A stretch of DNA of 64,000 bases from Bacteroidota bacterium (GTDB lineage Bacteria; Bacteroidota; Bacteroidia; Bacteroidales; FEN-979). A model generated the notes under the pieces. That model had not been told where the DNA came from. It worked only from the letters and a program-made list of their open reading frames with translations, and did not search any database. How positions within the stretch are numbered: position 1 is the stretch's first letter; each line of letters starts with the position of its first letter. Location of the stretch: positions 17,294 through 81,293 of the forward strand of contig JBAXLI010000008.1 in NCBI GenBank assembly GCA_037134895.1, written 5' to 3'. Below, piece by piece: positions 1 to 64,000 of this stretch. The translations under genes were made by a program, and so were the position numbers.

Positions 1-414
1 TTCATCAACAACCACGGGATCGGCAATATATGCTTTTGCTCCGGGAAGGTTCTTTATCAGGTCATTGGCGATGAGTCCGCCGAGGTTGCTGGCATGCTCG
101 GTTTCGGCATGGATCAGGTCATGGATCATTGTATCATTGACCTCATAAACACCGGAAGGGATGGGCTTGAGAACGCCACCCCGGCCAACAACTGCCTTGA
201 CCTGCTCAAGATTGATGCCGGCATCGGATAGCTGCTGCAGGATGATGTTCTTACGAAACTGGAACTGGTCGGCGATCTTCGGATAAGGCGCCAGGTCCTC
301 TGAAGTATGCTTGATGGTTTTCAGGAAGACAGCTTTGTCGTTCTGAAAAACTGCGATTTTAGTTGAAGTTGATCCCGGGTTGATAGCAATTACCCGGACA
401 TTGTCCATTTCCAT
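1..414 (-). CDS. buk: Butyrate kinase, N-terminal 138 codons (the rest lies outside the window)
   Basis: Hand translation of the minus strand from ATG at 414..412 gives MEMDNVRVIAINPGSTSTKIAVFQNDKAVFLKTIKHTSEDL... INPGSTSTK matches the acetate/butyrate-kinase N-terminal phosphate-binding motif. The frame stays open to position 1, which is why it is missing from the ORF track. Confidence 0.8.
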   Translation of the reverse strand, partial: MEMDNVRVIAINPGSTSTKIAVFQNDKAVFLKTIKHTSEDLAPYPKIADQFQFRKNIILQQLSDAGINLEQVKAVVGRGGVLKPIPSGVYEVNDTMIHDLIHAETEHASNLGGLIANDLIKNLPGAKAYIADPVVVDE

Positions 415-436
415 AGTTTAAATTTTTTGTTCCGGT

Positions 437-2212
437 TTACGCGTTTTTGGTTTTGAACACCGACCATGCGATAAAATAAGGTATTGTAAATAACCCGGCA
501 GCAATGGTAATTCTTAATAGTATCATCTGCGGATAAAGTACCCAAAGAAGCGAATAGGGCAGGATCAGGAGAAACAGGCTCGCAAAAAACCTCACCAGCA
601 TCGGATTTACACTGAACAACCTGGCATACCCGGCATAGACGCCGGCAAGCATTGCCCCATCCCTGGTGCGGAAGAGATATCTTCCGGTGCGGAGACCGAT
701 AACGCTGCGGCGGATGCTGTAAATAAAGTAGATCAGGAAACCGAGGTACATCCAGATCAGGAGACGCAGCCATGTGTCGACAGGGAGAGAAGCCATCTGC
801 CCGATACAGAATAATGCTCCCAGTATCGGAATATAAGGAACCCAGGGTGTGCGGAATGGCCTTGGAATATCGGGCCGTTTTTTCCTGAGGAAAATAATGC
901 TGATGCAAACGATGGTAAATGCGAGTAATGTGCCTATCGACACCAGCTCGCCTAAAATACTGATCGGGAGTATGCCTGCTAAAACGATCGCAAAAAAACC
1001 TGTGACCAGCGAGCTGATGTAAGGGGTCTTGAATTTTTTGTGAACCTTTGAAAATACCTGCGGAAGAAGTCCGTCCTTGGCCATGGTATAAAAGATCCTT
1101 GGCTGGCCCAGCAGCATCACCAGCACAACCGAACTGAGCCCGGCAAGCGCTGCGATCTTGATGATCGGACGTAACCAGAACATTTTGTCTCCCATGGAAT
1201 CTACCCCAACGGCAACCGGATCAGGTACGAGAAGATGCGGATAAGCGAGGATACCTGTAAGGACGATGGCTACCAGGATGTAAAGGATTGTTGAGATGCC
1301 GAGTGACCCCATAATGCCAATAGGCATATGTTTCTGCGGATTTTTTGCCTCCTGTGCCGCAGTGGAGACCGCGTCAAACCCTATATAAGCGAAAAAAATC
1401 ACCCCTGCCGCCCTGAATATTCCCGACCAGCCGAAATGCCCCCATTCTCCTGTGTTGGGTGGTATGAAAGGTGTCCAGTTAACGCTTTTTACAAAAAAGA
1501 ACCCGATCACCACGAACACTATGATCACCCCTACTTTGGTGATGACCATAACATTGTTGAAACTGGCAGATTCCTTGATGCCGATGATAAGAAGAAGAGT
1601 GAGGACGGCTATGATGAACATGGCTGGCACGTTCATAATGGCATGTACATGGGGGAGGGTGTTTATGTCTATTCCTTTGGCGGCAAGGCTGGTGGCCATC
1701 TCCTGGGTTTTCGCTACCCAGCCGGTCGTTTCAGGAAGGTTGACCAGGTATGTGCCTGAGGCCTGGGTAAACTGTACCGGCAGGTGAATGCCCAGGTCCT
1801 TCAGAAAACTGACAAAATATCCCGACCAGCCTACCGAAACTGTGGAGGCCGCAAAAAGGTACTCAAGGATAAGGTCCCATCCGATAATCCATGCAAGGAA
1901 CTCTCCCAATGTTGTATAGGCGTAGGTGTATGCACTTCCCGAAATAGGGATCATCGCAGCGAATTCTGCGTAGCAAAGTCCGGCAAAAGCACAGGCAATA
2001 CCTGAAATGATGAACGATATTACGATGGCCGGACCGGCATACTGGGCAGCAGCCTGGCCGGTCAGAACGAAAATACCGGCACCGATAATACCGCCTATAC
2101 CCAGGGTCGTCAGGTTCGTTGCTGTCAGGGCTTTTTTGAACCCTTGCTTGTTGTCGGAAGCTTCATCAAGAAGTTCCTGTATAGGCTTTATCGTGAACAG
2201 TTTACTGCCCAT
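437..2212 (-). CDS. APC-superfamily amino-acid permease with a C-terminal PspC-domain extension
   Basis: 591 aa and polytopic. The N-terminus is typical of cationic amino-acid/YfnA-type permeases (TNLTTLGIGGIIGAGIFVLTGQAA). The last ~100 aa carry a PspC-like motif (LFRTRDGAMLAGVYAGYARLFSVNPMLVRFF) plus extra TM helices. Confidence 0.8.
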   Translation of the reverse strand: MGSKLFTIKPIQELLDEASDNKQGFKKALTATNLTTLGIGGIIGAGIFVLTGQAAAQYAGPAIVISFIISGIACAFAGLCYAEFAAMIPISGSAYTYAYTTLGEFLAWIIGWDLILEYLFAASTVSVGWSGYFVSFLKDLGIHLPVQFTQASGTYLVNLPETTGWVAKTQEMATSLAAKGIDINTLPHVHAIMNVPAMFIIAVLTLLLIIGIKESASFNNVMVITKVGVIIVFVVIGFFFVKSVNWTPFIPPNTGEWGHFGWSGIFRAAGVIFFAYIGFDAVSTAAQEAKNPQKHMPIGIMGSLGISTILYILVAIVLTGILAYPHLLVPDPVAVGVDSMGDKMFWLRPIIKIAALAGLSSVVLVMLLGQPRIFYTMAKDGLLPQVFSKVHKKFKTPYISSLVTGFFAIVLAGILPISILGELVSIGTLLAFTIVCISIIFLRKKRPDIPRPFRTPWVPYIPILGALFCIGQMASLPVDTWLRLLIWMYLGFLIYFIYSIRRSVIGLRTGRYLFRTRDGAMLAGVYAGYARLFSVNPMLVRFFASLFLLILPYSLLWVLYPQMILLRITIAAGLFTIPYFIAWSVFKTKNA

Positions 2213-2275
2213 TGGATCGGCTTTTAAATTAGTTTAAGGCGTTACCAGGTCCGGGGTGAAAGTATCCGCAAGAAA

Positions 2276-3202
2276 TCAGTTTACAGCGGCTGCCATAATG
2301 ATTGAAAGCTGCTTGGATTCTTCGGTATCAGAACGGGATGTTAATACAATGGGGGCGGCTGCACCGAGAACACAGGCGGCCAGCTTCGCATTGGCCGAAA
2401 AGCCAAACGATTTGTAAAGCAGGTTCCCGGCTTCAATCTGGGGTGCGATCAGGAGGTCTGCATCACCGGCGACGTCACTGACAATTCCTTTGTGCTTGGC
2501 ACTTTCCATGCTCACGGCATTGTCATAAGCAAGAGGGCCGTCAATAATACAGTTTTTTATCTGTCCGCGCTGGTTCATCTTGGCCAGGAGGGCGGCATCC
2601 ATTGTTGCAGGCATGGCCTCGTTCACTACCTCAACTGCCGCAAGAACGGCTACTTTGGGTTTGGCGTAGCCAAGCTTGTTCATGAAACTGACTGAGTTAT
2701 TGACAATGGCGATCTTGGTTTTCAAATCCGGGGCAAGGATCATCGCCGCATCACTGAGGCCCAGAAGTTTGTGGTATGTCGGGATTTCAAACAAGGCAAA
2801 ATGATTCAAAACATCGCCCTTGCGTAAACCAACTTCCTTGTCAAGCACGCCTTTCAGAAAAATCGCTGTAGGGACATTCCCCTTCATCAGGATGTCGGCC
2901 TGCTTTTCCCTGACCATCTTAACTGCCGTTTTCACAGCGACAGCATCAACCTCTTCGTTGATAATCTTCATCTTGCTTACATCAAGGCCAAGCTTCGCAG
3001 CGAGGTCTTTGATCTTTTTCTCGTTGCCGATCAATATGGCTTCAACGAGGCCCATCCTGTCAACGGCACATATCGCCTCAAGGCAATGCTCGTCCTGGGC
3101 AACGGCTACAGCAAGCCTTTTCTTTCCTGACTTCTTTGCTAATTCCTGAAGTTCGCTTAGTTTTGTGAGTACGCCCTTTGGGGCTTCAGTTTGGGTAGTC
3201 AT
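2276..3202 (-). CDS. ptb: Phosphate butyryltransferase (PTA/PTB family)
   Basis: 308 aa with full-length resemblance to the phosphate acetyl/butyryltransferase family (..ADILMKGNV.., ..IDGPLAYDNAVS.., ..PIVLTSRSD..). It lies in the same strand block as buk. Confidence 0.8.
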   Translation of the reverse strand: MTTQTEAPKGVLTKLSELQELAKKSGKKRLAVAVAQDEHCLEAICAVDRMGLVEAILIGNEKKIKDLAAKLGLDVSKMKIINEEVDAVAVKTAVKMVREKQADILMKGNVPTAIFLKGVLDKEVGLRKGDVLNHFALFEIPTYHKLLGLSDAAMILAPDLKTKIAIVNNSVSFMNKLGYAKPKVAVLAAVEVVNEAMPATMDAALLAKMNQRGQIKNCIIDGPLAYDNAVSMESAKHKGIVSDVAGDADLLIAPQIEAGNLLYKSFGFSANAKLAACVLGAAAPIVLTSRSDTEESKQLSIIMAAAVN

Positions 3203-3327
3203 AGTTTGTTTCCTCCTATAGATTTATTTTGTATTGTTATGTTCCTTAAGGGTTTTCCAGCATAGCAAACCTACGGCATTTTTAGGATTTGGGCAAACTT
3301 TCCCAAAAAAATCAACAAAAAACTCTC

Positions 3328-3335
3328 TACCTTTG
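3328..3335 (+). promoter_or_regulatory. Match to the Bacteroidetes -7 promoter element TAnnTTTG (TACCTTTG) upstream of the tnaA-like gene
   Basis: The motif is seen 25 nt upstream of ATG 3360. I found no well-spaced -33 TTTG. Confidence 0.3.
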
Positions 3336-3359
3336 CTACCAGCAACAAACCTTTCACCT

Positions 3360-4733
3360 ATGGAATTACCTTTTGCCGAATCCTACAGGATCAAGATGGT
3401 TGAACCCATCCGCCGAAGCACAAGAGCTGAACGCGTACAATGGATCAAAGATGCAAACTACAACCTCTTCAACCTGAGAAGCGAACATGTTTTCATTGAC
3501 CTTCTTACCGACTCCGGAACAGGAGCAATGAGTGACAGGCAATGGAGTGAGATGATGCTTGGAGATGAAAGTTATGCAGGGGCCTCGTCCTTCCATAAAT
3601 TTAAACATGCTATAAACGAGATCACAGGCTTTGAATACGTCCTGCCGACACACCAGGGAAGAGCTGCTGAAAATGTGCTGTTTTCTGTCCTTGTGAAGGA
3701 GGGCGATTTTATACCTGGTAATTCTCATTTTGATACAACAAAGGGCCATATCGAAATCCGTAAGGCAAAAGCTGTCGATTGTACTATCGACGAGGCTTTC
3801 GACACAACCCTGATCCATCCTTTCAAGGGTAATGTTGACCTTGCAAAACTTGAAAAAGTCCTTAAGGATAACGGGAACAAAGTGCCTTTTATCATCCTCA
3901 CTATTACCTGCAACTCTTCGGGCGGGCAACCGGTTTCACTGGCCAACATGAAGGAAGTGAAGCAGCTTGCCGACAAGTACGGGAAGAAAATTGTCATGGA
4001 CTCGGCAAGGTTTGCCGAGAACGCTTATTTTATCAAACTCCGGGAGGAAGGATGCGAGAATAAGAGCATTAAGGAAATTGTAAGGGAGATGTTCTCCTAT
4101 GCTGATGCAATCACAATGAGCGCAAAAAAGGATGCCATCGTGAACATCGGAGGTTTTATCGCAATGAGGGATAAAGAGCTCTACAAAAGCGCCAGTGTCT
4201 TCGAAATCGTGTATGAAGGGTATCTTACTTATGGCGGATTGGCAGGCCGCGACCTGAATGCGATTGCCCAGGGACTTTATGAATCAACAGAATTCGATTA
4301 CCTCGACACAAGGATAAGGCAGGTTGAATATCTTGGAAATCAACTTCTGGAATACGGTATCCCTATCCAGCAGCCGATTGGAGGGCATGCCATTTTTGTT
4401 GATGCAAAACGCTTTCTTCCACAGGTACGGAAAGAAGAATTTGTAGCCCAGACCCTGGCTGTAAACCTTTACATTGAAGCAGGTGTGAGAGGTGTCGAAA
4501 TAGGAGCCCTGCTGGCCGACCGTGATCCGGTAACCCGCGAAAACAGGTTCCCCGAACTGGAGCTTATGCGGCTCGCCATCCCCCGAAGGGTGTATACCAA
4601 TAACCATATGGATGTGGTTGCAGCCGGACTGAAGATCATCTGGGACAAGCGGATGAACATTAAGAACGGATTCCGGATCGTCAGGGAAGCGCCGATTATG
4701 AGACATTTTACTGTTGAGCTTGAAAAGATCTGA
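3360..4733 (+). CDS. tnaA: Beta-eliminating lyase (tryptophanase / tyrosine phenol-lyase family)
   Basis: Start trimmed to ATG 3360 (MELPFAESYRIKMVEPIRRSTRAER...). DLLTDSGTGAMS and PTHQGRAAE are hallmark tryptophanase/TPL motifs. At 457 aa it fits the family length. I cannot decide Trp versus Tyr specificity by eye. Confidence 0.8.
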   Translation: MELPFAESYRIKMVEPIRRSTRAERVQWIKDANYNLFNLRSEHVFIDLLTDSGTGAMSDRQWSEMMLGDESYAGASSFHKFKHAINEITGFEYVLPTHQGRAAENVLFSVLVKEGDFIPGNSHFDTTKGHIEIRKAKAVDCTIDEAFDTTLIHPFKGNVDLAKLEKVLKDNGNKVPFIILTITCNSSGGQPVSLANMKEVKQLADKYGKKIVMDSARFAENAYFIKLREEGCENKSIKEIVREMFSYADAITMSAKKDAIVNIGGFIAMRDKELYKSASVFEIVYEGYLTYGGLAGRDLNAIAQGLYESTEFDYLDTRIRQVEYLGNQLLEYGIPIQQPIGGHAIFVDAKRFLPQVRKEEFVAQTLAVNLYIEAGVRGVEIGALLADRDPVTRENRFPELELMRLAIPRRVYTNNHMDVVAAGLKIIWDKRMNIKNGFRIVREAPIMRHFTVELEKI

Positions 4734-4737
4734 GAAT

Positions 4738-5193
4738 ATGGATCGGGCAAGAAAAAGGGCCAGGTACAGCAGGCTTTATGATCAGCTCAGCGACCTTCTG
4801 ACTAAAACGCCCGATCCCCAGGCCAGGATGGCAACCATAGTTGCCGTGCTGCATAATAAAATGGAATATTTTTACTGGACTGGATTTTATCAGCTGGTCA
4901 AAGGGGAACTTACTGTGAAAACTTACCAGGGTCCCCTTGCCTGCCAGGTACTGAAAAGTCATACCGGCGTGTGCTGGGCCGGAATAGATACTAAAACAAC
5001 GGTGATTGTGCCCGATGTCCATAAATTCCCGGGCCATATCGCCTGCGATTCAGCCTCAGCTTCTGAAATTGTTGTTCCCTTGAAAAACCGCTCAGGCAGG
5101 ATCATCGGGGTGCTTGATGTCGACAGCAAATCGTTGAACTCATTTGATGAAGCTGATGCCGAATGGCTTGAAAAAATTGTCGCACTGGTTTGA
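4738..5193 (+). CDS. msrC: GAF-domain free methionine-(R)-sulfoxide reductase-like protein
   Basis: The 151-aa product resembles E. coli YebR/MsrC (..WTGFY.., ..GVCWAG.., ..FPGHIACDSASASEIVVPL.., ..IGVLDVDS..). Start chosen at the first ATG after the tnaA-like stop. Confidence 0.75.
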   Translation: MDRARKRARYSRLYDQLSDLLTKTPDPQARMATIVAVLHNKMEYFYWTGFYQLVKGELTVKTYQGPLACQVLKSHTGVCWAGIDTKTTVIVPDVHKFPGHIACDSASASEIVVPLKNRSGRIIGVLDVDSKSLNSFDEADAEWLEKIVALV

Positions 5194-5352
5194 TTGGGGA
5201 TTGGGGATTAGGGATTGGGGATTGGGGATTGGGGATTGGGGATTGGTTGTTGGTTCGCAGCAATGGCAAGGTGCTACGAAGCCATTCTTATTCGTAATTC
5301 GTAATTCGTAATTCGTAATTCGTCACTCGTCACTCGTCACTCGTCACTCGTA
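5192..5352. repeat. Heptamer array locus L1: class A x7 (+2 degenerate), core stem-loop, class B x9
   Basis: Class A runs 5192..5240 as GATTGGG x7 (one is GATTAGG), followed by GATTGGT and TGTTGGT. The core stem-loop is at 5254..5280. Class B runs 5290..5352 as ATTCGTA x4, ATTCGTC, ACTCGTC x3, ACTCGTA. The first unit overlaps the msrC-like stop TGA (5191..5193). The array ends 10 nt before the mntP ATG. Confidence 0.95.
5254..5280. other. Core stem-loop of the composite element (L1 copy)
   Basis: TTCGCAGCA, a 9-nt loop, then TGCTACGAA. This is a 9-bp stem with one C/A mismatch. It is the same stem sequence as at 18605..18643. Confidence 0.7.
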
Positions 5353-5362
5353 AATCACTAAC

Positions 5363-5923
5363 ATGGGTTTTTTCGAACTTCTTCTTATCGCAATCGGTCT
5401 TTCAATGGATTGCTTTGCTGTTGCCCTGAGCTTCGGAGCCCAGAAAAAGCTTAAGAAGAACGATGTTCTGAAATTCGCTTTCTTTTTTGCATTATTCCAG
5501 GCAGTTATGCCTCTCCTTGGCTGGCTCGCCGGAAACGCTGCAAAAAATTATCTCGCTGCATTCGATCATTGGATTGCTTTTGGTATACTTTCATTTATCG
5601 GGTTGAGAATGATTGTTGAATCTTTCAAGGATGAAAGTGAAAAGCGCAGCTTTGATATCAGGCAATGGAAGATTTTACTGACCCTTTCCTTTGCTACCAG
5701 TATTGATGCCCTGATGACAGGAATAAGTTTCGGGTTTATTAAGGTTAACATCCTTCTTGCCATTGTTACTATTGGCCTGGTGACCTTTATTAACTCAGTT
5801 GCCGGCGCCTGGGTTGGTAAAAAATCAATACATATTTCGCCCCGATGGGCTGAGATCCTCGGTGGGATTGTGCTTATCGGTATCGGACTGCGGATCTTAC
5901 TTCAGCACTTATCCGTTTTATAA
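5363..5923 (+). CDS. mntP: Manganese efflux pump MntP
   Basis: 186 aa with six TM helices. The N-terminus MGFFELLLIAIGLSMDCFAVALSFG and the internal repeat ..SIDALMTGISFG.. are typical of MntP/YebN. Confidence 0.8.
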   Translation: MGFFELLLIAIGLSMDCFAVALSFGAQKKLKKNDVLKFAFFFALFQAVMPLLGWLAGNAAKNYLAAFDHWIAFGILSFIGLRMIVESFKDESEKRSFDIRQWKILLTLSFATSIDALMTGISFGFIKVNILLAIVTIGLVTFINSVAGAWVGKKSIHISPRWAEILGGIVLIGIGLRILLQHLSVL

Positions 5924-5942
5924 ATCTCTAAACTTCAATGGA

Positions 5943-6395
5943 ATGTCGATCATAAGAATTACAAAGGAATTCGGTTTTGAAGCTGCACACGCTCTTAAAG
6001 GATATGACGGGCCGTGCAGGAATGTACACGGACATTCCTATGAACTTGCAGTGACCGTGACCGGTTCACCCACTTCCGATTCGTTATCCCCTAAATACGG
6101 GATGCTGATGGATTTCGGAGATCTCAAACATCTTATCAAATCGGAAATCATCGACAGCTTCGACCATGCACTGATACTTCACTCTTCGATGAAGCACCAG
6201 GGAATTGTTCCGGCCGGTGAGCCATTTACAAATGTATTGTACGTTGATTATCAGCCAACCAGCGAAAATATTATTCTGGATTTCGCTGAGCGGATAAAAA
6301 ATCTGCTTCCTGCAGGGATATTGCTCCACCATCTTGTTTTGCGAGAAACATCCTCTTCCTTTGCCGAATGGTATGCCTCGGACCAAATAGAATAA
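5943..6395 (+). CDS. queD: 6-carboxy-5,6,7,8-tetrahydropterin synthase / PTPS-family protein
   Basis: Start trimmed to ATG 5943 (MSIIRITKEFGFEAAHAL..). The C-x3-HGH motif (GPCRNVHGHSYEL) and ..DHALIL.. match the QueD/PTPS family. 150 aa. Confidence 0.75.
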   Translation: MSIIRITKEFGFEAAHALKGYDGPCRNVHGHSYELAVTVTGSPTSDSLSPKYGMLMDFGDLKHLIKSEIIDSFDHALILHSSMKHQGIVPAGEPFTNVLYVDYQPTSENIILDFAERIKNLLPAGILLHHLVLRETSSSFAEWYASDQIE

Positions 6396-6410
6396 TACAG
6401 CAGAAAAGAG

Positions 6411-6983
6411 CTACCTGGGAATCAGGCGAATATCGATGGTGGGATCATCTTTTTCTATCCTGACCAGGTTAGCCTCGGCATATGCCGAATCCTGGTCGAA
6501 AAAGGCAGGAATATAACTTCTCATTGCTTCTGACCCTGCAACAGGATTGATGCGTATCAGGTAATTGCCATGGTCAAGGTCGCTGAACTGGAAAAACCCC
6601 TTTGCATCCACAGGAACCGCCTGGATCAGTTTTACAGTGTCGAATGGTTTTTCTTTATCATATACTTTAAACAGGAACGCCGTCCCCCGGCAAAGCCTCG
6701 ATTCCCCAGCATAGGCATGGCCACGGATAAAATGTTTGTTAGAATAGGAAAACCAGATCATCATCAGCAAAAGCACCATTGCGGCCGAGGCCATAACAGG
6801 GTAAAGATGACGGGAGCGGACGAACTGGCCCAGGATTGTCCTGAGCCCTGATAAACCACTTTTCTTTTCTTTCTCAGGATGCAATTCACACCTTATCCTT
6901 TCCCATGTACCCTGGGGAGGCTCCGGCTGGAATTCCGAAAATGCTTTCCGGTAGTATTCTTCTATGGAATCTTTTTCCTGCAT
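6411..6983 (-). CDS. Putative membrane anti-sigma-like protein with a C-terminal beta-sandwich (carboxypeptidase-regulatory-like) domain
   Basis: 190 aa, lying 4 nt downstream of an ECF sigma gene. It has one central TM helix (LYPVMASAAMVLLLMMIWF). Its N-terminal segment resembles the N-terminus of the 9134..10519 product. Confidence 0.45.
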   Translation of the reverse strand: MQEKDSIEEYYRKAFSEFQPEPPQGTWERIRCELHPEKEKKSGLSGLRTILGQFVRSRHLYPVMASAAMVLLLMMIWFSYSNKHFIRGHAYAGESRLCRGTAFLFKVYDKEKPFDTVKLIQAVPVDAKGFFQFSDLDHGNYLIRINPVAGSEAMRSYIPAFFDQDSAYAEANLVRIEKDDPTIDIRLIPR

Positions 6984-6987
6984 GCCT

Positions 6988-7518
6988 TTATAATATTCTT
7001 CTTAAAATATTCCTCATTGACGATTTCGCCCTCCACAATTGGGATTTGGACGTGTTTTCAGATATTCCAAGCACCTCGCCTATTTCTTTATGTGTGTAAC
7101 CATCAATAACATACATGTTAAAAACAGTTCTGTAACCTAATGGAAGCCCCTGAAGTATCTTCATTAGCTCCTTGTATGATAGTTTTGACAGTGCATCTTC
7201 AGGAATAGTTGCATCAGGGGTTTCATTTCGAATCTGGACTTCATTCTGGAACTTCAGCTGCTTATTGTAATAATTGATGGCAGTATTAACCATGATCCGG
7301 TGTACCCAGCCGTCTATTGAATCGAGTGACTGCAGGCTGCCAAGATTCCGGAATATCCTGATGAATCCTTCCTGCAGCATATCTTCAGCCTCGGCGCGGC
7401 TTGCGGCATAACGAAGGCAGACCCCGAACATCCGCGGTGCGTATGCCTTGTAAAACGCTTCCTGGCCGCGTGGTTCGTCATGCAAACACTGGTCAAAAAC
7501 CTCGGCCGGGATAGTCAT
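6988..7518 (-). CDS. ECF-type RNA polymerase sigma-70 factor
   Basis: 176 aa. Region 2 (..EAEDMLQEGFIRIF..) and region 4 (..YRTVFNMYVIDGYTHKEIGEVLGISENTSKSQLWRAK..) are recognisable. Confidence 0.85.
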   Translation of the reverse strand: MTIPAEVFDQCLHDEPRGQEAFYKAYAPRMFGVCLRYAASRAEAEDMLQEGFIRIFRNLGSLQSLDSIDGWVHRIMVNTAINYYNKQLKFQNEVQIRNETPDATIPEDALSKLSYKELMKILQGLPLGYRTVFNMYVIDGYTHKEIGEVLGISENTSKSQLWRAKSSMRNILRRIL

Positions 7519-7571
7519 TGTAAACAGGTAAGAGGATAAAATATCCTGACGAAGGTAAAAAAAATCCTGGT

Positions 7572-9137
7572 TTAATGCGATCTGATGATCTTATTCCTGC
7601 AGATTACTGTTCCTTCGGCCGTTCTCATGATAATTATGTAAATTCCGTCAGGAAGTGAAGAAAGATCGGTGTTAAGCATGCTAAGGCCCGGCCCCGCACT
7701 TAAAACGGTTTCGAGCAACAACGCTGATTGCATTGAATATACAGATGTTTTTATAATCAGGGGCTTCGGTGCCCTGAGTGGTATGTTAATCAAACCCGTC
7801 GAAGGGTTGGGAAAGGGCAATCCGGCAACAACATCACCTGAATTGGAAATTTCAGGAACCGCGGTTATATTATGATCGTAAATGTCGAGCACAAGGGTGT
7901 CGGCAACCGGCGACTGTGCATTGAGACTGACCTTGGTGAATTTTGAGAATTTCCCGGTCGATTCAACAAAAAGCTGGTACTCCCCATATGGCAGACCTTG
8001 AAAACTGAAGTTGCCTGAAGCGTCACTCAAGGTGTAAGTGAGCATGTGTTTCAGGGAATCAAACAGCAGAACTTCAGAACGGAAGATTGTAAACATCCCT
8101 GAAGTCTGGGTATGCCTTTCAACTTTACCTGAAATCCTGCCCGCGCCGGCGAGGCTGTCATTGCCGGGATTGAGAGGAATATCGAAATTGAAAATGCTGG
8201 AGTCTGCAACACTTAACAGCCTTGACTGCTGCCAGAACAGACTCTCAATATAATATGTAGGAACGTATTTCCTGCTATTTGCCGAATTGGGTGTAAGCAA
8301 AACTTTCACAAGATAATCACCCGACAGCAGATGGGGAAATGAATAATACCCCAGGTAAGTGAATGTCAAGGTGTCGAAAGGGATCACATGGTTGTTGTGA
8401 AGTTTATACAGATAGGCGATGCCTGTGTCGCTGGTACTTACAGGGTTGTTGATGGGCTTGTCACCTGCAAAAATATGGCCTCCAATGCTGTAATACTTTG
8501 GAGTGCTGATATAAGTACAGGAGGAATCTGAGCAGGGTGAAGATATCTGTTCCCGGCTCACAGTGAGACAAACCTGAAAATGCCCTGAAACATTGTAGAT
8601 ATGGCTTGGGTTTCTTTCGGCTGAGGAAGTACCGTCGCCGAAATTCCATATCCATCTGTCCGGGTTACCGGTAGAAAGGTCAATGAACCTGTATTTATTG
8701 GGTATAACCGATGAAGAGTCGATCTCGGTAATGAATTCAGCAATACAGCTGGGACTGAACTTTTCACAGATGAAAAAGTTAATGACCAGGCTGTATGACG
8801 CTATGGGCTGTGCCTGAATATGAATAACATTATGGCAATCGAAAGTGCTAACCCATAAGGTATCGCCAAGTCCGGGAAGTTCGTGAATAGTGTCGGAATA
8901 GTTGCCGCTTGTATCGGTATACACGGTCGAACTATAGCCGATGTATGGTACCTTTACCATTACACTATGGTTTGAGACGGGCTGGCCGGAAGAATCGTTG
9001 AGTATCTTCCCGCTCACAATGAGATTTATCGCCTGTTGCCGGTCATCCTTAAACGGATTTCCGTTCAGCCTGTGAGAATAGGTAGATAAAAGGAATATCG
9101 ATATGATCAGTAAAAGGTATCCTTGAGGTATTCTCAT
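7572..9137 (-). CDS. Secreted PKD-domain protein with a T9SS C-terminal sorting domain
   Basis: 521 aa with a signal peptide. It has a PKD-like motif (WNFGDGTSSAERNPSHIYNVSGHFQVCLTV). The C-terminal ~80 aa have the T9SS type-A pattern (FPNPSTGLINI...LPDGIYIIIMRT...). Confidence 0.65.
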   Translation of the reverse strand: MRIPQGYLLLIISIFLLSTYSHRLNGNPFKDDRQQAINLIVSGKILNDSSGQPVSNHSVMVKVPYIGYSSTVYTDTSGNYSDTIHELPGLGDTLWVSTFDCHNVIHIQAQPIASYSLVINFFICEKFSPSCIAEFITEIDSSSVIPNKYRFIDLSTGNPDRWIWNFGDGTSSAERNPSHIYNVSGHFQVCLTVSREQISSPCSDSSCTYISTPKYYSIGGHIFAGDKPINNPVSTSDTGIAYLYKLHNNHVIPFDTLTFTYLGYYSFPHLLSGDYLVKVLLTPNSANSRKYVPTYYIESLFWQQSRLLSVADSSIFNFDIPLNPGNDSLAGAGRISGKVERHTQTSGMFTIFRSEVLLFDSLKHMLTYTLSDASGNFSFQGLPYGEYQLFVESTGKFSKFTKVSLNAQSPVADTLVLDIYDHNITAVPEISNSGDVVAGLPFPNPSTGLINIPLRAPKPLIIKTSVYSMQSALLLETVLSAGPGLSMLNTDLSSLPDGIYIIIMRTAEGTVICRNKIIRSH

Positions 9138-10519
9138 TTCTTCTGAGCTTTTTTTCCGAACAAATACTGAATCCCTATATCCAGCCCGAATGCCTGGGAA
9201 GTTCGTTTGCCGTTTTCTCCGGACTGGTTGGGTGATGTCAGGTAATATTTATAATAAGGATTGATCATCAAACCCCAGTTTTTGGTTATCTGGTAACCGA
9301 TATTCAGTTTCACCCAGAGTTGCCAGTTGGTCGACAGTCGTGGAGGAGTATTGTCCTGCAGCAGGATAAGCCTTCCGTTCGGTATGTTTATCTCAGGCTC
9401 TGCTTTTTTCTCATTGATGAGTATTGTCAGAGCGGGACCGGCTTCAAAACCAAGCGAGAACCGGGGAGTTTCCAGCACAGTGTAGCCAAGCAGAACGGGG
9501 ATCTGAATATAAGTATACCGGTTACGGGTTCTGTCATCGGCTATATGCGTCACACTGTCGTAAATGGTATGATTTTTTGTGATGTAAATGATATTTGAAG
9601 GATTTGCCGGATCGGTGTAATACCCGATCACTTCCCTGAAATAACTTACGCTGTCATTACTTTCGTAGTGAACTTTGTACACACCTTCATCATAGGTGTA
9701 ACCGATGCCAATACCGGTCCTGACAGAGAACCTTGAAAAATGGTAGCCTACCCCGGCATTTAACCAGTAATTGTAATCTCTTGTTGTTGAGCCATTTGAA
9801 TGGTATAACGCCATTTCAGGGGCGATGCCGGCATTGACCGAGAAGAAGGATGATGCCTGGGGTGTTTCTCTTACATATTTAAATACTTCTCCCGAACGAA
9901 TGAAACTTATGGTATCATCAGAAGGTAAAATCTCAAAGTTTGAAAAATCAATGGGAGTTATAAAATGCACAGATGCATCGGTAACAGTCATTTGGGAATT
10001 TATTTCTTCCTTTGAGGTTATGACCGGGGAAGGTTCAGATACGGCAGGCGTTATCGCTGGTTTATTATTATATGCCAGGAGGGTGGATTTTGTATCGGTT
10101 GAGGGCTTCCTGTCGGGGCTGACAAAAGATTTGTTTTCCCTTAAGGCAGGAGTTGATGGTGTTGAGGCAACAAGCCCGGGTTGTGATTTAACAGCCTGTT
10201 CGACTGGAACAGAGATGGCTGCCTCTTTGTTAAAGGCAGAGGTTGGATTGGCAATCAGTGCAGCTTCGTAAGGAGCCTCCGTGCGCAGCGCCCAATAAGT
10301 CAGAGATGCGAGAATGATCAGTCCTCCGGATGCTGAAAGGAGCGCAAGCGGGGGCACATTAGTGAAATTGAAATGCATCAATTCCCTGATCAGCAACTTC
10401 CAGTTCAGGGCCCTCCATACACGGGGAGAAGGAGTAAACTCCTGCTTTCCAATGGCTTCCCTGAACAGGTTGTCAAGATCTTTTCCGGGACCGGAATTCA
10501 GATTTGAAGGTTCAGTCAT
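9134..10519 (-). CDS. Membrane-anchored protein with a C-terminal outer-membrane beta-barrel-like domain (possible anti-sigma partner)
   Basis: 461 aa. It overlaps the downstream gene by 4 nt and follows an ECF sigma gene. It has one TM helix after a cytoplasmic N-terminus. The C-terminal half shows an alternating aromatic/Gly beta-strand pattern ending in ...GLDIGIQYLF. Confidence 0.5.
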   Translation of the reverse strand: MTEPSNLNSGPGKDLDNLFREAIGKQEFTPSPRVWRALNWKLLIRELMHFNFTNVPPLALLSASGGLIILASLTYWALRTEAPYEAALIANPTSAFNKEAAISVPVEQAVKSQPGLVASTPSTPALRENKSFVSPDRKPSTDTKSTLLAYNNKPAITPAVSEPSPVITSKEEINSQMTVTDASVHFITPIDFSNFEILPSDDTISFIRSGEVFKYVRETPQASSFFSVNAGIAPEMALYHSNGSTTRDYNYWLNAGVGYHFSRFSVRTGIGIGYTYDEGVYKVHYESNDSVSYFREVIGYYTDPANPSNIIYITKNHTIYDSVTHIADDRTRNRYTYIQIPVLLGYTVLETPRFSLGFEAGPALTILINEKKAEPEINIPNGRLILLQDNTPPRLSTNWQLWVKLNIGYQITKNWGLMINPYYKYYLTSPNQSGENGKRTSQAFGLDIGIQYLFGKKAQKK

Positions 10520-10524
10520 AAATT

Positions 10525-11082
10525 CTACAAATTCTTTTTCAATCTCGTTTCTTCAATTTTGTTTTTAAGCCATCTTCTGGCTTTAAAGAGTTGCGTTTTT
10601 GATGTGTTTTCCGATATTCCCAGAGTTTCTGCAATCTCCTTATGCCCGTAATCCTCGAAAACATGCAGGTTGAAAACCGTACGGTAACCAATAGGCAGTT
10701 CCTGTATCAGCTTCAACAACAATGCCGGGTTATACTCATCGGGGAACTCAATGGTTTCATTTATGTTCAGAATTTCAGTTTCCCTGATCTCATCAATCTT
10801 TTCATGCCTTGCAATCTTGTTCCTTTTATTAATATAATTGATTGCATGGTTGACTACAACCCGTTTAATCCAGCCGGCCAGAGAACCTTCGCCACGGAAG
10901 GAGTGAATGTTCTGAAAAACCTTGATGAAAGCCTCCTGTAAAATGTCTTCAGCTTCATCCCGGTCTCTGCAGTACCGCATGCAAACGCAAAGCATTGCAG
11001 GGGCGAATGTTTCGAACAAAGTTCGTTGCGCCTTGCGCTTGCCGGCAATACAGTCCTTCACTATGTGTTCATCGATGACCAT
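10525..11082 (-). CDS. ECF-type RNA polymerase sigma-70 factor
   Basis: 185 aa and a paralogue of 6988..7518 (..EAEDILQEAFIKVF.., ..YRTVFNLHVFEDYGHKEIAETLGISENTSKTQLFKAR..). Confidence 0.85.
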   Translation of the reverse strand: MVIDEHIVKDCIAGKRKAQRTLFETFAPAMLCVCMRYCRDRDEAEDILQEAFIKVFQNIHSFRGEGSLAGWIKRVVVNHAINYINKRNKIARHEKIDEIRETEILNINETIEFPDEYNPALLLKLIQELPIGYRTVFNLHVFEDYGHKEIAETLGISENTSKTQLFKARRWLKNKIEETRLKKNL

Positions 11083-11163
11083 TAACAGGACTAATTTGAA
11101 GACAAACCTTATTTCACAGGGTTGCCTGAATCTCTATTTATCTATTGGTTTAACATTACCATA

Positions 11164-11787
11164 TCAGTCAAGTGCCTCACGGAATTTACCGAAATTCTTC
11201 TCGAAAAAATCCCTCCCCTTGCTGCTCATAATTCCCTGGAGATGATACACAAACAATTCGTGAAAAACCTCAAAGGAATTCAGTTCATCAGTTGAAAAAA
11301 GCTCATTGTCGGCAAGATTCTCTATCCTGAACATATGAAGCCGGGCAAGGATATCCTCATTCAGGTCCTTCCTGTAAAGGCCTTCCTTTTTACCCTTTTT
11401 CATATTGATCAGGCTGTTTCCAACCATCGCCGATCGCCTGGCTTCCCTTACCCTGGTGTACAGGTCAGGATAGTACTTCCGGATATCATAATCCATAGAC
11501 TGATTGTAATCCTGGATCATCTTTTTTATCGACTTATACATCTCAAACAATTCTTCAATCGCATTAAGTTTTCTCTTCATGATTTCTTCAAAAACCATGC
11601 AATTGCCTGAATGCTCTGCATCAAGAACCTTGGTTACAAGATCCTTTTTATCCTGAAAATATTCGTATAAGGTTTTTTTTGAAATGCAGAGATGGTGAGC
11701 AACATCATCCATTGTTACACTTTTGATGCCGTAACGGTGGTATAGTTTGCTCACATGGCTTAAAATACCCTGTACTTTGTCGTTCAT
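11164..11787 (-). CDS. TetR/AcrR-family transcriptional regulator
   Basis: Start trimmed to ATG 11787 (MNDKVQGIL..), which removes the overlap with the upstream gene. The N-terminal HTH is YGIKSVTMDDVAHHLCISKKTLYEYFQDKKDLV. It is a paralogue of 20087..20701. Confidence 0.8.
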   Translation of the reverse strand: MNDKVQGILSHVSKLYHRYGIKSVTMDDVAHHLCISKKTLYEYFQDKKDLVTKVLDAEHSGNCMVFEEIMKRKLNAIEELFEMYKSIKKMIQDYNQSMDYDIRKYYPDLYTRVREARRSAMVGNSLINMKKGKKEGLYRKDLNEDILARLHMFRIENLADNELFSTDELNSFEVFHELFVYHLQGIMSSKGRDFFEKNFGKFREALD

Positions 11788-11858
11788 ACATACAAAGGTA
11801 TTAAAATAAAATCCGGGAAACTTTTTTTGGGTAAAAAGTTTAAGTTGAGGCCCGCTGA

Positions 11859-13724
11859 TCAGTGCTGGTAAATCTTCGCCTGATTCCTGTAGCCGGGAAG
11901 ATTTTTGTACCAGTCGGGATATAATGATCCGCCCGATGTAGCCCACTCTGCCATCCGCAGATAAGCTGTAAGAATATCCGCAGATTCCACAGCATAATCA
12001 AAGTTTTCATAAATGCTGATAGCCCAGGGGAGATTGTTTGAGGTTTTATAATACCTTCCCTGTCCCGGGATGCTGGAATCGTTTCCGGTTCCAAAATATG
12101 CAGCATTCGCAAGCGCAGTAGGAGCCTGGTCAGGAAGGTGTACCTCTTTTCCCCGGTCCCCGTTTAAGATAATGAATGGATTAAAGCCTGCAATGTTCAG
12201 ATCTGCAATCGAATAAAGGTTAGGACTGAAGGTCATTGTCAGGTTGACGACAACCGGTTGCACATAAGGCAGGCCGGGCAAGGTATTTATCATCCCAGAA
12301 GTAGTGCCAAACGATTTAAAGTCATCGTCAGTTACAATTACTGTCGGTTTGTTCTGCCCCGATTCCAGGCCGTTCGGATCCAGGCTGATATAATTATCAA
12401 AAAGTGTATATCCTGCAGCACTTATTGCGGATGAGGGGATGTTGCTACCCGTAAGCTGAAACCCGAAACCGCTTGGGAAAGAAGCTCCAACGGCTCTCAG
12501 GGTAAACACTCCGTCACATTCGACTACCTTGTTCTGGGCATTGGTGATAGTGTTGAAACGGTAGTTCACCACCAGGTCGTTGAAATCATAATCCCCCTGG
12601 TTGGGCCAGAGATCCTCAAAGGCAAGGCTTCCGTCAGTGGTCGCCGGAAAAAAATTATTGAAGGCTCTTAGAGGATCATTGGGGTAATCATCATAGCTGT
12701 TTGGAACCCCGTCACCATCTGTATCGCTGTTGAGTGAATAACTTACATCAGTATTGAAAACAGCTCCCGTAATGGTGCCGTCGTAATGGTCTGAGGACGC
12801 ATCATATGCTGTTGTTCCGCTTCCTTCGTTGAAATGCCATAGCGCTTTGATCCCGGTCTCATTGCCGGTCCATGGAACCGACATGCTGGTCGTCACCTGC
12901 TGGGCACTTAAGGCAGTCGTCCATATACTTACTTCGTCAATCAGGCCCTGGAAGAATTTTTGCCCTCCGTTATCCGATCCTATTGAAATGGTCCTGCCGT
13001 TGTTCACAAGGACTGAACTTACAGGGGCTGAATTTTTAAGTATACCGTTCACGTAAAGGAAAAGTGTTGTGCCGTCATACACTCCTGCAAGATGGTACCA
13101 GGTGTTAAGTGTCGGCTGGCCCGCACCCCAATTGATCATGGCACTGGTGAAATTTCCAAGGTATATGCTCACCTGGAATCCTTTGTAAACGTCCTGTCCC
13201 AAACCGCAACCATCCCAGTCGCCTTTCTGCAAGATTTTTACTGACTGCTGACGGGTTGGTTTTACCCATGCTTCAAAAGAACATTTATTCGGGAAAGAAA
13301 GTCCGGCCGAATTGGGCATCTTGATCCAGTCGGTCGTCCCGTTGAAATTCATGGAATAATTGACTGAAACGCTTTTTACCGAAGGAAATGTGAAATCGGT
13401 TAATGGTCTTCCAAGCGGAACCTGTATCGAATTGATCATTACCTGTGTCTCATAAGTGGGAACTGCAACAGAAACGATGTATTCGTTTGTACTGGATGCA
13501 AAGAACATCTTAAGCAGCAGCATGCTTTCATCTCCTGAGGAAATCCTAAGGACCCCGGAAGGAATATTATGAAGCCTGAATTGTATGTTTTCTGAAGTGC
13601 TCCAGCTGAAACTGTTTGGCGCTTTCAGGTTTTTCATTCCCTGCTGAGGGGTGTCAGATGTTTTCTTGTTGCATGAAGATGTAATGATCAGTGAAAGTAT
13701 CAGAAGGCAGGCCAGTTTTTTCAT
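11859..13724 (-). CDS. Lipoprotein with a LamG (concanavalin-A-like lectin) domain and an LruC-type (DUF4842-like) domain
   Basis: Start taken at ATG 13724 (MKKLACLLILSLIITSSC lipobox); the track's 13745 start is TTG. LamG-like segment: ..NTWYHLAGVYDGTTLFLYVNG...LIDEVSIW.. LruC-like segment: ..DTDGDGVPNSYDDYPNDP...AFEDLWPNQGDYDFNDLVV.. Confidence 0.65.
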   Translation of the reverse strand: MKKLACLLILSLIITSSCNKKTSDTPQQGMKNLKAPNSFSWSTSENIQFRLHNIPSGVLRISSGDESMLLLKMFFASSTNEYIVSVAVPTYETQVMINSIQVPLGRPLTDFTFPSVKSVSVNYSMNFNGTTDWIKMPNSAGLSFPNKCSFEAWVKPTRQQSVKILQKGDWDGCGLGQDVYKGFQVSIYLGNFTSAMINWGAGQPTLNTWYHLAGVYDGTTLFLYVNGILKNSAPVSSVLVNNGRTISIGSDNGGQKFFQGLIDEVSIWTTALSAQQVTTSMSVPWTGNETGIKALWHFNEGSGTTAYDASSDHYDGTITGAVFNTDVSYSLNSDTDGDGVPNSYDDYPNDPLRAFNNFFPATTDGSLAFEDLWPNQGDYDFNDLVVNYRFNTITNAQNKVVECDGVFTLRAVGASFPSGFGFQLTGSNIPSSAISAAGYTLFDNYISLDPNGLESGQNKPTVIVTDDDFKSFGTTSGMINTLPGLPYVQPVVVNLTMTFSPNLYSIADLNIAGFNPFIILNGDRGKEVHLPDQAPTALANAAYFGTGNDSSIPGQGRYYKTSNNLPWAISIYENFDYAVESADILTAYLRMAEWATSGGSLYPDWYKNLPGYRNQAKIYQH

Positions 13725-13889
13725 ATCGGAGCGTAATTGATGCAAATGTAATGCAAGGAAAGGCAGAGATCAAGCTGCTTTTAGCAAGTGTAGCTGTTTT
13801 GATGGTTTTTGTATACCGGCCCCGTGAAAATTTGCAGGTGAACCGGAAACGATTTCTCTATAAATAGTTTTTGAGTCAGGGAAATTTAA

Positions 13890-13897
13890 TATCTTTG
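13890..13897 (+). promoter_or_regulatory. Match to the Bacteroidetes -7 promoter element (TATCTTTG) upstream of the RND adaptor gene
   Basis: The motif lies 53 nt upstream of ATG 13951. A TTTG at 13870..13873 is 16 nt upstream, which is shorter than the consensus spacing. Confidence 0.35.
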
Positions 13898-13950
13898 CCA
13901 CTACTAATATTGAACCGACTTTTAAAGAATAAAATAATAAACTGAACGAA

Positions 13951-15072
13951 ATGAAGAAGATACTTTGGATCAGCGGGATGATTCTTTTTCTTGTTTCCTG
14001 CGGAGGAAATTCAGGGAACAAAGAAGCCAGGCTGGATGACCTTAAAAAGCAAAGAGATAAGCTTACTACTGAGATAACGAAGCTTGAAAATGAAATAAAT
14101 CCACAGGGAACCCAAACCGCAACGCTTGTAAAGTCTATGACTTTGAAAAAGGGTCCGTTTGAGCATTTTATAGAAGTACAGGGTCGTATCGACGGCAATG
14201 AAAATATTGGCGTTGTACCCAGGAACCAGGGAGGAGTTGTTACTAAGATATTTGTCGCACAGGGGGACCATGTTACTGCCGGTCAGGTGCTTGCCGAACT
14301 TGACAATGAAGTTTTGAAACAATCGAAGAAGGAACTCCAGACAGCACTTGATTATGCGACCGATATGTATAACCGCCAGAAGAACCTCTGGGATCAGAAG
14401 ATCGGTTCCGAAGCCCAGTACCTTGCTGCAAAAAATTCGAAAGAATCACTTGAACGCAAGATGAATACCTTGCAGGACCAGCTCGATATGTCGACGATCG
14501 TTTCACCAATCGACGGCACGGTTGAGGATATCCCGATCAAAGTAGGGCAGATGGCATCGCCTGCTTCAACCCAGCCTTGTTTCAGGATTGTGAACTTTTC
14601 CAGGGCAAAAGCAATTGCCGACGTAAGTGAAGCTTATTCCTCAAAAATCAAATCAGGTGACCCGGTAAAGGTGTTTTTGCCGGACCTGGATACCGAGATA
14701 AGCGCGACGGTTACATTTTCGAGCAAATACATTAATCCCACCAACCGCACGTTCATCGTCGAAGCCTTGCTTCCCCCTTCACCCTCACTAACTTTCAGGG
14801 CCAATATGATTGCAGTGGTCAGGATCAAGGATTACAGCAACCCGGGCAGCCTTACAGTCCCCCAGAATTACATACAATCGGGACGTGATGATGGCCACTT
14901 TATTTTCGTGGTTGAAGAGAAGGATGGGAAGTTTTATGCCAGGAAGCGTACAGTTACAACCTTCATTACCTATAACGGGCTTACCGAAATCATCGACGGG
15001 CTTAATGAAGGGGATAAAATCATTACAACAGGGTTTAAGGACTTGTATGACGGTCAATTGATTGCCTTATAA
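13951..15072 (+). CDS. RND efflux periplasmic adaptor (membrane fusion protein, HlyD family)
   Basis: 373 aa with a lipoprotein signal (LFLVSCGG), a coiled-coil hairpin, and a lipoyl/beta-barrel pattern (..VAQGDHVTAGQVLAELD.., ..IVSPIDGTV..). Confidence 0.85.
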   Translation: MKKILWISGMILFLVSCGGNSGNKEARLDDLKKQRDKLTTEITKLENEINPQGTQTATLVKSMTLKKGPFEHFIEVQGRIDGNENIGVVPRNQGGVVTKIFVAQGDHVTAGQVLAELDNEVLKQSKKELQTALDYATDMYNRQKNLWDQKIGSEAQYLAAKNSKESLERKMNTLQDQLDMSTIVSPIDGTVEDIPIKVGQMASPASTQPCFRIVNFSRAKAIADVSEAYSSKIKSGDPVKVFLPDLDTEISATVTFSSKYINPTNRTFIVEALLPPSPSLTFRANMIAVVRIKDYSNPGSLTVPQNYIQSGRDDGHFIFVVEEKDGKFYARKRTVTTFITYNGLTEIIDGLNEGDKIITTGFKDLYDGQLIAL

Positions 15073-15088
15073 TCTGATTTGCAAAGCC

Positions 15089-18000
15089 ATGAAGAAACCT
15101 GAAAAAATCAAAGAATTTTTTGCTACCAGCTGGGCAATCGACAACAGGGCGAGTATTTATGTACTTACGATAATTATTACCATGCTGGGAGTGATATCCT
15201 ACATGAATATACCGAAAGAGCAGTTCCCCGAAATTGTCATCCCAACCATCATAGTTAACACAGCCTATCCCGGGACCTCTCCCGAGGATATGGAGAACCT
15301 TGTGACCCGGCCGATCGAAAAACAGGTAAAATCCCTGCAGAACGTCAAGAAGATCAGTAGTAATTCCATTCAGGATTTTTCCTCCATCGTAGTCGAGTTC
15401 ACGACCGGCATTCCGGTACCTGAAGCCAAGCAGAGGGTCAGGGATGCAGTTGACAAGGCTAAATCAAGCCTTCCGAACAACCTGCCGAAGGACCCTGATA
15501 TCGCCGAGGTTGACATCTCCGAAATACCTATCATGAACATCAACCTCTCGGGTGATTACGACCTGCAAAGGCTGAAGAAATATGCCGAAGAAGCCCAGGA
15601 CAAGATTGAAACGCTGCCTGAAATAACAAGGGTGGATATCGTAGGGGCGCTTGACAGGGAGATCCAGGTCGATGTTGATATGTACAAGATGCAGGCGGCC
15701 AGCGTATCGTTCAGGGATATCCAGAATGCTATCGCCGCTGAAAACGTCACGGTGTCGGCAGGTAATATCACCAACTACGGGATGAAACGCACGCTCAGGG
15801 TCACCGGACAGTTCAAATCTCCGGCTGAGATCAATGACATCATCCTCAAGTCGTCCAGCGGAGCTACGGTATATATCAAAGATATCGCCGAAATAAAGGA
15901 TTCATATAAGGACCAGGAGAGTTTTGCCCGTTTTGAAGGCAAGAATGTGATCACACTGAATGTGATCAAGAAAAGCGGGGCAAACCTTCTGAATGCCTCC
16001 GACAAGATCAAGGATTTTATCAGTGACCTCAAAAAGAATTCTTTCCCTCCTGATCTTAAAGTCGAACTTACCGGTGAACAGTCAAGGTTTACACGCAGCA
16101 CACTGGAGGAGCTTAATAACACCATCATTATAGGCTTCCTGCTCGTTACTCTTGTTCTCATGTTTTTCATGGGTCTGAACAACGCATTCTTTGTTGCCAT
16201 GTCAGTTCCCTTATCGATGTTTGTGGCCTATCTTGTGATGCCCGGGCTGGGTTTTACCATGAATATGATCGTCATGTTCGGGTTCATTTTCGCCCTGGGT
16301 ATCATTGTCGATGATGCTATCGTTGTGATAGAAAACACCCACCGTATTCACCGGTTTATTCCGGATATAAAAACGGCGGCGAAACATGCTGCCGGGGAGG
16401 TCTTTCTGCCTATCCTGTCGGGAACGCTTACAACCCTGGCACCGTTCTTTCCACTGGTATTCTGGCCGGGCATTGTAGGGAAATTTATGCATTATCTGCC
16501 GGTTACCCTTATTTTGACACTGTTCGCCTCATTATTTGTGGCATATATCATCAACCCGGTATTTGCGGTCACTTTCATGAAACATGAATATGATGGCAAT
16601 GAATACAAGTTAAGGAAAAAGCCATTCCTTGTCAGCAGTATTATCCTGGGAGTCCTGGCTGCCTTGTTTTACCTGGCCGGTGTGTTTTTCATGGGGAACC
16701 TGCTTGCATTTGCCCTCATCCTCAACCTGGTTTACCGTTTGTGGATTAAAAATGCGATAATCGCGTTTCAGAGCAGATTATGGCCTGCCGTCCTGAATTT
16801 CTATGAAAAGCAGCTCCGGTTCTTTCTCAGGGGCCGTAATCCATATTACCTCTTCGCAGGCGTAATAGTGCTTTTTTTCTTCACGATTTATCTTTACGGC
16901 TTGTTCAAACCCCAGGTGTTGTTCTTCCCGAATAACAATCCGGCAACGATCAATATCTTTATAAAGATGCCGGTTGGGACAGACCAGAATGTAACCGACT
17001 CGGTAACCCGGATCGTCGAATCAAAGGTAGTTGCAACATTGGGCAAGGATAATCCCATTGTTGAGTCCATCATCGCCAATGTTGGATTCGGGGCAGGGGA
17101 AAGTTTCTTCGACCGTTCCATTTCGCCTGAAAAAGGCAAGGTCACTGTGGGCTTTGTTGAAAGCAAGGACCGCAAGGGAGTCAGGACTCTTGATTATATG
17201 GATCAGATCAGGAAGAATGTACAGAATATCCCCGGAGCCACGATTTCGGTTGAGAAGAACAAAATGGGACCACCCACCGGGAAGCCCATCAATATTGAGA
17301 TCACCAGTGATAACATCACTGACCTGATAAGTACTTCCAGGGATTTTCTCGGATACCTCGATTCACTCCAGATCCCCGGTATCGATAAGCTAAGGTCTGA
17401 TTTTGATGAAAGCAAGCCGGAAATCGTTCTTGAAGTTGACCGTATAAGGGCAAACCGTGAAGGCATCACTGTTGGGCAGATCGGAATGGAACTGCGGACT
17501 GCCATATACGGTTACGAAGCATCCAAGTACAAAGAGGATGAGGACGAATATCCCATCCAGGTAAGGTACTCCCAGGCTCAGCGTAAGAATATCAACAATG
17601 TAATGAATGCAAAGATCACCTATCGCGACATGAACAGCGGCCAGCTCAGGCAGATACCTATTTCGGCTGTAACCAAAGTCGATTACAAGGATACTTACGG
17701 AGGGATCAAACGAAAGAACCTCAAACGCGTCATTACATTATCTTCGGATGTTACCTCAGGACATACTGCCAATGAAGTTCTGGCAAACATCGGCGCTGCG
17801 CTTAAAACCTATAAACTTCCGAAAGGCGTTGAAGTGAATTTTACCGGTGAGCAGGAAGACCAGGCTGAAACTATGAAGTTCCTTATCAATGCAATGATCA
17901 TTGCACTCGGAATGATATTTTTCATCCTTATCACCCAGTTTGGCAGCCTCAGTAAAAGCCTCATCATCCTCAGCGAAGTTATTTTCAGCATCATTGGGGT

Positions 18001-18481
18001 TTTCATTGGAATGATTATTTTCAAGATGCCTTTTGTCATAACCATGACAGGCATCGGAATTGTAGCCCTGGGAGGTATTGTTGTCAGAAACGGGATCCTA
18101 ATCGTCGAGTTTGCCGATGTGTTAAAGGCCGAAGGGAAAACAACCCTCGAAGCCATCGTTGGCGCCGGCAAGACAAGGATTACCCCGGTTGCGCTTACAG
18201 CTACAGCAACCATGCTTGGGCTGGTACCACTCGCGGTGGGGTTCAACATCAATTTTGTTACCCTGTTCACCAAACTGAATCCTCATATATGGGTAGGGGG
18301 GGATAATGTGATGTTCTGGGGGCCTCTCTCATGGACAATTATCTTCGGCCTCAGCTTTGCAACCTTCCTGACCCTGATCTTTGTCCCGGCCCTGCTGCTG
18401 ATTGATGCAAAAGCCAAAGCCGGGTGGAGAAGGAAGCAGGAACTGAAACGGTACAGGAAACTACAGGCGAAGAAGGCTTGA
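15089..18481 (+). CDS. RND efflux transporter permease (AcrB/AcrD/AcrF family)
   Basis: Start trimmed to ATG 15089. 1130 aa with a 12-TM topology and two large periplasmic loops. Typical RND motifs are present (..ALGIIVDDAIVVIEN.., ..GIVVRNGILIVEF..). Confidence 0.9.
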   Translation: MKKPEKIKEFFATSWAIDNRASIYVLTIIITMLGVISYMNIPKEQFPEIVIPTIIVNTAYPGTSPEDMENLVTRPIEKQVKSLQNVKKISSNSIQDFSSIVVEFTTGIPVPEAKQRVRDAVDKAKSSLPNNLPKDPDIAEVDISEIPIMNINLSGDYDLQRLKKYAEEAQDKIETLPEITRVDIVGALDREIQVDVDMYKMQAASVSFRDIQNAIAAENVTVSAGNITNYGMKRTLRVTGQFKSPAEINDIILKSSSGATVYIKDIAEIKDSYKDQESFARFEGKNVITLNVIKKSGANLLNASDKIKDFISDLKKNSFPPDLKVELTGEQSRFTRSTLEELNNTIIIGFLLVTLVLMFFMGLNNAFFVAMSVPLSMFVAYLVMPGLGFTMNMIVMFGFIFALGIIVDDAIVVIENTHRIHRFIPDIKTAAKHAAGEVFLPILSGTLTTLAPFFPLVFWPGIVGKFMHYLPVTLILTLFASLFVAYIINPVFAVTFMKHEYDGNEYKLRKKPFLVSSIILGVLAALFYLAGVFFMGNLLAFALILNLVYRLWIKNAIIAFQSRLWPAVLNFYEKQLRFFLRGRNPYYLFAGVIVLFFFTIYLYGLFKPQVLFFPNNNPATINIFIKMPVGTDQNVTDSVTRIVESKVVATLGKDNPIVESIIANVGFGAGESFFDRSISPEKGKVTVGFVESKDRKGVRTLDYMDQIRKNVQNIPGATISVEKNKMGPPTGKPINIEITSDNITDLISTSRDFLGYLDSLQIPGIDKLRSDFDESKPEIVLEVDRIRANREGITVGQIGMELRTAIYGYEASKYKEDEDEYPIQVRYSQAQRKNINNVMNAKITYRDMNSGQLRQIPISAVTKVDYKDTYGGIKRKNLKRVITLSSDVTSGHTANEVLANIGAALKTYKLPKGVEVNFTGEQEDQAETMKFLINAMIIALGMIFFILITQFGSLSKSLIILSEVIFSIIGVFIGMIIFKMPFVITMTGIGIVALGGIVVRNGILIVEFADVLKAEGKTTLEAIVGAGKTRITPVALTATATMLGLVPLAVGFNINFVTLFTKLNPHIWVGGDNVMFWGPLSWTIIFGLSFATFLTLIFVPALLLIDAKAKAGWRRKQELKRYRKLQAKKA

Positions 18482-18682
18482 TGCGGGATGCAAGATGCAG
18501 GATGCAGGATGCGGGATGCAGGATGTGGGATGCAGGATGCGGGATGCAGGATGCGGGATGCAAGATGCAGGATGTACGGATTACGATGTACGAATTAGTA
18601 TGGGTTCGCAGCACCTTAGCAGCCCTGGTAAGTGTGCTGCGAAGCAACAACAAATCCCTAATCCCTAATCCCCAATCCCCAA
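18480..18682. repeat. Heptamer array locus L2: class C x13, degenerate class B' x4, core stem-loop, class A' x4
   Basis: Class C runs 18480..18570 as GATGCRR x13. Then 18571..18598 reads GATGTAC GGATTAC GATGTAC GAATTAG. The core lies within 18599..18650. Class A' runs 18651..18682 as ATCCCTA x2 then ATCCCCA x2. The first unit overlaps the RND stop TGA (18479..18481), and the last unit ends 1 nt before the TolC stop. Confidence 0.95.
18605..18643. other. Core stem-loop of the composite element (L2 copy)
   Basis: TTCGCAGCAC (18605..18614) pairs perfectly with GTGCTGCGAA (18634..18643). An inner CTTA/TAAG pairing extends the stem. Confidence 0.75.
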
Positions 18683-20071
18683 CTAAAACTGCTCAAGCAG
18701 CTTGTTCAGCCTTGTTTTCTGGCTCAGGACCATAAAAATAGACTGCATGTAGTTATTGTTCGCGGTGAGAAACTGTGAGTACCTCTGGTTGAGGTCAGTA
18801 CTTGAAGAAAGCCCCTGGCGGTACTTCGTCATAGTTTTAGTATAAATCTTCATGGCGATGTCAAATCCTTTCTTCTGGTTGAGGTAGATCGCATAGGCAT
18901 TACTGAAATCTTTCTTCGCAGTTTCAACCTGTAATTCAAGCCCCACCCTCATCTTCTCATCGGTAACCTTGGTTTTTTCAACGTTCAGTCTTGCCTGGTC
19001 AACCGCATATTTTCTGCTGCCGCTGCTCCAGATGGGAACTGTAAGCGAGATCCCCCAGCTTGATGTTTTATACCATGGATAGTGATAGTCGGTAAAATTC
19101 CATTCTTCTCTCTGGGCGGAGGTTGAGATGCCGATATAACCTCCAAGTGACGGCTGATAGGCAGTCTTCGAAAGCTTGTATTGCATGAGGACCAGGTAAT
19201 CGCTCTTTTTAAGTAAAGTGTAATCGATATTCCTGGTATAATCAAAAGCCTGATTCACTAAAACGTCGCGGTTTACCTGCGCGAGAAAATAATCCAGGTT
19301 GTTTGTAAGTATAAGCTCCTGCTCATCTTTCAAACCGATCACGAACTTCAGGTTTGCATAGGCGATATTACGGCTGCTCCTGACATCGGTAAGCTGGGCT
19401 TCCAGGTTGGATCGGTTCAGGTCGGCCTGGTCAACATCTATGTCTTCAATAAGCCCCTGGACCTGGGCTGCTTTTGCCTCTTCAACAAGCCTGCTTACCA
19501 CTACATATGTGGAGTCAAGGATCTTGATCGCCTCATCGGTCACAAGTAACTGGTAATATGCTGTGGCAACGATATCGCGGATGTCAACCTTGTCTTTCAG
19601 ATTCTTTTGCTTGGCGGTTTCAAGGTAAGCCTTGGCAGTCTGCAATCCAACAAGGTACTGTCCGCTGTAGATCAGCTGGGTCAGCTGCAGGCCTGCGTTG
19701 ATATTATATTTCATGCCAAACTGCATGTCGAGATAATCAGGAGCCTGTGCATACTTCACCGGGTCCATCGCTTTCAGGAAGTTAGGTAACACCGAAGTGG
19801 GAAGGCTCAGGTAATCAACATATGATGCACTTCCGTTGATCTGTGGAAGCCCGATTGCGGTGTTCTGCTTGACCATTTTGCCAGCGATTGTAACATCAGT
19901 TGCCGAATTCTTGAGGTCGTAATTATTCTCAAAAGCAAATTCCTGGGCCTGCTGCAGAGAGAATGAAACCACTGTTTTTTGCTTCACCCGGCTCTGGGCA
20001 GCCAGGTATGTAGTATGACAAGTCAGCAACACCAATACGATGCACCAAAGTTTATTGAAAGTGAAGTACAT
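18683..20071 (-). CDS. TolC-family outer-membrane efflux protein
   Basis: 462 aa with a signal peptide and the duplicated alpha-helical/beta-barrel repeat typical of OEP/TolC (..YLETAKQ.., ..LNRSNLEAQL..). It is convergent with the RND pump. Confidence 0.8.
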   Translation of the reverse strand: MYFTFNKLWCIVLVLLTCHTTYLAAQSRVKQKTVVSFSLQQAQEFAFENNYDLKNSATDVTIAGKMVKQNTAIGLPQINGSASYVDYLSLPTSVLPNFLKAMDPVKYAQAPDYLDMQFGMKYNINAGLQLTQLIYSGQYLVGLQTAKAYLETAKQKNLKDKVDIRDIVATAYYQLLVTDEAIKILDSTYVVVSRLVEEAKAAQVQGLIEDIDVDQADLNRSNLEAQLTDVRSSRNIAYANLKFVIGLKDEQELILTNNLDYFLAQVNRDVLVNQAFDYTRNIDYTLLKKSDYLVLMQYKLSKTAYQPSLGGYIGISTSAQREEWNFTDYHYPWYKTSSWGISLTVPIWSSGSRKYAVDQARLNVEKTKVTDEKMRVGLELQVETAKKDFSNAYAIYLNQKKGFDIAMKIYTKTMTKYRQGLSSSTDLNQRYSQFLTANNNYMQSIFMVLSQKTRLNKLLEQF

Positions 20072-20086
20072 TGCTTATACGGATTT

Positions 20087-20701
20087 TTATAAGTTCAGAT
20101 TTATTTTTTTTGTTTCATAATAGGCCAGTCCTATTTCGGTGGCTATACCACGGATGAAATTATCGATCATCACATCGAAAATCGTGCGGAAAGAAAATTT
20201 CTCGGCCGGGAAAAACTCAGGATTATGAAGATCCATCAACCGGCGGATATATAAACGGGAAACAAGTTCCACACTCAGATCGGTGCGGTACATGCCCTGG
20301 CTGATGCCTTTGGTCATATTGATCTGGATCTTCTGGAAGACAAAATCAATCCTTTCATCAACGTGCTTATGATAGATCTCGGGATAATATTTTTTCAGAT
20401 CAAAGGTCATTGACGGACTAATATCCCTGAAATGCTCACCTAACTCCTTGCTGACAGTGAGCAGTATGTCAATAGCATTAACACCATCAAAATTATATTG
20501 AGCAAATATTACTTCGAAACTCTGACGCTCCAGTTCCAGGAGCTTTTCAACAAGTTCATGCTTGCTCTTAACAAATTCATACAGCTTCTTCTTCGACAAA
20601 CCAAGATCTCTGCAGATATCATCTATGGAAACAGACCTGACTCCGTATTTGAAAAAGAGTTCCCTTACCCTTTCCAATATGTCTTTCAGTGTGTTATCCA
20701 T
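20087..20701 (-). CDS. TetR/AcrR-family transcriptional regulator
   Basis: 204 aa. HTH: YGVRSVSIDDICRDLGLSKKKLYEFVKSKHELV. It shares KKYYPEIY with the paralogue at 11164..11787 (RKYYPDLY). Confidence 0.8.
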   Translation of the reverse strand: MDNTLKDILERVRELFFKYGVRSVSIDDICRDLGLSKKKLYEFVKSKHELVEKLLELERQSFEVIFAQYNFDGVNAIDILLTVSKELGEHFRDISPSMTFDLKKYYPEIYHKHVDERIDFVFQKIQINMTKGISQGMYRTDLSVELVSRLYIRRLMDLHNPEFFPAEKFSFRTIFDVMIDNFIRGIATEIGLAYYETKKINLNL

Positions 20702-20845
20702 GATCCGAAGATAAAAAAAGAAACTTTATTTGAGGTTGCAAAGATAGGAATTTCCGGAATTGAGAAACAAAACACTTACAAAAAGTTTCTTTAAGATCCC
20801 TGCAGCCATTCATAGGAAAGCGGTAAATGCATGTTCCTGATTTAG

Positions 20846-20853
20846 TAATTTTG
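20846..20853 (+). promoter_or_regulatory. Match to the Bacteroidetes -7 promoter element (TAATTTTG) upstream of the M14 peptidase gene
   Basis: The motif lies 18 nt upstream of ATG 20872. Confidence 0.3.
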
Positions 20854-20871
20854 GCACATAAATAGAAACTG

Positions 20872-22707
20872 ATGAAGCGAGCAATATATATTCTCATTCT
20901 GAGCTTTGGATTTGTAACAGGGTTCGGTGAGCAGGACTGGCTTACCTGGTATGAACGTTCAGGAGGAAAAGAAACCCCCGGCTATCGTCAAACCGTTGAA
21001 TACTGCAAACGATTAGCGTCAGCTTCTCCCATGGTTCATTACTCAAGCTTCGGCAAGAGCGCGAGAGGGCTTGATCTTCCCCTGCTGATTGTCGACAGGG
21101 ACGGGCTCACCGACCCTGAAGCCATCCGCAGAAAAGGGAGGATCATACTTCTGCTGCAGGCATGCATTCATCCGGGTGAGAGTGAAGGGAAGGACGCAGG
21201 GTTGATGCTGGTCAGGGACATGGTCATTCCAGATGGAGGCAAGATTAAACATGAAGTTTCAAGGTATGGCCATCCGGCTACAGTCCCTGGAATGCAAAAA
21301 CTCCTTGACGGAGTTTCCCTTGTTTTTATCCCGGTCTTCAACGTTGACGGTCATGAACGTTTTGGTCCGTACAACCGGATCAACCAGAACGGTCCTAAGG
21401 AAATGGGCTGGAGGGTAAATGCCAATAATCTGAATCTGAACCGTGATTACCTCAAGGCCGAAACTCCTGAAATGAAGGCCTGGCTTAAGCTTTTTGATCA
21501 CTGGATGCCCGATTTTTTTATCGATACGCATACCACCGATGGTGCCGACTATCAGTATGTACTGACTTATCTCGTGGAGCTCTACGGCGATATGGATGAA
21601 GGCCTCACTTCATGGGCAAAGGATATGTATATACCCGAAATGAAGGAACATCTTTTAAACAGCGGGTTCCCGGCCTTTCCTTACGTGAATTTCAGGAAAT
21701 GGCATGATCCGAAAAGCGGACTTATCAGCAGCGTGGCGCCTCCCATGCTCTCGCAGGGGTATACAGCATACAGGAACCGCCCGGGCCTGCTTATCGAAAC
21801 ACATATGCTCAAGCCTTATGACAAACGCGTTGAGGGAACGTATGAATGCATTAAAACAAGTATGGAGATCCTGGGGAAACAGGGCAGGCAGCTTCAGAAA
21901 CTGGAAGAAGAGGCCGATCGTTTCCTGATTTCAGGGGAATTCCTGAAAACTCCTTTCCCGCTTCAGTTTGAAACCAGTATGAAAGACAGCGTAGTTGCCG
22001 ATTTTCTGGGGGTTGAGTACAAAGCAGTGAAAAGCGATATCAGCGGAGGGGAATGGATACAATACAGCAATATACCTGCTACTTTTAAAATACCTTATTT
22101 CTCCAAGGCCAGCCCTGTGGTATCAGTCAGTCTCCCGTACGCTTATATCATCCCTGCCGAGTGGAAGGAGATCATTACAACCCTGGAGCTTCATGGAGCA
22201 ATTGTGCATCTGACAAGGCGGGATACGGTCATCAGCATACAGACATATAAATTCAAAAACCCGAAATGGCAGCAGAATCCTTACGAAGGGCATCATGTGA
22301 TGACGAACATCGAATATGATGAGATCACTGAATCCCGCCTGATCCCGCGAGGTTCCGCTGTTGTGGTGCTGAACCAGCAATGCGGGAGGATCATCCCGCA
22401 TTTCCTTGAACCCAAAGGCAGCGGGTCTATGCTCTACTGGGGCTATTTTGATGCAGTGTTCGAACAGAAGGAATATGCCGAAAATTATGTGCTTGAGCAG
22501 CTTGCGGTTAAAATGCTGAACGATAGTCCGGCCCTTGGAATAGAATTTACAGCAAAAAAAGCAGCCGATACTTCCTTCGCGAAATCCCCCCAGCAGATCC
22601 TGAACTGGTTTTATTACCGCTCGCCATACGCCGACAGCCGTAAGGGAATTTACCCGGTGGCAAAAGTCGATGACAAGAAGGTGCTGGATGTCATGCTGAA
22701 ACAGTAG
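20872..22707 (+). CDS. M14-family zinc carboxypeptidase-like protein
   Basis: 611 aa with a signal peptide, an HxxE zinc motif (CIHPGESEG) and NVDGHERF / NLNRDY motifs typical of M14. Confidence 0.7.
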   Translation: MKRAIYILILSFGFVTGFGEQDWLTWYERSGGKETPGYRQTVEYCKRLASASPMVHYSSFGKSARGLDLPLLIVDRDGLTDPEAIRRKGRIILLLQACIHPGESEGKDAGLMLVRDMVIPDGGKIKHEVSRYGHPATVPGMQKLLDGVSLVFIPVFNVDGHERFGPYNRINQNGPKEMGWRVNANNLNLNRDYLKAETPEMKAWLKLFDHWMPDFFIDTHTTDGADYQYVLTYLVELYGDMDEGLTSWAKDMYIPEMKEHLLNSGFPAFPYVNFRKWHDPKSGLISSVAPPMLSQGYTAYRNRPGLLIETHMLKPYDKRVEGTYECIKTSMEILGKQGRQLQKLEEEADRFLISGEFLKTPFPLQFETSMKDSVVADFLGVEYKAVKSDISGGEWIQYSNIPATFKIPYFSKASPVVSVSLPYAYIIPAEWKEIITTLELHGAIVHLTRRDTVISIQTYKFKNPKWQQNPYEGHHVMTNIEYDEITESRLIPRGSAVVVLNQQCGRIIPHFLEPKGSGSMLYWGYFDAVFEQKEYAENYVLEQLAVKMLNDSPALGIEFTAKKAADTSFAKSPQQILNWFYYRSPYADSRKGIYPVAKVDDKKVLDVMLKQ

Positions 22708-22709
22708 GT

Positions 22710-25094
22710 TTATGCGACTTCGATCCCTGTTTCGCCGGGGATGAACCTTCCAATCACTGAAGAAAAGTTAAAACCTTCTGCCGCAAGGGCTGCAACTGCC
22801 TCTTCAGCCTGCTCAGCGGGCAATGCAACCAGAAGTCCGCCTGAAGTCTGTGCATCGGCAAGAAGTATCTTCACCATTTCTGGCACTGAAGGTCTGCAAT
22901 GAAGAATGCTCCCTGCAAACTCGAGGTTGCTGATGGTCCCGCCGGGGATCATCCCTGCAACTGCATACTCCCATGCCGAACTCAGCAAAGGCAATTTTTC
23001 CCATTCCAGCAACGCCCTGAGCTCGCCTGCCGAAAGCATTTCTTTAAGATGTCCGAGCAAACCAAAGCCCGTCACATCGGTGCACGCATGTATATCATAG
23101 TTCATCAGAAGTTCGGCCGGCCGTTTGTTAAGAGCCGACATCACTTCAATCGCCTCCTTTGCCGATTCGGGGCTTGCAAACCCCCTTTTTACAGCAGTGC
23201 TTACAATCCCCGTCCCAATAGGCTTTGTAAGAAGCAATGCATCCCCGGCCCTGGGTGTGGAATTTCTCCAGATCCGGTCGGGATGCACTTCCCCGCTTAC
23301 AACGAAGCCGAATTTCGGTTCTTCGTCTTCAATACTATGACCGCCTAAGATCGGAATCCCTGCTTCAGCCGCTTTATCCGATGCTCCCCTGAGGATCTCC
23401 TGGAGCACTTCAAACGGCAGCCGTTTTTCGGGGAAGGCAACAATACTCAGTGCAAAAAGGGGCCGCCCTCCCATAGCCCAGATATCGCTTAGCGCATTCG
23501 CTGCAGCAATAGCCCCATAATAATAAGGATCGTCAACCACCGGGGGAATGAAATCGACTGTTTGTACCAGGGCGGTGTCCTCGCTTAAACGGTAAACGGC
23601 AGCATCATCAGAAGTCTCGGTCCCCACCAGTATATTTTTCCCGGCCGGGCGGGGAATGGTCTTCAATATCTTTTCAAGAGCCTGTGGCCTGATCTTGCAT
23701 GCACAGCCCAGTGAATGCGTGTATTCGGTTAATTTAATCGGTTTTAAACTGACTGCGGATGAGGGAGGGTTTTCATCACCTCCTGCCTGTTCCCCGCCTG
23801 GCGTGAGGCCTGGCTTTTCAGTCTTTTCAAACAGATGCAGGAGTTTCCCCGGGAGGGTCCTTCCGCTGATAATCTCAACCGCAAAGTCGATTTCTTCTTC
23901 AGTGCTCATCCTCCCTGTCGAAAACCTTATCGTACCCAGCGCATAATCACGGGGGACCTGCATTGCCAGTAAAACCTGTGAGATCGTTTCCAGCCCGGCA
24001 TGGCAGGCTGCCCCGGCCGAAGCTGCAAGTCCTCTCCAGTCATTCAGAAGGGCTGAAGCATCCTTTCCCCTGAACCCGAGGCTGAGCGTATTCGGAAGCC
24101 GTTTTTCGGGATGGCCGTTCAGCCTTGCATCGGGGAATGCCTGGAGAATACCATCGTGGAGGCGATCCCTCAGTGTTTGCAGGGGATTGGGGGTTGGGGA
24201 TTGGGGGTTGGGGATTGGGGGTTGGGGATTGGGGATCCGGTCTTCATTAGTAACTCGTAACTCTTCATTCGTAATTCGTAATTCGTAATTCGTAACTCGT
24301 AACTCGTCATTCGTCATTCGTAACTCGTAACTCCTAATTATCTCCGCCGATTTCCCCATGCCTGCAATGCCCATGATATTTTCAGTGCCTGCCCTGAGGT
24401 TCTGCTCATGCCCCGCCCCGTGAAGTATTTTACTGAGCTTTATCCCCCTGCGGCAATAAAGGGCTCCGACCCCTTTGGGTGCATAGAATTTGTGAGCCGC
24501 AACCGACAACAGGTCGGCGTTCATGGCAACCACATCTACGGGGATCTTCCCAACCGACTGTGCAGCGTCACAATGGAATACGATCCCGTGCTCTCTTGAG
24601 ATCCTGCCTATGTCTTCAACCGGCTGTATCGTTCCCACCTCGTTATTCGCATGCATGATGCTGGCAAGAATGGTATCGGGCCTGATTGCTTTTCTGAAAT
24701 CATCGGGATTTATCATCCCCTTTTCATCGACCGGAAGATAGGTGATCTCAAAACCCATGCCCGACAAAAACCGGCAAACCTCTGTTACTGCCGGGTGTTC
24801 AACCATGGATGTGATGATATGCCTGCCTTTCCCGGCATAGGCAAATGCATAGCCCTTAAGAGCAAGATTGTTCGATTCGGTTCCTCCTCCTGTAAGAATG
24901 ATCTCGTCGGGCCTTGCATTCAGTGCAAGTGCCAGCTCCCGGCGGCCAGCTTCGATTGCTTTCCGCGCTAGAATTCCGAATTCATGGGAACTTGAAGGAT
25001 TGCCGAAGAGTTCTCCCAAAAACGGTCTCATCTCCTCCGCAACCCGCGGGTCCAGGGGGGTGGTGGCATTATAATCAAGATATACTGCTTTCAT
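22710..25094 (-). CDS. selD: Fusion protein: NifS/IscS-like cysteine desulfurase (N-terminal) + selenophosphate synthetase SelD (C-terminal), interrupted in frame by a heptamer-array segment
   Basis: 794 aa. The N-terminal domain (MKAVYLDYNATTP...HKFYAPKGVG...SAGAACH) is class-V aminotransferase/NifS-like. The C-terminal domain (..LGCACKIRPQALEKIL.., ..GGHSIED.., ..DVTGFGLLGHL.., ..AQTSGGLL..) is SelD, with Cys rather than Sec at the active site. Residues [51 protein letters not shown] are encoded by repeat locus L3. Confidence 0.85.
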   Translation of the reverse strand: MKAVYLDYNATTPLDPRVAEEMRPFLGELFGNPSSSHEFGILARKAIEAGRRELALALNARPDEIILTGGGTESNNLALKGYAFAYAGKGRHIITSMVEHPAVTEVCRFLSGMGFEITYLPVDEKGMINPDDFRKAIRPDTILASIMHANNEVGTIQPVEDIGRISREHGIVFHCDAAQSVGKIPVDVVAMNADLLSVAAHKFYAPKGVGALYCRRGIKLSKILHGAGHEQNLRAGTENIMGIAGMGKSAEIIRSYELRMTNDELRVTNYELRITNEELRVTNEDRIPNPQPPIPNPQSPTPNPLQTLRDRLHDGILQAFPDARLNGHPEKRLPNTLSLGFRGKDASALLNDWRGLAASAGAACHAGLETISQVLLAMQVPRDYALGTIRFSTGRMSTEEEIDFAVEIISGRTLPGKLLHLFEKTEKPGLTPGGEQAGGDENPPSSAVSLKPIKLTEYTHSLGCACKIRPQALEKILKTIPRPAGKNILVGTETSDDAAVYRLSEDTALVQTVDFIPPVVDDPYYYGAIAAANALSDIWAMGGRPLFALSIVAFPEKRLPFEVLQEILRGASDKAAEAGIPILGGHSIEDEEPKFGFVVSGEVHPDRIWRNSTPRAGDALLLTKPIGTGIVSTAVKRGFASPESAKEAIEVMSALNKRPAELLMNYDIHACTDVTGFGLLGHLKEMLSAGELRALLEWEKLPLLSSAWEYAVAGMIPGGTISNLEFAGSILHCRPSVPEMVKILLADAQTSGGLLVALPAEQAEEAVAALAAEGFNFSSVIGRFIPGETGIEVA
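24182..24338. repeat. Heptamer array locus L3 (inside nifS-selD): class A x8, a 3-nt joint, class B x14
   Basis: Positions 24182..24237 alternate GGGGATT/GGGGGTT x8. Positions 24241..24338 hold 14 in-phase units (TCGTAAC/TCGTAAT/TCGTCAT/TCTTCAT variants). The region is read on the minus strand as part of the CDS. Confidence 0.95.
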
Positions 25095-26119
25095 AATGTT
25101 TCCTTGAATCTGAGCAAAATCTGACTTGCATGGTGGCGGGCATCGGAACCTTCAAGCCTGATGCCTGTGATATCCTTATTCTTCCGCTTATCTATTGCCT
25201 TCTGGTAAGCCTTGTCATAATATTCGAGAACGAAATCTGCAACCTCTGCGAAATCACCTTCTCCGAGTGCCTCCAGTGCAAGTTTCGAGCGGGAACCGCC
25301 GAGGCCATCATGTATCTTTATTATTGCTGCTGCAAGCATCTCTTTCGGGAAACATGAATATTCCTCAACCAGCCTGTCAATCCGCAGTGTCTTATCCATG
25401 AAAACCTGGATCATCCTGGCTTCGGAGATTTGTTCGAAAACCGGGGGAGGCAGCGCAACCCTGCCAATGCTGCGGCTCTCATCTTCAAGCCAGATCCTTT
25501 TTGTTAAATCCATGCCCGACCAGATCCTGTAAAGTTCATTCTCAAACTGCTCGTTGGTTGGCTGGGGCCTTTGTCCGAGAGCTCCAAACACCGATCCCTT
25601 ATGGGAAGCAAGATGTTCAAGGTCAATGACCTGTTCCCCTTTATCGGCCAGGGCTGCAAGAATCTCAGTCTTTCCGCAGCCTGTAAAACCTCCCAGCACA
25701 ATAATGTTCGCTTTTGCTGAAAATGAGTCCCTGATAAAATGACGGTATGCCTTGTATCCTCCCTCGAGCAGGATCACGCTATATCCTGCTTTCCTGAAGA
25801 CTTCGGCCATCATCTCGCTCCTCATTCCGCCTCTCCAGCAGTGTATGGCAAGTTTTTTTCCCTGTACTTCCTTTCTCACTGATCTGATATACCCTGAAAC
25901 TTTGGGAAGGGCAATATCCAGCCCTTTGAGAATGGCTTGTTCGCGACCCTGCTTATGGTATAAAGTCCCAATCACTGATCTTTCCTCATCATTGAACAGT
26001 GGGATGTTCATTGAACCTGGGATATGTCCCTCTGCAAATTCAGCGGGAGAACGAACATCCGCCAAACAGTATTCATCAGCAAGGGAGAGGAAAACAGCTG
26101 CACTCACTTTTTGTATCAT
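25091..26119 (-). CDS. selU: tRNA 2-selenouridine synthase (SelU/MnmH/YbbB)
   Basis: It has a rhodanese domain with CWRGGMRS and a P-loop GFTGCGKTE. There is a 4-nt overlap with the nifS-selD start. Start set at ATG 26119; the track's start at 26149 is TTG and remains possible. Confidence 0.8.
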   Translation of the reverse strand: MIQKVSAAVFLSLADEYCLADVRSPAEFAEGHIPGSMNIPLFNDEERSVIGTLYHKQGREQAILKGLDIALPKVSGYIRSVRKEVQGKKLAIHCWRGGMRSEMMAEVFRKAGYSVILLEGGYKAYRHFIRDSFSAKANIIVLGGFTGCGKTEILAALADKGEQVIDLEHLASHKGSVFGALGQRPQPTNEQFENELYRIWSGMDLTKRIWLEDESRSIGRVALPPPVFEQISEARMIQVFMDKTLRIDRLVEEYSCFPKEMLAAAIIKIHDGLGGSRSKLALEALGEGDFAEVADFVLEYYDKAYQKAIDKRKNKDITGIRLEGSDARHHASQILLRFKETL

Positions 26120-26233
26120 GGCAGGGATCCGGAATGTTTCGTTTTGCAAAGCTAATCAATCACAAATATATTATTATTAGTACTTTTATCCTCCTCAAAT
26201 CAGGCTTCGGAAGAGGCCGAATGTACTTCTGGC

Positions 26234-28519
26234 GTGAACGATAAGCTGAAAACACTTGCGAATCAAAGGTGGACTTTCCCATTCATTATGGTCCTTCTTC
26301 TCATCATTACACTTTCGGTGAGGATGTTGTCGGATCCCGACCTTGGCACTCATCTCAGCGGGGGCAGGTGGATCGCCGAACACCACACGGTACCTCACAA
26401 GGACTTTTCGACCTACACAGTAACTGATCACCGGTACATCGATATTTACTGGGTTTTCCAGCTCCTCGTATATGGGATGTATTCGCTGGGGGGGTATGCT
26501 GGTCTGAGCCTGCTGGTGACCACTCTGAGCCTGATCCTCTTCTTACTTCTTTCCTACCGGAATCAGAACGAAAAAATTCCTACCGGGATCGGTATCTTTC
26601 TGCTGATGTTTGCTTTCCTCGTAATTGAGCCAAGGTTGATTCTCAGGCCCGAGCTGTTTACCTACATCTTCATAGTATGCCTGGTTTTTATTCTCGATCT
26701 TTATAACTCACGGCAAAAGGACCTGCTGTTTCTTCTCCCCTTTATCATGCTTGTATGGTGCAATATGCAGGGCCTTTTCGTGCTCGGGCTGGGTATAATC
26801 GTGATTTACTTTGCAGGGAAATTTATTTCAGACCGTAAACCTGATTACAGGCTGGGTTTGATCCTCCTTGCTTCTGTTCTTGCTTGTCTTGTAAATCCCT
26901 ATTTTTACAGGGGCTTCCTTCTGCCTTTTGAACTCTTCTCCCGCCTGGAGGGTGAAAACATTTTCCATCAGCATATCAGGGAGCTGAGTTCTTTCGCTTC
27001 TCCCGACAGGATGTTTTTCAAGGATTTTCTTTTCCTTGCCTGGTCGCTGCTCTGCTTTATTTCTTTTCTTTTCAGCTGGCGGATGAGGAAGGTTCATGAA
27101 GGGCTGCTGATGCTTGTTTTCTTTTACCTTGCCGTCATCTCAGTGAGAAATATCCCCTTGTTTGTTGTCATCTCAATTCCGGTTGCAGGTCGTTCGCTGA
27201 ATGATATCAGAACCGGGCTGGCCGGTAAGATGAATGGAAAGCTCATCCCTGCAGCCCGTAAACTTGCCTGGTGGCTTTGTATCCTGATCCCTGTTCTTTT
27301 AATTCCCAGGCTACTCACGAATTCTTATTACAGGGAGAATCAGTCCAACTCAAAAACCGGGCTGGGTATCGACAAATGGTATCAGCCGGTGAGGGTGGCG
27401 GATTTTATTAAGGATAATTATCTGAATGTCAGGTTCGTCAATAGTCTTGCTTTTGGCGGATGGCTTGGTTGGAGCCTGCAGCAGCCTGTTTTCATCGACG
27501 GCCGCCTGGAGGTCATGAAGGATGAGTTGTATACAGAAGTCGTTAACAGCTGGGACGGCAAATTGCCTGCTCTTTTAAGCAAGTATAAACCTGGTTTGAT
27601 CGTCTACAATTACCTGAAGTATTATCCCTGGACTGTGCAGTTGAAAACAATGACCCATTGGCAACTGGTTTATGCCGACGGTTTCAGTGCCGTATTCGCC
27701 GAAGATGGACTGGCAGGAGGCACCCCTGGCCTGATAAGGCTTGATTCAGTCATGGTATCCGGCTTGATGAATAAGGATGTTGTCAAAATCAGGGAAACTT
27801 TGTTGCGAAAACCCTTTACCACGGCGATGAAAAGCTGGCTTTGGGGTTATTACAGGCCTTTTGACTATGCTAATGAAGAAACCCTGAACAAGGCTTCGCT
27901 GATGTTTCAGCTTGGCTTGTACGAGGCTGCCGAGATGTTGTTCCTGCAGTATCTTGATAAGGCTGATGGACAGAATTTTACTGTTTTTTACGCTCTTGCC
28001 GATATCTACCGGTATATAGGGACAAACGACCTGGCCCGGATATGCTGTAACCGTATACTTGAAGTTGATCAGAAGGATGCAGCCGCTATCAGAACAATAG
28101 AAGAGCTTGATAAGGCACCGCCTTTCTCCCCTCCAGCCGGAATTAAGCAAACATCTGAACCTGATGCTGTAAGTTCCTTTAACCGGGGCAACGATTATTT
28201 CAGGAACGGCCTGCCTGATAAAGCGCTGGAAGCATATAATGAAGCTCTCAAGATTAGTCCGGGCTACATCAAAGCCCTTAACAACCGTGGAATATTACTG
28301 GCATCATCCTTCAGGAGATATAAGGAGGCTATTGCAGATTTTTCTGAGGTGATAAAAATTGATCCGGCCAATGCCGATGCATGCCTTGGAAGAGGTTCAT
28401 GTTATTTTCAGCTCAACGAAACCGGCAAGGCCTGTAAGGACTGGGAAAAGGCATTCGGTCTGGGGAAGCAGGAAGCTGGAGTATTGCTTCAGCAACATTG
28501 CGGCTCGCAAAGAAAATAA
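26234..28519 (+). CDS. Polytopic membrane protein with C-terminal TPR repeats (possible GT-C-type glycosyltransferase-like)
   Basis: 761 aa. It has about 10-12 TM helices in the first 350 aa, and TPR-like repeats at the C-terminus (..ALEAYNEALKISPGYIKALNNRGILL.., ..AIADFSEVIKIDPANADACLGRGSCYF..). The start is GTG and uncertain. Confidence 0.55.
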   Translation: MNDKLKTLANQRWTFPFIMVLLLIITLSVRMLSDPDLGTHLSGGRWIAEHHTVPHKDFSTYTVTDHRYIDIYWVFQLLVYGMYSLGGYAGLSLLVTTLSLILFLLLSYRNQNEKIPTGIGIFLLMFAFLVIEPRLILRPELFTYIFIVCLVFILDLYNSRQKDLLFLLPFIMLVWCNMQGLFVLGLGIIVIYFAGKFISDRKPDYRLGLILLASVLACLVNPYFYRGFLLPFELFSRLEGENIFHQHIRELSSFASPDRMFFKDFLFLAWSLLCFISFLFSWRMRKVHEGLLMLVFFYLAVISVRNIPLFVVISIPVAGRSLNDIRTGLAGKMNGKLIPAARKLAWWLCILIPVLLIPRLLTNSYYRENQSNSKTGLGIDKWYQPVRVADFIKDNYLNVRFVNSLAFGGWLGWSLQQPVFIDGRLEVMKDELYTEVVNSWDGKLPALLSKYKPGLIVYNYLKYYPWTVQLKTMTHWQLVYADGFSAVFAEDGLAGGTPGLIRLDSVMVSGLMNKDVVKIRETLLRKPFTTAMKSWLWGYYRPFDYANEETLNKASLMFQLGLYEAAEMLFLQYLDKADGQNFTVFYALADIYRYIGTNDLARICCNRILEVDQKDAAAIRTIEELDKAPPFSPPAGIKQTSEPDAVSSFNRGNDYFRNGLPDKALEAYNEALKISPGYIKALNNRGILLASSFRRYKEAIADFSEVIKIDPANADACLGRGSCYFQLNETGKACKDWEKAFGLGKQEAGVLLQQHCGSQRK

Positions 28520-28552
28520 TCATAACTTTGCAGCTCAATTTTAGGTCCTTCC

Positions 28553-30454
28553 ATGAGCGATTATATTCATCATGAATGCGGGATAGCCCTCGTAAGACTT
28601 TTAAAGCCACTGGAATTCTACCTGGCTAAATACGGAACTGCTTTTTATGGCCTGAACAAGCTGCATCTCCTGATGGAAAAGCAACATAACCGCGGGCAGG
28701 ATGGGGCAGGGGTTGCAGCAATTAAATTCGACCTTGAACCCGGCAACCGGTTTATTCACGCGCTTCGTTCCAATGCTGAGTCTCCCATCCAGGATATTTT
28801 CGGTAAGATCAATAAGAAACTAAAAGATATAGAAGAACGTCATCCTAAGAACCTGCTGGATATTCAATGGCTGAAGCAGAACATCGATTTCATGGGCGAG
28901 TTGTACCTGGGCCACCTCAGGTACGGGACTTTTGGCAAGAACTCAACCCTCAGCCTGCATCCTTTTGTTCGCGAGAATAACTGGCTTACTAAAAATCTGG
29001 TCGTTGCAGGGAATTTCAACCTGACCAATGTTGACGAACTTTTTAACAAGCTCATCGACCTTGGTCAATACCCTATTGAAACTTCTGATACGATTACCAT
29101 TCTTGAGAAGATCGGTCATTTTCTTGATGAGGAAAATGAAGAACTTTACTGGAAATTCAAGAACCTTGGATTCAAGAAGCGAGAGATCACAGTTGAAATC
29201 GCAAGGAACCTGAATGTACAGAAGATCCTGAGAAGATCAGCAAAATACTGGGACGGAGGTTATGTGATTGCCGGGATGTTTGGACACGGAGATGCTTTCG
29301 TGATGAGAGACCCTTCAGGAATACGTCCGGCTTTCTATTTCAGGAATGATGAAATTGTTGTTGTGACTTCCGAAAGGCCGGTGATCCAGACCGTGATGAA
29401 CGTATCTATTGATTCAGTGCATGAACTTAAGCCGGGACATGCCCTGATTGTAAAGCAGGATGGCAGGGTCAGCGAGAAAGAATTTCATAAGCCGCTTGAG
29501 AAGAAATCCTGCTCTTTCGAGCGAATTTATTTTTCGAGGGGTACCGACAGGGATATCTACCAGGAAAGGAAGCAACTTGGAAGATTCCTTTCTCCGGGTA
29601 TTTTAAAAGCAATTGACTACGACCTTGACAATACAGTGTTTTCGTATATACCCAATACGGCAGTTGATGCTTATTACGGACTGATAGAGGAGATCGGCAA
29701 TTATTGCAATACAATTAAGGCCGATCGTATACTAAAGGCCGGGAAAAACCTTGACAGGGAGAAAATAGAAAAGATACTGAAGTTTCAGCCAAGGGCTGAA
29801 AAAGTCGCGGTCAAGGATTTGAAGCTCAGGACCTTCATCACGCAGGATTCCCAGAGAAACGACCTTGCCGCACATGTATATGATATAACCTACGGAAGTA
29901 TCAGGCCGGGCCTCGACAACCTGGTGATTCTGGATGATTCCATCGTTAGGGGAACTACCCTCAAGCAGAGCATTATAAGGATTCTAAGCCGGCTCGGACC
30001 AAGGAAAATCGTGATTGCTTCATCAGCTCCCCAGATACGTTTCCCCGACTGTTACGGCATCGATATGGCAAAGGTTGCAGATTTTATTGCATTTAAAGCT
30101 GCTATTGAGCTTCTCAGGGAAACACATCAGGAAGGAATCATTAATTCGGTTTACAAGAAATCAAAAGCCCAGGAAAAGCTTCAAAAGGAAAAAATTGTAA
30201 ACTACGTTAAGGAGATCTATCAGCCCTTCACTCCTGAACAAATTGCCGCCAAAGTTGCTGCACTGGTCACTCCTGAGAACTGTGGAGCAAGAGTAGAGAT
30301 TGTTTATCAGACTATCGAAGATCTGCATAAAGCCTGTCCAGGGCATACTGGAGACTGGTATTTCACAGGCAATTACCCCACTCCCGGAGGGAACAAGGTG
30401 TCGAACAAGGCCTTTATAAACTATATCGAGGGGAAAAACGTAAGAGCGTATTAA
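28553..30454 (+). CDS. purF: Amidophosphoribosyltransferase (long, Bacteroidota-type class II glutamine amidotransferase)
   Basis: 633 aa. It has an N-terminal nucleophile Cys after Met-propeptide-like residues (MSDYIHHECGIA), GHLRYGT, and the PRPP-binding motif LVILDDSIVRGTT. Confidence 0.8.
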   Translation: MSDYIHHECGIALVRLLKPLEFYLAKYGTAFYGLNKLHLLMEKQHNRGQDGAGVAAIKFDLEPGNRFIHALRSNAESPIQDIFGKINKKLKDIEERHPKNLLDIQWLKQNIDFMGELYLGHLRYGTFGKNSTLSLHPFVRENNWLTKNLVVAGNFNLTNVDELFNKLIDLGQYPIETSDTITILEKIGHFLDEENEELYWKFKNLGFKKREITVEIARNLNVQKILRRSAKYWDGGYVIAGMFGHGDAFVMRDPSGIRPAFYFRNDEIVVVTSERPVIQTVMNVSIDSVHELKPGHALIVKQDGRVSEKEFHKPLEKKSCSFERIYFSRGTDRDIYQERKQLGRFLSPGILKAIDYDLDNTVFSYIPNTAVDAYYGLIEEIGNYCNTIKADRILKAGKNLDREKIEKILKFQPRAEKVAVKDLKLRTFITQDSQRNDLAAHVYDITYGSIRPGLDNLVILDDSIVRGTTLKQSIIRILSRLGPRKIVIASSAPQIRFPDCYGIDMAKVADFIAFKAAIELLRETHQEGIINSVYKKSKAQEKLQKEKIVNYVKEIYQPFTPEQIAAKVAALVTPENCGARVEIVYQTIEDLHKACPGHTGDWYFTGNYPTPGGNKVSNKAFINYIEGKNVRAY

Positions 30455-30457
30455 AAG

Positions 30458-30518
30458 TTACGAATTACGAGTTACGAGTTTCGAATTATGGTTATTACAC
30501 TCGTCACTTGTCACTCAA
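30458..30518. repeat. Heptamer array locus L4: class B' x4-5, spacer, class B x3 (imperfect hairpin)
   Basis: TTACGAA TTACGAG TTACGAG TTTCGAA (30458..30485), then CACTCGT CACTTGT CACTCAA (30498..30518). It starts 4 nt after the purF stop. The last unit contains the HIT stop (30515..30517). Confidence 0.85.
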
Positions 30519-30907
30519 ATCGCTTCCGATATCTTCTTCGCAATAGCAGCCAGTTCCTCGTTTGTGAACTTCAGTTTTGGTTTGCGAAAATCCATATCAT
30601 ACATCGTCTTCAAAGGGATAAGATGGATATGGGTATGGGGCACTTCCAGGCCAATAACGGTGATACCTATCCGCTGACAGGGTACAACCTTTTCAATGGC
30701 CTTTCCAACTTTTTTTGCAAAATTCCATAAGCCCGCATGGAGATCGTTTTCCATATCAAAAATGTAATTGATCTCTTTTTTAGGAATTATAAGGGTGTGT
30801 CCTTCCTGAAGTGGATTGATATCCAGAAATGCGAGGTAATCATCATCTTCAGTGACTTTATGACAAGGGATCTCTCCGTTTACAATACGAGTGAAAATAC
30901 TGGCCAT
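30515..30907 (-). CDS. HIT-family (histidine triad) protein
   Basis: Start trimmed to ATG 30907 (MASIFTRIVNGEIPCHKV..). The histidine triad is VPHTHIHLIP. 130 aa. Confidence 0.85.
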   Translation of the reverse strand: MASIFTRIVNGEIPCHKVTEDDDYLAFLDINPLQEGHTLIIPKKEINYIFDMENDLHAGLWNFAKKVGKAIEKVVPCQRIGITVIGLEVPHTHIHLIPLKTMYDMDFRKPKLKFTNEELAAIAKKISEAI

Positions 30908-30908
30908 T

Positions 30909-31394
30909 TTAACTGTTTTGTCTTGATATTTCAATGATTTCAAATGCGATGCTTCCGGCCGGTATAGTGATCTCAACTTTTTCCCCCAGGGTTTTCCCAA
31001 GCAGGCCTTTTGCAATCGGAGAACTCACCGATAATTTGAAGACTTTGATATTGGCTTCATTCTCGGGTACCAGGGTGTAAGTTACAAGGCTTCCGTTTGT
31101 AGTGTTTCTAAGTTTCACGGTCGAGAAAATCAGAACTTTGGTGTTATCGAGTTTCTTTTCATCTATAAGACGGGCGTTACTTACGGTATCCTGAAGCTTG
31201 GAGATCTTAAGCTCAAGCATTGACTGGGCTTCTTTGGCAGCGGCATATTCGGCATTCTCTGACAGGTCGCCTTTATCCCTTGCTTCAGCAATCTGCCTTG
31301 AGATTGACGGTCTTTCAACCATTACCAATTGCTGCAGTTCATCTTTCAGTTTCTGCAGTCCTTCAGGGGTATAGTATTTAATATCCGTCGACAT
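30909..31394 (-). CDS. greA: Transcription elongation factor GreA
   Basis: Start trimmed to ATG 31394 (MSTDIKYYTPEGLQKLKDEL..). Motif ..ARDKGDLSENAEYAAAKE.. is present. 161 aa. Confidence 0.85.
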   Translation of the reverse strand: MSTDIKYYTPEGLQKLKDELQQLVMVERPSISRQIAEARDKGDLSENAEYAAAKEAQSMLELKISKLQDTVSNARLIDEKKLDNTKVLIFSTVKLRNTTNGSLVTYTLVPENEANIKVFKLSVSSPIAKGLLGKTLGEKVEITIPAGSIAFEIIEISRQNS

Positions 31395-31420
31395 AAGATT
31401 CAGGTTGAGATCATAATAAG

Positions 31421-31449
31421 GCAAAAGACCCTTTTAAAGGGTCCTTTGC
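31421..31449 (-). terminator. Candidate terminator hairpin downstream of the PorV-like gene
   Basis: GCAAAAGACCCTTT T AAAGGGTCCTTTGC is a near-perfect palindrome with 14-nt arms and one mismatch. It is intergenic once greA is started at 31394. Confidence 0.5.
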
Positions 31450-31483
31450 AAGAAAAAGAATTTCAGTGGAGCGTTCTAAGAGA

Positions 31484-32590
31484 CTAGAAATTAAGTTTTA
31501 ATCCTACACTATGAGTTCCGGAATAGGGGTTGGTTGCACGATATGAATAGTCGATACCGATACCACTGCCTTTTTCCTTGTTGAAAGGAACGGAGACAGT
31601 AAAGCCGGCATTAAGCCCGGTGAAGACTGTTCCACGGTCGGCAAGGGTCGAATTGAACATTCCACCCTGGTAAGTATATCCTGCGCGAACTGCGAAGTAA
31701 TATTTGAGGTCATATTCAAGACCCAGGGTAAACTGGTCTTTAGTAAACGAGTTGGACGTGAAGTTTCCGGCAAGAATAATCTTATTCATGTCGTTAATGT
31801 TGAAATCATAAGAAGCGCCGATTCTCAATGTAGCCGGAAGTTCATAGGATGCTGACCTCTGTTCAACAGTGAAAAGGTCGTTGTCGTTGCCGTGGGAAGG
31901 AATAATACCACGGAAAGCAAGACCATCACCACGGAATTTAAGGTTGGATCCAACGTTCTTCAAAGCAACACCAAACTTTACCTGCTGCTTCTCTCCGGTT
32001 ACGTAAAGAACCCCTGCATCAATTGCAATGGCCATGGCGCTGGCATCGGCTATGGCCTCATTAACGAGTTTGATGTTCAAACCGCCGTAGATGCTGTTGG
32101 AAAAGGCTTTTGCATAAGAAAGGTTAATATTCAGGTAGCTTGGTTTAAAGGTTCCAAGACCGCCCTGGGGTGAGTTTGTCGTTGTAATCTGGATTTCGCC
32201 AAAGTTCATCGACATGAACGATGCACTGAGTACACCACCGCTCTTCCCAAGAGACTGGCTGAAACCGAAGGCCATAACGTTAACTCCTGAACCGGATAAC
32301 CAGTTCGTATACGAAAAGATTATTTCGGTCCCCTTTGTGAAGGCAGTACCTGCAATATTGGTATACATAGCCTCAAGGCCCTGTGTACAGGAGGTTCCGA
32401 CGGAACCCCAGCCTGAACTCCTGGCCCATGGGTTGATCAGTAATTCCGATGCACCGGCCTGGCCCGAACGGTCTTTATTACCGGCAGAGGCCTGATAGGT
32501 TGGAGCGACAACCAATCCGACGAAGAATATTGCAATCAGAAGTCTGTATATATTTTTCATAGTCCTGAATTTTTTTGTTGTTAGCATCAT
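31484..32590 (-). CDS. PorV/PorQ-family-like outer-membrane beta-barrel protein
   Basis: 368 aa with a signal peptide. The N-terminal motif GQAGASELLINPWARSSGWG resembles the AGA.fL.i...AR..alG signature of PorV/PorQ. Alternating beta-strands end in ...HSVGLKLNF. The assignment is from memory of the family motif only. Confidence 0.5.
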   Translation of the reverse strand: MMLTTKKFRTMKNIYRLLIAIFFVGLVVAPTYQASAGNKDRSGQAGASELLINPWARSSGWGSVGTSCTQGLEAMYTNIAGTAFTKGTEIIFSYTNWLSGSGVNVMAFGFSQSLGKSGGVLSASFMSMNFGEIQITTTNSPQGGLGTFKPSYLNINLSYAKAFSNSIYGGLNIKLVNEAIADASAMAIAIDAGVLYVTGEKQQVKFGVALKNVGSNLKFRGDGLAFRGIIPSHGNDNDLFTVEQRSASYELPATLRIGASYDFNINDMNKIILAGNFTSNSFTKDQFTLGLEYDLKYYFAVRAGYTYQGGMFNSTLADRGTVFTGLNAGFTVSVPFNKEKGSGIGIDYSYRATNPYSGTHSVGLKLNF

Positions 32591-32608
32591 CTCAAAAAGT
32601 TTAAACCG

Positions 32609-35600
32609 TTACAATGAGTTCAAGTCAACAGGTCGCAACATTCCAAACCATCTGATGGTTCGTTCACCTAAATTATCAGCTTTGACGTGAATCAGGTAAA
32701 CCCCGCCGGAAATTGGAATTCCGGCAAAATTCTTGAGATCCCAATCAATAGATGTTTTAGCATCAGTATTTAGCCCGGCGGTTGAGGAGCGGGGCTCGGG
32801 GATACCGGCTTTATCGACATTATACTGACGGATTAATGTACCGCTCAGATCAAAGATCGTAACAGTACATTTTGTAGGAAGATTAACAATCTTGATTCGG
32901 TTGTCGAGCTGGTTACGCTCATAATCATCATATGCGTAATACGGATTGGGAACAACGTTGATAAGGTCAAGATCAGTTGTTGCCTTGTCTGTATTATTTT
33001 TCTGAGTGGCGATAGGGGTAGTGTTGAACATATAGACAGGGTAATTTCTGTTCAGTGTGTCTTTTGATGTCGAAGGCAAAGGCTCTGAATAGTACCTCTG
33101 ATAGGCCCTGTTAACACGGATTTTAATCGTTACCTGGTTGGCAAGCCAGGGTACTCCGTCAACCGACAATGGGATGGAAGTATACAATGCAGTACCGTAG
33201 GCAAGCCATTTATCGACTTTAGTTTGATTCATGACAGTGTATAATTTTGCTCCTGCATCATAAGCCGGGAAGACCTGAAATTTCGATGCATCAACAATTT
33301 TGGTCATATGACCCATGATGTAGATATAATGCTCACCACCGAATACCGGAGCTCCTGAAGGACTGAAAACACGGGAGGATGGGTTGAAGAGCATATCACT
33401 TCCGTTATCGGCGCCAAGCCAGGAATTTTCACCGAACATGATATTGAGGCGTTCACCTGTCTCAATATTGATTGCATAACCGGGGAACCAGCCCATACCT
33501 GTTGCACTGATATAATTGGAATTCAGGGTCGGGTTAACATTGCTAACTCCGGCCTGGCCTTCAATATTGACTGAAGGAGCTTTTCTGATGGAGAACTGCT
33601 CGGCATGGCCCTGGGACAAATTGGTATCAGAACAGAGTTCAATAACCGGACAACGAGTCCACTTTGATTTGTCAGGAGTAAATACAATATCTACGCTGGG
33701 AATATCGGTTAGCTTACAATAATCTCTTTTCTGTTTCAGCGAATAAGCAGGCCCGTTTTTATTAACAGTTTGTTCAACAGCAGCAGCAAGCACATACGGC
33801 GCCCATGTTGCCCCCGTTGCAGTCACTGTAGTTCCATTGATAGTGTATGGCACATCAAGAACCTGGATTTTTCCGAAGTTTTTGTTCGGGTCCCATGGCC
33901 GTTTTGGTGAACCGTCATAATCATAGTCATTATACTTCACCTGGGCGGCATTCGTGGTGGAATATGAGCCTGACCTGATCCAGTTCAATGGTGAGGCAGG
34001 AACATCGCTGTCGGGTACCCCGCTGAGCCACCTGGTAAGACTATCCTGGTAGATGGCTGCCGGGGCCCATAGCATCCCGTTATTCGATGCAACACCCTGG
34101 GCATTCACTGAGTCACCGGGATAAGGCACCTGGTTGATGGTAATAGCAAAACCAAGTTCGATAAAGAGGGACTCATATGGATAAATTGTTGAAGTATCTG
34201 AACGGAACGTTTTGAAATTGGTAAGGTCAACTGCGCTCCACTTTCCAAACATGATCTTTTTATTATAGAATGGATTGCCTGTTGATGGTCCGGGTACCAT
34301 GGAATCTAATTTGACCATGTATTTTCCGCTGATGACATTAAGAGGATCGATCACTTTGACCCCGATAGGTCCTGCGCCTACAGAATAGTTTGCCCTGTAA
34401 GCAATAGGGTAATCTGGTCCGCCATAAGTATTCGTTAAAGAATCAGCAGGAGGTTTCATCATGATAGAATCAACAGTGCTCTGGGTAAGGTTCAATATCA
34501 TACCGCCATTTCCCTGACCCTGGATACGTGTGATCTCAGGACCTTCGCCATAGAAAGAATTGGAAACGATCCCAACCGGTATATGAGGAATTGCTGTGTA
34601 CTGTTTGATGTTTCCACGGCCCCTCAGGTACGGGGTCTTCTGTCCGTCAAGTCCTGCAGGGTCATTCGGATTATACTGTTTGAAGTTATTGTAAGCGTAA
34701 GCAATGACCATGTAATAGTATTGCTTATGGTTGATAAAGGTAGGGTCTCCCTGTGAGAAAAGGTCAGTATTAAGTACAAACGAATGTTTGACACCGAGAT
34801 CTGTGCCATCGACCATCACCTGTCCTTTATTACCTCCGAGATTCGGGTCATATACCCAGTCGACGAGTTTTGTAACCCCGTTCTTGATATCACACTGGGC
34901 TACCTGTCTTGACTTGGTTGCATCATCGAGGTCGGCAGCAGAAACGGTAGCATCCTTTAACTGGTAGATCTGGTAACCTTCAAAGTGATACAGCGAATCG
35001 TAACGAACCTTCGAGGTAGTCGGAGTCTGAATGGTAGGATCATATTCCTGGTATTTTTCCTGGTAGTTATTTCCGGCATCATTCGATTTGCGGTTGGTCA
35101 GGTAAATGATCAGTTCCTGGTTGAGTTCTTCAATGGTCATATCCGGGGCATTGGGCCCGTTAAGAACGGCAAAACAGTTATCAAACAAAGTCTGGCATTT
35201 ATCGTCGACCTGCCTGAGTAATTCAACTGATTCGAGATTTGTGCCGGCGATACTGCGTGCCCAGGGAATACCCACAGTGATATAGTTACAGGCGCCAGGG
35301 AGAAGGGTAAATTCACCGGCTGACTGCATGAAACGACGGTCGGATGGATTGTTGCCTGCAGTTGCTTCTGTCCATGTGCCGGGCCTGTTGGGTTCAAGTC
35401 CGTAAGTCCCCCAAAGGCAGGGGTCTGAATCCCCGGGGAACATGAAATCGCAGGTAGGTCCGTAACCGCCACCCTGGAGGTTTCCGTTTCCGCCATAGAT
35501 CATCCTGGTGTTATCACGCCAGATCCCCTTAAGATAATTATAATACTGGGGAGCGTAAGCAGGGTCCTGCATATAATCGGGCACACCTGAATTGTTATGG

Positions 35601-37006
35601 TAAACGAAACGGCGCATTCCAAAACGTTCATTATCTACAATACCATCTCCGAAATTGATACCATTAATGGCTTCTGCCTTTACCAGCACAGATCCCGAGA
35701 ATTCACCATGAGCGCCCCAGGTCATATCTATAGTCTGGTTATTATATGTTACAATATCGCAAAGGTTTGGCATGCTCCTGAAAGAAGGTCCTTTAATGCC
35801 GGGGCCATTATATGAGGGGTTGTCATACCCGTCAGCATCAAGATACGGACCCTGGAAAAAGTCAACACCTACAGCCGGTGGATGAGCTCCGTAAGCTTCA
35901 ACCTGTCCTGTTCCGTCGATGGGCTTGCCATTGTAGCAATAACCAAGGCCACGCATAACATCACAGCCAACATAGTCATCATTTGCATACCCCAGGTCAG
36001 GGTCTACCCACTGTGAGAAGTATGTGCCTGAAAGGGTATAGGTTGAACGGTTGATAAGTTCGTAAGAATAAAACGTCATATTATTGATTTCGTCGTTGGT
36101 TGCAAAGGCGAAATACTGTGCACGAATCTCCATACCGATCGGAGCTCCCTGGGTTTCGGAATGATAATTTCCTTTGTCATTGTATACACTCCAGAGAGTC
36201 TGGTCACCCTTGATAACCTGGTCGACAAGGATACCGGCCGTATCGGTGGGTCCGCCATTGAGGATATGTGCTCTTGCCTGGCGCTGTCCGGGCTTCAGTT
36301 TGTTGGGGCAGAGATCATTGTTGAGGTCGTAATAAGGATAGTCACCCTGGGTGGGAGAATAAATCCCGTCACCATTTCTGTCGAAGAAAGGAGCAAGATA
36401 AAGAGCTTGTCCTTTTGAAGGATCACCGTTTCCCGGCCAGTTTGTTATCGTTTTCGGAATGGTATATTCGGGGTATGAAGCCTGGTCGTCCCACCATGCA
36501 AGGAAAGCTGTTACATCGGCACGGGTCATAGGATACAACTGGTCATACTTGGCGCAGACTGCATCAGTGATAGATGCGGTACCGTCAACAGTGAGAGGGC
36601 CGGGCCAGAAATCGTTATTCGTTTGAGCATTCTGAATGGTCGGTCCCTGTCCGTATTTATAAGCAGCAAGTTTCAGGTTATTGTTCATATCGATACCACC
36701 GATCCAGAGAGAAAAAGAGTACATTGACATCTTCTTCGAACCTTTCGGTATTTCATATGAAGCAACCCCGTCATTAAACCAGCCGTTGCCATATGAACGA
36801 ATAATAGTTCTTACGTTATTCAAGTCAAGATATTTATAACCACCTCCGGGAGTACAACCGGCTGCAGCTTCTTTTATCGTCGGGCCGCTTTTAGGGTGCA
36901 ACACGGGTTGTTCACGTGCTATGAGTGCATTGGTTACCAGTAAAAAGCCAAGTGCAATCACTGAAACTCGGAATATATTTTTCATAATTATATTATTTGT
37001 TTTCAT
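32609..37006 (-). CDS. Very large secreted protein of unknown function with a T9SS C-terminal sorting domain
   Basis: 1465 aa with a signal peptide. I recognise no catalytic motif. The last ~90 aa fit the T9SS CTD pattern (VVPNPYYAY...CTVTIFDLSGTLIRQY...GGVYLIHVKADN...). Confidence 0.6.
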   Translation of the reverse strand: MKTNNIIMKNIFRVSVIALGFLLVTNALIAREQPVLHPKSGPTIKEAAAGCTPGGGYKYLDLNNVRTIIRSYGNGWFNDGVASYEIPKGSKKMSMYSFSLWIGGIDMNNNLKLAAYKYGQGPTIQNAQTNNDFWPGPLTVDGTASITDAVCAKYDQLYPMTRADVTAFLAWWDDQASYPEYTIPKTITNWPGNGDPSKGQALYLAPFFDRNGDGIYSPTQGDYPYYDLNNDLCPNKLKPGQRQARAHILNGGPTDTAGILVDQVIKGDQTLWSVYNDKGNYHSETQGAPIGMEIRAQYFAFATNDEINNMTFYSYELINRSTYTLSGTYFSQWVDPDLGYANDDYVGCDVMRGLGYCYNGKPIDGTGQVEAYGAHPPAVGVDFFQGPYLDADGYDNPSYNGPGIKGPSFRSMPNLCDIVTYNNQTIDMTWGAHGEFSGSVLVKAEAINGINFGDGIVDNERFGMRRFVYHNNSGVPDYMQDPAYAPQYYNYLKGIWRDNTRMIYGGNGNLQGGGYGPTCDFMFPGDSDPCLWGTYGLEPNRPGTWTEATAGNNPSDRRFMQSAGEFTLLPGACNYITVGIPWARSIAGTNLESVELLRQVDDKCQTLFDNCFAVLNGPNAPDMTIEELNQELIIYLTNRKSNDAGNNYQEKYQEYDPTIQTPTTSKVRYDSLYHFEGYQIYQLKDATVSAADLDDATKSRQVAQCDIKNGVTKLVDWVYDPNLGGNKGQVMVDGTDLGVKHSFVLNTDLFSQGDPTFINHKQYYYMVIAYAYNNFKQYNPNDPAGLDGQKTPYLRGRGNIKQYTAIPHIPVGIVSNSFYGEGPEITRIQGQGNGGMILNLTQSTVDSIMMKPPADSLTNTYGGPDYPIAYRANYSVGAGPIGVKVIDPLNVISGKYMVKLDSMVPGPSTGNPFYNKKIMFGKWSAVDLTNFKTFRSDTSTIYPYESLFIELGFAITINQVPYPGDSVNAQGVASNNGMLWAPAAIYQDSLTRWLSGVPDSDVPASPLNWIRSGSYSTTNAAQVKYNDYDYDGSPKRPWDPNKNFGKIQVLDVPYTINGTTVTATGATWAPYVLAAAVEQTVNKNGPAYSLKQKRDYCKLTDIPSVDIVFTPDKSKWTRCPVIELCSDTNLSQGHAEQFSIRKAPSVNIEGQAGVSNVNPTLNSNYISATGMGWFPGYAINIETGERLNIMFGENSWLGADNGSDMLFNPSSRVFSPSGAPVFGGEHYIYIMGHMTKIVDASKFQVFPAYDAGAKLYTVMNQTKVDKWLAYGTALYTSIPLSVDGVPWLANQVTIKIRVNRAYQRYYSEPLPSTSKDTLNRNYPVYMFNTTPIATQKNNTDKATTDLDLINVVPNPYYAYDDYERNQLDNRIKIVNLPTKCTVTIFDLSGTLIRQYNVDKAGIPEPRSSTAGLNTDAKTSIDWDLKNFAGIPISGGVYLIHVKADNLGERTIRWFGMLRPVDLNSL

Positions 37007-37037
37007 ACGTCGCTTCTTTAACCTTAAATTACCTCGT

Positions 37038-40000
37038 TTAGAAATTGAACATTAAACCAAGCCTGATTGTACGAGGGCTGCTGTAATTATAAGGGCTCTG
37101 CATCTGAATAGTATACATGTCCCTGTATGCCTGGGGATCAACCTGCTGGTTGATGACAGTCTGCCATTCAGGGGCTGTAAGGAATCCGTCATCATTGGGA
37201 GAACCTGTTGCAGGGTAAACGTAGGTAACGTTTTTGGTGTTGAGCAGGTTGTTGATTTCGAGATAAACATCAAGACTACCTGTTTTTTTCTTGTTAAGGG
37301 CAAAATCAAACTCCTTGTCGATGCGGAGGTTCAGGAGGAACTGCCATGGAAGGCGGGCGCCGTTGATAGAACCCTGGATGGGGCCCATCACTCCGAAAGG
37401 AAGGATCCTGCTTGATTTGGTATACGGGGTACCTGAACCACCGGTAAGGGTTAAGTTACCTCCGAAATTAGAAAGGAACTGTACCGGCGGCTTGCCTTTT
37501 TTCTTACGGTTGATGACTGGTCCGTTATAGTCCTTGCCCGAACCCCAGCGGTAGTCAATACTGATATTGAACTGATGGCGGCGGTCATAACTGAGAGGGT
37601 TAAGAGTTCTCAGGTTAGGCTGGTCGGAACGGATGATACCACCTGCTGCATCATTGTCAGAACCTGTACCTGTTGCAAACTGCAAGGTGTAGTTGAAACG
37701 AATACGAGCGTTGCCTGTCCGGCGGAGGTCATAGGTAAGGGTTAAACCTTTAACTGTTCCAAAGTCGATATTATTATAAGAATAATACGTTTTGGGATAA
37801 GCTCCCGAGAGACGATACTGCTGGATCTGGTCGCGCATTTCACGGTAGAAGGCGGCAAGTTTCAGTGAGGAAGCGTTATTGATTTTCTGCTGGAAGCCGA
37901 TTTCATAGTCGATGGTCTTTTCAGGTTTCAGGTTCGGGTTGCGGATTGTACCATTGGACCCTGTAGTTGCAATGAAAAGATACCTGATTGGTTCGATCTG
38001 AACTGCACCCTGGGCTGGACGCTGTGTGAGGATGTCATAATGGGCATAGAACAATGCGTCGTCGGAGATCGGGAAGGAGAAGGAGATACGAGGCATTACA
38101 TTAGTCTGTGGGGTATACTGCTTGAAAACTTCGCCTGTAATGACCTGGTTACCCGGATCGATCAGGAAGGGCTTAACACCGGTCGGATCGATGATACGCG
38201 GGTCAGTAACAGCTGTACCGTCTTTGGTATACCAGTTGTTTCCGCTACGGTAACCGGTAATACTTGTAGGATTGTTCAGGTCGTCAACATATACAACATA
38301 ATCGCTGCCCATACTTGAAGGAACAAGCGCATCTTTAAGGGCGGTGCTTCCAAGAGAAGAAACGGTGTAAGCCGGGTAGAACAGGTAAGGATCTTTAAGA
38401 ACCATCTGGTTTGCATCGAAACGGTCAACACGGATTCCGATATTGAAGATCAGATCTTTGAAAGCAAATTTATCCTGGATATAACCAGCCATGTAAATCG
38501 GGCGGTAAGCGCCGATCGGACGGGTGAAGTTGCCATTGGCGTCAGTGGCGGTAAAGAAATCGTCAAAAGCCGGCTGGCCTGATAATTTGTTGCCTGTGTA
38601 ATCATACCCATAATATCCTACGAGAGGGGCGCCATTATTTAACAATTCATCAGCGCTGAACATATCGATAGAGAAGATCGAAGAGCCTGCAGTTGTTGTA
38701 TGGAGCTTCATCTGGTTGTCATAGTAATTGATCGAGTTATTGGCAAAATCATAGGAATAAATATCGATAAGGTCGGTTCCGTCAACAGGAAGGCCGAGTT
38801 TCTTACGAAGGTTAATGTCAAAGTTTCTCTGAGCAGGCTGGTCGTATTTACGGAAATAGTTAATAGTATCCATAAATACTCCGTCCCTGTAAACAAGCTG
38901 GGGATTCGATTTGTCAAGCTGTGTAAGCTGGAAGTTGGTCAGACCCCGCATAAGCGGCCAGAGGCTTACACCGTTATACCCGATAAATCGTGATGTTCTC
39001 TGCTGATACTGCAAACCAATCTGAATTTCATGGTTGCCAAGGTCAGCGGCAAAAGAAGCGTTCACTGCAATCTGATCGCTGGTGTTCTTGTTATAGCCTG
39101 TGTTATTAACACCGGTGGGAGTCCACATTGAATAAGCGCCCTGGGGCTGCATACCATTGATAAGGCCTCTTCCGGAAATGATGTTATCAAGATTATCATA
39201 ATGGCCGGCAGGATTATCGTAGAAACCGTAATACTGTGAAGTCCAGGCAGATGACTCGGGATTGATATCAGAAGGTTTGTAAATTACGATAGTATCCTGG
39301 GTGTTGTTCTGAAGGTGAGCCCATTTACGTGCAATACTGTCGTATGCGAGCTGGGGGGTATAGGTGCGGATGCTGTGGGTTTGAAAACTGCCTACATAGC
39401 CATACTTGAATAATTCCTTCTGAAGGGTGGGGTCCTGGGTTTCGCCGTAATTCCTGGTAAAGTCAGCACCAATGGAATAGTACATGTTCTTTATGAACGA
39501 CTTGCTGTCCTGGGCCTGGAGGAAACGCTGGGTGAAACGTGCATTGACGCGCCAGGTATAACCCTGGGATGCTGAGTTGCCTTCCCAGTCCATCAGGCTT
39601 TGCCCGAATGCGAAGTTATGACTGTTGAAATAGGAGAAAGTACCGCCAAATGAAAGGTTGATACTGCGGGAAACCCTGAAATCGAGTTTACCCGAAATGT
39701 TAACGTTATACCCCCTGCTGTTCAGGGTTGTTTTTGTTTTCTCAAAATCGTTGAAGGTAAGGAATTCATTGTTGTAGAAAACACCCTGGGACTGTCCGTA
39801 CTGCCTGAGAGGGTTTGTTTTCAGAAAGTCAAGCATGTTGTCATTTACCTTGTAATTCGGATAAGCTGCCGGAGCTCCGTCTTTTGTGTAGATGAAGTCA
39901 CCTGCAACGAAGAATCCCATGATAGGGGTCTTGGTTCCTTTAACAGTATCTTTCTTGGAAAAAACAGGGCCTGTAAAATTCAGACCGAGACGGTTATATC

Positions 40001-40745
40001 CAAACGCATCAAGAAACTGGGAGGTCTGCATATCAATACCTCCGTTGAAGTCCTTTGAAGGACCTCTTGTAGTAACACTGATGATACCACCTGTCGCATC
40101 ACCATAGGCTGCCGGCGTACCTCCGAGGATAACCTCCACCTGTTCGATGGCTGACTGGGGAAGTGCATTACTACCTGTTACGCGCATACCGTCAATATAG
40201 TAAACCGTACCTGATGAACGGGCACCACGCATACTGGTAATGTCACCATTTGCATTCGTGGTCACACCTCCAACTGTGGTGGCGACAGCCTCGGCTGAAC
40301 GGTTGGCCATTTTGGCAATTTCGTCGGAGGTGACTGTTCCTCCGGATGTTGTCTGGTCTTTGGAGATCAGGGGAACTTTGTAATCGACCACCTGTACTTC
40401 CTGGAGGTTGGTGGCAGTCTGCTCAAGTTCCAGGTCCTGGAACGTGATCTTGTCCACAATGATCTGGATGCCTTTCATCTGCATTGGCCTGTAACCAACA
40501 TAGGATGCTTTCAGGTCGATTTTACCTCCGGGGATGGGCTTGATGAGGTAGTTGCCATCAAAATCTGTTGTGGCCCCTCCCACCTGGACACCTCCAAGTT
40601 CAATGACTATGTTGGCAAAAGGAATAGGTTCCTTCGTAGCCTTGTCAACAATTTTCCCCTTGAGGGTCCCTGATCCGGTTTGTGAGAATACCAACAAACT
40701 TGTTGTCAGTACGAACGCAAGAGTTAATAGTAAATTTCTTAACAT
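37038..40745 (-). CDS. TonB-dependent-receptor-like outer-membrane protein with an N-terminal carboxypeptidase-regulatory-like domain
   Basis: Start at ATG 40745; the track's 40754 start is TTG. Features: a signal peptide, a CarbopepD_reg-like domain (GTLKGKIVDKATKEPIPFANIVI), a plug-like segment (..VVDYKVPLISKDQTTSGGTVTSDEIAKM..), and a long beta-barrel ending in ..RTIRLGLMFNF. Confidence 0.7.
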   Translation of the reverse strand: MLRNLLLTLAFVLTTSLLVFSQTGSGTLKGKIVDKATKEPIPFANIVIELGGVQVGGATTDFDGNYLIKPIPGGKIDLKASYVGYRPMQMKGIQIIVDKITFQDLELEQTATNLQEVQVVDYKVPLISKDQTTSGGTVTSDEIAKMANRSAEAVATTVGGVTTNANGDITSMRGARSSGTVYYIDGMRVTGSNALPQSAIEQVEVILGGTPAAYGDATGGIISVTTRGPSKDFNGGIDMQTSQFLDAFGYNRLGLNFTGPVFSKKDTVKGTKTPIMGFFVAGDFIYTKDGAPAAYPNYKVNDNMLDFLKTNPLRQYGQSQGVFYNNEFLTFNDFEKTKTTLNSRGYNVNISGKLDFRVSRSINLSFGGTFSYFNSHNFAFGQSLMDWEGNSASQGYTWRVNARFTQRFLQAQDSKSFIKNMYYSIGADFTRNYGETQDPTLQKELFKYGYVGSFQTHSIRTYTPQLAYDSIARKWAHLQNNTQDTIVIYKPSDINPESSAWTSQYYGFYDNPAGHYDNLDNIISGRGLINGMQPQGAYSMWTPTGVNNTGYNKNTSDQIAVNASFAADLGNHEIQIGLQYQQRTSRFIGYNGVSLWPLMRGLTNFQLTQLDKSNPQLVYRDGVFMDTINYFRKYDQPAQRNFDINLRKKLGLPVDGTDLIDIYSYDFANNSINYYDNQMKLHTTTAGSSIFSIDMFSADELLNNGAPLVGYYGYDYTGNKLSGQPAFDDFFTATDANGNFTRPIGAYRPIYMAGYIQDKFAFKDLIFNIGIRVDRFDANQMVLKDPYLFYPAYTVSSLGSTALKDALVPSSMGSDYVVYVDDLNNPTSITGYRSGNNWYTKDGTAVTDPRIIDPTGVKPFLIDPGNQVITGEVFKQYTPQTNVMPRISFSFPISDDALFYAHYDILTQRPAQGAVQIEPIRYLFIATTGSNGTIRNPNLKPEKTIDYEIGFQQKINNASSLKLAAFYREMRDQIQQYRLSGAYPKTYYSYNNIDFGTVKGLTLTYDLRRTGNARIRFNYTLQFATGTGSDNDAAGGIIRSDQPNLRTLNPLSYDRRHQFNISIDYRWGSGKDYNGPVINRKKKGKPPVQFLSNFGGNLTLTGGSGTPYTKSSRILPFGVMGPIQGSINGARLPWQFLLNLRIDKEFDFALNKKKTGSLDVYLEINNLLNTKNVTYVYPATGSPNDDGFLTAPEWQTVINQQVDPQAYRDMYTIQMQSPYNYSSPRTIRLGLMFNF

Positions 40746-40933
40746 ACCATACAATTTTATGTTAGATTATGATGCGCTTAAAAAGGTGGTAAAAGTAATA
40801 ATTATTTAAAATGAAATTCAAAATATTTAATAAGTCCTACAAATATATACCCATTCTAAATTAGGATCAACTTATATAGATAACATGTTGACAATGATCG
40901 CCAAAGTGGAATATTTCAGCTTTGAAAATCCTA

Positions 40934-41188
40934 TCAGCGCTTAACAGGAGTAAGGGAGCCTGATTCTTTCCTGCTTTGACGCATCATCCCTCTGGTATTC
41001 TTGGATTGAATCTTTTTATGCCGCTTTACTGCGTCGTGGTATTCCTTCTCTGCTTTCTTCTGTTTTCTGGCCCTTTCCTTGTTTATTTTTTTCTGATTTA
41101 CCCTGTGTTCCTGCCCCGAAGCCCACGATATGCTAAGGGCTAGAATCAACATCAACATAATCAAGCGTTTAAGCTTGTGTTTCAGCAT
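40934..41188 (-). CDS. Small secreted lysine/arginine-rich hypothetical protein
   Basis: 84 aa. A signal-peptide-like N-terminus is followed by a highly basic low-complexity tail. I recognise no homology. Confidence 0.35.
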   Translation of the reverse strand: MLKHKLKRLIMLMLILALSISWASGQEHRVNQKKINKERARKQKKAEKEYHDAVKRHKKIQSKNTRGMMRQSRKESGSLTPVKR

Positions 41189-41356
41189 TTAAAAATAGCT
41201 TAGATGATCAATCTGGTGAAAACTGATGCACGAAGATACAAAATTAACCGGAACTGAGTACAGACCTAACATTTTTTAAACCGGAAGAATTAAATTTTAT
41301 CTTGCACAAGAATTGAACGATTCTTACGTTAAAATGATATATCCGGGAACAGGACT

Positions 41357-41792
41357 ATGAAAAGATTTGTGAAACCTGCAGTCATCTTACCCTTCTTTTT
41401 TGCTTTTATTGTAATTTCCTGCAGCAAGACAGAGGACACTCAAAGGCCTGAGATCCCTTATGTGTTAGTAAATTTTTTCATAACACCCAATTCAACTCAG
41501 TATATCGAGCTGAACCATATAGGCGGTTCTGTCGCTGTTACAGGGGGATATAAAGGAATAATAATCTACAGGAAAACCGAAAACGAATTCATGGCTTTTG
41601 AGCGGGCATGTGCTTACGATCCCACAGCCGACAGTTCCCAGGTCAGGATTGAGGTTTCGGGGATTACCTGCAATTGTCCCAAATGTAAATCGAAGTATAT
41701 ATTACTTGATGGTTCGCCATTCCAGGGGCCATCCCAATGGGCTCTTAAACAATATCGTACAAACTACGACGGAACCTATCTTTACATATCGA

Positions 41793-41797
<5 letters not shown>
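41357..41797 (+). CDS. Hypothetical lipoprotein (Cys-rich C-terminal half)
   Basis: 146 aa with a lipobox (FIVISCSK) and a C-terminal CxC/CxxC pattern (ITCNCPKCKSKY). Its stop codon TAG lies inside the first unit of repeat locus L5. Confidence 0.5.
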
Positions 41798-43518
<1,721 letters not shown>

Positions 43519-43610
43519 CGCACTCCCATTTCCAATTCCCGGTAATATGTATTACTTTTGATGCAGATCATGACAAAACTTATAAAACAGAAATCCCCAC
43601 CTCCACTATC

Positions 43611-44366
43611 ATGCCATTGATATTAGGACGAAACAGGCCAAACGGAGCAATCGGTGTCTGGCAAATTACCGAAGATGAAACTGCGCTCAGCACCCTTGCC
43701 TCTGCCGTTGAAGAGGACGAGAAAGTGGTCAGGACCTTCAAAAATGAATCGAGGCGGAAACAATGGTATGCCTGCCGGGCTTTGCTCAGGCAGATGCTTT
43801 CTTTTGACGAGGTGAAAGTCGATTATGACATGCATGGCAGACCATCTCTCAGGGGATTTAAGGGAGATATTTCATTTTCCCATACACAGGATTATGCAGC
43901 AGTAATATTGAATAAGGTGGGACGTGCCGGGATTGACATAGAAAAAATCAATCCCAGGATACACCGGGTTGCAGATAGGTTCCTTCAGGATGAAGAACTG
44001 GAGCACGTATCACGTATCGCGAGAAACGAGGAACGAGGAACGTGTCACCAATCACCAACAAACAGCAACCAACAACCAACAACCAATCCCCAACCCCCAA
44101 TCCCCAACCCCCAACCCCCAATCCCCAACCCCCAATCCCCAACCACTGAACTCCTATATTTATACTGGTGTGCAAAGGAAGCGTTATATAAATTTTATGG
44201 TAATCCCTCGGTTGACCTGAAAAATGATATCTACATCATTGCATTTGATTATTTTTGCAATCCAAATGCCGCCTTCACTTCACGGGTAAAATCATCGGAA
44301 GGCATCAGAGAACATGAACTCTTATCGGTCAGGATAGGGGATCATATGCTTGTTTATACCTTATAA
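43611..44366 (+). CDS. Sfp-type 4'-phosphopantetheinyl transferase carrying an in-frame 42-codon heptamer-array insertion
   Basis: Start trimmed to ATG 43611; the upstream part of the track ORF is only open frame through repeat locus L6. PPTase motifs are present (..[10 protein letters not shown].., ..GIDIEKI.., ..[13 protein letters not shown]). Residues [42 protein letters not shown] are encoded by repeat locus L7. Confidence 0.75.
44018..44143. repeat. Heptamer array locus L7 (inside the PPTase gene): 18 in-phase units grading from class-B'-like through CACCAAC/AACCAAC to class A'
   Basis: Counting 7-mers from 44018 gives CGCGAGA, AACGAGG x2, AACGTGT, CACCAAT, CACCAAC, AAACAGC, AACCAAC x2, AACCAAT, then CCCCAAC/CCCCAAT x8. 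That is 126 nt, or exactly 42 codons. Confidence 0.9.
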
Positions 44367-44373
44367 AGAGCGA

Positions 44374-47300
44374 ATGACAACATTAAAAGCTGCAATAAAA
44401 GAGAGAGTTCTTACCCTGGATGGAGCAATGGGGACCATGATACAGAGGTATAAGCTCGATGAAGCAGCCTTCAGGGGTGAGAGATTCAGGGAGTTTAAAC
44501 ATTCCCTGAAGGGGAACAATGACATCCTGGTTCTCACCCAGCCCCAGGTCATCCGCGAGATCCACGAGAAATATCTTGAAGCCGGAGCCGACATCATCGA
44601 GACAAATACATTTAACGGCACAAGGATCTCACAGGCTGATTACCATACCGAAGAATATGTTTACGATATAAATTTTGCAGCTGCCAGGCTTGCCAGGGAG
44701 GCAGCCGATAATTTTTCCGCATCCGGATCAGGCAAACCACGCTGGGTTGCAGGATCAATGGGCCCTACCAATAAAACTGCTTCTCTTTCACCCGATGTTC
44801 AGAACCCCGCTTTCCGCGCAGTAACCTTTGACCAGCTTTATGAAGCCTACAGGGAACAGACCCGTGGCCTCATCGACGGAGGGGTGGATATGCTCATGGT
44901 CGAAACGATTTTTGACACTCTGAATGCAAAAGCTGCATTGATCGGCGTTTTTGACGAAATTGAAGCCAGGGGTCTGAAAGGTAAATTTCCGGTAGTTGCC
45001 TCTGGAACCATCACGGATCTTTCTGGCAGAACCCTCTCGGGACAGACTCTTGAGGCCTTCCTGTTTTCCCTCTCGCATTTCGACCTTTTTGCAATCGGAC
45101 TGAACTGCGCGCTCGGAGCCAGGGAGCTGAGGCCATATATAAAGGAACTCGCCGCCAAAGCCCCGTTCCCGGTTATTGCCTTCCCGAATGCCGGACTTCC
45201 AAACCAGTTCGGAGAATATGACCAGCCTCCTGCACAGATGGCTGAGTATATTAAAGATTTCCTTGACAATGGTTTTGTTAACCTTGTCGGCGGATGTTGT
45301 GGTACCACCCCCGAATATATTGCCCGCTTCTCTGAACTCGCTGCCAAAGCCATTCCGAGGGTTGTCCCCCCCCGCAAAAATGAACTGCACCTCAGCGGCC
45401 TTGAACCCCTGGTGATCTTTGAAGGAAGCAATTTTATCAATATAGGTGAACGGACGAATGTAAGCGGTTCGAAAAAATTCGCCAGGCTCATCAGGGAGGA
45501 AAAATACGAAGAAGCCCTCTCTGTCGCCCGTCAGCAGGTTGAAAACGGAGCCCAGGTCATCGATATCAGCATGGATGAAGCCATGCTCGATGCCGAAAAA
45601 TCCATGACCGGCTTTCTGAATATGATTGCCTCCGACCCCGATATTGCAAGAGTTCCCGTGATGATAGATTCATCCAAATGGTCGGTGCTGAAAAGCGGGC
45701 TGAAGTGCGTTCAGGGTAAATGCATAGTAAATTCAATAAGTCTCAAGGAAGGCGAAAAATCTTTTCTCGAACATGCCAGGTATGTCAGGAAATTCGGTGC
45801 TGCGGTCGTCGTCATGGCATTCGATGAGGAAGGACAGGCCACCTCTTTTGAAAGGCGGATCGAAATTGCAAAGAGAGCCTATGACCTTCTGACTGACAAG
45901 GCTGATTTCAGACCCGAAGACATCATTTTCGACCCCAATATTCTTACTGTTGCAACAGGAATAGAAGAGCATAATAACTATGCAGTGGATTTTCTGAATG
46001 CAACCCGCTGGATAAAGAAGAACCTTCCATTTGCAAGGGTCAGCGGGGGGATAAGCAATCTCTCCTTCTCTTTCAGGGGAAATGACTTCCTGCGTGAAGC
46101 CATGCATTCGGCTTTCCTGTTCCATGCCATTCAGGCTGGACTCGATATGGGAATTGTCAATGCAGGAGCTTTACCGGTTTACGACGAAATCGAAAAGGAG
46201 CTGCTTAAACTTGTTGAAGACGTTATCCTGAACCGGAGGAAAGACGGAACAGAGAGGTTGCTCGCCTACGCCGACAACATGAAGGAAGGCCCCGACAGGG
46301 AAAAGAAAGCCGAGGAATGGAGGGCCTTGCCTGTTGTCGAAAGACTCCAGCACTCTCTGATAAAAGGAATAACTGAGTTTATAGAGCAGGATGTTGAAGA
46401 AGCCCTGCCATTATTCGACCAGGCCCTTAAGGTTATCGAAGGCCCCCTGATGGATGGCATGAATATCGTTGGCGACCTGTTCGGAAGCGGCAAAATGTTT
46501 CTGCCCCAGGTTGTTAAAAGCGCCAGGGTCATGAAAAAAGCTGTTGGCTATCTCACCCCCAGGATTGAAGCTGAAAAAAAAGCAGGTTCCTCCGCCGCCA
46601 AACCCAACGGGAAGATCCTGATGGCTACTGTAAAAGGAGATGTTCACGATATCGGCAAGAACATCGTTGGGGTCATCCTGGCCTGCAATAACTACGAAGT
46701 GATAGACCTCGGGGTAATGGTCCCTACTGAAAGGATTATTGCTGCCGCAAGAGAACATGGAGTTGATATTATCGGACTTAGCGGCCTCATCACACCTTCT
46801 CTAGAGGAAATGGTGAATGTTGCAATGGAAATGAAAAGGGAAAAGCTCAGCATACCCCTTCTGCTCGGCGGAGCCACCACTTCGGAGATCCACACCGCTG
46901 TGAAAGTGGAGCCTGAATATCCGCATGGTGTCATCCACGTTAAGGATGCATCAAAAGCAGTGGGAGTTGCAGCGAATCTCCTTTCCGATGAAAACCGCGA
47001 TGCCTTCCTCCAGAAGATTAAATTAAAATATGCAGGGATGCGTTCCCTGTATGATAAAAAGGCCGATTACGAGTACCTGAACCTCAGTGATGCCCGCAGG
47101 AACAGGCTGAAAACTGACTGGAAGAAATATCTGCCGGTCAAACCCGAACTGCTGGGAACCAAGGTGTTTATTGATTACCCCCTTGATGAACTGGTGCCAT
47201 ATATCGACTGGACCTTCTTCTTCCATGCCTGGAAACTGGGAGGAAAATATCCGCAGATATTCAGTGACCCGGTGAAAGGGACTGAAGCTAAAAAACTTTT

Positions 47301-48048
47301 CGAAGATGCTCAAACACTCTTGTCCGACATTCTGAAAAAGAAGATGCTTATCGCACGCGGGGCTATCGGGCTGTTTGCATGCAATTCGGTTGGCGATGAT
47401 GTGGAAGTGTATGCGGATGAACAAAAGCAGAAAACCCTGAACGTTATCCGCTTCCTGCGCAATCAGCAGAAAAAGGAAGACAATGCCCCCAACCTTTGCC
47501 TGGCCGATTTCATCGCTCCTAAAGATTCGGGTTTGACTGATTATATCGGATGTTTCGCAGTGACCGCCGGACTGGGAGTTGAAGAATGGGCGGCAGTGTT
47601 CGAAAAGGACCTTGACGATTACAATGCCATCATGGTTAAGATCCTGGCCGACAGGCTTGCCGAAGCGTTTGCCGAAGCCATGCACCGGCGCGTCAGAAAG
47701 GAATTCTGGGGATATTCCAAAGATGAGAACCTCGACGTGGCTTCAGTAATCCGCGAGGAGTACCAGGGTATAAGGCCTGCCCCGGGCTATCCGGCCTGTC
47801 CTGAACATTCAGAAAAACGAACTTTGTTTGAACTGCTATCAGCCGAAACGAAAGTAGATATAAAACTTACCGAGAATTTTGCCATGTACCCTGCAGCATC
47901 GGTTTCGGGGTACTATTTCTCCCATCCGCTATCACAGTATTTTAACCTGGGAAAAATCAGCCGCGACCAGGTTGCCGATTATGCAAGAAGAAAAGGGCTG
48001 AGTATAGAAAAGGCAGAGAAACTGCTTAATACCAATTTAAACTATTGA
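44374..48048 (+). CDS. metH: Cobalamin-dependent methionine synthase
   Basis: Start trimmed to ATG 44374. 1224 aa. The Hcy-binding, pterin-binding, B12-binding ([10 protein letters not shown]) and AdoMet-activation domains are all recognisable. Confidence 0.9.
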
Positions 48049-48051
48049 AGA

Positions 48052-49008
48052 ATGCGAGTTATTGATATCATTAAACAAGCTGATAAAACATTATTTTCAT
48101 TTGAGCTTCTCCCTCCGCTGAGAGGGAATAACATCACCAGCATCTACAAGGTGATCGATCCCCTGATGGAGTACAAGCCTTCGTTCATTAACGTGACGTA
48201 TCACCAGGAAGAGGTTGTTTACAAGAAGCATCCAAGCGGACTTCTTGAAAAAAAGACCATCCGCAAGAGGCCTGGAACCGTGGCCATATCCGCTGCCATT
48301 AAAAATAAATATACCGCGGTTGAAGTGGTTCCTCACCTGATCTGCGGTGGTTTTTCAAAGGAAGAAACCGAGTATGCCCTGATCGACTTTCATTACCTGG
48401 GAATCGACAATATTCTTGCCCTCAGGGGTGATGCCCCCAGGAACCTGAGGACTTTCCAGCCCGAAGAGAACGGTCATTCCCATGCCGATGATCTGGTCTC
48501 CCAGATCAGGGAGATGAACCAGGGAAAATTCCTTGACGATGAAATGCAGCATACTTTCAAGACAAATTTCTGTATTGGAGTTGCCGGATATCCAGAGAAA
48601 CATATTGAAGCCCCGAACATGTCGACCGACCTGTCGCAACTGAAGAAGAAAATCGACGCAGGTGCCGAATTCATCATCACCCAGATGTTTTTCGATAATA
48701 AGAAGTATTTCAGTTTCGTGGATGCCTGCCGAAAGGAAGGGATCAGCGTCCCAATAATTCCCGGATTGAAGCCCATTTGTACCATGAGGGAACTTAATGC
48801 CCTTCCGCAGATATTTTACATTGACATACCCGAGGAACTTTCGAAAGAGGTTCAGAAATGCAATTCGAACGATGATGTGTTCAAGGTTGGAATCGAATGG
48901 GGTATCAGGCAGTCACAGGAACTTCTCGATAACGGGGTTCCGGTTTTACACTATTTTACCGTTGGCATTTCGGAGAATATCCGGCAGATTGCAAAGGCAA
49001 TTTTTTAA
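48052..49008 (+). CDS. metF: 5,10-methylenetetrahydrofolate reductase
   Basis: 318 aa (FSFELLPP.., ..ALRGD.., ..GVAGYPEKH.., ..FIITQMFFD..). It lies directly downstream of metH. Confidence 0.85.
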   Translation: MRVIDIIKQADKTLFSFELLPPLRGNNITSIYKVIDPLMEYKPSFINVTYHQEEVVYKKHPSGLLEKKTIRKRPGTVAISAAIKNKYTAVEVVPHLICGGFSKEETEYALIDFHYLGIDNILALRGDAPRNLRTFQPEENGHSHADDLVSQIREMNQGKFLDDEMQHTFKTNFCIGVAGYPEKHIEAPNMSTDLSQLKKKIDAGAEFIITQMFFDNKKYFSFVDACRKEGISVPIIPGLKPICTMRELNALPQIFYIDIPEELSKEVQKCNSNDDVFKVGIEWGIRQSQELLDNGVPVLHYFTVGISENIRQIAKAIF

Positions 49009-49018
49009 GCATTCTTTT

Positions 49019-49762
49019 ATGAATCACTTGCAAACACTTACAAAAGATGCCAGGGCCGGCAGAAAAAAATTCGCCGTCCTGATCGACCCGGATAAATCGA
49101 CACCTGCTTCGATCAGGAGCCTGGCGGGGATTGCGGTAAAGGCTGGCGTCGACTATTTCTTCTTCGGTGGAAGCCTGCTTACAAGCAATGAAGGTGGTGA
49201 ACAGATAAGGATGTTGAAGCAAGAATCCGATATTCCTGTTATTTTATTCCCGGGCAGCAGTTTGCAGGTGTATCCCGATGCCGATGGGATCCTGCTTCTT
49301 TCGCTGATATCGGGAAGGAATCCCGAAATGCTTATCGGAAAACATGTTGAATCTGCAGCCCTGCTCAAAGCCAGCAAACTTGAGATAATCCCTACCGCAT
49401 ACATGCTTGTCGACGGTGGAAAACCTACTTCTGTTTCATATATCAGCAATACTCTTCCAATACCTGCAGACAAGCCTGATATTGCTGCTTGCACTGCTCT
49501 CGCGGGAGAGATGCTTGGCCTGAAACTTATCTATATGGATGCAGGTTCGGGAGCTTTGAACCCGGTATCTTCAGAGATGATCTCGAAAGTGAAGCAGGAA
49601 ACCTCATTACCACTCATTATAGGCGGAGGCATCTCTGATATCCGCAAGGCGAAAAACGCATTGGAAGCCGGAGCTGACATCATTGTTACCGGAAACGCGA
49701 TTGAGAAGAACCCGGGACTGATGTCCGATATCGGAAGTCTGATGACGGGATACAGGACATAG
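49019..49762 (+). CDS. Geranylgeranylglyceryl/heptaprenylglyceryl phosphate synthase family protein (PcrB/GGGPS-like)
   Basis: Start trimmed to ATG 49019 (MNHLQTLTKD..). Motifs ..AVLIDPDK.., ..IYMDAGSGA.., ..LIIGGGI.., ..ADIIVTGNA.. match the TIM-barrel GGGPS family. The stop TAG overlaps the first unit of repeat locus L8. Confidence 0.7.
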   Translation: MNHLQTLTKDARAGRKKFAVLIDPDKSTPASIRSLAGIAVKAGVDYFFFGGSLLTSNEGGEQIRMLKQESDIPVILFPGSSLQVYPDADGILLLSLISGRNPEMLIGKHVESAALLKASKLEIIPTAYMLVDGGKPTSVSYISNTLPIPADKPDIAACTALAGEMLGLKLIYMDAGSGALNPVSSEMISKVKQETSLPLIIGGGISDIRKAKNALEAGADIIVTGNAIEKNPGLMSDIGSLMTGYRT

Positions 49763-49906
49763 GATGCGGGATGCAGGATGCATGATGATTGATTCTACTT
49801 TATCTTGCATCTTGCATCTTGCATCTTGCATCTTGTACCTTGCATCTTGCATCTTGCATCTTGTACCTTGCATCTTGCATCCCGCATCTTACATCCCTTA
49901 CCTTTA
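49761..49906. repeat. Heptamer array locus L8: class C x3-4, 13-nt spacer, class C' x15 (asymmetric hairpin)
   Basis: AGGATGC GGGATGC AGGATGC ATGATGA (49761..49788), then ATCTTGC/ATCTTGT/ACCTTGC variants in unbroken phase at 49802..49906. It overlaps the GGGPS-like stop TAG (49760..49762) and contains the elbB stop (49904..49906). Confidence 0.95.
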
Positions 49907-50551
49907 GCACGCTTTCATCATTTCCCCCACGATATTCCTCGTTCCTTCCTCGATCTGTCCCATTGTTGCGTCAAGCATATAGCAGGGGGTGGTGAAAAGC
50001 TTATGTACCGGGTCAATCACAACCTGGGCATGATCGGTTGTAATATTGATATTTCCCTGTTTTTCGATAAAACCAGCTGAGGCGGGATCCTGCCCTGTGG
50101 TTAATTTTGCTCCCTTGAAAAGAATGGCAAGTATCACCGGTGCAATACACATGGCCCCAATGGGTTTCCCTGCTTCATGCATGGCTTTGACGGCTCTTTC
50201 GACATCTGGGTTTACCCTGGCGTTATCGCCTTCATACGCCCAGCTGCAAAGATTTTTGGCAGCGCCGAATCCGCCGGGAAAAATAAGTGCATCGAAATCA
50301 GAAGCCCTGAATTCACTTAAAGGTTTGACATTGCCCCTTGTGATCCTTGACGCTTCAGTAAGTACGTTCCGTTTTTCGGGGGAGGGTTTCCCCTGAAGAT
50401 GATCAATCACATGATACTGCTCGGTATCCGGGGCAAAGCATCCTGCTGATGCACCGGCTTTCTCAATGGCAAGAAGGGTCAGAACGGTCTCGGTGATCTC
50501 TGCTCCGTCAAAAACACCGCAACCTGCAAGGACTACAGCAAATTTTTTCAT
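49904..50551 (-). CDS. elbB: DJ-1/PfpI-family protein ElbB (isoprenoid biosynthesis glyoxalase-like)
   Basis: 215 aa (MKKFAVVLAGCGVFDGAEI.., ..ALIFPGGFGAAKNL.., ..GAMCIAP..). Confidence 0.75.
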   Translation of the reverse strand: MKKFAVVLAGCGVFDGAEITETVLTLLAIEKAGASAGCFAPDTEQYHVIDHLQGKPSPEKRNVLTEASRITRGNVKPLSEFRASDFDALIFPGGFGAAKNLCSWAYEGDNARVNPDVERAVKAMHEAGKPIGAMCIAPVILAILFKGAKLTTGQDPASAGFIEKQGNINITTDHAQVVIDPVHKLFTTPCYMLDATMGQIEEGTRNIVGEMMKAC

Positions 50552-50636
50552 GTTTCCTGCGTTATATTGTTTAACCTGGTTTCACTGGTAAAATTATTAA
50601 AAATCAATGCCTGAAAACAAATTCGACATACATTCT

Positions 50637-50644
50637 TATTTTTG
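50637..50644 (+). promoter_or_regulatory. Match to the Bacteroidetes -7 promoter element (TATTTTTG) upstream of the wbpE-like gene
   Basis: The motif lies 24 nt upstream of ATG 50669, in the divergent region with elbB. Confidence 0.35.
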
Positions 50645-50668
50645 CAGAATCTAAAAATACTTTTACTG

Positions 50669-51799
50669 ATGAAGAAAATTCAAATGGTCGACTTACGCAG
50701 TCAGTACCTGAACATGAAAGAAGAGATTGACAAGGCAGTTCATGAGGTCATTGATTCATGCGCCTTTATTAACGGTCCGGCCGTGCAGGGTTTCCAGAAA
50801 GACCTGGAAAAATATCTTGGAATAAAGCATGTGATCCCCTGTGCCAACGGTACCGATGCCTTGCAGGTTGCCATGATGGCACTTGGCCTTGAGCCGGGAG
50901 ATGAAGTCATCACAACCTCCTTTACTTTTATTGCAACTGCGGAAGTCATTGCCCTGCTTAGGCTGACGCCCGTGCTCGTTGACGTGGATCCTGACACCTT
51001 CAACATTGATCCGAAAGCTATTGAAAAAGCCATTACTCCCAAAACCAAAGCTATTGTCCCTGTTCATCTTTTCGGGCAGACAGCACCTATGGAAGAGATC
51101 ATGGCTATTGCTGAAAAACATAAGTTGTTTGTCATTGAAGACAACTGCCAGGCTATCGGGGCCGACTATATTTTCAGCGACGGCAGCATGAAGAAGGCAG
51201 GAACCATCGGGCAGATAGGATGCACCTCGTTTTTCCCTTCGAAGAACCTGGGATGCTATGGAGACGGGGGAGCAATCTTTACGAATGATGACAAGCTTGC
51301 AAGCCAGTTAAGGGTGGTCGTCAATCACGGGATGGCAGTAAGGTATTATCATGATTATGTGGGGGTGAATTCACGCCTCGACAGCATTCAGGCAGCAGTT
51401 CTGAAAGTCAAATTGCAGTATCTTGACCATTATGCTGCAAAACGCAGGGCTGCTGCGGATTTCTATGATAAAGCCTTTGCCGGGAACCCCAGACTGCAAA
51501 CACCTGCGAGATATTCACATTCGAACCATGTATTCCATCAGTATACCCTGGTGACAAAAGATATCGACCGTGCAGCCCTGATAGCCCACCTGAATTCCAG
51601 GGATATCCCGGCCATGATCTATTACCCCGTGCCCCTGCATCTGCAGAAAGCATATATCGATCCCCGTTACAAACCGGGAGATTTTCCTGTAACAGAACAT
51701 CTTTCAAATACAGTGGTTTCCTTGCCTATGCATACAGAACTGGATGAGGAGCAGCTGAAACATATAACCTCTGCAGTACTTGAATTTGTAAAAGGCTGA
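50669..51799 (+). CDS. DegT/DnrJ/EryC1/StrS-family PLP-dependent sugar aminotransferase (WbpE-like)
   Basis: Start trimmed to ATG 50669. Motifs: ..FINGP.., ..CANGTDAL.., ..[16 protein letters not shown].. Confidence 0.85.
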
Positions 51800-51800
51800 C

Positions 51801-52382
51801 ATGGAAAAGGAATATTTTGCTCATGAATCGGCCATCATAGACGAAGGCTGTAAGATCGGGAAAGGGGTGAAAATATGGCATTTCACCCACATCATGAAAG
51901 ACTGCGAAATAGGAGAAGGCTGTAACCTCGGTCAGAATGTTGTGGTTTCACCCCAGGTGAAACTTGGAAGGAATGTGAAGGTACAGAACAATGTTTCTAT
52001 CTATACGGGGGTGATCTGCGAGGATGATGTTTTCCTTGGCCCTTCGATGGTTTTTACGAATGTGATCAATCCGCGTTCACATATCCTCAGGAGAGACCAG
52101 TACCTGCAAACCCTTGTTAAAAATGGAGCTTCAATCGGTGCGAATGCAACTATCGTTTGCGGCCATACCATTGGTGAATTTGCCTTTATAGGTGCCGGTG
52201 CCGTTGTGACTAAGGATGTTCCCCCTTATGCCCTGGTTGTTGGCAATCCTGGCAGGCATGTTGGTTGGATGAGCGAATACGGCCACAGGCTGGAGTTTGA
52301 CAAACTGGGAATTGCAGTTTGCCCTGAAAGCGGTGAAAAATATCAGTTGAACAACGGTAAAGTAATTAAATCAGGTAAATGA
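51801..52382 (+). CDS. Left-handed beta-helix N-acetyltransferase (WbpD-like)
   Basis: 193 aa with hexapeptide repeats throughout (..[13 protein letters not shown].., ..[13 protein letters not shown]..). Confidence 0.8.
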
Positions 52383-53371
52383 AAATGACTGAATTGAACA
52401 GGCCGGCGAATTTTGCACTGATTGGAGCTGCAGGTTATATTGCACCCCGGCATATGAAAGCTATAAAGGAGACTGGAAACAGGCTGATTTGTGCACTGGA
52501 TCCATATGACGGAGTCGGGATCATTGACAGTTATTTCCCGGATGCTGACTTTTTTATTGAGCCGGAACGTTTTGACCGCCACCTCGACAAGCTCAGGAGG
52601 ATGGGCATAGCCAGGAAAAGACAGGAAGACAACAGGGTTGATTATGTGAGCATCTGCTCTCCCAACTATATGCACGATTCGCATATCAGGCTGGCCCTTC
52701 GCAATGATGCCAATGCCATTTGCGAAAAACCGATTGTGCTTAATCCCTGGAATCTTGATGCCTTGAAAGAGATCGAGAAGGAGACAGGGAAAAAAGTGTA
52801 TACCGTGCTCCAGCTCAGATTGCATCCGGTGATCATCGCCTTGCGTGAGAAGATAAGGAAAGGCCCAAAGAACAAGGTATACAACCTTGACCTTACTTAT
52901 ATCACCTCGAGGGGCAACTGGTATTATCGTTCCTGGAAAGGTGATGTTTCCAAATCGGGTGGCATCGCAACCAATATAGGAATTCACTTTTTTGATATGC
53001 TTACCTGGATCTTCGGAGATGTAAAAGCCAACAAGGTCCATGTGATGAACGGGAACAAGGCAGGAGGGTATCTTGAACTCGAAAAAGCCAGGATACGCTG
53101 GTTTCTCAGCCTTGATTATAATGACGTTCCCGATGATGTGAAGAAAGCCGGAAAGCGTACTTACCGTTTGCTGACCCTTGACGGGGATGCCGTTGAGTTC
53201 AGCGAAGGATTCACCGACCTGCATACTGTTACATACAGGGAAATTTTAAGCGGTCAGGGGTTCGGGCTGAGTGATGCCAGACCCAGTATAAATATTGCAT
53301 TCCAGATCAGGAACGAGACCCCGGTGGGGCTTAAGGGGGATTATCATCCGTTTCTGAAAGGTGGGGATTAG
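52379..53371 (+). CDS. Gfo/Idh/MocA-family NAD-dependent sugar oxidoreductase (WbpB-like)
   Basis: 330 aa with an N-terminal Rossmann motif ([14 protein letters not shown]) and ..EKPIVLN.. There is an ATGA overlap with the upstream gene. The stop TAG lies inside repeat locus L9. Confidence 0.8.
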
Positions 53372-53478
53372 GGATTGGGGATTAGGGATTAGGGATTGGG
53401 GATTAGGGATTAGGGATTAGGGATTAGGGATTAGGGATTAGTAATACCTTAAACCCCAACCCCCAACCCCCTACCCCT
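53364..53478. repeat. Heptamer array locus L9: class A x11, 10-nt spacer, class A'-like x4
   Basis: GGGATTA/GGGATTG x11 (53364..53440), then AAACCCC AACCCCC AACCCCC TACCCCT (53451..53478). It contains the wbpB-like stop TAG (53369..53371) and lies 26 nt upstream of the galE ATG. Confidence 0.95.
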
Positions 53479-53503
53479 AAAACGTTTTACAAAAACTAAA
53501 CTT

Positions 53504-54526
53504 ATGAAAATACTAGTGACAGGCGGAACCGGCTACATCGGCAGTCATACCGTAGTGGAGCTCCAGGCCAGGGGTTTTGAAGTCATCATCGTTGATGATT
53601 TTTCGAATTCCTCTGCCGACGTGCTTGATAACATCGCTTTGATCAGCGGGAAAAAGCCAATGTTCGAACAGTTTGACCTTACCGATGCAATGAAAACCTC
53701 GGCTTTTTTCGGTAAACACAGCGACATCTCCGGGATCATACATTTCGCAGCTTTCAAGGCGGTGGGTGAGTCGGTGGAGCAACCACTGAAATATTACCGC
53801 AATAACCTTGTTTCCCTGATCAACATCCTCCAGGGCATGAAGGATAACGGGATCCGGAACATTGTGTTTTCTTCTTCCTGCACAGTTTACGGACAGCCAG
53901 AGAAGCTCCCTGTCAAGGAAGACGCCCCTATACAGGCAGCCTGGTCACCATATGGAAATACCAAGCAGATATCTGAAGAGATCATCAGAGATACCAGCAA
54001 TGTCAATGATGTATTTGGAATTCTTTTAAGGTATTTTAACCCCATAGGGGCGCATGAATCGGCAATCATTGGTGAACTTCCGCTTGGTGTGCCTAATTGT
54101 TTAATGCCATATATTACACAAACTGCCATTGGCAAGAGGCCCTTCCTGAGGGTATGGGGAAACGATTACAGCACTCCCGACGGGACTGCGATCCGTGATT
54201 ACCTGCATGTGACCGACCTTGCAAAGGCGCATGTGGTTGCTGTGGAACGTATGCTGAACGGGAAAATGAAAGAGAAGGTTGAGGTGTTCAATCTAGGCAC
54301 TGGAAACGGTTGCTCCGTACTTCAGGTCATCGAGTCTTTTCAGCGTACGACAGGAGTCAAACTGAATTCCCAGATCATGGAACGCAGGCCCGGAGATATA
54401 GAACAGGTTTGGGCCGATACTGAATTCGCCAACACGGAGCTTGGATGGAAAGCTGAGAAGACCCTTGACGAAATGACGGCTTCTGCCTGGAAGTGGGAAA
54501 AGGTCCTTGCTGAAAAGGGGCGTTAG
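53504..54526 (+). CDS. galE: UDP-glucose 4-epimerase
   Basis: 340 aa (MKILVTGGTGYIGSH.., ..YGNTK.., ..DGTAIRDYLHV..). Confidence 0.85.
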   Translation: MKILVTGGTGYIGSHTVVELQARGFEVIIVDDFSNSSADVLDNIALISGKKPMFEQFDLTDAMKTSAFFGKHSDISGIIHFAAFKAVGESVEQPLKYYRNNLVSLINILQGMKDNGIRNIVFSSSCTVYGQPEKLPVKEDAPIQAAWSPYGNTKQISEEIIRDTSNVNDVFGILLRYFNPIGAHESAIIGELPLGVPNCLMPYITQTAIGKRPFLRVWGNDYSTPDGTAIRDYLHVTDLAKAHVVAVERMLNGKMKEKVEVFNLGTGNGCSVLQVIESFQRTTGVKLNSQIMERRPGDIEQVWADTEFANTELGWKAEKTLDEMTASAWKWEKVLAEKGR

Positions 54527-54538
54527 GATATTATTTTG

Positions 54539-54546
54539 TACATTTG
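54539..54546 (+). promoter_or_regulatory. Match to the Bacteroidetes -7 promoter element (TACATTTG) upstream of rfbB
   Basis: The motif lies 27 nt upstream of ATG 54574. Confidence 0.3.
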
Positions 54547-54573
54547 AGATTCAAACATTAAATTTTCGTTGCG

Positions 54574-55623
54574 ATGAAAACAATTCTGATCACCGGAGGT
54601 GCAGGGTTTATTGGTTCCCATGTAGTGCGGAGGTTCGTGAAAAATTATCCGCAGTACCATATTGTTAACCTCGACAAGCTTACATATGCCGGGAATCTTT
54701 CCAATCTCAGGGATATTGAAAAGGAACCGAATTACGAATTCATCAAGGCGGATATCGTTGCAGCCGAGCTGGTCAAGAAGATCTTCCAGAAATACAAGTT
54801 TGACGGAGTGATCCATCTTGCCGCCGAATCACATGTTGACAGGTCGATAACAAATCCCACGGAGTTCATTTACACAAATATTGTTGGAACAGTGAACCTT
54901 CTTAACGCAGCCCGTGAGGTATGGACTCATACTGAAGGAAAGCGGTTTTATCATATTTCGACGGATGAAGTTTACGGGTCTTTAGGCGAGAAGGGTTTAT
55001 TTACGGAAGAGACTTCCTATGATCCGAGGAGCCCTTACTCTGCATCCAAAGCCAGTTCTGATCATCTTGTACGGGCTTATTTTCATACATACAAACTCCC
55101 CGTTGTAATCTCGAATTGTTCGAACAATTACGGCCCATACCAGTTTCCCGAAAAACTCATTCCGCTTTCAATAAACAATATCAGGAACAACAAACTTATC
55201 CCGGTTTACGGCAAGGGAGAGAACATCCGTGACTGGTTATATGTTGAAGACCATGCGGAAGCGATTGACCGCATCTTCCATTCGGGGATCAATGGGGAGA
55301 CGTACAATATTGGCGGGCATAATGAATGGAAAAACATTGACCTGCTCAGGTTGTTATGCAAGATCATGGATCAGAAACTGCGACGTACAGCAGGATCTTC
55401 CGAACAGCTTATCACCTATGTGAAAGACCGGGCCGGCCATGATCTGCGGTATGCAATCGACTCAGCCAAAATTCAGAAAGACCTGAAATGGAGAGTAAGT
55501 ACCATGTTTGAGCAAGGCCTTGAGAAGACTGTCGACTGGTATCTTGCCAACGAGGAATGGATGAAGAATGTCACCTCGGGGGAATACCAGAAGTATTATG
55601 AAGGACAGTATACCAAGAGGTAG
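54574..55623 (+). CDS. rfbB: dTDP-glucose 4,6-dehydratase
   Basis: 349 aa (MKTILITGGAGFIGSH.., ..HISTDEVYG.., ..PYSASKASSDHLV.., ..GHDLRYAID..). Confidence 0.9.
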   Translation: MKTILITGGAGFIGSHVVRRFVKNYPQYHIVNLDKLTYAGNLSNLRDIEKEPNYEFIKADIVAAELVKKIFQKYKFDGVIHLAAESHVDRSITNPTEFIYTNIVGTVNLLNAAREVWTHTEGKRFYHISTDEVYGSLGEKGLFTEETSYDPRSPYSASKASSDHLVRAYFHTYKLPVVISNCSNNYGPYQFPEKLIPLSINNIRNNKLIPVYGKGENIRDWLYVEDHAEAIDRIFHSGINGETYNIGGHNEWKNIDLLRLLCKIMDQKLRRTAGSSEQLITYVKDRAGHDLRYAIDSAKIQKDLKWRVSTMFEQGLEKTVDWYLANEEWMKNVTSGEYQKYYEGQYTKR

Positions 55624-55640
55624 AAACCGGAAATCATGTA

Positions 55641-55682
55641 AAAGAAAGGCCCCGTGCATCTGCCACGGGGCCTTTCTTTTTT
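55641..55682. terminator. Bidirectional Rho-independent terminator between convergent rfbB and fabD
   Basis: A perfect 16-bp stem, AAAGAAAGGCCCCGTG (55641..55656) pairing with CACGGGGCCTTTCTTT (55664..55679). The loop is 7 nt. A/T tracts flank both sides. Confidence 0.85.
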
Positions 55683-56557
55683 CAGGCGCCTGAAACGCTT
55701 ACATCTTTCCCGATCTTGGAAATCAGGCCCTGCAACACATTTCCGGGTCCGACTTCAATGAAATGAGTGGCACCATCGGCTATCATTCGCTGTATCAGCT
55801 GTGTCCACAAAACCGGAGCCGTAAGCTGGGCAACCAGGTTTTCCTTTATCTTTAAGGGATTAGTAACTCTTTCGGCAGTGGCATTCTGGTATATCGGGCA
55901 TATAGGCTCATGAAAAACAGTGCTGTTGATTGCCTCAGCAAGTTCAACCCTTGCAGGTTCCATCAACGGAGAGTGGAAAGCACCGCCTACCTTCAGAGGA
56001 AGAGCACGTCTTGCTCCGGCCGCTTTCAGTTTCTCGCAGGCAATTTCAATCCCTTTCAGACTTCCTGAAATGACCAGCTGGCCGGGACTGTTGTAATTTG
56101 CAGGAACTACTATTTCATCAATACTTTTACAGATCTCTTCCACCTTCTGGTCGTCAAGGCCCAGGATTGCAGCCATAGTCGAAGGTTCTTTCTCACAGGC
56201 TTTCTGCATGGCATTTGCCCTTGCGAACACCAGCCTCAGAGCGTCTTCAAATGATAATACCCTGTTAGCAACAAGGGCAGAAAATTCTCCCAGGGAATGC
56301 CCGGCTACCATATCTGGTTTAAATGAATCTCCCAGGGTAGAGGCCAGGATTATAGAATGCAGGAAGATCGCGGGCTGGGTTACCCTGGTCTGTCTCAGGT
56401 CCTCGTCGGTGCCGGCGAACATGAGGTCGGTGATCCGGAAACCTAAAACTTCATTTGCTTTTTCAAACAGATTTTTTGCGGAATCAGATTTCTCATAAAG
56501 ATCCTTTCCCATTCCGACAAACTGGGCTCCCTGCCCGGGAAATACGTATGCTGACAT
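55682..56557 (-). CDS. fabD: Malonyl-CoA:ACP transacylase
   Basis: 291 aa (MSAYVFPGQGAQ.., active site GHSLGEFSAL, ..GAFHSPLM..). Confidence 0.9.
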   Translation of the reverse strand: MSAYVFPGQGAQFVGMGKDLYEKSDSAKNLFEKANEVLGFRITDLMFAGTDEDLRQTRVTQPAIFLHSIILASTLGDSFKPDMVAGHSLGEFSALVANRVLSFEDALRLVFARANAMQKACEKEPSTMAAILGLDDQKVEEICKSIDEIVVPANYNSPGQLVISGSLKGIEIACEKLKAAGARRALPLKVGGAFHSPLMEPARVELAEAINSTVFHEPICPIYQNATAERVTNPLKIKENLVAQLTAPVLWTQLIQRMIADGATHFIEVGPGNVLQGLISKIGKDVSVSGA

Positions 56558-56593
56558 ATAGCTCTTTTTAGAGGTTAATCTTTGTGATACAAT

Positions 56594-56676
56594 TTACGAG
56601 TGACGAATGACGAGTGACGATTTCTGAATTCGTAACTCGTAACTCGTAATTCGTAATTCGTAATTCGTAACTTACT
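56594..56676. repeat. Heptamer array locus L10: class B' x4, 6-nt spacer, class B x6-7 (hairpin)
   Basis: TTACGAG TGACGAA TGACGAG TGACGAT (56594..56621), then ATTCGTA ACTCGTA ACTCGTA ATTCGTA x3 ACTTACT (56628..56676). The last degenerate unit contains the BI-1 stop (56672..56674). Confidence 0.95.
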
Positions 56677-57406
56677 TTCTGTCTCCCAGGAACCTGATGA
56701 GGAAAAGGAACAGGTTGATAAAATCGAGGTAAAGAGTCAGAGCGCCAAGGATACTGGCTTTTTTTGCATTCTCCTCCCCAAAGCTTCCGGCACCTGCCCC
56801 GATCCTTTTCAGTCTCTGAACATCATATGCTGTAAGCCCGGTGAAAATCAAAACGCCAAGTACACTGATAATGTATTCCATTGTGCTGCTATGCATGAAA
56901 AAATTTACAAGCATCGCGATCATAATACCGATAAGCCCCATCATCAGGATGGATCCGAACTTGGTGAGATCGGTCTTGGTTGTATAACCGGCAACGGACA
57001 TGATGCCGAACATACCTGCGGCTACTATGAATGTTTTAAATACCGAGGCTGAGGTATATATCAGGAGAATGAAACTCAGGCTCATTCCCATTAAAACCGA
57101 GAACGCAATGAACAGTAAAGTCATGGCCAGGGCCGATAATTTCTGAAATCCAAAAGACATAAGAATCACGAAACCGAGAGGAGCCAGTGTTACGATCCAG
57201 CCTAGTATGGTAAGTCCTCCGGTTTCAACATTCACCAGGCTTCTTATTGCTGCCTCTGAAGAAGCAAACCAGTATGCGGTGCCTGCTGTAATGATCATTG
57301 CAAGGGTCATCCATGTAAATACCTGTGACATGAATGTTTTAGCGATAACCCCGGCGTCAGCTCCCTGAGCCGATCCGAAATAGTTCCTGTTATTGTCTTC
57401 AAACAT
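56672..57406 (-). CDS. Bax inhibitor-1/YccA-family membrane protein
   Basis: 244 aa with seven TM helices and a basic C-terminus after ..LYLDFINLFLFLIRFLG.. Confidence 0.8.
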   Translation of the reverse strand: MFEDNNRNYFGSAQGADAGVIAKTFMSQVFTWMTLAMIITAGTAYWFASSEAAIRSLVNVETGGLTILGWIVTLAPLGFVILMSFGFQKLSALAMTLLFIAFSVLMGMSLSFILLIYTSASVFKTFIVAAGMFGIMSVAGYTTKTDLTKFGSILMMGLIGIMIAMLVNFFMHSSTMEYIISVLGVLIFTGLTAYDVQRLKRIGAGAGSFGEENAKKASILGALTLYLDFINLFLFLIRFLGDRK

Positions 57407-57425
57407 GTTGTTGTCTCCTATTATT

Positions 57426-57500
57426 TTTAGGGTTTGGGGGTTAGGGTTTAGGGATAAGCAATATCACCCTAATCCCTAATCCCCAATCCCTAATCCCTGT
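57426..57500. repeat. Heptamer array locus L11: class A x4, spacer, class A' x5 (hairpin)
   Basis: TTTAGGG TTTGGGG GTTAGGG TTTAGGG (57426..57453), then ACCCTAA TCCCTAA TCCCCAA TCCCTAA TCCCTGT (57466..57500). It lies between the BI-1 start and the folE stop (57504..57506). Confidence 0.95.
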
Positions 57501-57503
57501 TAA

Positions 57504-58115
57504 TTAATGCAATCTTGTTGATATTAAGTGTAAAAATTCAGCCCGGGTTTTATCCCTTTCAAACGCTCCGATGAAATCAGATGTTGTTGTGACAGAATTC
57601 TGCTTCTGAATACCGCGCATTGACATACACAAATGTTGTGCCTCAATTACAACTGCCACACCAAGGGGCTTCAGGGTGTTATTGATCGCATCCTTGATCT
57701 GCATCGTGAGCCTTTCCTGTACTTGAAGCCTTCTTGCATAAATTTCGACCACCCTTGCAATCTTGCTCAGGCCGGTGATGTACTTGTCGGGGATATAGGC
57801 AACGTGCGCTTTGCCGATAAACGGGATCATATGATGTTCACACATGGAGTATATCTCTATGTCCTTCACAATCACCATTTCACGGTAGTCTTCACGGAAT
57901 CTTGCCGACAGAAGGATGTCTTCAGGGTCAAGGTTGTAACCCTGGTTCAGGAACAGGATCGACTTAGCTACCCTTAAAGGAGTCTTGAGCAATCCCTCAC
58001 GTTCCGGGTTTTCACCTATGAGCCTGAGTATCTCCTTGTAATGATAACTTAATTTCTCAATTTTTGCCGGATCATAATCATCGGTCCGTTCGTAACTTAA
58101 TTTCTCTTCTGTCAT
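57504..58115 (-). CDS. folE: GTP cyclohydrolase I
   Basis: 203 aa (..[10 protein letters not shown].., ..[11 protein letters not shown].., ..EAQHLCM..). Confidence 0.9.
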
Positions 58116-58130
58116 GACAATTTGTCTTTG

Positions 58131-58544
58131 TTATCCGCCAAAATATTCCACAGAATTATTCTCAGTTTCTTCTAGCCTTACCGAATGAAGCAATGCTCCT
58201 GCACTGCGGATGCCGGGCTCAAGTTGCTCCCAGATCCCGACTGCTATATTTTCAGTTGAGGCAAGTTTCCCTTTCATGAAATCAACCTCAAGGTTAATAT
58301 TCTTATGGTCAAGTTTTTGCAATACGTCTTTGTCGATCAGGCTGCTAAGTGTTTTAAGATCCATCACGAAACCTGTTTGGGAGCTGAGTTCTCCTTTAAC
58401 AGTTACAACCAGGGTATAATTATGCCCGTGCCACAGAGGATTAGAGCATTTCCCGAAAACTCTGAGGTTCTGCTCATCGGAATATTCGGGGCGAAAAAGC
58501 CTGTGTGCTGCGTTAAAATGTTCTTTTCTTGAGACAAAAACCAT
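58131..58544 (-). CDS. 6-pyruvoyl-tetrahydropterin synthase family protein (second PTPS paralogue, adjacent to folE)
   Basis: Start trimmed to ATG 58544 (MVFVSRKEHFNAAHRL..). Motifs are CSNPLWHGHNY and ..DHKNIN.. 137 aa. Confidence 0.8.
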   Translation of the reverse strand: MVFVSRKEHFNAAHRLFRPEYSDEQNLRVFGKCSNPLWHGHNYTLVVTVKGELSSQTGFVMDLKTLSSLIDKDVLQKLDHKNINLEVDFMKGKLASTENIAVGIWEQLEPGIRSAGALLHSVRLEETENNSVEYFGG

Positions 58545-58576
58545 AACGAACCGCTTGATAAAAGACAAAGTTACGA

Positions 58577-59605
58577 CTAATTTTTCTTTTTCTTCCTGAA
58601 GATGTCGAATCGCATTCCACCCCAAATCCTGAACTGGGATACATCGTAAAAGAAGGATGAATTGCTCCAGGGTGCATCAAGGTCATTGAAGCCGGTGATC
58701 ACCGCTCCCCCTATGTACCATTTTTTTGTGTTGTAGCCTGCGGCCAGCCTGATACCGAGCTGGAATATGAAATCGGAACGGGAGTAGTTGTCGTTCTTGC
58801 CTTTGTAGGAGTATGAAAGCCAGGCCACCCCCGGGAAAACGGCGGCGTTAAAGTACATGTGCTTCAGGAACACAAAGGTATAGGTGTATCCCGGGGCAAG
58901 GCTGATGGAATAAAAATCACCTTCTTTAATAATCTCATCAGGTGCAAGCTTGTATGTTTTAATGATCTCCGCTGGAATGATCCCCGTATCGGAAGATACC
59001 TGGAAATATGAAAAACCCGGTCTGATCATGAATGACCCTGCGCTTTTCACTTGTCGCTCATTCTGAACGAAAGCCGCTCTGAGTGAGAATTTTCGGCTGT
59101 TGTAGATCCAGTAACCATATGCCCCCAGTGAGAAAAGATTCATATCGGGCAGGATATAAAATCTGTTGTATGTCGGATGAATATTCCTGATATAAAATCC
59201 GTGGAAGTTTTGTATGAAGACTTCCGCAGCAATAGCCCTGCCAAAAGCATTTATCCTCAGGTCGATAGCCGATGTTTTTCCATATGTTTCCTTATTAAAC
59301 TGATAAAACGGGTTTGTTATCGAAAGACCCAGCCCAAACCATTTGTAGAAGCCTGCAATTCCAAGTTTTATATCAGTATTGGGCTGGAATATAATATTGT
59401 CAACTTCATTTGTGCTAATCACGAAGGTTGCATTCTGATAAAGCAGGTAGAGCCTGGTTGTTAGCCATTCAGTGTAATCTTCAACATAATTCGTGTCAAG
59501 GGTTGAAGTGGACGTGATGTCTTTATTCTGGGCGAGGGACGGGTAACTTGTGCAGCCCAGGAATAAAATAGTATAAACAATAAGACTTGACAGTCTTGAT
59601 TTCAT
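58577..59605 (-). CDS. Putative outer-membrane beta-barrel protein (DUF4421-like)
   Basis: 342 aa with a signal peptide and an aromatic-rich alternating strand pattern. The family name is from memory only. Confidence 0.45.
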   Translation of the reverse strand: MKSRLSSLIVYTILFLGCTSYPSLAQNKDITSTSTLDTNYVEDYTEWLTTRLYLLYQNATFVISTNEVDNIIFQPNTDIKLGIAGFYKWFGLGLSITNPFYQFNKETYGKTSAIDLRINAFGRAIAAEVFIQNFHGFYIRNIHPTYNRFYILPDMNLFSLGAYGYWIYNSRKFSLRAAFVQNERQVKSAGSFMIRPGFSYFQVSSDTGIIPAEIIKTYKLAPDEIIKEGDFYSISLAPGYTYTFVFLKHMYFNAAVFPGVAWLSYSYKGKNDNYSRSDFIFQLGIRLAAGYNTKKWYIGGAVITGFNDLDAPWSNSSFFYDVSQFRIWGGMRFDIFRKKKKN

Positions 59606-60009
59606 GCATGTTCGTTTCCGGTAGCGTCTGGCTTTTTTGTGAGCCCTACGACCTGAGTAACTTCGAATATGGTAAAGATAAGGTAAAGAACGAAGAAATT
59701 CAGCAGAAAAGGAACGGCGTCTTTTTTATTTAAGAAGGAGTAGATGATCATTATTGCAATAAACAGGAAAAGTTTGCCCGCCGTTGTAAGCATAAACATT
59801 GAGGTAAACCGGCTGAATTTCTTCTGAATAGAATTACTTAAGATCATGAACGATATTAGGCTGCAGCTATAAAAAAAAGCAAATAATACAGGTAATGCAG
59901 GAGAGAACCATGCTGCAGGAAGCAGGTAGTAAAGCGCAAGAGCCAAAATCCCTGCTGAAATGGTTACGATAAGAAGACTTTTAGCATAAGATGAGACTGC
60001 TGACTTCAT
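59602..60009 (-). CDS. Small four-TM membrane protein (ATP-synthase-protein-I-like context)
   Basis: 135 aa and strongly hydrophobic. It overlaps the downstream gene by 4 nt and follows an AtpZ/AtpI-like gene. Confidence 0.4.
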   Translation of the reverse strand: MKSAVSSYAKSLLIVTISAGILALALYYLLPAAWFSPALPVLFAFFYSCSLISFMILSNSIQKKFSRFTSMFMLTTAGKLFLFIAIMIIYSFLNKKDAVPFLLNFFVLYLIFTIFEVTQVVGLTKKPDATGNEHA

Positions 60010-60011
60010 AA

Positions 60012-60230
60012 TTATTTTTTTTTAAGAAGGTCCCTGGTTACAAAATAGATCGATAAGAATACTGAGAGAATTGACAGCGTGACAGTAAAAACCGGCCTGG
60101 TGTCAAGCCATTGGTCCAGTTTCAATCCGCCGAAAGCTCCTCCTGCAATGATAGCCATCATTTGAAAAGCTATTCCGGAGTACCTCGCATACTGGTCTAA
60201 TCCCTTTTTGGGATCAGTTTGTGGGCTCAT
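60012..60230 (-). CDS. AtpZ/AtpI-family small membrane protein
   Basis: 72 aa (..YARYSGIAFQMMAIIAGGAFGGLKLDQWL..) with two TM helices. Confidence 0.5.
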   Translation of the reverse strand: MSPQTDPKKGLDQYARYSGIAFQMMAIIAGGAFGGLKLDQWLDTRPVFTVTLSILSVFLSIYFVTRDLLKKK

Positions 60231-60600
60231 TCGAAAAAGCTTTCACCTCCTGAGCACCCGCATTTTCCATTTTACAGGTTCCCGAAAATTGTGCACCTGG
60301 TTCTATCGCCAGTTTCCCGGTCGTAATGTCACCTCTGTATTTGGCAGTTTCCTTAAGGGTTAACAGCTCAGCAACTTTCACGGTTGCGATTACCTCGCCT
60401 GAAAAATCTCCGCTCTGGCAAATGATTTCCCCTTCGATCTTTCCGGTTATGCCAACCACGATCTTTCCTTTGCAAACGATGTTCCCTATCAGGGTACCAT
60501 CGACCCTGAAGTCGCCGTTTACGCTGATTTCACCTTTTACAACAGTGCCCGGTCCCATAATATTTATGGAGGGCATTTCAGGTTCTCTGTTTTTTGCCAT
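60214..60600 (-). CDS. Bactofilin (polymer-forming cytoskeletal protein)
   Basis: 128 aa with a beta-helical repeat pattern (..GTVVKGEISVNGDFRVDGTLIGNIVCKGKIVVGITGKIEGEI..). Confidence 0.75.
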   Translation of the reverse strand: MAKNREPEMPSINIMGPGTVVKGEISVNGDFRVDGTLIGNIVCKGKIVVGITGKIEGEIICQSGDFSGEVIATVKVAELLTLKETAKYRGDITTGKLAIEPGAQFSGTCKMENAGAQEVKAFSNEPTN

Positions 60601-60606
60601 GGCTTC

Positions 60607-63282
60607 TTATTTTACAAGGTATTTTTTGTCAAAAAACTTCTGGTATTTAGCTATGTCTTTACTTTTGTAAAGTACCGGATAATTGCTGACAGAGATTACA
60701 AAATCGCTGTAATCGCCGGCCGTTTCAAGCTTTGTAAAAATGTACCTGCTGTCCCTGATACTCAGAAGGTATTGCATAGCAGTACCTGCATTGTCGAAAT
60801 TACTTACTGTTACCATCTCCAGATTATTGTCGAACAGCAGGCTGTTCACCTCCAGTCCATCCAGGTCATGCAATTTGGAGTTGAAATCGGCAATTTTGAT
60901 TTTCAGGGCATTTACGTCAACCTTTGAGTTGTTAACGATCAGGATGTAAAAATGAACGGCAGTTGAGTCAAATTTGTAAATACTTTCAGCCGCAATCAGA
61001 ACTGCAGACGCTGAATCAGCAGGATTGGTTCCCGGCTGTCCGCCTTTGCCTGCGGGAGAGGTCAGTGAGGTCATTACTTCCTGTGCGAGAGCACTCACAG
61101 GACTTTTTGGATACTCCTTCTGGATCTTGTTCAGGGCTACGATCATCGAATCGGCAACTTCAATTTTCCCGAGTGAGAGGGCTCGCAGGTAATCAAACCG
61201 GGGGAGGAGGGCTGTGTCGCTTTTATACTTTGTATGGGCTTCGGCTGCATTGCTGATGACCATGTAATACTGTTGATTCTGAAATGCCTTGTAGGTTACC
61301 TCGTAGAGTTTTGAAGATTCCGATTTCCTGGAGGCCAGTTCCTTGTAATAATTCGGGTTGATGAGGAGCTTCGCATAATCAGTTTCGGGATAAGCTGTCA
61401 GTAAAAGGTTTTTATAATAATCTGATTTAGGGTCGTTTTTTAGTTCAGAATACAGAATGTAGAGCTCGTAATATGTTTGGGCTTTACCTGCGAAATCAGG
61501 ATACTTCTGCAGGAGCGTTTCGAAACTTTCGATCGAATGCCCGTAATCATTCAGCCCCTCGATATAAATGAACCCGGCCTTGTAATATGCGTCCATGATC
61601 TTTTTATTCGAAGCAGTCACTTTCGCCGGTGTGAACGGGATATCCTTAGTGTAGAACCTGCGGTCTTTAGGATTGGTAATTTTCGGCTCAGGTTTTTTTC
61701 CTGCAGTGGTGTCGGATCCCCTGGCCACAGCCGCCTGTGAAGTGTCGACCGGCTGCTCAACAGCAGGCATTGTTATTGCCTTATCGGTGAGAAACCAGTT
61801 GTCCTCAAGTTTCCTGCGTCCCCATTTTTTTGCAAATGTCGAAAAACCGCTTGCAAGGGTCGCAGCATTGTAAAAATACCAGCGGCCCTGGGATGAGGAA
61901 GTTGTGGTTGATTTGTCTTCCTGGGTGGCAAACATCTGGTTCTGCTGCTTTGTTTGTTCTGACTGCTGTTTCTTTACTTCTTCGGCGATATACTGGGAAA
62001 TGATTTTATCTATGACCTTATTCCTCTGGTCTTCAGGCATTATTGCAAGAGCCTGCAGACTGTCTTCCCTGCTGATGAGCTGCAGCTGCATGACCAGGTC
62101 GGTCAGGGTTTCAGTTTTTTTCTTCAGGGCTTTGTAATTCGCGAAGTCGGGAGGCAGGAATTGCATGGTACTGTCATAATAGGCCTGGGCCATGGTATAA
62201 TCAGGGAAAGAAAAGTAAATGTCGGCAAGCTCCAGTGCTGAAATAGCTCTCTGGTAGTTATTGTTTTTACTTGTGCTTACCGATTTGCCCAGATAATGGA
62301 TTGCCATAGTTGTATCTCTGTCGGTAAGAGAGATCTGGGCCAGGGAATAATAGATCTGGTCCTGGAATTCTATATTTTTCTCATCCTTCAGCATTTTTTT
62401 CAGCTTCTTGACGATATAATCCCGGTCGGTCGATTTGTTGGTATAACACTGGGCAAGATTTATCTTGGCATTAAATTCCATTTCGTAAGGCGAGGAATGT
62501 TTGAGTACCTCCGTATACATTGCTGCTGCCCGTTCGGGGTCTTCCTGTTTCTGGTAGATCTGGCCAAGGATAAAATAGATCCTCGTCTTCATTTTGACTT
62601 TTGGGTTAAGCTCAAGGGCCCGGTTGAGATAAGGCACCGCAGCTTCATAGTTTTTCTGCAGAATAAACGAATTGGCATATGCGAGATTGACCTTTTCTTC
62701 ATATTTCGACGGGGCTTCGCCTTTATTTATCTTATTCAGCAGCATATCAAGCATTGGTTCTCCGCGGTTGAAGTCTCCCATCTGAAAATTGGCCATTGCA
62801 AGCCAATACATGGCATCATATTTTATGTCATTGTCATTATATGTCTTGATGACAAACTCGAAAGTGCGCCTGGCCATACCGTAGTCCTTCTTGTAAAAAT
62901 AGGCCTTGCCTATCAGCATGTACGCATCATCAATCCATTTGCAATACTCTTTGTGATTAAAGAACATCGAATGCTTCTGGATGGTTTTGGAAGCTTTCTT
63001 AATGGCATTATCCGAAAAATTGGCAGCTTTATTGCCCGATTTATCGCCGAAATTGTATACCGGGAGAACCAGTGAGAAATTGTCCTTCATCTGGGCGTCA
63101 TAATCCTTGATGCCCTGTCGCATCAAGTCCATGCCGTTCCAGTAAACATTATAATGTGCAGTGATGTTATGGTATGTACGCCGGGTCCAGGTATTTTTCT
63201 TGGTGGAGCATGCACTGAAAAAAAATGTGCCGGCAAGCAATAAGAAAATTCCGGCGAGGGCGTATTTCTTCGTCGAGATCAA
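60607..63282 (-). CDS. TPR-repeat lipoprotein, PorW/SprE-like (T9SS-associated)
   Basis: 891 aa with a lipobox (FFFSACSTKKNT) followed by ..YHNITAHYNVYWNG.. and multiple TPR units, an arrangement I associate with SprE/PorW. The start is TTG. Confidence 0.55.
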   Translation of the reverse strand: MISTKKYALAGIFLLLAGTFFFSACSTKKNTWTRRTYHNITAHYNVYWNGMDLMRQGIKDYDAQMKDNFSLVLPVYNFGDKSGNKAANFSDNAIKKASKTIQKHSMFFNHKEYCKWIDDAYMLIGKAYFYKKDYGMARRTFEFVIKTYNDNDIKYDAMYWLAMANFQMGDFNRGEPMLDMLLNKINKGEAPSKYEEKVNLAYANSFILQKNYEAAVPYLNRALELNPKVKMKTRIYFILGQIYQKQEDPERAAAMYTEVLKHSSPYEMEFNAKINLAQCYTNKSTDRDYIVKKLKKMLKDEKNIEFQDQIYYSLAQISLTDRDTTMAIHYLGKSVSTSKNNNYQRAISALELADIYFSFPDYTMAQAYYDSTMQFLPPDFANYKALKKKTETLTDLVMQLQLISREDSLQALAIMPEDQRNKVIDKIISQYIAEEVKKQQSEQTKQQNQMFATQEDKSTTTSSSQGRWYFYNAATLASGFSTFAKKWGRRKLEDNWFLTDKAITMPAVEQPVDTSQAAVARGSDTTAGKKPEPKITNPKDRRFYTKDIPFTPAKVTASNKKIMDAYYKAGFIYIEGLNDYGHSIESFETLLQKYPDFAGKAQTYYELYILYSELKNDPKSDYYKNLLLTAYPETDYAKLLINPNYYKELASRKSESSKLYEVTYKAFQNQQYYMVISNAAEAHTKYKSDTALLPRFDYLRALSLGKIEVADSMIVALNKIQKEYPKSPVSALAQEVMTSLTSPAGKGGQPGTNPADSASAVLIAAESIYKFDSTAVHFYILIVNNSKVDVNALKIKIADFNSKLHDLDGLEVNSLLFDNNLEMVTVSNFDNAGTAMQYLLSIRDSRYIFTKLETAGDYSDFVISVSNYPVLYKSKDIAKYQKFFDKKYLVK

Positions 63283-63328
63283 ATCTTTGGTAATTAATAC
63301 AGATATAACATCAAAACCGCAAATTTAG

Positions 63329-63336
63329 TATAATTT
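63329..63336 (-). promoter_or_regulatory. Match to the Bacteroidetes -7 promoter element (TAAATTTG on the minus strand) upstream of the PorW/SprE-like gene
   Basis: The plus strand reads CAAATTTA at 63329..63336, 46 nt upstream of the TTG start at 63282. Confidence 0.3.
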
Positions 63337-63379
63337 TACGATATTTGCAGTCGTTATAGAATAAGGATCAGACTGCAGG

Positions 63380-64000
63380 ATGGCGGGAGAAAAAAGCGAA
63401 AAGAAGAGACAGAACTGGAAGGACAGGCTCAGGAATAAGTACCGTCTGGTCTTCATGAACGATGAAACTCTGGAAGAAAGGCTTACTTTCAGGCTCTCAC
63501 GTCTTAATGTATTCGTAGCGCTTGGTACGGTAACCATTCTTCTTATTTTCCTGACCACTTTTCTGATCGCTTTCACTCCATTGAGAGAATACATTCCCGG
63601 GTATTCCAGTGTGGGGCTTCAGAAAAAACTCTATGAGCTCACTCTCAAAACAGATTCAATTGAGAAGGCACTGAAACGCAAAGACCGTTATCTTCAGAAC
63701 CTCAGGGATGTAATCAATGGAAAAGATCTTTCTGAAGACAGGCCTATCATCAGGGATACAGTTCACAAATATGGTGATATCCGGCTGAAGAGGTCAGAGG
63801 AGGATTCGCTGCTGAGGCTGGATGTTGAGAGTAAGGCAAAGTACAACCTATACAAGGCTGAATCGGGAGAGAGTTCCTCAGTACCCAGGGGATCGATAGG
63901 AGGGGTGCTTTTTTTTACTCCCCTGAAAGGCGTGATTACGAATGTGTTTGACCCGGTAAAAAAACATTTCGGACTGGATATCGTTGCCAAGCAGAACGAA
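63380..64000 (+). CDS. M23-family peptidase-like membrane protein, N-terminal part (continues beyond the window)
   Basis: Hand translation from ATG 63380 gives MAGEKSEKKRQNWKDRLRNKYRLVFMNDETLEE... It has a TM helix, a coiled segment, and then ..FFTPLKGVITNVFDPVKKHFGLDIVA.. (the start of an M23 LytM-type domain). The frame is open to the window end. Confidence 0.65.
   Translation, partial: MAGEKSEKKRQNWKDRLRNKYRLVFMNDETLEERLTFRLSRLNVFVALGTVTILLIFLTTFLIAFTPLREYIPGYSSVGLQKKLYELTLKTDSIEKALKRKDRYLQNLRDVINGKDLSEDRPIIRDTVHKYGDIRLKRSEEDSLLRLDVESKAKYNLYKAESGESSSVPRGSIGGVLFFTPLKGVITNVFDPVKKHFGLDIVAKQNE

Follow-up and report, generated by a model that had tools for sequence, protein, structure and literature searches.

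A recurrent hairpin between heptamer arrays in an uncultured freshwater Bacteroidota, read as the probable stump of a small, decaying palindromic repeat

Introduction

What is a conserved, unique hairpin doing between two tandem arrays of 7-nt units? The question is raised by an uncultured freshwater Bacteroidota, of which a window (the whole stretch of DNA analysed, 64,000 nucleotides) was studied. At the locus L2 (18482-18682), an AcrB-like and a TolC-like gene converge, and the spacer that separates them consists entirely of 7-nt arrays on both sides of a unique 39-nt hairpin, TTCGCAGCAC...GTGCTGCGAA. An earlier note on this DNA had described the same hairpin and array order at a second locus, L1, and had taken the hairpin as a sign of a defined element, for example a recognition hairpin for a nuclease or transposase of the REP/RAYT or IS200/IS605 type, or a structured small RNA. 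The best reading obtained here is a small MITE/REPIN-like palindromic repeat, nested in heptamer arrays and decaying, whose core may serve as a putative 3'-end stem-loop.

Organisation of the composites

The coordinates of all features are given in Table 1. TRF on L2 showed a period of 7 with 13.6 copies (GATGCAG) at 18480-18574, degenerate B'-like units at 18570-18597, and 3.9 copies of AATCCCT at 18653-18679. Direct reading of the minus strand gave GGGGATT x4 and TGTTGTTGC, then the hairpin in the order TTCGCAGCAC-A-CTTA-CCAGGGCTGC-TAAG-GTGCTGCGAA, followed by CCCATACTA and ATTCGTA-type units that passed into CATCCTG units up to the AcrB stop codon. This transition ran in a single unbroken 7-nt register, and the B'-type units (ATCCGTA, CATCGTA and ATTCGTA on the reverse strand) bridged the B and C unit types in-register. 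The AcrB stop codon TGA (18479-18481) lay inside the first C-array unit, and the A' array directly adjoined the TolC stop codon (18683-18685).

The order at L1 (5192-5353) was the same, with a 27-nt version of the same stem: GATTGGG x8, TTGTTGG, TTCGCAGCA-ATGGCAAGG-TGCTACGAA, GCCATTCTT and ATTCGTA x9. The stop codon TGA of the upstream GAF-domain gene (5191-5193) was formed by the T at 5191 and the first GA of the A array, and the MntP start codon (5363) was located 9 nt past the end of the B array. The L1 spacer is co-directional, unlike the convergent L2. A yybP-ykoY Mn riboswitch upstream of MntP at L1 was considered and rejected, as no Rfam hit was obtained for it. Common to the two cores were the stem, a TTGTTGS flank on one side, SCCATWCTWATTCGTA on the other side and the A/B polarity, and the loop ended in AAGG in both hairpins. 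The polarity, A on the left and B on the right, was the same in all composites seen (5 of 5: L1, L2, the intragenic L3 and L7, and the contig L004 described below). One strain had 42 nt (6 units) fewer in L3.

Table 1. Positions of the composites, their parts and the genes flanking L2 in the window
Feature	Position	Strand	Description and basis
L1 A array	5192..5246	+	GATTGGG x8; TRF
L1 linker unit	5247..5253	+	TTGTTGG
L1 core hairpin	5254..5280		TTCGCAGCA-ATGGCAAGG-TGCTACGAA; 9-bp stem, one C.A mismatch (G.U on the minus strand)
L1 unique tail	5281..5289	+	GCCATTCTT
L1 B array	5290..5353	+	ATTCGTA x5, then ACTCGTC x4; TRF, register print-out
AcrB-like RND transporter gene	15089..18481	+	1130 aa; Pfam ACR_tran; left of L2
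L2 C array	18477..18574	+	GATGCAG/GATGCGG x13-14, one 7-nt register; TRF, register print-out
L2 transitional B'-type units	18575..18595	+	x3: TACGGAT, TACGATG, TACGAAT; direct reading
L2 unique tail	18596..18604		TAGTATGGG (reverse strand CCCATACTA); homologous to L1 tail GCCATTCTT
L2 core hairpin	18605..18643		10-bp outer stem TTCGCAGCAC/GTGCTGCGAA, bulged A, 4-bp inner CTTA/TAAG, 10-nt loop
L2 linker	18644..18652		GCAACAACA (reverse strand TGTTGTTGC); degenerate heptamer unit, in register with A array
L2 A' array	18653..18682	+	AATCCCT/AATCCCC x4 (reverse strand GGGGATT); TRF, direct reading
TolC/OEP outer-membrane factor gene	18683..20071	-	462 aa; Pfam OEP; TolC family per NCBI; right of L2, convergent
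L3, coreless A-to-B composite	24182..24339	+	In frame inside NifS-like/SelD fusion gene (22710..25094, minus)
L7, coreless A - GGTTGTT linker units - B-like composite	44004..44144	-	In frame inside 4'-phosphopantetheinyl transferase gene

Recurrence, folding and invariance of the core

The L2 hairpin folded at -26 kcal/mol on the plus strand (z -4.7) and the L1 hairpin at -14.7 kcal/mol on the minus strand (z -3.4). All three copies of the core folded better on one and the same strand, B'-to-A', because mismatches turn into G.U there. The short core was identical and constant in length in at least 12 assemblies while the arrays differed. The L2 C array had about 4, 10, 13-14 or 18-19 copies in other assemblies, the L1 A array had 3-4 units there against 8 in the window, and the A and B arrays also differed in length, all as counted in short-read assemblies, where tandem repeats can be miscounted. 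A single unit period repeated head to tail, with a polymorphic copy number, was found in the flanking arrays only and not in the core. In this the flanking arrays are like any simple sequence repeats that are prone to slippage.

Both cores lie inside arrays whose units are shared genome-wide, which would suit a reading of their similarity as a coincidence or a product of array slippage, but that reading is effectively refuted already. The pattern TTCGCAGCA N8-30 TGCTRCGAA matched L1 and L2 only in the window, with 0 matches expected (100 shuffles); the core had no 7-nt periodicity, the unique tails were homologous too, and the core stayed fixed while the arrays slipped.

The sequence statements of the earlier note on the hairpin and array layout of L1 and L2 held on TRF, direct reading and pattern search, and the absence of the hairpin from L3 and L7 was borne out. 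Its TTGTTG linker was present and is here refined, the linker itself being an in-register degenerate heptamer unit. Its view of a defined element and not slippage agrees with a core of common descent that is invariant while the arrays vary and that shares flanks, tails and polarity. The covariation in the stem that it had asked for was not seen: among the 3-4 sequences compared there were no compensatory changes, and three one-sided changes in the outer stem gave one G.U and two mismatches.

Long form of the core

At L2 itself, the core of a co-occurring strain, 99.8% identical, had a long form, about 135 nt in the one complete copy. An AcrB contig (L086) from sample ERZ27300082 had the same C array, B' units and TATGGG tail as L2, and after the tail TTCGCAGCAC CTTACCCGGGCTGCCTCAGGGCTAAGTGAGCGAAC...GAGCTCACTTAGAC, at which the contig ended. 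The complete long form was found downstream of the TolC stop codon in L004, a contig from the same sample that was 99.85% identical to the window over 11.4 kb. It consisted of two inverted arms of about 39 nt with a 46-nt spacer between them, had terminal inverted repeats (TTCGCARCAC ACTTACC.GGGCTGC... / ...GCAGCCC.GG.AAGGTGCTG.GAA) and folded at -42 and -59 kcal/mol on the two strands (z -3.3 and -4.3 against shuffled controls). Between the two long copies the stems differed at 3 of 49 positions and the apical loop at 10 of 46. An invertible promoter (inverton) was rejected for the long form, because its spacer measures no more than 46 nt and the two long copies run colinearly, without inversion. 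The L004 contig ended 235 nt after TolC and was joined to a different downstream gene (the 3' end of a histidine-kinase gene); this junction could reflect a true rearrangement, a second copy in the genome or a chimeric assembly across the repeat.

In a MAFFT alignment, the L2 core corresponded to the left arm of the long form plus its last 9-10 nt, and the L1 core to the first 9 nt plus TGGCAAGGTGCT.CGAA (8 nt) of the right arm. Parts that are held apart in L1 and L2 occurred together in the long form only. Because the arms of the long form contain both the L1 and the L2 parts, the window hairpins are read as internal-deletion stumps of one palindrome. We consider it somewhat more likely than not that the hairpin is what remains of the base of an imperfect palindrome about 135 nt long. 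That palindrome would in turn form part of a small dispersed repeat in which the order is fixed: A-type heptamer array, TTGTTGS unit, palindrome, short tail, B-type heptamer array. On this view, one population shows three stages in the deletion of a single element. The lineage is also one whose spacers are packed with phased 7-nt arrays, as are even two of its enzyme genes.

The same spacers in related species

The core was absent from both orthologous spacers in all five related species (TolC 81-87% and MntP 75-81% identical), so it is recent and has been copied to at least two sites. In the relatives these sites held other 7- or 8-mers (CCAGTAAC x9.5, CGTGTCA x3.6, GTACATG x6, and CAGTCNG units together with an inverted copy and a T-run), a canonical bidirectional terminator, or no spacer at all, the genes abutting. 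On the reading of the hairpin as a stump, the composite would have been copied between spacers after speciation, either through ectopic recombination or gene conversion that the homologous arrays in the flanks had primed, or through some transposition. The apex of the palindrome would then have been lost through slipped-strand deletion, which is the usual fate of long palindromes in bacteria. What is left, a stable stem-loop, is presumably transcribed into the 3' ends of the flanking operons, and may there have a secondary, putative role as a 3'-end barrier or stabiliser where the relatives have a canonical terminator.

The hairpin could also be primarily a functional 3'-end element, that is, a terminator or mRNA-stabilising stem-loop which the convergent AcrAB and TolC operons have in common and which selection maintains, with the C-rich, G-poor arrays possibly acting as a Rho-dependent termination zone. 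L2 occupies a convergent 3'-3' spacer, for which one relative has a textbook bidirectional intrinsic terminator, and an L1 ortholog has a hairpin plus T-run; the invariant short core has a stable stem, the sequence downstream of the L2 hairpin is C-rich and G-poor in both directions (C17/G1 of 39 nt, C52/G15 of 123 nt), and most other window spacers have heptamer-array hairpins after gene ends (-25 to -64 kcal/mol). We nevertheless hold this reading to be unlikely. A stable stem-loop exactly between convergent genes is what a Rho-independent bidirectional terminator would show, but flanking A-/U-tracts are absent here (no U-tract follows the stem on either strand of L2 on direct reading), and a terminator-pattern scan gave chance-level matches only and did not report the core. 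The same stem is reused at a second, co-directional spacer, and its presence at two unrelated loci points to copying and not to independent selection. The better-folding strand of L1 is antisense to both neighbour genes, and the coreless L3 and L7 are intragenic, a position in which termination would do harm.

Searches for families, partner genes and further copies

Rfam 15 gave no match at the gathering threshold on the window, and scans of L2 and the long form at E<=10 returned noise only, the best match having 16.5 bits against a cut-off of 76. Neither a tRNA or tmRNA fragment nor a protein-coding signal was found over the core. A protein-database search with the open-frame translation of the core gave nothing, so in that frame no called proteins conceal composites with a core. 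That the core, above all in its long form, is a small structured non-coding RNA gene is very improbable. The long form does fold well below its shuffled controls, its stems are better conserved than its loop between the two long copies, and the B'-to-A' strand is the better-folding one in every copy; stem conservation, this strand bias and the constancy of the short core across samples are what a selected structure would show as well, and in this they weigh against the reading as a stump. Against an RNA gene stand the lack of any Rfam match at E<=10, of covariation and of a promoter or terminator signal, the deletion of most of the molecule without replacement in the predominant alleles, and the absence of the core from all related species.

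The core occurred at two loci within roughly 74 kb of readable sequence of this genome. No RAYT, TnpA, TnpB or other transposase or nuclease gene and no IS was found in the 64 kb window, no Y1 (RAYT) transposase gene in the window or in a 10 kb left extension of the genome, and neither the core nor heptamer arrays in that extension. REP/REPIN-RAYT systems have tens to hundreds of extragenic copies per genome, and the cognate Y1 transposase gene is usually flanked by REPs. Target-site duplications were absent, the flanks TTGTTGS and SCCATWCT/CAAATCAC not being direct repeats, and direct reading showed neither inverted doublets of short REPs nor a conserved 5' motif of the GTAG type. It is quite unlikely that a DNA enzyme encoded elsewhere (REP/REPIN-RAYT, IS200/IS605-type or another hairpin-binding transposase or nuclease) uses the hairpin as its recognition structure. 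The stem sequence is conserved without covariation, as expected of a sequence-specific protein site, the long form is REPIN-like with its two inverted arms around a spacer, the deletion derivatives keep both termini, and the core is new at two or more loci. Set against this are the missing candidate gene, the two loci in about 74 kb, the lack of REP doublets and of a GTAG-type motif, and the homology of L1 and L2 outside the hairpin as well, so the copied unit is larger than a REP.

Further copies were sought in larger collections. A scan of a genome collection for TTCGCARCA N6-36 AAGGTGCTRYGAA gave 11 matches, where about 17 were expected (596 Gb, uniform composition), and none came from this species. 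A metagenome scan for GATTKGTTGTTGSTTCGCA gave 29 matches, none with the 3' arm or array context. The locus of this species is absent from both collections, and chance-level matches there give no copy number. Three scans of viral collections yielded a phage coding sequence and chance matches only, and BLAST of the long form against plasmids and phages gave no match. Contigs break at these loci in short-read assemblies, and the loci are therefore under-represented in MAG collections.

Both proposals of the earlier note found no support in these searches, the nuclease or transposase target for want of a candidate gene in 64 kb and of REP-like abundance in about 74 kb, and the structured small RNA for want of an Rfam match and of compensatory changes. 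The note had also said what would tell against it, and within the sequence examined this is what was found (two loci, no covariation and no candidate protein in the window). The longer palindrome behind the two stumps was not anticipated in it. What the hairpin amounts to, on this reading, is a small dispersed repeat in decay rather than a proven nuclease target or RNA gene. With two loci and one or two long variants as the known copies, numbers are too low to establish a dispersed family or a mode of spread.

A bolder reading, which we regard as a long shot, is that the composite is an actively propagating, previously undescribed intergenic element, in which the palindrome nucleates or guides phased 7-nt array growth and a dedicated copying or templating mechanism homogenises the arrays genome-wide into species-specific units. 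If true, it would explain the differing units in the spacers of sister species and the occurrence of the composite both in spacers and in frame in genes. Should a closed genome give many cores or a partner enzyme, the composite would join simple-sequence repeat expansion and small mobile palindromes, which are usually treated apart, and would offer a natural system for the study of canonical-terminator replacement.

Comparison with known repeats

With MITEs, Correia/NEMIS, ERIC, RUP and Rickettsia palindromic elements the repeat shares its size of about 135 nt, its terminal inverted repeats and internally deleted derivatives that retain both ends. Rickettsia palindromic elements are tolerated in frame inside genes, as are the related composites here. 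The in-frame copies here are, however, without the palindrome, the copied unit seems to include the heptamer arrays, and unlike MITEs the repeat has no target-site duplication; no parent IS was seen in the window, and 2-4 copies were seen. IS200/IS605 elements or their non-autonomous derivatives have a distinct subterminal hairpin at each end, around tnpA/tnpB or a deleted interior, and a specific 5' target of four or five nucleotides, whereas a single symmetric palindrome is present here, with no coding interior and with heptamer units as flanks in place of a shared target motif. The SDR of Nostoc punctiforme, which Elhai and co-workers are said to have described in 2008, are reportedly very small mobile repeats (21-27 nt, hundreds of copies) nested in other repeated or hairpin-forming intergenic sequence of a heptamer-rich genome, and in that they resemble the core. 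The full element here is about 135 nt with 2-4 copies documented.

REPINs or BIMEs are extragenic REP doublets that form hairpins (Bertels and Rainey 2011, PMC3116915). Like them, the repeat is non-coding and intergenic and forms a long, imperfect hairpin from two inverted arms and a short spacer, its copies stand at gene 3' ends, and the sequence, not pairing alone, is conserved between copies. Apart from the lack of a RAYT gene in the window, the two loci in about 74 kb and the missing GTAG-type motif, it differs in that its arms are not themselves short palindromic REPs and in that it is set, with fixed polarity, between two different, non-complementary heptamer arrays.

Repeats of 7 nt are known as the cyanobacterial STRR, as GGGGATT in Nostoc/Anabaena and as GGGAATC in Xanthomonas (Rehm et al. 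2015, PMC4692102), and TAACTGA repeats are known from Beggiatoaceae, Cyanobacteria and a few Bacteroidetes (MacGregor 2015, PMC4679880). These descriptions deal with arrays only and are not known to include a unique conserved palindrome between two array types. The flanking arrays resemble these repeats, which also have a period of 7, are mostly intergenic, lie near the 3' end of the upstream gene and are length polymorphic among close relatives. Paired inverted arrays have been reported in Xanthomonas as well, and the A unit found here, GGGGATT, is the Anabaena unit, for which G-quadruplex formation in vitro has been shown.

Structure of the core-bearing loci

The unique hairpin between heptamer arrays (the core) was found at two composites in the window, L1 and L2, and its two-arm pattern occurred only there, against a chance expectation of 0. 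L1 is flanked by two + strand genes, one for a GAF-domain protein and the other for MntP. L2 makes up the entire spacer between two convergent genes. The stop codons at 5191-5193, 18479-18481 and 18683-18685 are inside the first repeat unit or immediately abut it, so the arrays occupy the spacers fully, with no unique sequence between gene end and array. The positions of the features are shown in the table.

Positions of the genes, composites and arrays in the window, and of the orthologous spacers in sister species
Feature	Position	Strand	Remark
AcrB-like RND transporter gene	15089..18481	+	left of L2
L2	18482-18682		composite with core
TolC/OEP gene	18683..20071	-	right of L2
L1	5192-5353		composite with core
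L3	24182-24339		in-frame heptamer composite inside NifS-like/SelD fusion gene (22710..25094, minus strand)
L7	44004-44144		in-frame heptamer composite inside PPTase gene (ends 44366)
A-type locus	5192-5246
A-type locus	18653-18682
A-type locus	24182-24236
A-type locus	41793-41825
A-type locus	53364-53441
A-type locus	57426-57453
Paired inverted arrays	30458-30516
Paired inverted arrays	41793-41876
Paired inverted arrays	43380-43514
Paired inverted arrays	49740-49895
Paired inverted arrays	53364-53477
Paired inverted arrays	56596-56672
Paired inverted arrays	57426-57498
Sister-species spacer	11411-11487		L072
Sister-species spacer	11393-11446		L074
Sister-species spacer	1-56		L077
Sister-species spacer	9920-10000		L078
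Sister-species spacer	9935-9980		L080

On the minus strand, L2 contained four GGGGATT-type units, the unit TGTTGTTGC, a unique 39-nt hairpin (TTCGCAGCAC-A-CTTA-CCAGGGCTGC-TAAG-GTGCTGCGAA), a 9-nt tail (CCCATACTA) and 17 units in one continuous 7-nt register. This series went from ATTCGTA via CATCGTA and ATCCGTA to CATCCTG/CATCCCG, and its last unit holds the AcrB stop codon. On the plus strand, L1 followed the same order, with GATTGGG x8, TTGTTGG, TTCGCAGCA-ATGGCAAGG-TGCTACGAA, GCCATTCTT and ATTCGTA/ACTCGTC x9. The L2 core folded at -26 kcal/mol on the + strand (z -4.7), and the L1 core at -14.7 kcal/mol on the - strand (z -3.4). The sequence checks, the uniqueness of the pattern and the folds showed that the earlier note had described L1 and L2 correctly in all checkable details, and inspection of both intragenic composites, L3 and L7, bore out its remark that they have no hairpin.

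A + strand ORF at 18424-18735 (103 aa) kept one frame open through all of the L2 composite, core included; this is the frame translated in the intragenic composites. Its 43-aa core-spanning segment retrieved no homologues, so the ORF is probably not a gene.

Heptamer arrays in the window

In the window, 11 heptamer loci were present, composed of units from three families (A GGGGATT, B ATTCGTA, C GATGCAG) and of the complements of these. Nine of the 11 were in spacers, mostly right after gene 3' ends, and in seven of these nine an array was paired with units of its own type in inverted orientation. Most of the seven were directly 3' of genes and none had a U-tract; five folded into long, very stable hairpins, far below shuffled controls (z -3.1 to -9.1, down to -64 kcal/mol), while 53360-53482 and 30452-30520 folded no better than shuffled sequence. 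L1 and L2 were the exceptions among the spacer loci, as their two arrays are non-complementary and their sole stem-loop is the core. The polarity, A left and B right, was the same in all five orientable composites (L1, L2, L3, L7 and L004, a TolC contig from sample ERZ27300082).

The intragenic composites are translated, giving protein sequence that includes YELRITNEELRVTNE. The NifS-like/SelD fusion was 14 aa shorter (42 nt, 6 units) in one strain, and relatives had other heptamers at the same point of this gene (proteins of 758-800 aa).

Heptamer arrays of this kind are an already described phenomenon. Passages in two papers report TAACTGA arrays from Beggiatoaceae, Cyanobacteria and five Bacteroidetes (PMC4679880), Xanthomonas GGGAATC arrays near upstream gene ends, at times as inverted pairs (PMC4692102), and an Anabaena repeat forming G-quadruplexes in vitro that is identical to the A unit GGGGATT/GGGATTA (PMC4692102). 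Some A-unit variants, TTTAGGG and TTAGGG among them, resemble the telomere repeats of eukaryotes. A unique palindrome nested between two phased, non-complementary heptamer arrays of fixed polarity is a variant for which such passages gave no description.

Variation among assemblies and the long form

A search of public assemblies with the flanking proteins recovered the L1 and L2 loci from at least a dozen samples. By short-read assembly, in which array lengths may be partly miscounted, the C array at L2 had about 4, 10, 13-14 or 18-19 units and the A array at L1 had 3-8; the L1 B array varied too, and the L2 A array showed a single-base variant. Many contigs terminated within the arrays of L1 and L2. 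The short cores, linkers and tails were identical in all assemblies compared, apart from the long form in ERZ27300082. The arrays slip while the core stays unchanged.

ERZ27300082 was the one sample that departed from the others. In its AcrB contig (L086) the C array, the B' units and the TATGGG tail were as in other samples, and were followed by TTCGCAGCAC CTTACCCGGGCTGCCTCAGGGCTAAGTGAGCGAAC...GGTGAGCTCACTTAGAC to the contig end. Its TolC contig (L004) was 99.85% identical to the window across 11.4 kb and contained, beyond the TolC stop, 1.5 A units with TTGTTGC, a complete palindrome of ~135 nt (TTCGCAACAC ACTTACCCGGGCTGCTACGG TCTAAGTGA-(46-nt loop)-TCACTTAG CCCTGAGGCAGCCCTGGCAAGG TGCTGTGAA), the B-like units CACGAAC and CACGTGT x2, and the 3' end of a histidine-kinase-like gene. 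When folded, this long form gave a three-segment hairpin of -42 kcal/mol on one strand and -59 kcal/mol on the other (z -3.3 and -4.3).

In the alignment, the L2 core was the long-form left arm (CACACTTACC.GGGCTGCTA.GG) fused directly to the last 9-10 nt, with the deletion junction read directly at a TA/TA microhomology, and the L1 core was the first 9 nt fused to right-arm TGGCAAGGTGCT.CGAA. The core is thus the stump of a longer palindrome. Since both pieces are present together only in the long form, each of the two window hairpins derives independently, by internal deletion, from a single ancestral palindrome. This descent explains the AAGG loop end common to L1 and L2 and the inner CTTA/TAAG pairing, both pointed out in the earlier note. 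The two long copies differed at 10 of 46 loop positions and 3 of 49 stem positions; they are either distinct copies or old alleles, with stems better conserved than the loop.

L004 11390-11624 is a structural variant of window 18482-18700, in which the long palindrome and the kinase 3' end come after TolC in place of AcrB. Candidate explanations are a genuine rearrangement, a second copy in the genome and a chimeric assembly.

Comparison with related species

Syntenic loci of related species (TolC 81-87% and MntP 75-81% identical, DNA about 70-78%) contained other sequences in the same spacers. The L2 spacer held an 8-mer array (CCAGTAAC x9.5) or a canonical bidirectional terminator (AAAAAAAGAGAGGGCGGCTGTTGGAGCCGCCCTCTCTTTTTTT), or was absent, with the genes abutting; the L1 spacer held CGTGTCA x3.6, GTACATG x6, or CAGTCNG units with an inverted copy and a T-run. 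These differences suggest that units at conserved spacer positions turn over rapidly and lineage-specifically. The core was absent from the relatives' syntenic loci, low-stringency BLAST included, so it would have reached both loci after the split from the species examined. It is species-specific, at two or more loci. The shared unique parts of L1 and L2, read directly from the alignment, were ~10% different; a core recent at both loci and yet so diverged suggests that an element already in existence was copied, and independent origin is not favoured. A chance likeness of the two cores is extremely improbable.

Origin and possible role of the core

The best reading, slightly more likely than not, is that the core is the relic of a dispersed palindrome. 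The composite may have been copied from one spacer to another, and the simplest route would be ectopic recombination or gene conversion begun within the homologous A and B arrays that flank the core; that recombination occurs at the L2 locus is indicated by L004, which diverges from the window ~15 nt ahead of the TolC stop codon, starting with two synonymous changes. Long palindromes are unstable in bacteria, and this one would then have lost its apex via slipped-strand deletion.

The remaining stem-loop would be transcribed at the 3' ends of neighbouring operons, where it may serve as a barrier or stabiliser. Downstream of the L2 stem-loop, whichever way it is transcribed, the RNA is rich in C and poor in G, a composition that, speculatively, would suit Rho loading. 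No U-tract was found 3' of the core stem on either strand, and scanning the window's first 20 kb for terminators gave chance-level results. A primarily functional 3'-end element is an unlikely reading.

The earlier note had proposed a hairpin recognised by a REP/RAYT or IS200/IS605-type protein, or a structured small RNA. In its workings the core is nearest to REPIN/MITE-type palindromic repeats, but on copy number, partner gene, target-site duplication and U-tract, which define the candidate families, it fails or gives no verdict, and it is therefore assigned to none of those compared. Documented copies were very few. The window genes were housekeeping genes (RND efflux, selenium utilisation, methionine cycle, TonB receptor, sigma factors etc.), with no transposase, RAYT or TnpA/B among them, and a protein-recognised REP or IS-type hairpin is quite improbable. 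An sRNA is very doubtful: Rfam gave zero matches at the gathering threshold and noise at E<=10, no tRNA or tmRNA was found, and the stem showed three one-sided changes (one G.U, two mismatches) and no compensatory ones. Other readings share a small remaining probability.

Pattern scans across sequence collections gave chance-level counts and zero copies from the source organism; the exact L2 sequence was not recovered there, so these collections are without the L2 locus and set no bound on genome-wide copy number. In two MAGs, of Omnitrophota and Planctomycetia, a hairpin GGCTTCGCAGCAATTTGCTGTAAGGTGCTACGAAGCCAT in an apparent rplP-rpmC spacer (L020 5823-5853, L022 4604-4634) resembled the L1 core well past the pattern-fixed bases, with AT 3' of the 5' arm, GCCAT 3' of the 3' arm and the same mismatch-position A; this is probably a coincidence among chance-level matches. 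Four tandem 42-nt units (L021 5229-5398) were present in a Bacteroidetes MAG sampled at Lac Pavin (40% GC), which BLAST found to be unrelated to the window; each unit is a hairpin with an AT-rich loop and a stem that matches TTCGCAGCA/TGCTGCGAA or differs slightly from it.

Follow-up and report, generated by a model that had tools for sequence, protein, structure and literature searches.

A heptanucleotide repeat in frame within the cysteine-desulfurase domain of a Bacteroidota NifS-SelD fusion

The nifS-selD fusion gene of a Bacteroidota MAG carries a head-to-tail array of 7-nt units in the middle of its cysteine-desulfurase domain, in frame as a 51-residue insert. We consider this tract likely to be a tolerated, translated and hypervariable heptamer repeat that is filtered by reading frame and stop codons. 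When the unit of a tandem repeat cannot be divided by three, the usual expectation is that genes will lack such repeats or use them as frameshift switches. In this case, a 7-nt family is stable inside a catalytic domain, apparently quantised by selection to three-unit steps, and traceable at one codon clade-wide. The gene illustrates clearly, and in nature, how bacteria can gain novel disordered and rapidly evolving protein sequence from simple-sequence DNA.

Anatomy of the nifS-selD gene and its insert

The nifS-selD gene adjoins selU in an operon context indicated by the ORF list and Pfam (Table 1). Its product matches Aminotran_5, AIRS and AIRS_C in Pfam. Together with alignment and structural matches, this identifies the attributes of a NifS-SelD fusion: a PLP lysine, a catalytic cysteine and an AIRS/AIRS_C domain with an N-terminal Cys/Lys motif. 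The 794-aa protein retains all invariant columns of a family of 120 orthologues, including H201-K202, C364 and G463-C464-x-C466-K467. The JGI annotation of the orthologues is 'cysteine desulfurase NifS/selenium donor protein'.

Table 1. Features of the nifS-selD locus and related heptamer arrays (positions in the 64-kb window).
Feature	Position	Strand	Description
nifS-selD fusion gene	22710..25094	-	intact ORF, 794 aa
Class-V aminotransferase/cysteine desulfurase part of nifS-selD			aa 1-~410
Linker of nifS-selD			aa ~414-449
Selenophosphate synthetase part of nifS-selD			aa ~455-794
Repeat-encoded insert	24183..24335	-	codons 254-304, 51 residues, between ..GMGKSAEII and LQTLRDRLHDG..
B'-type heptamer array	24238..24335	-	14 units, ACGAGTT/ACGAATT/ACGAATG, ends degenerate
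A'-type heptamer array	24182..24237	-	8 units, GATCCCC, then AATCCCC/AACCCCC as perfect 14-nt double unit
selU	25091..26149	-	rhodanese + AAA_SelU, tRNA 2-selenouridine synthase type; upstream, 4-nt overlap with nifS-selD start
Second in-frame array	44056..44144	+	A class, orientation as A'; inside 4'-phosphopantetheinyl transferase gene, 30 residues encoded
Intergenic composite	18480..18684	.	GATGCRG x13, GATGTAC-type, hairpin core, AATCCCY x4

When phased on the coding strand, the tract resolves into 22 contiguous heptamers in a single phase from 24335 to 24182, 14 of the B' type and eight of the A' type. The B' units occur as AGGAGTT, ACGAGTT, ACGAATG, ACGAATT, AAGAGTT, ACTAATG and AAGACCG, and TRF reports this array (24250-24337) with period 7, 12.6 copies and 86% matches. 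The A' array (24182-24236) is found with period 7 and 7.9 copies, or with period 14 and 3.8 copies at 100% matches, being perfect only as a 14-mer. By TRF and phasing, the tract is a heptamer array in the sense of a head-to-tail 7-nt unit present in at least four copies. The B' array is read as the peptide (R)SYELRM TNDELRV TNYELRI TNEELRV TNED, and the A' array encodes 19 residues of an NPQxPxP-type periodic peptide. These periodic 7-residue peptides (YELRxTN, NPQxPxP) arise because three heptamers equal seven codons. The original prediction had likewise traced these peptides to the 7-nt unit, and TRF, phasing, ORF translation and Pfam bear out its coordinates, strand, unit classes and translation as well as its placement of the arrays in frame within the cysteine-desulfurase domain. 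Across the insert, the two alternative frames contain one stop (frame 1) and four stops (frame 2). In the true reading frame, the TGA within the ACGAATG/AAGAxxx units is out of phase, as had been proposed for units of the GACGAAT type.

In a phmmer comparison with PDB chains, query residues 2-253 align with residues 9-263 of the cysteine desulfurase 9wep_A, and query residues 305-407 align with residues 274-378. Because the alignment breaks at 263/274, the 51-residue insert occupies a slot of 10 residues in 9wep_A, in keeping with the roughly ten residues predicted at this position for IscS-type enzymes. AlphaFold2 models the 794-aa protein with a mean pLDDT of 85.7 and with values of 86-97 in the flanks of the insert, falling below 50 at residues 264-296, which form a coil that links helix 240-266 to helix 304-319. 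Foldseek aligns the model with NFS1/IscS at TM 0.88-0.93 and with SelD (2yye) at TM 0.94. The insert is predicted to form a disordered surface loop that leaves the IscS-like and SelD folds undisturbed, as expected of coding repeats that create disordered regions. Modelling had been suggested at the outset as a check on whether the insert maps to a surface loop. The mRNA of the insert folds no better than shuffled sequences (z +1.3) and appears unstructured, in which it differs from the intergenic inverted array pairs.

Heptamer arrays in the window, the species and the orthologue family

Within the 64-kb window, by which we mean the whole stretch of DNA analysed, a single criterion applied to all periods finds 15 arrays of period 7 and none of period 5, 6, 8, 9, 10 or 11. 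The array families are GGGGATT/AATCCCY, TTACGAR and GATGCRG, and units of the A, B and C classes recur across the window as dispersed families. Three of the 15 arrays lie inside two genes, nifS-selD and the phosphopantetheinyl transferase gene, whose Pfam ACPS match is split into two stretches by the array. One stop-free array, upstream of the likely start of the transferase, merely lengthens the mechanical ORF, and the remaining arrays are located between ORFs or abut ORF ends. Peptide periodicity at lag 7 occurs in just two window ORFs of at least 120 aa, and at lags 4-6 or 8-10 in none. On the C-rich strand of the A-class arrays, TAA is found in 0/2 coding versus 7/8 intergenic arrays, which agrees with the expectation that arrays inside genes contain stop-free variants only.

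The intergenic composite at 18480..18684 was used as a comparison for copy-number behaviour outside reading frames. A second assembly of the species (L005) lacks 10 of its units (70 nt), and in a third (L001) the region is wholly different. Contigs also break at heptamer arrays, with that of L006 ending at 18610 and that of L001 in the 18480-18670 region. A genome-contig profile scan revealed essentially no period-7 arrays around the nifS genes of unrelated genomes among the matches listed; with the family alignment, the relatives among the matches listed are at most 53% identical. Against 5.8 billion proteins, the insert peptide matches only hypothetical ORFs of 40-82 aa, which are probably calls across intergenic arrays of other genomes, for instance in Capnocytophaga. 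In practice, heptamer arrays interrupt assemblies, divide Pfam matches and give rise to spurious small ORFs. A transposed composite A+B module was also considered as a source of the tract; the intergenic composite at 5191-5357 shares its class order, but the spacer hairpin core is missing from the gene, and the idea found no support.

The 794-aa allele is identical in three other fetched assemblies (L005-L007), with 0-13 SNPs over 12-20 kb, and is present on five contigs of the protein collection. Since three further independent assemblies contain the same allele, the array is not a mis-assembly. Strain L001 (protein P0001) is 99.9% identical over 16.4 kb, with zero SNPs in nifS-selD, and its sole indel is a deficit of 42 nt (six heptamers) in the C-rich A' array, which has two units versus eight here; the B' array is unchanged. 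Copy number is polymorphic by six units in the coding array and by 10 units in the intergenic array. An exact 26-nt flank search of JGI metagenome contigs for further alleles of this species returned 0 matches.

The sister species contains GATGTAC/GAAGGAC heptamers at the equivalent codon position. In its alleles, a 21-nt unit made of three heptamers occurs 1, 2, 5, 6 or 7 times, and the proteins measure 753, 760, 781, 788 and 795 aa, each copy contributing 7 aa (21 nt). In the flank search, the sister species was represented by only two JGI metagenome contigs, both with the in-frame 6-copy allele. In the 120 orthologues, the loop segment measures 39-87 aa (baseline 44) and the NifS-SelD linker 35-98 aa (baseline 41-43). 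Self-identity at lag 7 is 22% in the loop and 16% in the linker; other lags give ~5%, and the conserved stretch of 230 residues at the N-terminus gives 5.6%. Heptamers are detectable at the DNA level in both sites, loop and linker, in other genera (loci L088, L089 and L008), where all arrays detected within 16-19 kb fall inside nifS-selD, a count that is biased for L088 and L089 because both loci were picked for their periodic peptides. A B-type remnant (..T-x-Y-E/D-L/V-R-x-T-N-E-D/E..) is found at the matching codon in orthologues down to ~56% identity. The loop peptides are unlike between lineages (YELRITN, TMYDVRR, GEQGAGS, SRVTGHG, KSEIRNP), and a plain 44-residue segment is present in many orthologues, Bacteroidota included.

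A probably tolerated repeat and its alternatives

The original prediction saw in the array a possible contingency switch for selenophosphate supply, and its mechanical part stands. Simulated changes of +/-7 or +/-14 nt introduce stops at aa 306-354, before the loop of the catalytic Cys364 is complete and before SelD; a one- or two-unit change would therefore truncate the protein, and a switch is mechanically possible, though none was observed. Such a phase-variation locus, in which one or two heptamers or the 14-nt double unit reversibly switch selenophosphate supply in a subpopulation, would fit a simple sequence repeat inside an ORF whose 7-nt unit is not divisible by three. It would also fit an A' tract that is a perfect 14-nt x 4 repeat and polymorphic between near-identical strains, and heptanucleotide repeats within genes have been proposed as mediators of phase variation in Haemophilus influenzae (PMC2651432). 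The 2- and 8-unit alleles are three double units apart, and out-of-frame intermediates could have been the route between them. Against this, all array-bearing alleles are in frame (~6 contigs of this species, ~17 multi-copy and >94 single-copy contigs of the sister species), and the contingency idea is therefore unsupported. Natural out-of-frame alleles are absent from the recovered alleles, a small sample biased to intact ORFs, and the 90% identity clusters hold no frameshift-truncated or N-terminal-only members, being built on consensus assemblies and on called proteins biased toward intact ORFs. The tract is located in mid-gene, not as a long perfect repeat near the 5' end, and the gene, part of a conserved selU-nifS/selD operon, codes for an enzyme of selenium metabolism and does not belong to the surface, restriction-modification or host-interaction classes. 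The B' array is imperfect, the unit that slips in the sister species is a frame-neutral 21-nt triple, and the B-type remnant kept at one codon across the clade speaks for long persistence rather than a switch. On balance, we judge a contingency locus very unlikely.

Five proteins (P0122, P0123, P0126, P0128 and P0129) were considered as candidate frameshift alleles and rejected, all being C-terminal pieces. P0123 is uninformative because its adapter-bounded 1.9-kb contig (L004) begins just past the array, and we read the other four as pieces cut by the contig end.

A more elaborate version of the switch gives the A' tract, with its G4-prone template, the role of a reversible frameshift switch of both selenophosphate synthesis and selU-dependent tRNA selenation in an environmental anaerobe, the 2- and 8-unit alleles being ON states sampled by consensus assemblies. 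This is equally doubtful. If true, phase variation, a trait of surface genes in pathogens adapted to a host, would be extended to a core pathway for a trace element, and selenium use would be regulated in a novel way; the data at hand do not favour this. As a weaker variant of the switch reading, heptamer arrays may be a standing engine of new disordered protein segments in this Bacteroidales clade.

A useful insert, kept as a disordered loop of tunable length, as a docking element, or for G-quadruplexes on the G-rich template that modulate transcription of the operon, is rather unlikely. On the + (template) strand, positions 24182-24237 read as GGGGATT alternating with GGGGGTT, with eight G4+ tracts and 2-3 nt loops. 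The G-rich repeat form, (GGGGATTGGGGGTT)4, is a candidate G-quadruplex sequence, and the A' array has the Nostoc-type composition (GGGGATT/GGGGACT, at least four consecutive G-tracts). The G-rich strand is the template in both coding A-class arrays, which agrees with the strand bias of GGGGA(T/C)T in Nostoc (PMC4692102), but two of two arrays is no significant bias. Coding tandem repeats of Borgs have been argued to be selected disordered regions (PMC9879509), and here an array is retained at one codon among deeply diverged orthologues, with recurrence confined to two positions in the gene. The three loci of other genera, with arrays solely in nifS-selD, would point the same way, but two of them were selected for periodic peptides. 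The peptides of different lineages are completely different, leaving only length or disorder conserved; many orthologues do with the plain segment, and the 2- and 8-unit alleles exist side by side in near-identical strains.

It is extremely improbable that the tract is an artefact of mis-assembled dispersed repeats, an accidental open frame in a decaying gene, or a segment removed from RNA or protein. Heptamer arrays are frequent break points of contigs in other assemblies, as in L006 and L001, and the Pfam Aminotran_5 match ends at residue 266. The allele nevertheless recurs unchanged in three further independent assemblies, the gene is free of SNPs relative to L001, its ORF is intact with all invariant columns kept, and the C-terminal part of NifS aligns to PDB chains past the insert. 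An Rfam search of 23800-24700 at E<=1 gave no match, and this result, with an insert mRNA that folds like shuffles, rules out an intron, ribozyme or other RNA element. An intein is ruled out by a sequence of 51 aa that lacks intein motifs. Inteins are longer than this.

The tolerated, translated repeat accounts for the tract through a sequence of probable steps. The MAG, which is related to Bacteroidales/Lentimicrobiaceae-type MAGs, carries tandem arrays belonging to a small number of heptanucleotide families, and these arrays quickly gain and lose units, most likely via slipped-strand mispairing. Two in-frame sites of nifS-selD appear permissive, namely the NifS-SelD linker and the turn where the final helix of the large PLP domain gives way to the initial helix of the small one. 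Arrays at these sites would persist because they have a stop-free orientation and stop-free variants, keep the frame in their total length, and sit in a surface loop harmless to the fold. The result would be a survivorship filter, because a stop-bearing or out-of-frame array would destroy an enzyme that keeps all invariant residues of its family. The survivors in the population would be unit changes of three or multiples of three only. The selection to stay translatable that had been predicted would thus hold for the gene and not for the insert. The B' array is probably old, its remnant being common to the divergent orthologues, and the perfect, strain-polymorphic A' array a recent expansion. 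The insert most likely lacks a function of its own; it would be a by-product that is tolerated, evolves fast and supplies novel disordered protein sequence.

Two points run counter to simple tolerance. The gene-confined arrays in L088, L089 and L008, along with persistence at one codon across the clade, could mean retention by selection. Growth of the A' array by single 14-nt double units would pass through out-of-frame states.

Comparison with known repeat systems

NifS-like/SelD fusions are reportedly known from comparative genomics of selenium utilisation. The present protein resembles them in combining Aminotran_5, AIRS and AIRS_C beside selU. Repeat-derived inserts occupy, in this protein and its clade, the places that a 44-residue helix-turn-helix segment and a ~41-residue linker fill in the canonical fusion.

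For long simple sequence repeats (LSSRs) with heptanucleotide units, the source is Mrazek et al. 2007 in the summary given by PMC4679880; for cyanobacterial STRR or GGGGA(T/C)T heptamer arrays it is Rehm et al. 2015 (PMC4692102), where GGGGATT is enriched in Nostoc PCC 7120 and G4 formation was seen by CD for Nostoc and Xanthomonas oligonucleotides. As far as the descriptions in these two sources extend, LSSR and STRR arrays share with those studied here the 7-nt unit, few dispersed families per genome, strongly variable copy number, a frequent start at or overlap with stop codons, and an intragenic minority whose G-rich strand is preferentially non-coding. Their hosts, within the same descriptions, are a cyanobacterium or xanthomonad, whereas the present host is a Bacteroidota MAG. 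Relative to what PMC4679880 and PMC4692102 say of such arrays, the periodic insert in an enzyme core, the three-unit allele steps and the one-codon persistence across a clade are new. Closer in taxonomy are the intergenic heptamer-repeat assemblages (TAACTGA and others) of Bacteroidetes and Beggiatoaceae (MacGregor 2015, PMC4679880), which likewise form composite intergenic regions with contig breaks inside and with close relatives lacking them or differing. Those repeats are intergenic and start-codon-proximal, with a proposed role in translational regulation, whereas here arrays are coding and in frame, and TAACTGA is absent.

The contingency loci of H. influenzae (PMC2651432) include loci with tetranucleotide repeats as well as hmw1A and the gene for a TonB-dependent receptor, both with heptanucleotide tracts inside the gene. 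Like them, nifS-selD has a non-multiple-of-three repeat in an ORF, in which a one-unit change shifts the frame and truncates the product. Unlike them, it is a housekeeping-type gene of an environmental bacterium with a mid-gene location, one imperfect array, long evolutionary persistence and no out-of-frame allele seen.

In coding behaviour, the tract resembles the amino-acid tandem repeats (aaTRs) of Borgs (Schoelmerich et al. 2023, PMC9879509). In both, the repeat lies inside an unbroken ORF, stop codons are avoided, close relatives change rapidly, the encoded regions are predicted to be intrinsically disordered, and homologous proteins have repeats at similar places. The ORF-internal units of Borgs are all divisible by three, whereas the unit here is 7 nt and neutral only at 21 or 42 nt. 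In further contrast to Borgs, the intergenic arrays of this genome are built from units that are also used in its coding arrays.

The in-frame heptamer array of nifS-selD

Pfam places a class-V aminotransferase domain ahead of AIRS and AIRS_C domains in the ORF that carries the array, so its product is a fusion of a NifS-like cysteine desulfurase with the selenophosphate synthetase SelD. The 3' end of an upstream rhodanese/AAA_SelU gene of the selU type overlaps it by 4 nt. The coding strand (24335..24182) reads as 22 consecutive heptamers in one phase throughout: 14 are B'-type (ACGAGTT, ACGAATT, ACGAATG, and degenerate ends), and eight are A'-type, GATCCCC first and then AATCCCC and AACCCCC in alternation. 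Tandem Repeats Finder and phasing confirmed in every detail the array, coordinates, and unit classes of the original prediction, and translation of codons 254–304 gave exactly its peptide. A frame check agreed that the TGAs of ACGAATG-type units fall out of frame; both alternative frames contain stops over the insert. NCBI lists the exact 794-aa protein as MEI6883612.1, its source being a Bacteroidota MAG, and the same allele occurs in three further assemblies that differ by 0 to 13 SNPs over 12–20 kb. The array is neither chance nor artefact.

A phmmer search against all PDB chains aligned residues 2–253 with residues 9–263 of cysteine desulfurase 9wep_A, and residues 305–407 with its residues 274–378. 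Because these blocks end and restart at 263 and 274, the 51 inserted residues stand in for 10, in line with the roughly ten that the original prediction gave for E. coli IscS; IscS itself (1p3w) was likewise aligned as far as residue 255. An AlphaFold2 model built from 120 orthologues has a mean pLDDT of 85.7. Residues 264–296 of the insert fall below 50 and form a coil between helices 240–266 and 304–319, and the NifS-SelD linker (res. 414–449) is the only other long low-confidence stretch. The insert is a predicted surface loop, answering a question raised with the prediction, and lies where the large and small domains join, an assignment we take from established knowledge of the IscS structure. 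In Foldseek the N-terminal half of the model resembles structures of NFS1/IscS/NifS (target TM 0.88–0.93, rmsd about 2.1–2.4 Å), and the C-terminal half SelD 2yye (TM 0.94). All columns invariant among the 120 orthologues are retained, among them H201-K202 with the PLP lysine, the catalytic residue C364, and the G-C-x-C-K motif of SelD, and the gene looks functional. Rfam gave no match over the coding insert, whose mRNA folds less than its shuffles (z +1.3).

Coordinates of array-bearing genes and arrays in the window and in three loci of other genera
Feature	Position	Strand	Details or source
nifS-selD fusion ORF, 794 codons, intact	22710..25094	-	ORF list
Period-7 array, 7.9 copies; as 14-mer, 3.8 perfect copies of GGGGATTGGGGGTT (+ strand)	24182-24236		Tandem Repeats Finder
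Period-7 array, 12.6 copies, 86% matches, adjacent to first, same ORF	24250-24337		Tandem Repeats Finder
4'-phosphopantetheinyl transferase ORF	43383..44366	+	Arrays 43412-43518, 44004-44042, 44056-44144
Period-7 arrays in L088 (GCA_026391835.1)	8782-8809, 9173-9239, 9296-9323
Period-7 array in L089	9286-9366
Period-7 array in L008	7654-7689

Alleles and relatives

Another metagenome yielded a contig of the same species (L001, protein P0001) that matches window positions 18672..35094 at 99.9% identity, with 18 SNPs, none of them in nifS-selD. The sole indel over this stretch is 42 nt absent from the A' array, a length of six heptamers that make up three double units AACCCCC-AATCCCC; the B' array is unchanged. 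In a sister species (72% identity, conserved gene order), about 15 GATGTAC/GAAGGAC heptamers follow the same codon after ..AAEI and are read as TMYDVR[RC] repeats. Its alleles, taken from clusters at 90% identity and from a pair of JGI contigs, carry 1, 2, 5, 6, or 7 copies, giving proteins of 753, 760, 781, 788, and 795 aa in steps of one 21-nt triple unit, and no N-terminal fragment ending in the array occurs among the cluster members.

Across the 120 orthologues, the loop segment RAGTEN-LNGH has a plain form of 44 residues (range 39 to 87), and the linker one of 41–43 (range 35 to 98). Seven-residue periodic peptides abound in both, such as NYELRIT, YDLRFT, TMYDVRR, GEQGAGS/EQEAGNR, GYGIRDA, ISDFRFQ, and KSEIRNP/Q. 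At lag 7 the loop is 22% self-identical and the linker 16%; every other lag but 14 gives 4–8%, and the conserved stretch of 230 residues at the N-terminus gives 5.6%. DNA of three more genera (L088, L089, L008) confirmed heptanucleotide arrays at loop or linker sites; all period-7 arrays detected within 16–19 kb lie inside nifS-selD at that loop or linker, a count biased by the choice of two of the three loci for their repeats. This suggests that nifS-selD is a hot spot or refuge for such arrays. Many orthologues, some of them only about 56% identical, have in common the left boundary and the motif at the right boundary of a B-type array (..AEI-x-T-x-Y-[ED]-[LV]-R-x-T-[NDKT]-E-[DE]..), and the B' array is therefore best read as ancient, with repeated expansion or contraction. 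On this reading the A' array, perfect and polymorphic, was added recently.

Heptamer arrays across the window

With arrays defined by at least 18/21 identical positions at a given lag, the window contains 15 at period 7 and none at periods 5, 6, 8, 9, 10, or 11; eighty nifS-type gene loci of unrelated genomes have almost no period-7 arrays. The window arrays are mostly intergenic: all fall between ORFs or abut ORF ends, save three inside two genes (nifS-selD and a 4'-phosphopantetheinyl transferase gene) and one stop-free array that only extends an ORF call ahead of the likely transferase start. This placement fits purifying selection against coding insertions. On the C-rich strand, TAA-bearing units (AATCCCT) occur in 7/8 intergenic A-class (GGGGATT/AATCCCY) arrays and 0/2 coding ones, a split with probability 3/45 = 0.07 if stop content and coding status were independent; the predicted restriction of the coding array to stop-free units is borne out. 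B-class (TTACGAR) arrays can be coding only in the orientation seen, because the opposite strand carries TAA.

The second in-frame A-class array (44056-44144, AATCCCC/AACCCCC-type) has the same orientation as in nifS-selD and breaks the Pfam ACPS match of the transferase into two stretches. That protein probably starts at MPLILG near 43608, and a stop-free upstream array of 14 ATCCTGC units artificially lengthens the ORF to 43383.

The intergenic composite at 18480-18684 is hypervariable among near-identical strains. In L005, another contig of the species, its GATGCRG array (18480-18574) has 10 units (70 nt) fewer; L001 has other heptamers (CGTGACA) and one AATCCCT unit vs four, and contigs of other assemblies terminate here. 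Intergenic arrays change length irrespective of frame.

Several intergenic arrays overlap the stop codon with which the preceding ORF ends, or start right there (5191, 18479-18481, 41793-41797, 49740-49762, 53362-53371). Specifically, a GATTGGG array begins with the TGA of ORF 4714..5193 and a GATGCGG array with that of ORF 15062..18481; stop-codon placement is also reported for G-rich heptamers of Xanthomonas and Nostoc (PMC4692102). Intergenic arrays often form inverted pairs with complementary units, such as GGGGTTA/GGGATTA facing AATCCCT, at 41790-41880, 57420-57505, 56590-56680, 30450-30520, and 49761-49895. Such pairs, unlike the coding insert, fold as long, very stable hairpins (-51.5, -41.5, and -27.5 kcal/mol; z -7.5, -5.9, and -3.1), the one at 30450 being weak (z -1.3), and, located between gene ends, look terminator-like. 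A hairpin core, TTCGCAGCA-loop-TGCTGCGAA(GC), separates heptamer arrays at two loci only (18605-18643 and 5252-5282); the chance expectation for its exact pattern is 0 occurrences, the coding array lacks it, and the arrays may thus have a small dispersed element associated with them. Some unit variants at 57426-57453, 41793-41878, and 53362-53441 are identical to eukaryotic telomere repeats (plant-type TTTAGGG, and TTAGGG-containing GGGATTA/AATCCCT runs), probably by coincidence, and could mislead contamination or telomere screens. The insert peptide matched only 'hypothetical proteins' of 40–82 aa (P0131–P0149) from many metagenomes and Capnocytophaga sp. H4358. Gene calling probably ran through heptamer arrays free of stops and gave spurious ORFs, in which case other Bacteroidota carry the same unit family and protein databases are polluted.

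Origin of the insert and known repeat systems

The simplest account is a tolerated, frame- and stop-filtered heptamer array in a permissive loop. A heptamer-specific repeat system would populate the genome, with array lengths changing fast, presumably by slipped-strand mispairing, the usual mechanism. Arrays arising or extending within genes would be purged unless the loop is permissive, the units stop-free and correctly oriented, and the frame kept. Survivors would encode 7-residue periodic peptides and vary by three units, because 3 x 7 = 21; natural alleles show the expected three-unit steps and periodic peptides. The sister-species array has turned into a higher-order repeat of 21 nt, which can slip without a change of frame.

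While its descriptive parts stood, the original prediction had also proposed that heptamer gain or loss acts as a reversible frameshift switch for selenophosphate supply, which we consider very improbable. Such a switch is mechanically sound, since +/-7 or +/-14 nt truncates the simulated protein at aa 306–354, and intragenic heptanucleotide tracts of H. influenzae are proposed switches (PMC2651432). The difference between two and eight A' units is three 14-nt double units, so out-of-frame intermediates could have been traversed. However, none of roughly two dozen array-bearing contigs, and no cluster member, is out of frame, although OFF alleles are under-represented among called proteins and consensus contigs, and the tract sits mid-gene in a metabolic enzyme, at an evolutionarily old position, with one array imperfect. 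It is also unlikely that the insert is itself selected, as a tunable disordered loop or a template-strand G-quadruplex. The array does persist at one codon across relatives, and in the three other genera arrays were detected only in nifS-selD, with the selection bias stated. Nostoc-derived oligonucleotides with the GGGGATT unit form G4, and Nostoc ORF arrays prefer the non-coding strand (PMC4692102). Yet insert peptides are unrelated from lineage to lineage, many orthologues lack any insert, and near-identical strains carry both short and long alleles.

Open-access full-text literature yielded no heptamer array read in frame within a conserved domain of an enzyme, and for such an array no three-unit allele quantisation, 21-nt higher-order form, or clade-wide persistence at two sites; because the search covered open-access full text only, earlier descriptions may exist. 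Heptanucleotides are the commonest long-SSR class of prokaryotes according to Mrazek 2007, as cited in PMC4679880, and composite intergenic heptamer assemblages are known in Bacteroidetes (PMC4679880). About a third of the cyanobacterial STRR/GGGGA(T/C)T arrays of Nostoc PCC 7120 are intragenic (PMC4692102). Coding tandem repeats of Borgs generate disordered regions, and their unit lengths are all multiples of three (PMC9879509), whereas the nifS-selD arrays have a 7-nt unit.

What the first reader, a model, noticed from the sequence alone, without database searches (positions are those of the whole stretch)
44018..44143. Exactly 18 heptamer units (126 nt, 42 codons) inserted in frame in a 4'-phosphopantetheinyl transferase
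Counting 7-mers from 44018 gives 18 consecutive in-phase units, which grade from AACGAGG through CACCAAC/AACCAAC to CCCCAAC/CCCCAAT. Eighteen units is a multiple of three units (21 nt), so the frame is preserved. The array encodes [42 protein letters not shown], just upstream of the conserved ..[10 protein letters not shown] motif. That places it in the variable linker where Sfp-type enzymes have a short segment. The orientation relative to the coding strand is the same as in nifS-selD: B'-like units lie 5' and the C-rich A' units lie 3'. Again only stop-free variants are used, and a second forward frame is also open across it (track ORF 43969..44220). Without the insert the protein would be ~209 aa, a normal PPTase size. 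A second independent case makes a random artefact unlikely. It suggests the element can colonise coding loops.
Basis: partly seen in the sequence, partly recalled or inferred. Interest (0 to 1): 0.75.

Follow-up and report, generated by a model that had tools for sequence, protein, structure and literature searches.

The report
In-frame heptamer repeat in enzyme loop
A 7-base satellite that fills this bacterium's intergenic DNA also sits inside a dispensable surface loop of a housekeeping enzyme, where it persists because its total length keeps the reading frame; it is real and fast-evolving, but it is a known kind of repeat.

Summary
Positions 44018-44143 are 18 in-phase heptamers inside an intact Sfp-type phosphopantetheinyl transferase (CDS 43611-44366). 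"Exactly 18" depends on where the edges are drawn.

The array lies in a disordered loop between two helices, upstream of the WxxKE catalytic motif. More distant syntenic orthologues have 39 residues from GxD to WxxKE; this protein has 79.

It is not a one-off insertion. Every member of a clade of orthologues (MetH 81-88% identical) has this loop extended by 17-61 residues. The extensions are heptamers, 24-nt repeats, a 30-nt module or non-repetitive sequence.

A second assembly of the same species is 99.85% identical in the flanks and has unchanged intergenic arrays. It carries 12 units with different unit sequences. All within-species length differences seen are multiples of 3 nt.

Period-7 arrays cover 918 nt of the window; lags 4-6 and 8-12 give none. 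They are strongly excluded from coding sequence.

The open second frame, the stop-free units and the orientation follow from heptamer arithmetic plus selection.

Best reading: a slippage-prone heptanucleotide satellite, like cyanobacterial STRR repeats, tolerated in a permissive loop. It is a new member of a known kind, of moderate interest.

The parts
43611..44366 (+). Sfp-type 4'-phosphopantetheinyl transferase CDS (251 aa), the host gene. It lies in conserved synteny between ahcY (-) and metH (+).
   Evidence: Pfam ACPS E=5.2e-12, split into two stretches. 100% match to NCBI MAG protein WCO02_04010. The MPLI start is conserved. AF2 pLDDT 87.9. Foldseek matches Sfp-type PPTases. Synteny.
43929..43943 (+). 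GIDIE (G107-E111), the metal-binding GxD motif upstream of the loop.
   Evidence: G107, D109 and I110 are invariant in alignment A1 and E111 is nearly invariant. Used as the anchor for loop-length measurement.
44004..44017 (+). Two in-phase CACGTAT units at the degenerate 5' edge of the array. They overlap the ancestral codons E-H-V-S-R.
   Evidence: TRF row 44004-44018; unit listing; alignment with L001.
44018..44045 (+). Four 'B-like' units (CGCGAGA, AACGAGG x2, AACGTGT) encoding ARNEERGTC. They are predicted to prolong the preceding helix. L001 lacks 21 nt of this block.
   Evidence: helix 127-141.
44046..44087 (+). Six transitional units (CACCAAT, CACCAAC, AAACAGC, AACCAAC x2, AACCAAT). 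No TRF or lag-7 array of this unit type was found elsewhere in the window. In L001 this type makes up 11 of the 12 units.
44088..44143 (+). Eight C-rich A' units (CCCCAAC/CCCCAAT) encoding (PQPPIPN)n, the purest part of the array.
   Evidence: An independent contig, L166, confirms the junction into this block. L001 has no such units.
44088..44140 (-). Template-strand G-quadruplex motif (8 G-tracts, GGGGATT/GGGGGTT). By manual comparison of the two sequences printed, it matches the G-rich strand of the NifS array (24182-24234) at 50 of 53 positions.
   Evidence: Regex scan. All 10 canonical G4 motifs in the window lie in heptamer arrays.
44142..44192 (+). [17 protein letters not shown], the conserved helix with the catalytic WxxKE...K motif. 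It is read in frame only if the array length is 3n.
   Evidence: E180, W186, K189, E190 and K194 are invariant within the clade. Helix 177-196.
43969..44220 (+). Alternative 83-aa open frame across the array. This is a by-product of stop-free heptamers, not a gene.
   Evidence: A shift into this frame would end translation at 44220. A shift into the third frame ends at the TGA at 44146-44148.
43332..43514 (+). Upstream intergenic heptamer arrays (TTACGAG/TTACGAA x6, GGATGCA x3, ATCCTGC x14). They are stop-free in the PPTase frame, so ORF callers extend the gene to 43383 or beyond.
   Evidence: Identical in L001.
24182..24339 (-). Second in-frame composite array (B units, then AATCCCC/AACCCCC), inside the Aminotran_5 domain of NifS-SelD (ORF 22710..25094).
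   Evidence: The roughly 40-aa insert is absent from the 6 aligned orthologues P0122-P0240; the closest relative, P0121 (76% identical), carries an 8-residue, apparently non-array extension at the same site.

Best explanation
The feature is a coding microsatellite. It is one locus of a genome-wide family of heptanucleotide tandem repeats, of the kind known as STRR or long simple sequence repeats. It resides in a structurally permissive, disordered loop between two helices of the C-terminal half of an Sfp-type PPTase.

Shown:
- The array is real and in frame.
- It lies in a loop that is about 40 residues shorter in syntenic orthologues outside the clade.
- The same loop carries tandem repeats of various unit sizes, or their non-repetitive remains, in every member of the clade.
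- It differs by 6 units and in unit sequence between two assemblies whose flanks are 99.85% identical.
- Every within-species length difference seen at this loop is a multiple of 3 nt.
- Heptamer arrays are otherwise almost excluded from coding sequence.

Inferred:
- Arrays grow, shrink and homogenise by replication slippage and unequal or ectopic recombination between repeat units.
- Purifying selection on the PPTase removes every allele whose net length is not 3n, or that brings a stop codon into frame.
- What remains is stop-free unit variants and a 21-nt super-period.
- The encoded P/Q/N/T-rich peptide is a neutral, disordered passenger with no sequence-specific function.
For: Period 7 is unique in the window: 19 segments and 918 nt, against 0 at lags 4-6 and 8-12 and 0 in 100 shuffles.

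Only 2 of 11 array loci lie in genes although 93.6% of the window is coding (P=8e-10).

AF2 models the insert as coil 142-176, with pLDDT below 50 at 152-167, between helices 127-141 and 177-196. The rest of the fold is confident.

The distance from GxD to WxxKE is 39 aa in the five syntenic or related outgroup loci and 56-100 aa in all 17 clade loci measured.

The insert DNA has period 7 in the window, L001, L086 and L004/L093. It has period 24 in L002/L092/L094 and is aperiodic in the others.

Window vs L001 over 6.7 kb: 10 mismatches outside the array, AhcY and MetH proteins 100% identical, and intergenic arrays unchanged. The PPTase array differs by 42 nt plus 8 mismatches.

Other within-species differences are +30 nt (L004 vs L093), +24 nt (P0018 vs P0276) and +12 nt (P0261). 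L002/L092 and L094, which fall in separate 90%-identity clusters, differ by 120 nt.

The 21-nt super-period exceeds the 7-nt period in both alleles: 94% vs 87% in the window and 98% vs 82% in L001.

The species of L086 has the same CCCCAAC units at the same site. Complete proteins of 228 aa were listed from at least 100 contigs (P0245, P0246, P0249, P0250, P0253).

The array mRNA is unstructured (z=+0.26) and there are no inverted repeats.

The A' unit variants used in genes lack TAA, whereas the commonest intergenic variant, AATCCCT, contains it.
Against: - Slippage is inferred, not observed. No read-level data were available.
- The strain comparison rests on two complete alleles and one partial allele.
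- The intergenic arrays next door, including a 14-unit, 92%-pure array, are identical between the two strains. A uniform slippage rate does not explain why only the coding array changed, so recombination or selection on the loop may be involved.
- The A' block matches the NifS array at 50 of 53 positions (manual comparison of the sequences) and uses the same two variants. This hints at copying between loci rather than purely local evolution.
- In the L086 species the array length is constant, so hypervariability is not general.
- Neutrality of the peptide is assumed from its lack of conservation.
Confidence: 0.62

Rival explanations
1. Discrete colonisation. A pre-formed composite B-to-A' heptamer element was copied into the PPTase loop, and separately into NifS, by transposition, template switching or ectopic gene conversion from another array.
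For: - The A' block uses the same two unit variants and the same length as the NifS array: 53 nt, matching at 50 of 53 positions by manual comparison of the sequences.
- The same order, ACGAG-type units followed by C-rich units, is seen in NifS and, on the minus strand, at 5192-5353.
- L001, otherwise 99.85% identical, has no CCCCAAY units at all, which is compatible with recent gain by conversion.
- Unit families are dispersed over many loci, so some copying mechanism must exist.
Against: - There are no terminal inverted repeats or other element ends. No target-site duplication was apparent on reading the flanks, although this was not formally tested.
- The units grade step by step from the flanking codons into the array.
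- A CCCCAAC array occupies the same site in a species whose PPTase is only 59% identical (L086), so it has been resident for a long time.
- The same loop holds 24-nt, 30-nt and 12-nt repeats in other species. This points to a property of the site, not of an element.
- The "B-like" units match the B family at only 5 of 7 positions.
Confidence: 0.2
2. Contingency locus. Because 7 is not a multiple of 3, gain or loss of one unit switches the PPTase off. Translation would stop at the TGA at 44146-44148 in one shifted frame, or at 44220 in the other. A further slip switches it on again, giving phase-variable carrier-protein activation.
For: - There is a long pure tract of a non-3n unit in mid-ORF, and both shifted frames terminate before the WxxKE catalytic motif.
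- The array varies between strains.
- Heptanucleotide repeats do mediate phase variation in Haemophilus and Neisseria (papers listed: PMC2651432, PMC7157529).
- One related species has alleles split in this loop by a 1-nt deletion (P0265/P0255 and P0267).
Against: - Every complete allele seen is in frame. The differences are 42, 30, 24, 12 and 120 nt, and at least 100 contigs of one species all give 228 aa.
- The gene is a conserved, syntenic housekeeping-type enzyme in free-living freshwater and peat organisms.
- The array sits mid-gene rather than near the 5' end.
- The same satellite fills intergenic DNA genome-wide, so nothing targets it to this gene.
- Consensus assemblies would hide minority OFF alleles, so this test is weak.
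Confidence: 0.08
3. Functional insert. Either the disordered P/Q-rich loop tunes partner recognition or stability, or the template-strand G-quadruplex (8 G-tracts) modulates transcription or replication through the gene.
For: - An extended loop is retained in all clade members.
- The G-rich strand is the template strand in both coding cases, and every canonical G4 motif in the window is an array.
Against: - Loop sequence, charge and length are not conserved. The loop is acidic EKRDGDRE repeats, G/C/M-rich or P/Q-rich in different species.
- L001 lacks all G-tract units yet keeps the gene.
- Outgroup enzymes do without the loop.
Confidence: 0.07
4. Assembly artefact. The array, or its unit number, is a product of short-read misassembly.
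For: - Arrays do break assemblies. L098 ends exactly at the array start.
- Several database proteins are fragments ending or starting in the array.
- L166 ends inside the array in adapter sequence.
Against: - The array is 126 nt with many distinguishing variants, which is shorter than typical reads and k-mers.
- L166, an independent assembly from another sample, reproduces the first ~12 units (about 82 nt), including the junction into the C-rich block.
- L001 is a coherent in-frame alternative allele.
- The ORF is intact with conserved motifs on both sides.
Confidence: 0.03

Closest known systems
Heptanucleotide long simple sequence repeats / cyanobacterial STRR sequences (Mrazek et al. 2007 as summarised in PMC4679880; STRR consensus units from my own knowledge)
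   Same: Tandem 7-nt units. Period 7 is strongly over-represented relative to other periods. There are many dispersed loci with a few unit families, they are mostly non-coding, and copy number varies between strains.
   Different: The host is an uncultured Bacteroidota (Bacteroidales-like) lineage. Most unit sequences differ from STRR1-3. Here an 18-unit composite array lies in frame inside a conserved enzyme.
G-quadruplex-forming GGGNATC / GGGGA(C/T)T heptamer repeats of Xanthomonas and Nostoc (Rehm et al. 2015, PMC4692102)
   Same: The A family here (GGGGATT, GGGGGTT, GGGATTA) includes the Nostoc unit GGGGATT. The arrays are enriched in non-coding DNA, rare between divergent genes, and found between co-directional genes; unlike Rehm's repeats, they are also common between convergent genes here. 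When inside an ORF, the G-rich strand is not the coding strand.
   Different: Those repeats prefer 4 units; here there are 8 G-tracts. Coding occurrences were excluded from their analysis rather than characterised. G4 formation was not tested here.
TAACTGA heptamer repeats of Beggiatoaceae, Cyanobacteria and five Bacteroidetes (MacGregor 2015, PMC4679880)
   Same: Heptamer arrays in Bacteroidetes intergenic regions, mixed with other heptamers. That paper makes the same argument that stop codons in one orientation dictate where and in which orientation arrays can enter ORFs. It notes occasional intragenic arrays.
   Different: The units differ. Those repeats are mostly 2-6 copies just upstream of start codons, and the intragenic cases are mostly in hypothetical proteins. 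No orthologue or strain comparison of a coding array was made.
STRR arrays inside the RNase P RNA gene of heterocyst-forming cyanobacteria (Vioque 1997, NAR 25:3471; title seen in reference lists; details from my own knowledge)
   Same: A heptamer satellite residing inside a functional housekeeping gene, at a variable, structurally tolerant position.
   Different: That gene encodes an RNA, so there is no reading-frame constraint. The paper itself could not be read here.
Phase-variable contingency loci with intragenic heptanucleotide repeats (Haemophilus, Neisseria; PMC2651432, PMC7157529 listed)
   Same: A repeat unit that is not 3n inside an ORF. A slip of one unit would frameshift the gene.
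   Different: No out-of-frame alleles were seen. The host is not a surface or restriction-modification gene of a host-adapted pathogen. The array is one of many, mostly intergenic.

Membership tests
Sfp-type (group II) 4'-phosphopantetheinyl transferase (host gene) | ACPS-superfamily domain (Pfam PF01648) | tested here: met
   E=5.2e-12, 46.2 bits against a cut-off of 25. The match is split into two stretches by the insert.
Sfp-type (group II) 4'-phosphopantetheinyl transferase (host gene) | Monomer of about 220-240 aa made of two ACPS-like halves; fold similar to Sfp, PptT and AASDHPPT | tested here: met
   AF2 pLDDT 87.9, pTM 0.86. Foldseek top hits are 2cg5, 7bdw, 7bcz, 4mrt and 4qjk with probability 1.00. 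AcpS trimers match only half of the model.
Sfp-type (group II) 4'-phosphopantetheinyl transferase (host gene) | Conserved GxD and WxxKE(A/S)xxK catalytic motifs | tested here: met
   G107, D109 and E111 (the GIDIE motif) and W186, K189, E190 and K194 are invariant or nearly invariant.
Sfp-type (group II) 4'-phosphopantetheinyl transferase (host gene) | Transfers phosphopantetheine from CoA to carrier proteins | not testable with these tools
   Needs an enzyme assay.
Heptanucleotide LSSR / STRR-type satellite | Head-to-tail tandem units of 7 nt in multiple copies | tested here: met
   18 (up to 20) in-phase units.
Heptanucleotide LSSR / STRR-type satellite | Genome-wide excess of period 7 over other periods, at many dispersed loci | tested here: met
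   19 segments and 918 nt at lag 7, against 0 at lags 4-6 and 8-12. 0 in 100 shuffles. 148 other loci (Bacteroidota relatives outside the clade, apart from one clade duplicate, L003; 956 kb) have 567 nt at lag 7.
Heptanucleotide LSSR / STRR-type satellite | Predominantly non-coding location | tested here: met
   9 of 11 array loci are intergenic in a window that is 93.6% coding (P=8e-10).
Heptanucleotide LSSR / STRR-type satellite | Copy-number polymorphism between strains | tested here: met
   18 vs 12 units between the window and L001, with flanks 99.85% identical. The adjacent intergenic arrays did not differ.
Heptanucleotide LSSR / STRR-type satellite | Cyanobacterial STRR consensus units (CCCCAGT, TTGGTCA, CAACAGT; from memory) | tested here: not met
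   The units here are CCCCAAC/T, ACGAGxx, GATGCAG and others. Only the GGGGATT variant coincides with the Nostoc GGGGA(C/T)T unit (PMC4692102). It therefore works like STRR but is not the same sequence family.
G4-forming heptamer repeats (Rehm et al. 2015) | At least 4 consecutive G-tracts of 3 or more G with short loops | tested here: met
   Minus strand 44088-44140 has 8 G-tracts.
G4-forming heptamer repeats (Rehm et al. 2015) | Quadruplex actually forms (CD spectroscopy, K+ dependence) | not testable with these tools
   Needs biophysics. ViennaRNA folding does not model G4 in DNA.
Phase-variable contingency locus | Intragenic SSR whose unit is not a multiple of 3 | tested here: met
   7-nt unit in mid-ORF. 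Shifted frames stop at 44146-44148 or at 44220.
Phase-variable contingency locus | ON and OFF alleles differing by non-3n repeat lengths among strains or reads | tested here: not met
   All allele differences are 3n: 42, 30, 24, 12 and 120 nt. At least 100 contigs of the L086 species give 228 aa. The only split alleles, P0265/P0255 and P0267, arise from a 1-nt deletion outside any heptamer array. Minority alleles in reads could not be examined.
Mobile element (MITE / IS-like insertion) | Terminal inverted repeats | tested here: not met
   No inverted repeats in 43900-44260. The RNA fold shows no pairing of the array ends.
Mobile element (MITE / IS-like insertion) | Target-site duplication and defined element ends | tested here: inconclusive
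   No target-site duplication was apparent on reading the flanks, but this was not formally tested. The 5' edge grades into the flanking codons rather than ending sharply.

The most novel reading that the evidence does not exclude
In this Bacteroidota clade, heptamer arrays are not passive slippage products. They would be spread and homogenised by an active, length-specific copying process, and they would act as a standing source of new disordered loops and linkers in conserved proteins. Observations that leave this open: the PPTase loop, the NifS loop, the 7-aa-periodic peptides in the NifS-SelD linker of orthologues, and the near-identical 53-nt A' blocks in two unrelated genes. In addition, the PPTase array could double as a low-frequency ON/OFF switch through single-unit slips.
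Probability: 0.1. Interest if true: 0.7.

Novelty: new member of a known kind. Interest (0 to 1): 0.4.

Why it matters
This is a clean natural example of how a non-triplet satellite can live inside an essential-type enzyme. The reading frame acts as a filter: it passes only 3-unit net changes and stop-free unit variants, and the result is a fast-evolving disordered loop.

The orthologue series shows one loop holding heptamers, 24-nt and 30-nt repeats and their decayed remains. This is a snapshot of loop birth and turnover by tandem duplication.

There are practical consequences:
- These arrays break metagenome assemblies.
- They create spurious or over-extended ORFs.
- They make 90%-identity protein clusters split alleles of a single species.

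The finding also extends heptamer-rich genomes to an uncultured freshwater and peat Bacteroidota clade.

Tried and rejected
- **Genome-contig scan with alignment A1.** No clade member was returned and no species-level taxonomy was obtained.
- **Rfam on the whole window.** No family matched, so no known RNA element explains the arrays.
- **PDB sequence search with the PPTase.** It returned only a spurious parvalbumin hit. The fold search was needed instead.
- **The look-up of encoding contigs for P0004 and P0024.** No DNA is held for these.
- **Literature search with "STRR".** It was swamped by streptomycin-resistance "StrR". Vioque 1997 is not held.
- **RNA-structure idea.** The array mRNA is unpaired (z=+0.26), so this was rejected.
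- **Transposon-like ends.** No inverted repeats were found, so this was rejected.
- **21-nt super-period as specific proof of frame selection.** It is only suggestive. The coding NifS array has a 14-nt super-period, and some intergenic arrays also show 14/21/28-nt rows.
- **Residual period 7 in the non-repetitive inserts of other orthologues.** None was detectable. Whether those inserts descend from heptamers cannot be decided.
Full report
**1. The observation**

Reading 44018-44143 in 7-mers gives 18 in-phase units: CGCGAGA, AACGAGG, AACGAGG, AACGTGT, CACCAAT, CACCAAC, AAACAGC, AACCAAC, AACCAAC, AACCAAT, then eight CCCCAAC/CCCCAAT.

Tandem Repeats Finder reports the same stretch as adjoining sub-arrays. 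The purest is 44083-44144, with period 7, 8.9 copies and score 96. It also scores at period 21 with 94% matches.

The array lies in frame in the ORF ending at 44366 and encodes [59 protein letters not shown] follows immediately. The second open frame 43969..44220 exists.

The signal is not chance. The window has 19 lag-7 segments (918 nt) and none at lags 4-6 or 8-12. 100 local shuffles gave none.

"Exactly 18" is a matter of where the edges are drawn. Two more in-phase CACGTAT units precede the array at 44004-44017, and the first counted unit is weak.

**2. The host gene**

The CDS is 43611-44366 (251 aa). The longer ORF from 43383 is an artefact of stop-free heptamer arrays upstream. All orthologues start at MPLI.

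- Pfam ACPS matches at E=5.2e-12, in two stretches split by the insert.
- An AlphaFold2 model built on 39 sequences has mean pLDDT 87.9.
- Its best structural matches are human AASDHPPT, PptAb, PcpS, Sfp and PptT.

It is therefore an Sfp-type PPTase. The protein is 100% identical to an NCBI MAG protein, "Bacteroidota bacterium", locus tag WCO02_04010. Close relatives are labelled Bacteroidales by some submitters.

**3. Where the array sits**

In the model the insert is coil 142-176, with pLDDT below 50 at 152-167. It lies between helix 127-141 and helix 177-196, and the second helix carries the catalytic WxxKE motif.

The distance from GIDIE to WxxKE is 39 residues in outgroup loci L099, L101, L102, L104 and L105 (PPTase 34-37% identical). 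It is 79 residues here. L101 and L104 also carry both ahcY and metH in the locus. Relatives without the insert are 206-214 aa.

**4. The site is a clade-wide hot spot, not a one-off insertion**

All orthologues in a clade with conserved ahcY(-)/PPTase(+)/metH(+) synteny have this loop extended to 56-100 residues. In that clade MetH is 81-88% and AhcY 85-93% identical to the window.

At the DNA level the extension varies by lineage:

| Lineage | Loop content |
|---|---|
| Window species | Heptamers (18 or 12 units) |
| L086 (PPTase 59% identical) | The same CCCCAAC heptamer family |
| L004/L093 | Another heptamer family (CGGGATG/GATGCGG with an occasional 9-mer) |
| L002/L092/L094 | 24-nt repeats encoding EKRDGDRE... 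|
| L005/L088 | A 12-nt duplication |
| Others | Non-repetitive sequence sharing a ..C(H/D)P(H/Q)TELLY tail |

Length differences at this loop are all multiples of 3 nt:

- +30 nt (L004 vs L093; P0022 vs P0281)
- +24 nt (P0018 vs P0276)
- +12 nt (P0261)
- 120 nt (L002 vs L094, which fall in separate 90%-identity clusters)

In the L086 species, complete proteins from at least 100 contigs are all 228 aa. So a shorter, less pure array is stable in length.

**5. Strain comparison**

L001 (ENA ERZ4201038) aligns to the window over 6.7 kb at 99.73% identity.

- Ten mismatches lie outside the array.
- The AhcY and MetH proteins are 100% identical.
- The intergenic arrays at 41793-41876 and 43332-43514 are unchanged.
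- The PPTase array has 12 units instead of 18.
- It lacks 21 nt of the 5' ACGAG-type units.
- It has no CCCCAAY units at all.
- It consists of [AC]ACCAA[CT] units with a 21-nt super-period at 98% matches.

The net difference is 42 nt. A third, independent contig, L166 (ERZ27300137), reproduces the window allele through the junction into the C-rich block. It then runs into Nextera adapter sequence. This largely excludes an assembly artefact.

**6. Genome context**

Nine of the eleven array loci in the window are intergenic and often fill the gap between genes almost completely. Four lie between convergent genes, four between co-directional genes and one between divergent genes. Many are inverted pairs that could form hairpins.

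The window is 93.6% coding, so finding only 2 of 11 loci in genes has P=8e-10.

The second coding case is a roughly 40-residue insert (…[49 protein letters not shown]…) inside the Aminotran_5 domain of NifS-SelD. It is absent from the 6 aligned orthologues P0122-P0240; the closest relative, P0121 (76% identical), has an 8-residue, apparently non-array extension at the same site.

148 other loci (relatives outside the clade, apart from one clade duplicate, L003; 956 kb) carry only 567 nt of period-7 arrays. Other clade members have arrays with different units.

**7. What follows from arithmetic and selection**

- A heptamer array presents the same 21-nt cycle to all three frames. A stop-free unit is therefore open in every forward frame, which explains the second ORF.
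- The commonest intergenic A variant, AATCCCT, contains TAA. The coding arrays use AATCCCC/AACCCCC.
- L086 tolerates one CCCTAAT unit because its TAA falls out of frame.
- The reverse orientation of the B units (AATTCGT/AACTCGT) has TAA every 21 nt, which fixes the orientation in NifS.
- For the PPTase array one reverse frame is open. The shared orientation, in two cases, is therefore weak evidence.
- The same stop-codon logic was set out for TAACTGA repeats (PMC4679880).

**8. Mechanism**

The best-supported reading is a slippage- and recombination-prone heptanucleotide satellite resident in a permissive loop, filtered by purifying selection for a 3n length and the absence of stops. It encodes a neutral, disordered peptide.

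What is shown: the anatomy, the loop position, the clade-wide variability, the strain difference and the exclusion from coding sequence. What is inferred: slippage, selection and neutrality.

The array mRNA has no structure (z=+0.26), there are no inverted repeats, and no Rfam family matches.

Two observations remain unexplained:

- Only the coding array changed between the two strains, while the purer intergenic arrays did not.
- The template-strand G-rich block (44088-44140) matches the NifS array (24182-24234) at 50 of 53 positions, by manual comparison of the sequences printed. This leaves room for ectopic copying.

**9. Comparison with known systems**

Heptanucleotide repeats are the commonest long simple sequence repeats in bacteria (Mrazek 2007, as summarised in PMC4679880). 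Related known cases:

- Cyanobacterial STRR sequences.
- G4-forming GGGGA(C/T)T repeats in Nostoc. [quoted passage not shown]
- TAACTGA arrays in five Bacteroidetes (PMC4679880).
- STRR arrays inside the RNase P RNA gene (Vioque 1997, title only). This is the closest precedent for a heptamer satellite inside a functional gene.

Phase-variable heptanucleotide tracts are the main functional rival. No out-of-frame allele was found, although minority alleles in reads could not be examined.

**10. Verdict**

The feature is real and its description is correct. The "colonising element" interpretation is only partly right. This is a new member of a known kind, and a well-documented in-frame example in an enzyme loop. 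Interest is moderate.

Noticed in passing
L166:2305-2341 (public contig ena:ERZ27300137:k141_629958): The contig ends inside the PPTase array and continues into Nextera adapter sequence (CTGTCTCTTATACACATCTGACGCTGCCGACGA). The C-terminus "LSLIHI" of database protein P0003 is therefore translated adapter. P0252 (…CLLYTSDAADE) shows the same contamination in another frame.
   Followed up: yes
window 43332-43610; also L001:2724-2904 and L086:4837-4909: The upstream intergenic heptamer arrays are stop-free in the PPTase frame. Gene callers therefore extend the PPTase upstream, giving products of 277, 289 and 327 aa. The conserved MPLI start at 43611 is the real one. Arrays elsewhere create spurious ORFs, for example 18481..18735.
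   Followed up: partly
window 41793-41876, 57426-57498, 30458-30516, 49740-49895, 56596-56672, 43383-43514: Many intergenic arrays come as inverted pairs, with a unit family followed by its reverse complement. An example is GGGGTTG/GGGATTA followed by AATCCCT. These could form long hairpins. Of the nine intergenic array loci, 4 lie between convergent genes, 4 between co-directional genes and only 1 between divergent genes. This suggests a terminator-like or 3'-end role.
   Followed up: partly
window 5252-5262, 18603-18613 (+) and 18635-18645 (-): A non-heptamer core, GGTTCGCAGCA, which at 18603/18635 forms a stem-loop with its complement, sits between heptamer arrays at two separate loci. There are 5 matches with up to 1 mismatch, against 0.9 expected. 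This may be the unique centre of a composite repeat element.
   Followed up: partly
window, both strands (list): All 10 canonical G-quadruplex motifs in the 64 kb fall in heptamer arrays. The two that lie in genes (44088-44140 minus strand; 24182-24234 plus strand) are both 53 nt, match at 50 of 53 positions by manual comparison, and are both on the template strand.
   Followed up: partly
window 22710-25094 (-); orthologues P0122, P0123, P0132: NifS-SelD is a fusion protein of 722-735 aa in relatives and 794 aa here, because of the array. Orthologues carry 7-aa-periodic peptides in the NifS-SelD linker: P0123 has RHSAFGIRHSAF, and P0122 and P0132 have (F/L)RISN(N/D)E(F/I)RL. P0122 also has YEIRN at the NifS loop. 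Heptamer-derived coding segments therefore seem recurrent in this lineage.
   Followed up: partly
proteins P0265 + P0255 (same length of longest contig, 3,294 nt, suggesting one JGI contig) and P0267; species of L005/L088: In some contigs the PPTase is split exactly in this loop. The N-terminal ORF ends …HTNR and the C-terminal ORF starts MNNWCGQL…. This is consistent with a 1-nt deletion that creates an overlapping ATGA stop/start. It could be a pseudogene, a sequencing error or a functional two-piece enzyme. The DNA could not be fetched.
   Followed up: no
L098:5400-5416 (end of a 151-kb contig); proteins P0241-P0244: Long contigs of the L086 species end or begin exactly at the PPTase array. 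NCBI MAGs annotate N- and C-terminal "partial" PPTases on different contigs. The arrays are recurrent assembly break points.
   Followed up: yes
L002:3404-3577 vs L094:5397-5483; L004 vs L093:2595-2762: At the same loop, other species show a 24-nt repeat (7.2 copies vs about 2 copies, a 120-nt difference) and a 30-nt module built from three heptamers plus a 9-mer. In these cases the repeating module itself is 3n in length.
   Followed up: yes
window 48048-48800: My length-based gene map mis-called this stretch. It reads as the start of a methylenetetrahydrofolate-reductase-like ORF directly after metH (MRVIDIIKQADKTLFSFELLPP…). If so, ahcY, PPTase, metH and metF would form a methyl-cycle neighbourhood around the PPTase.
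   Followed up: no
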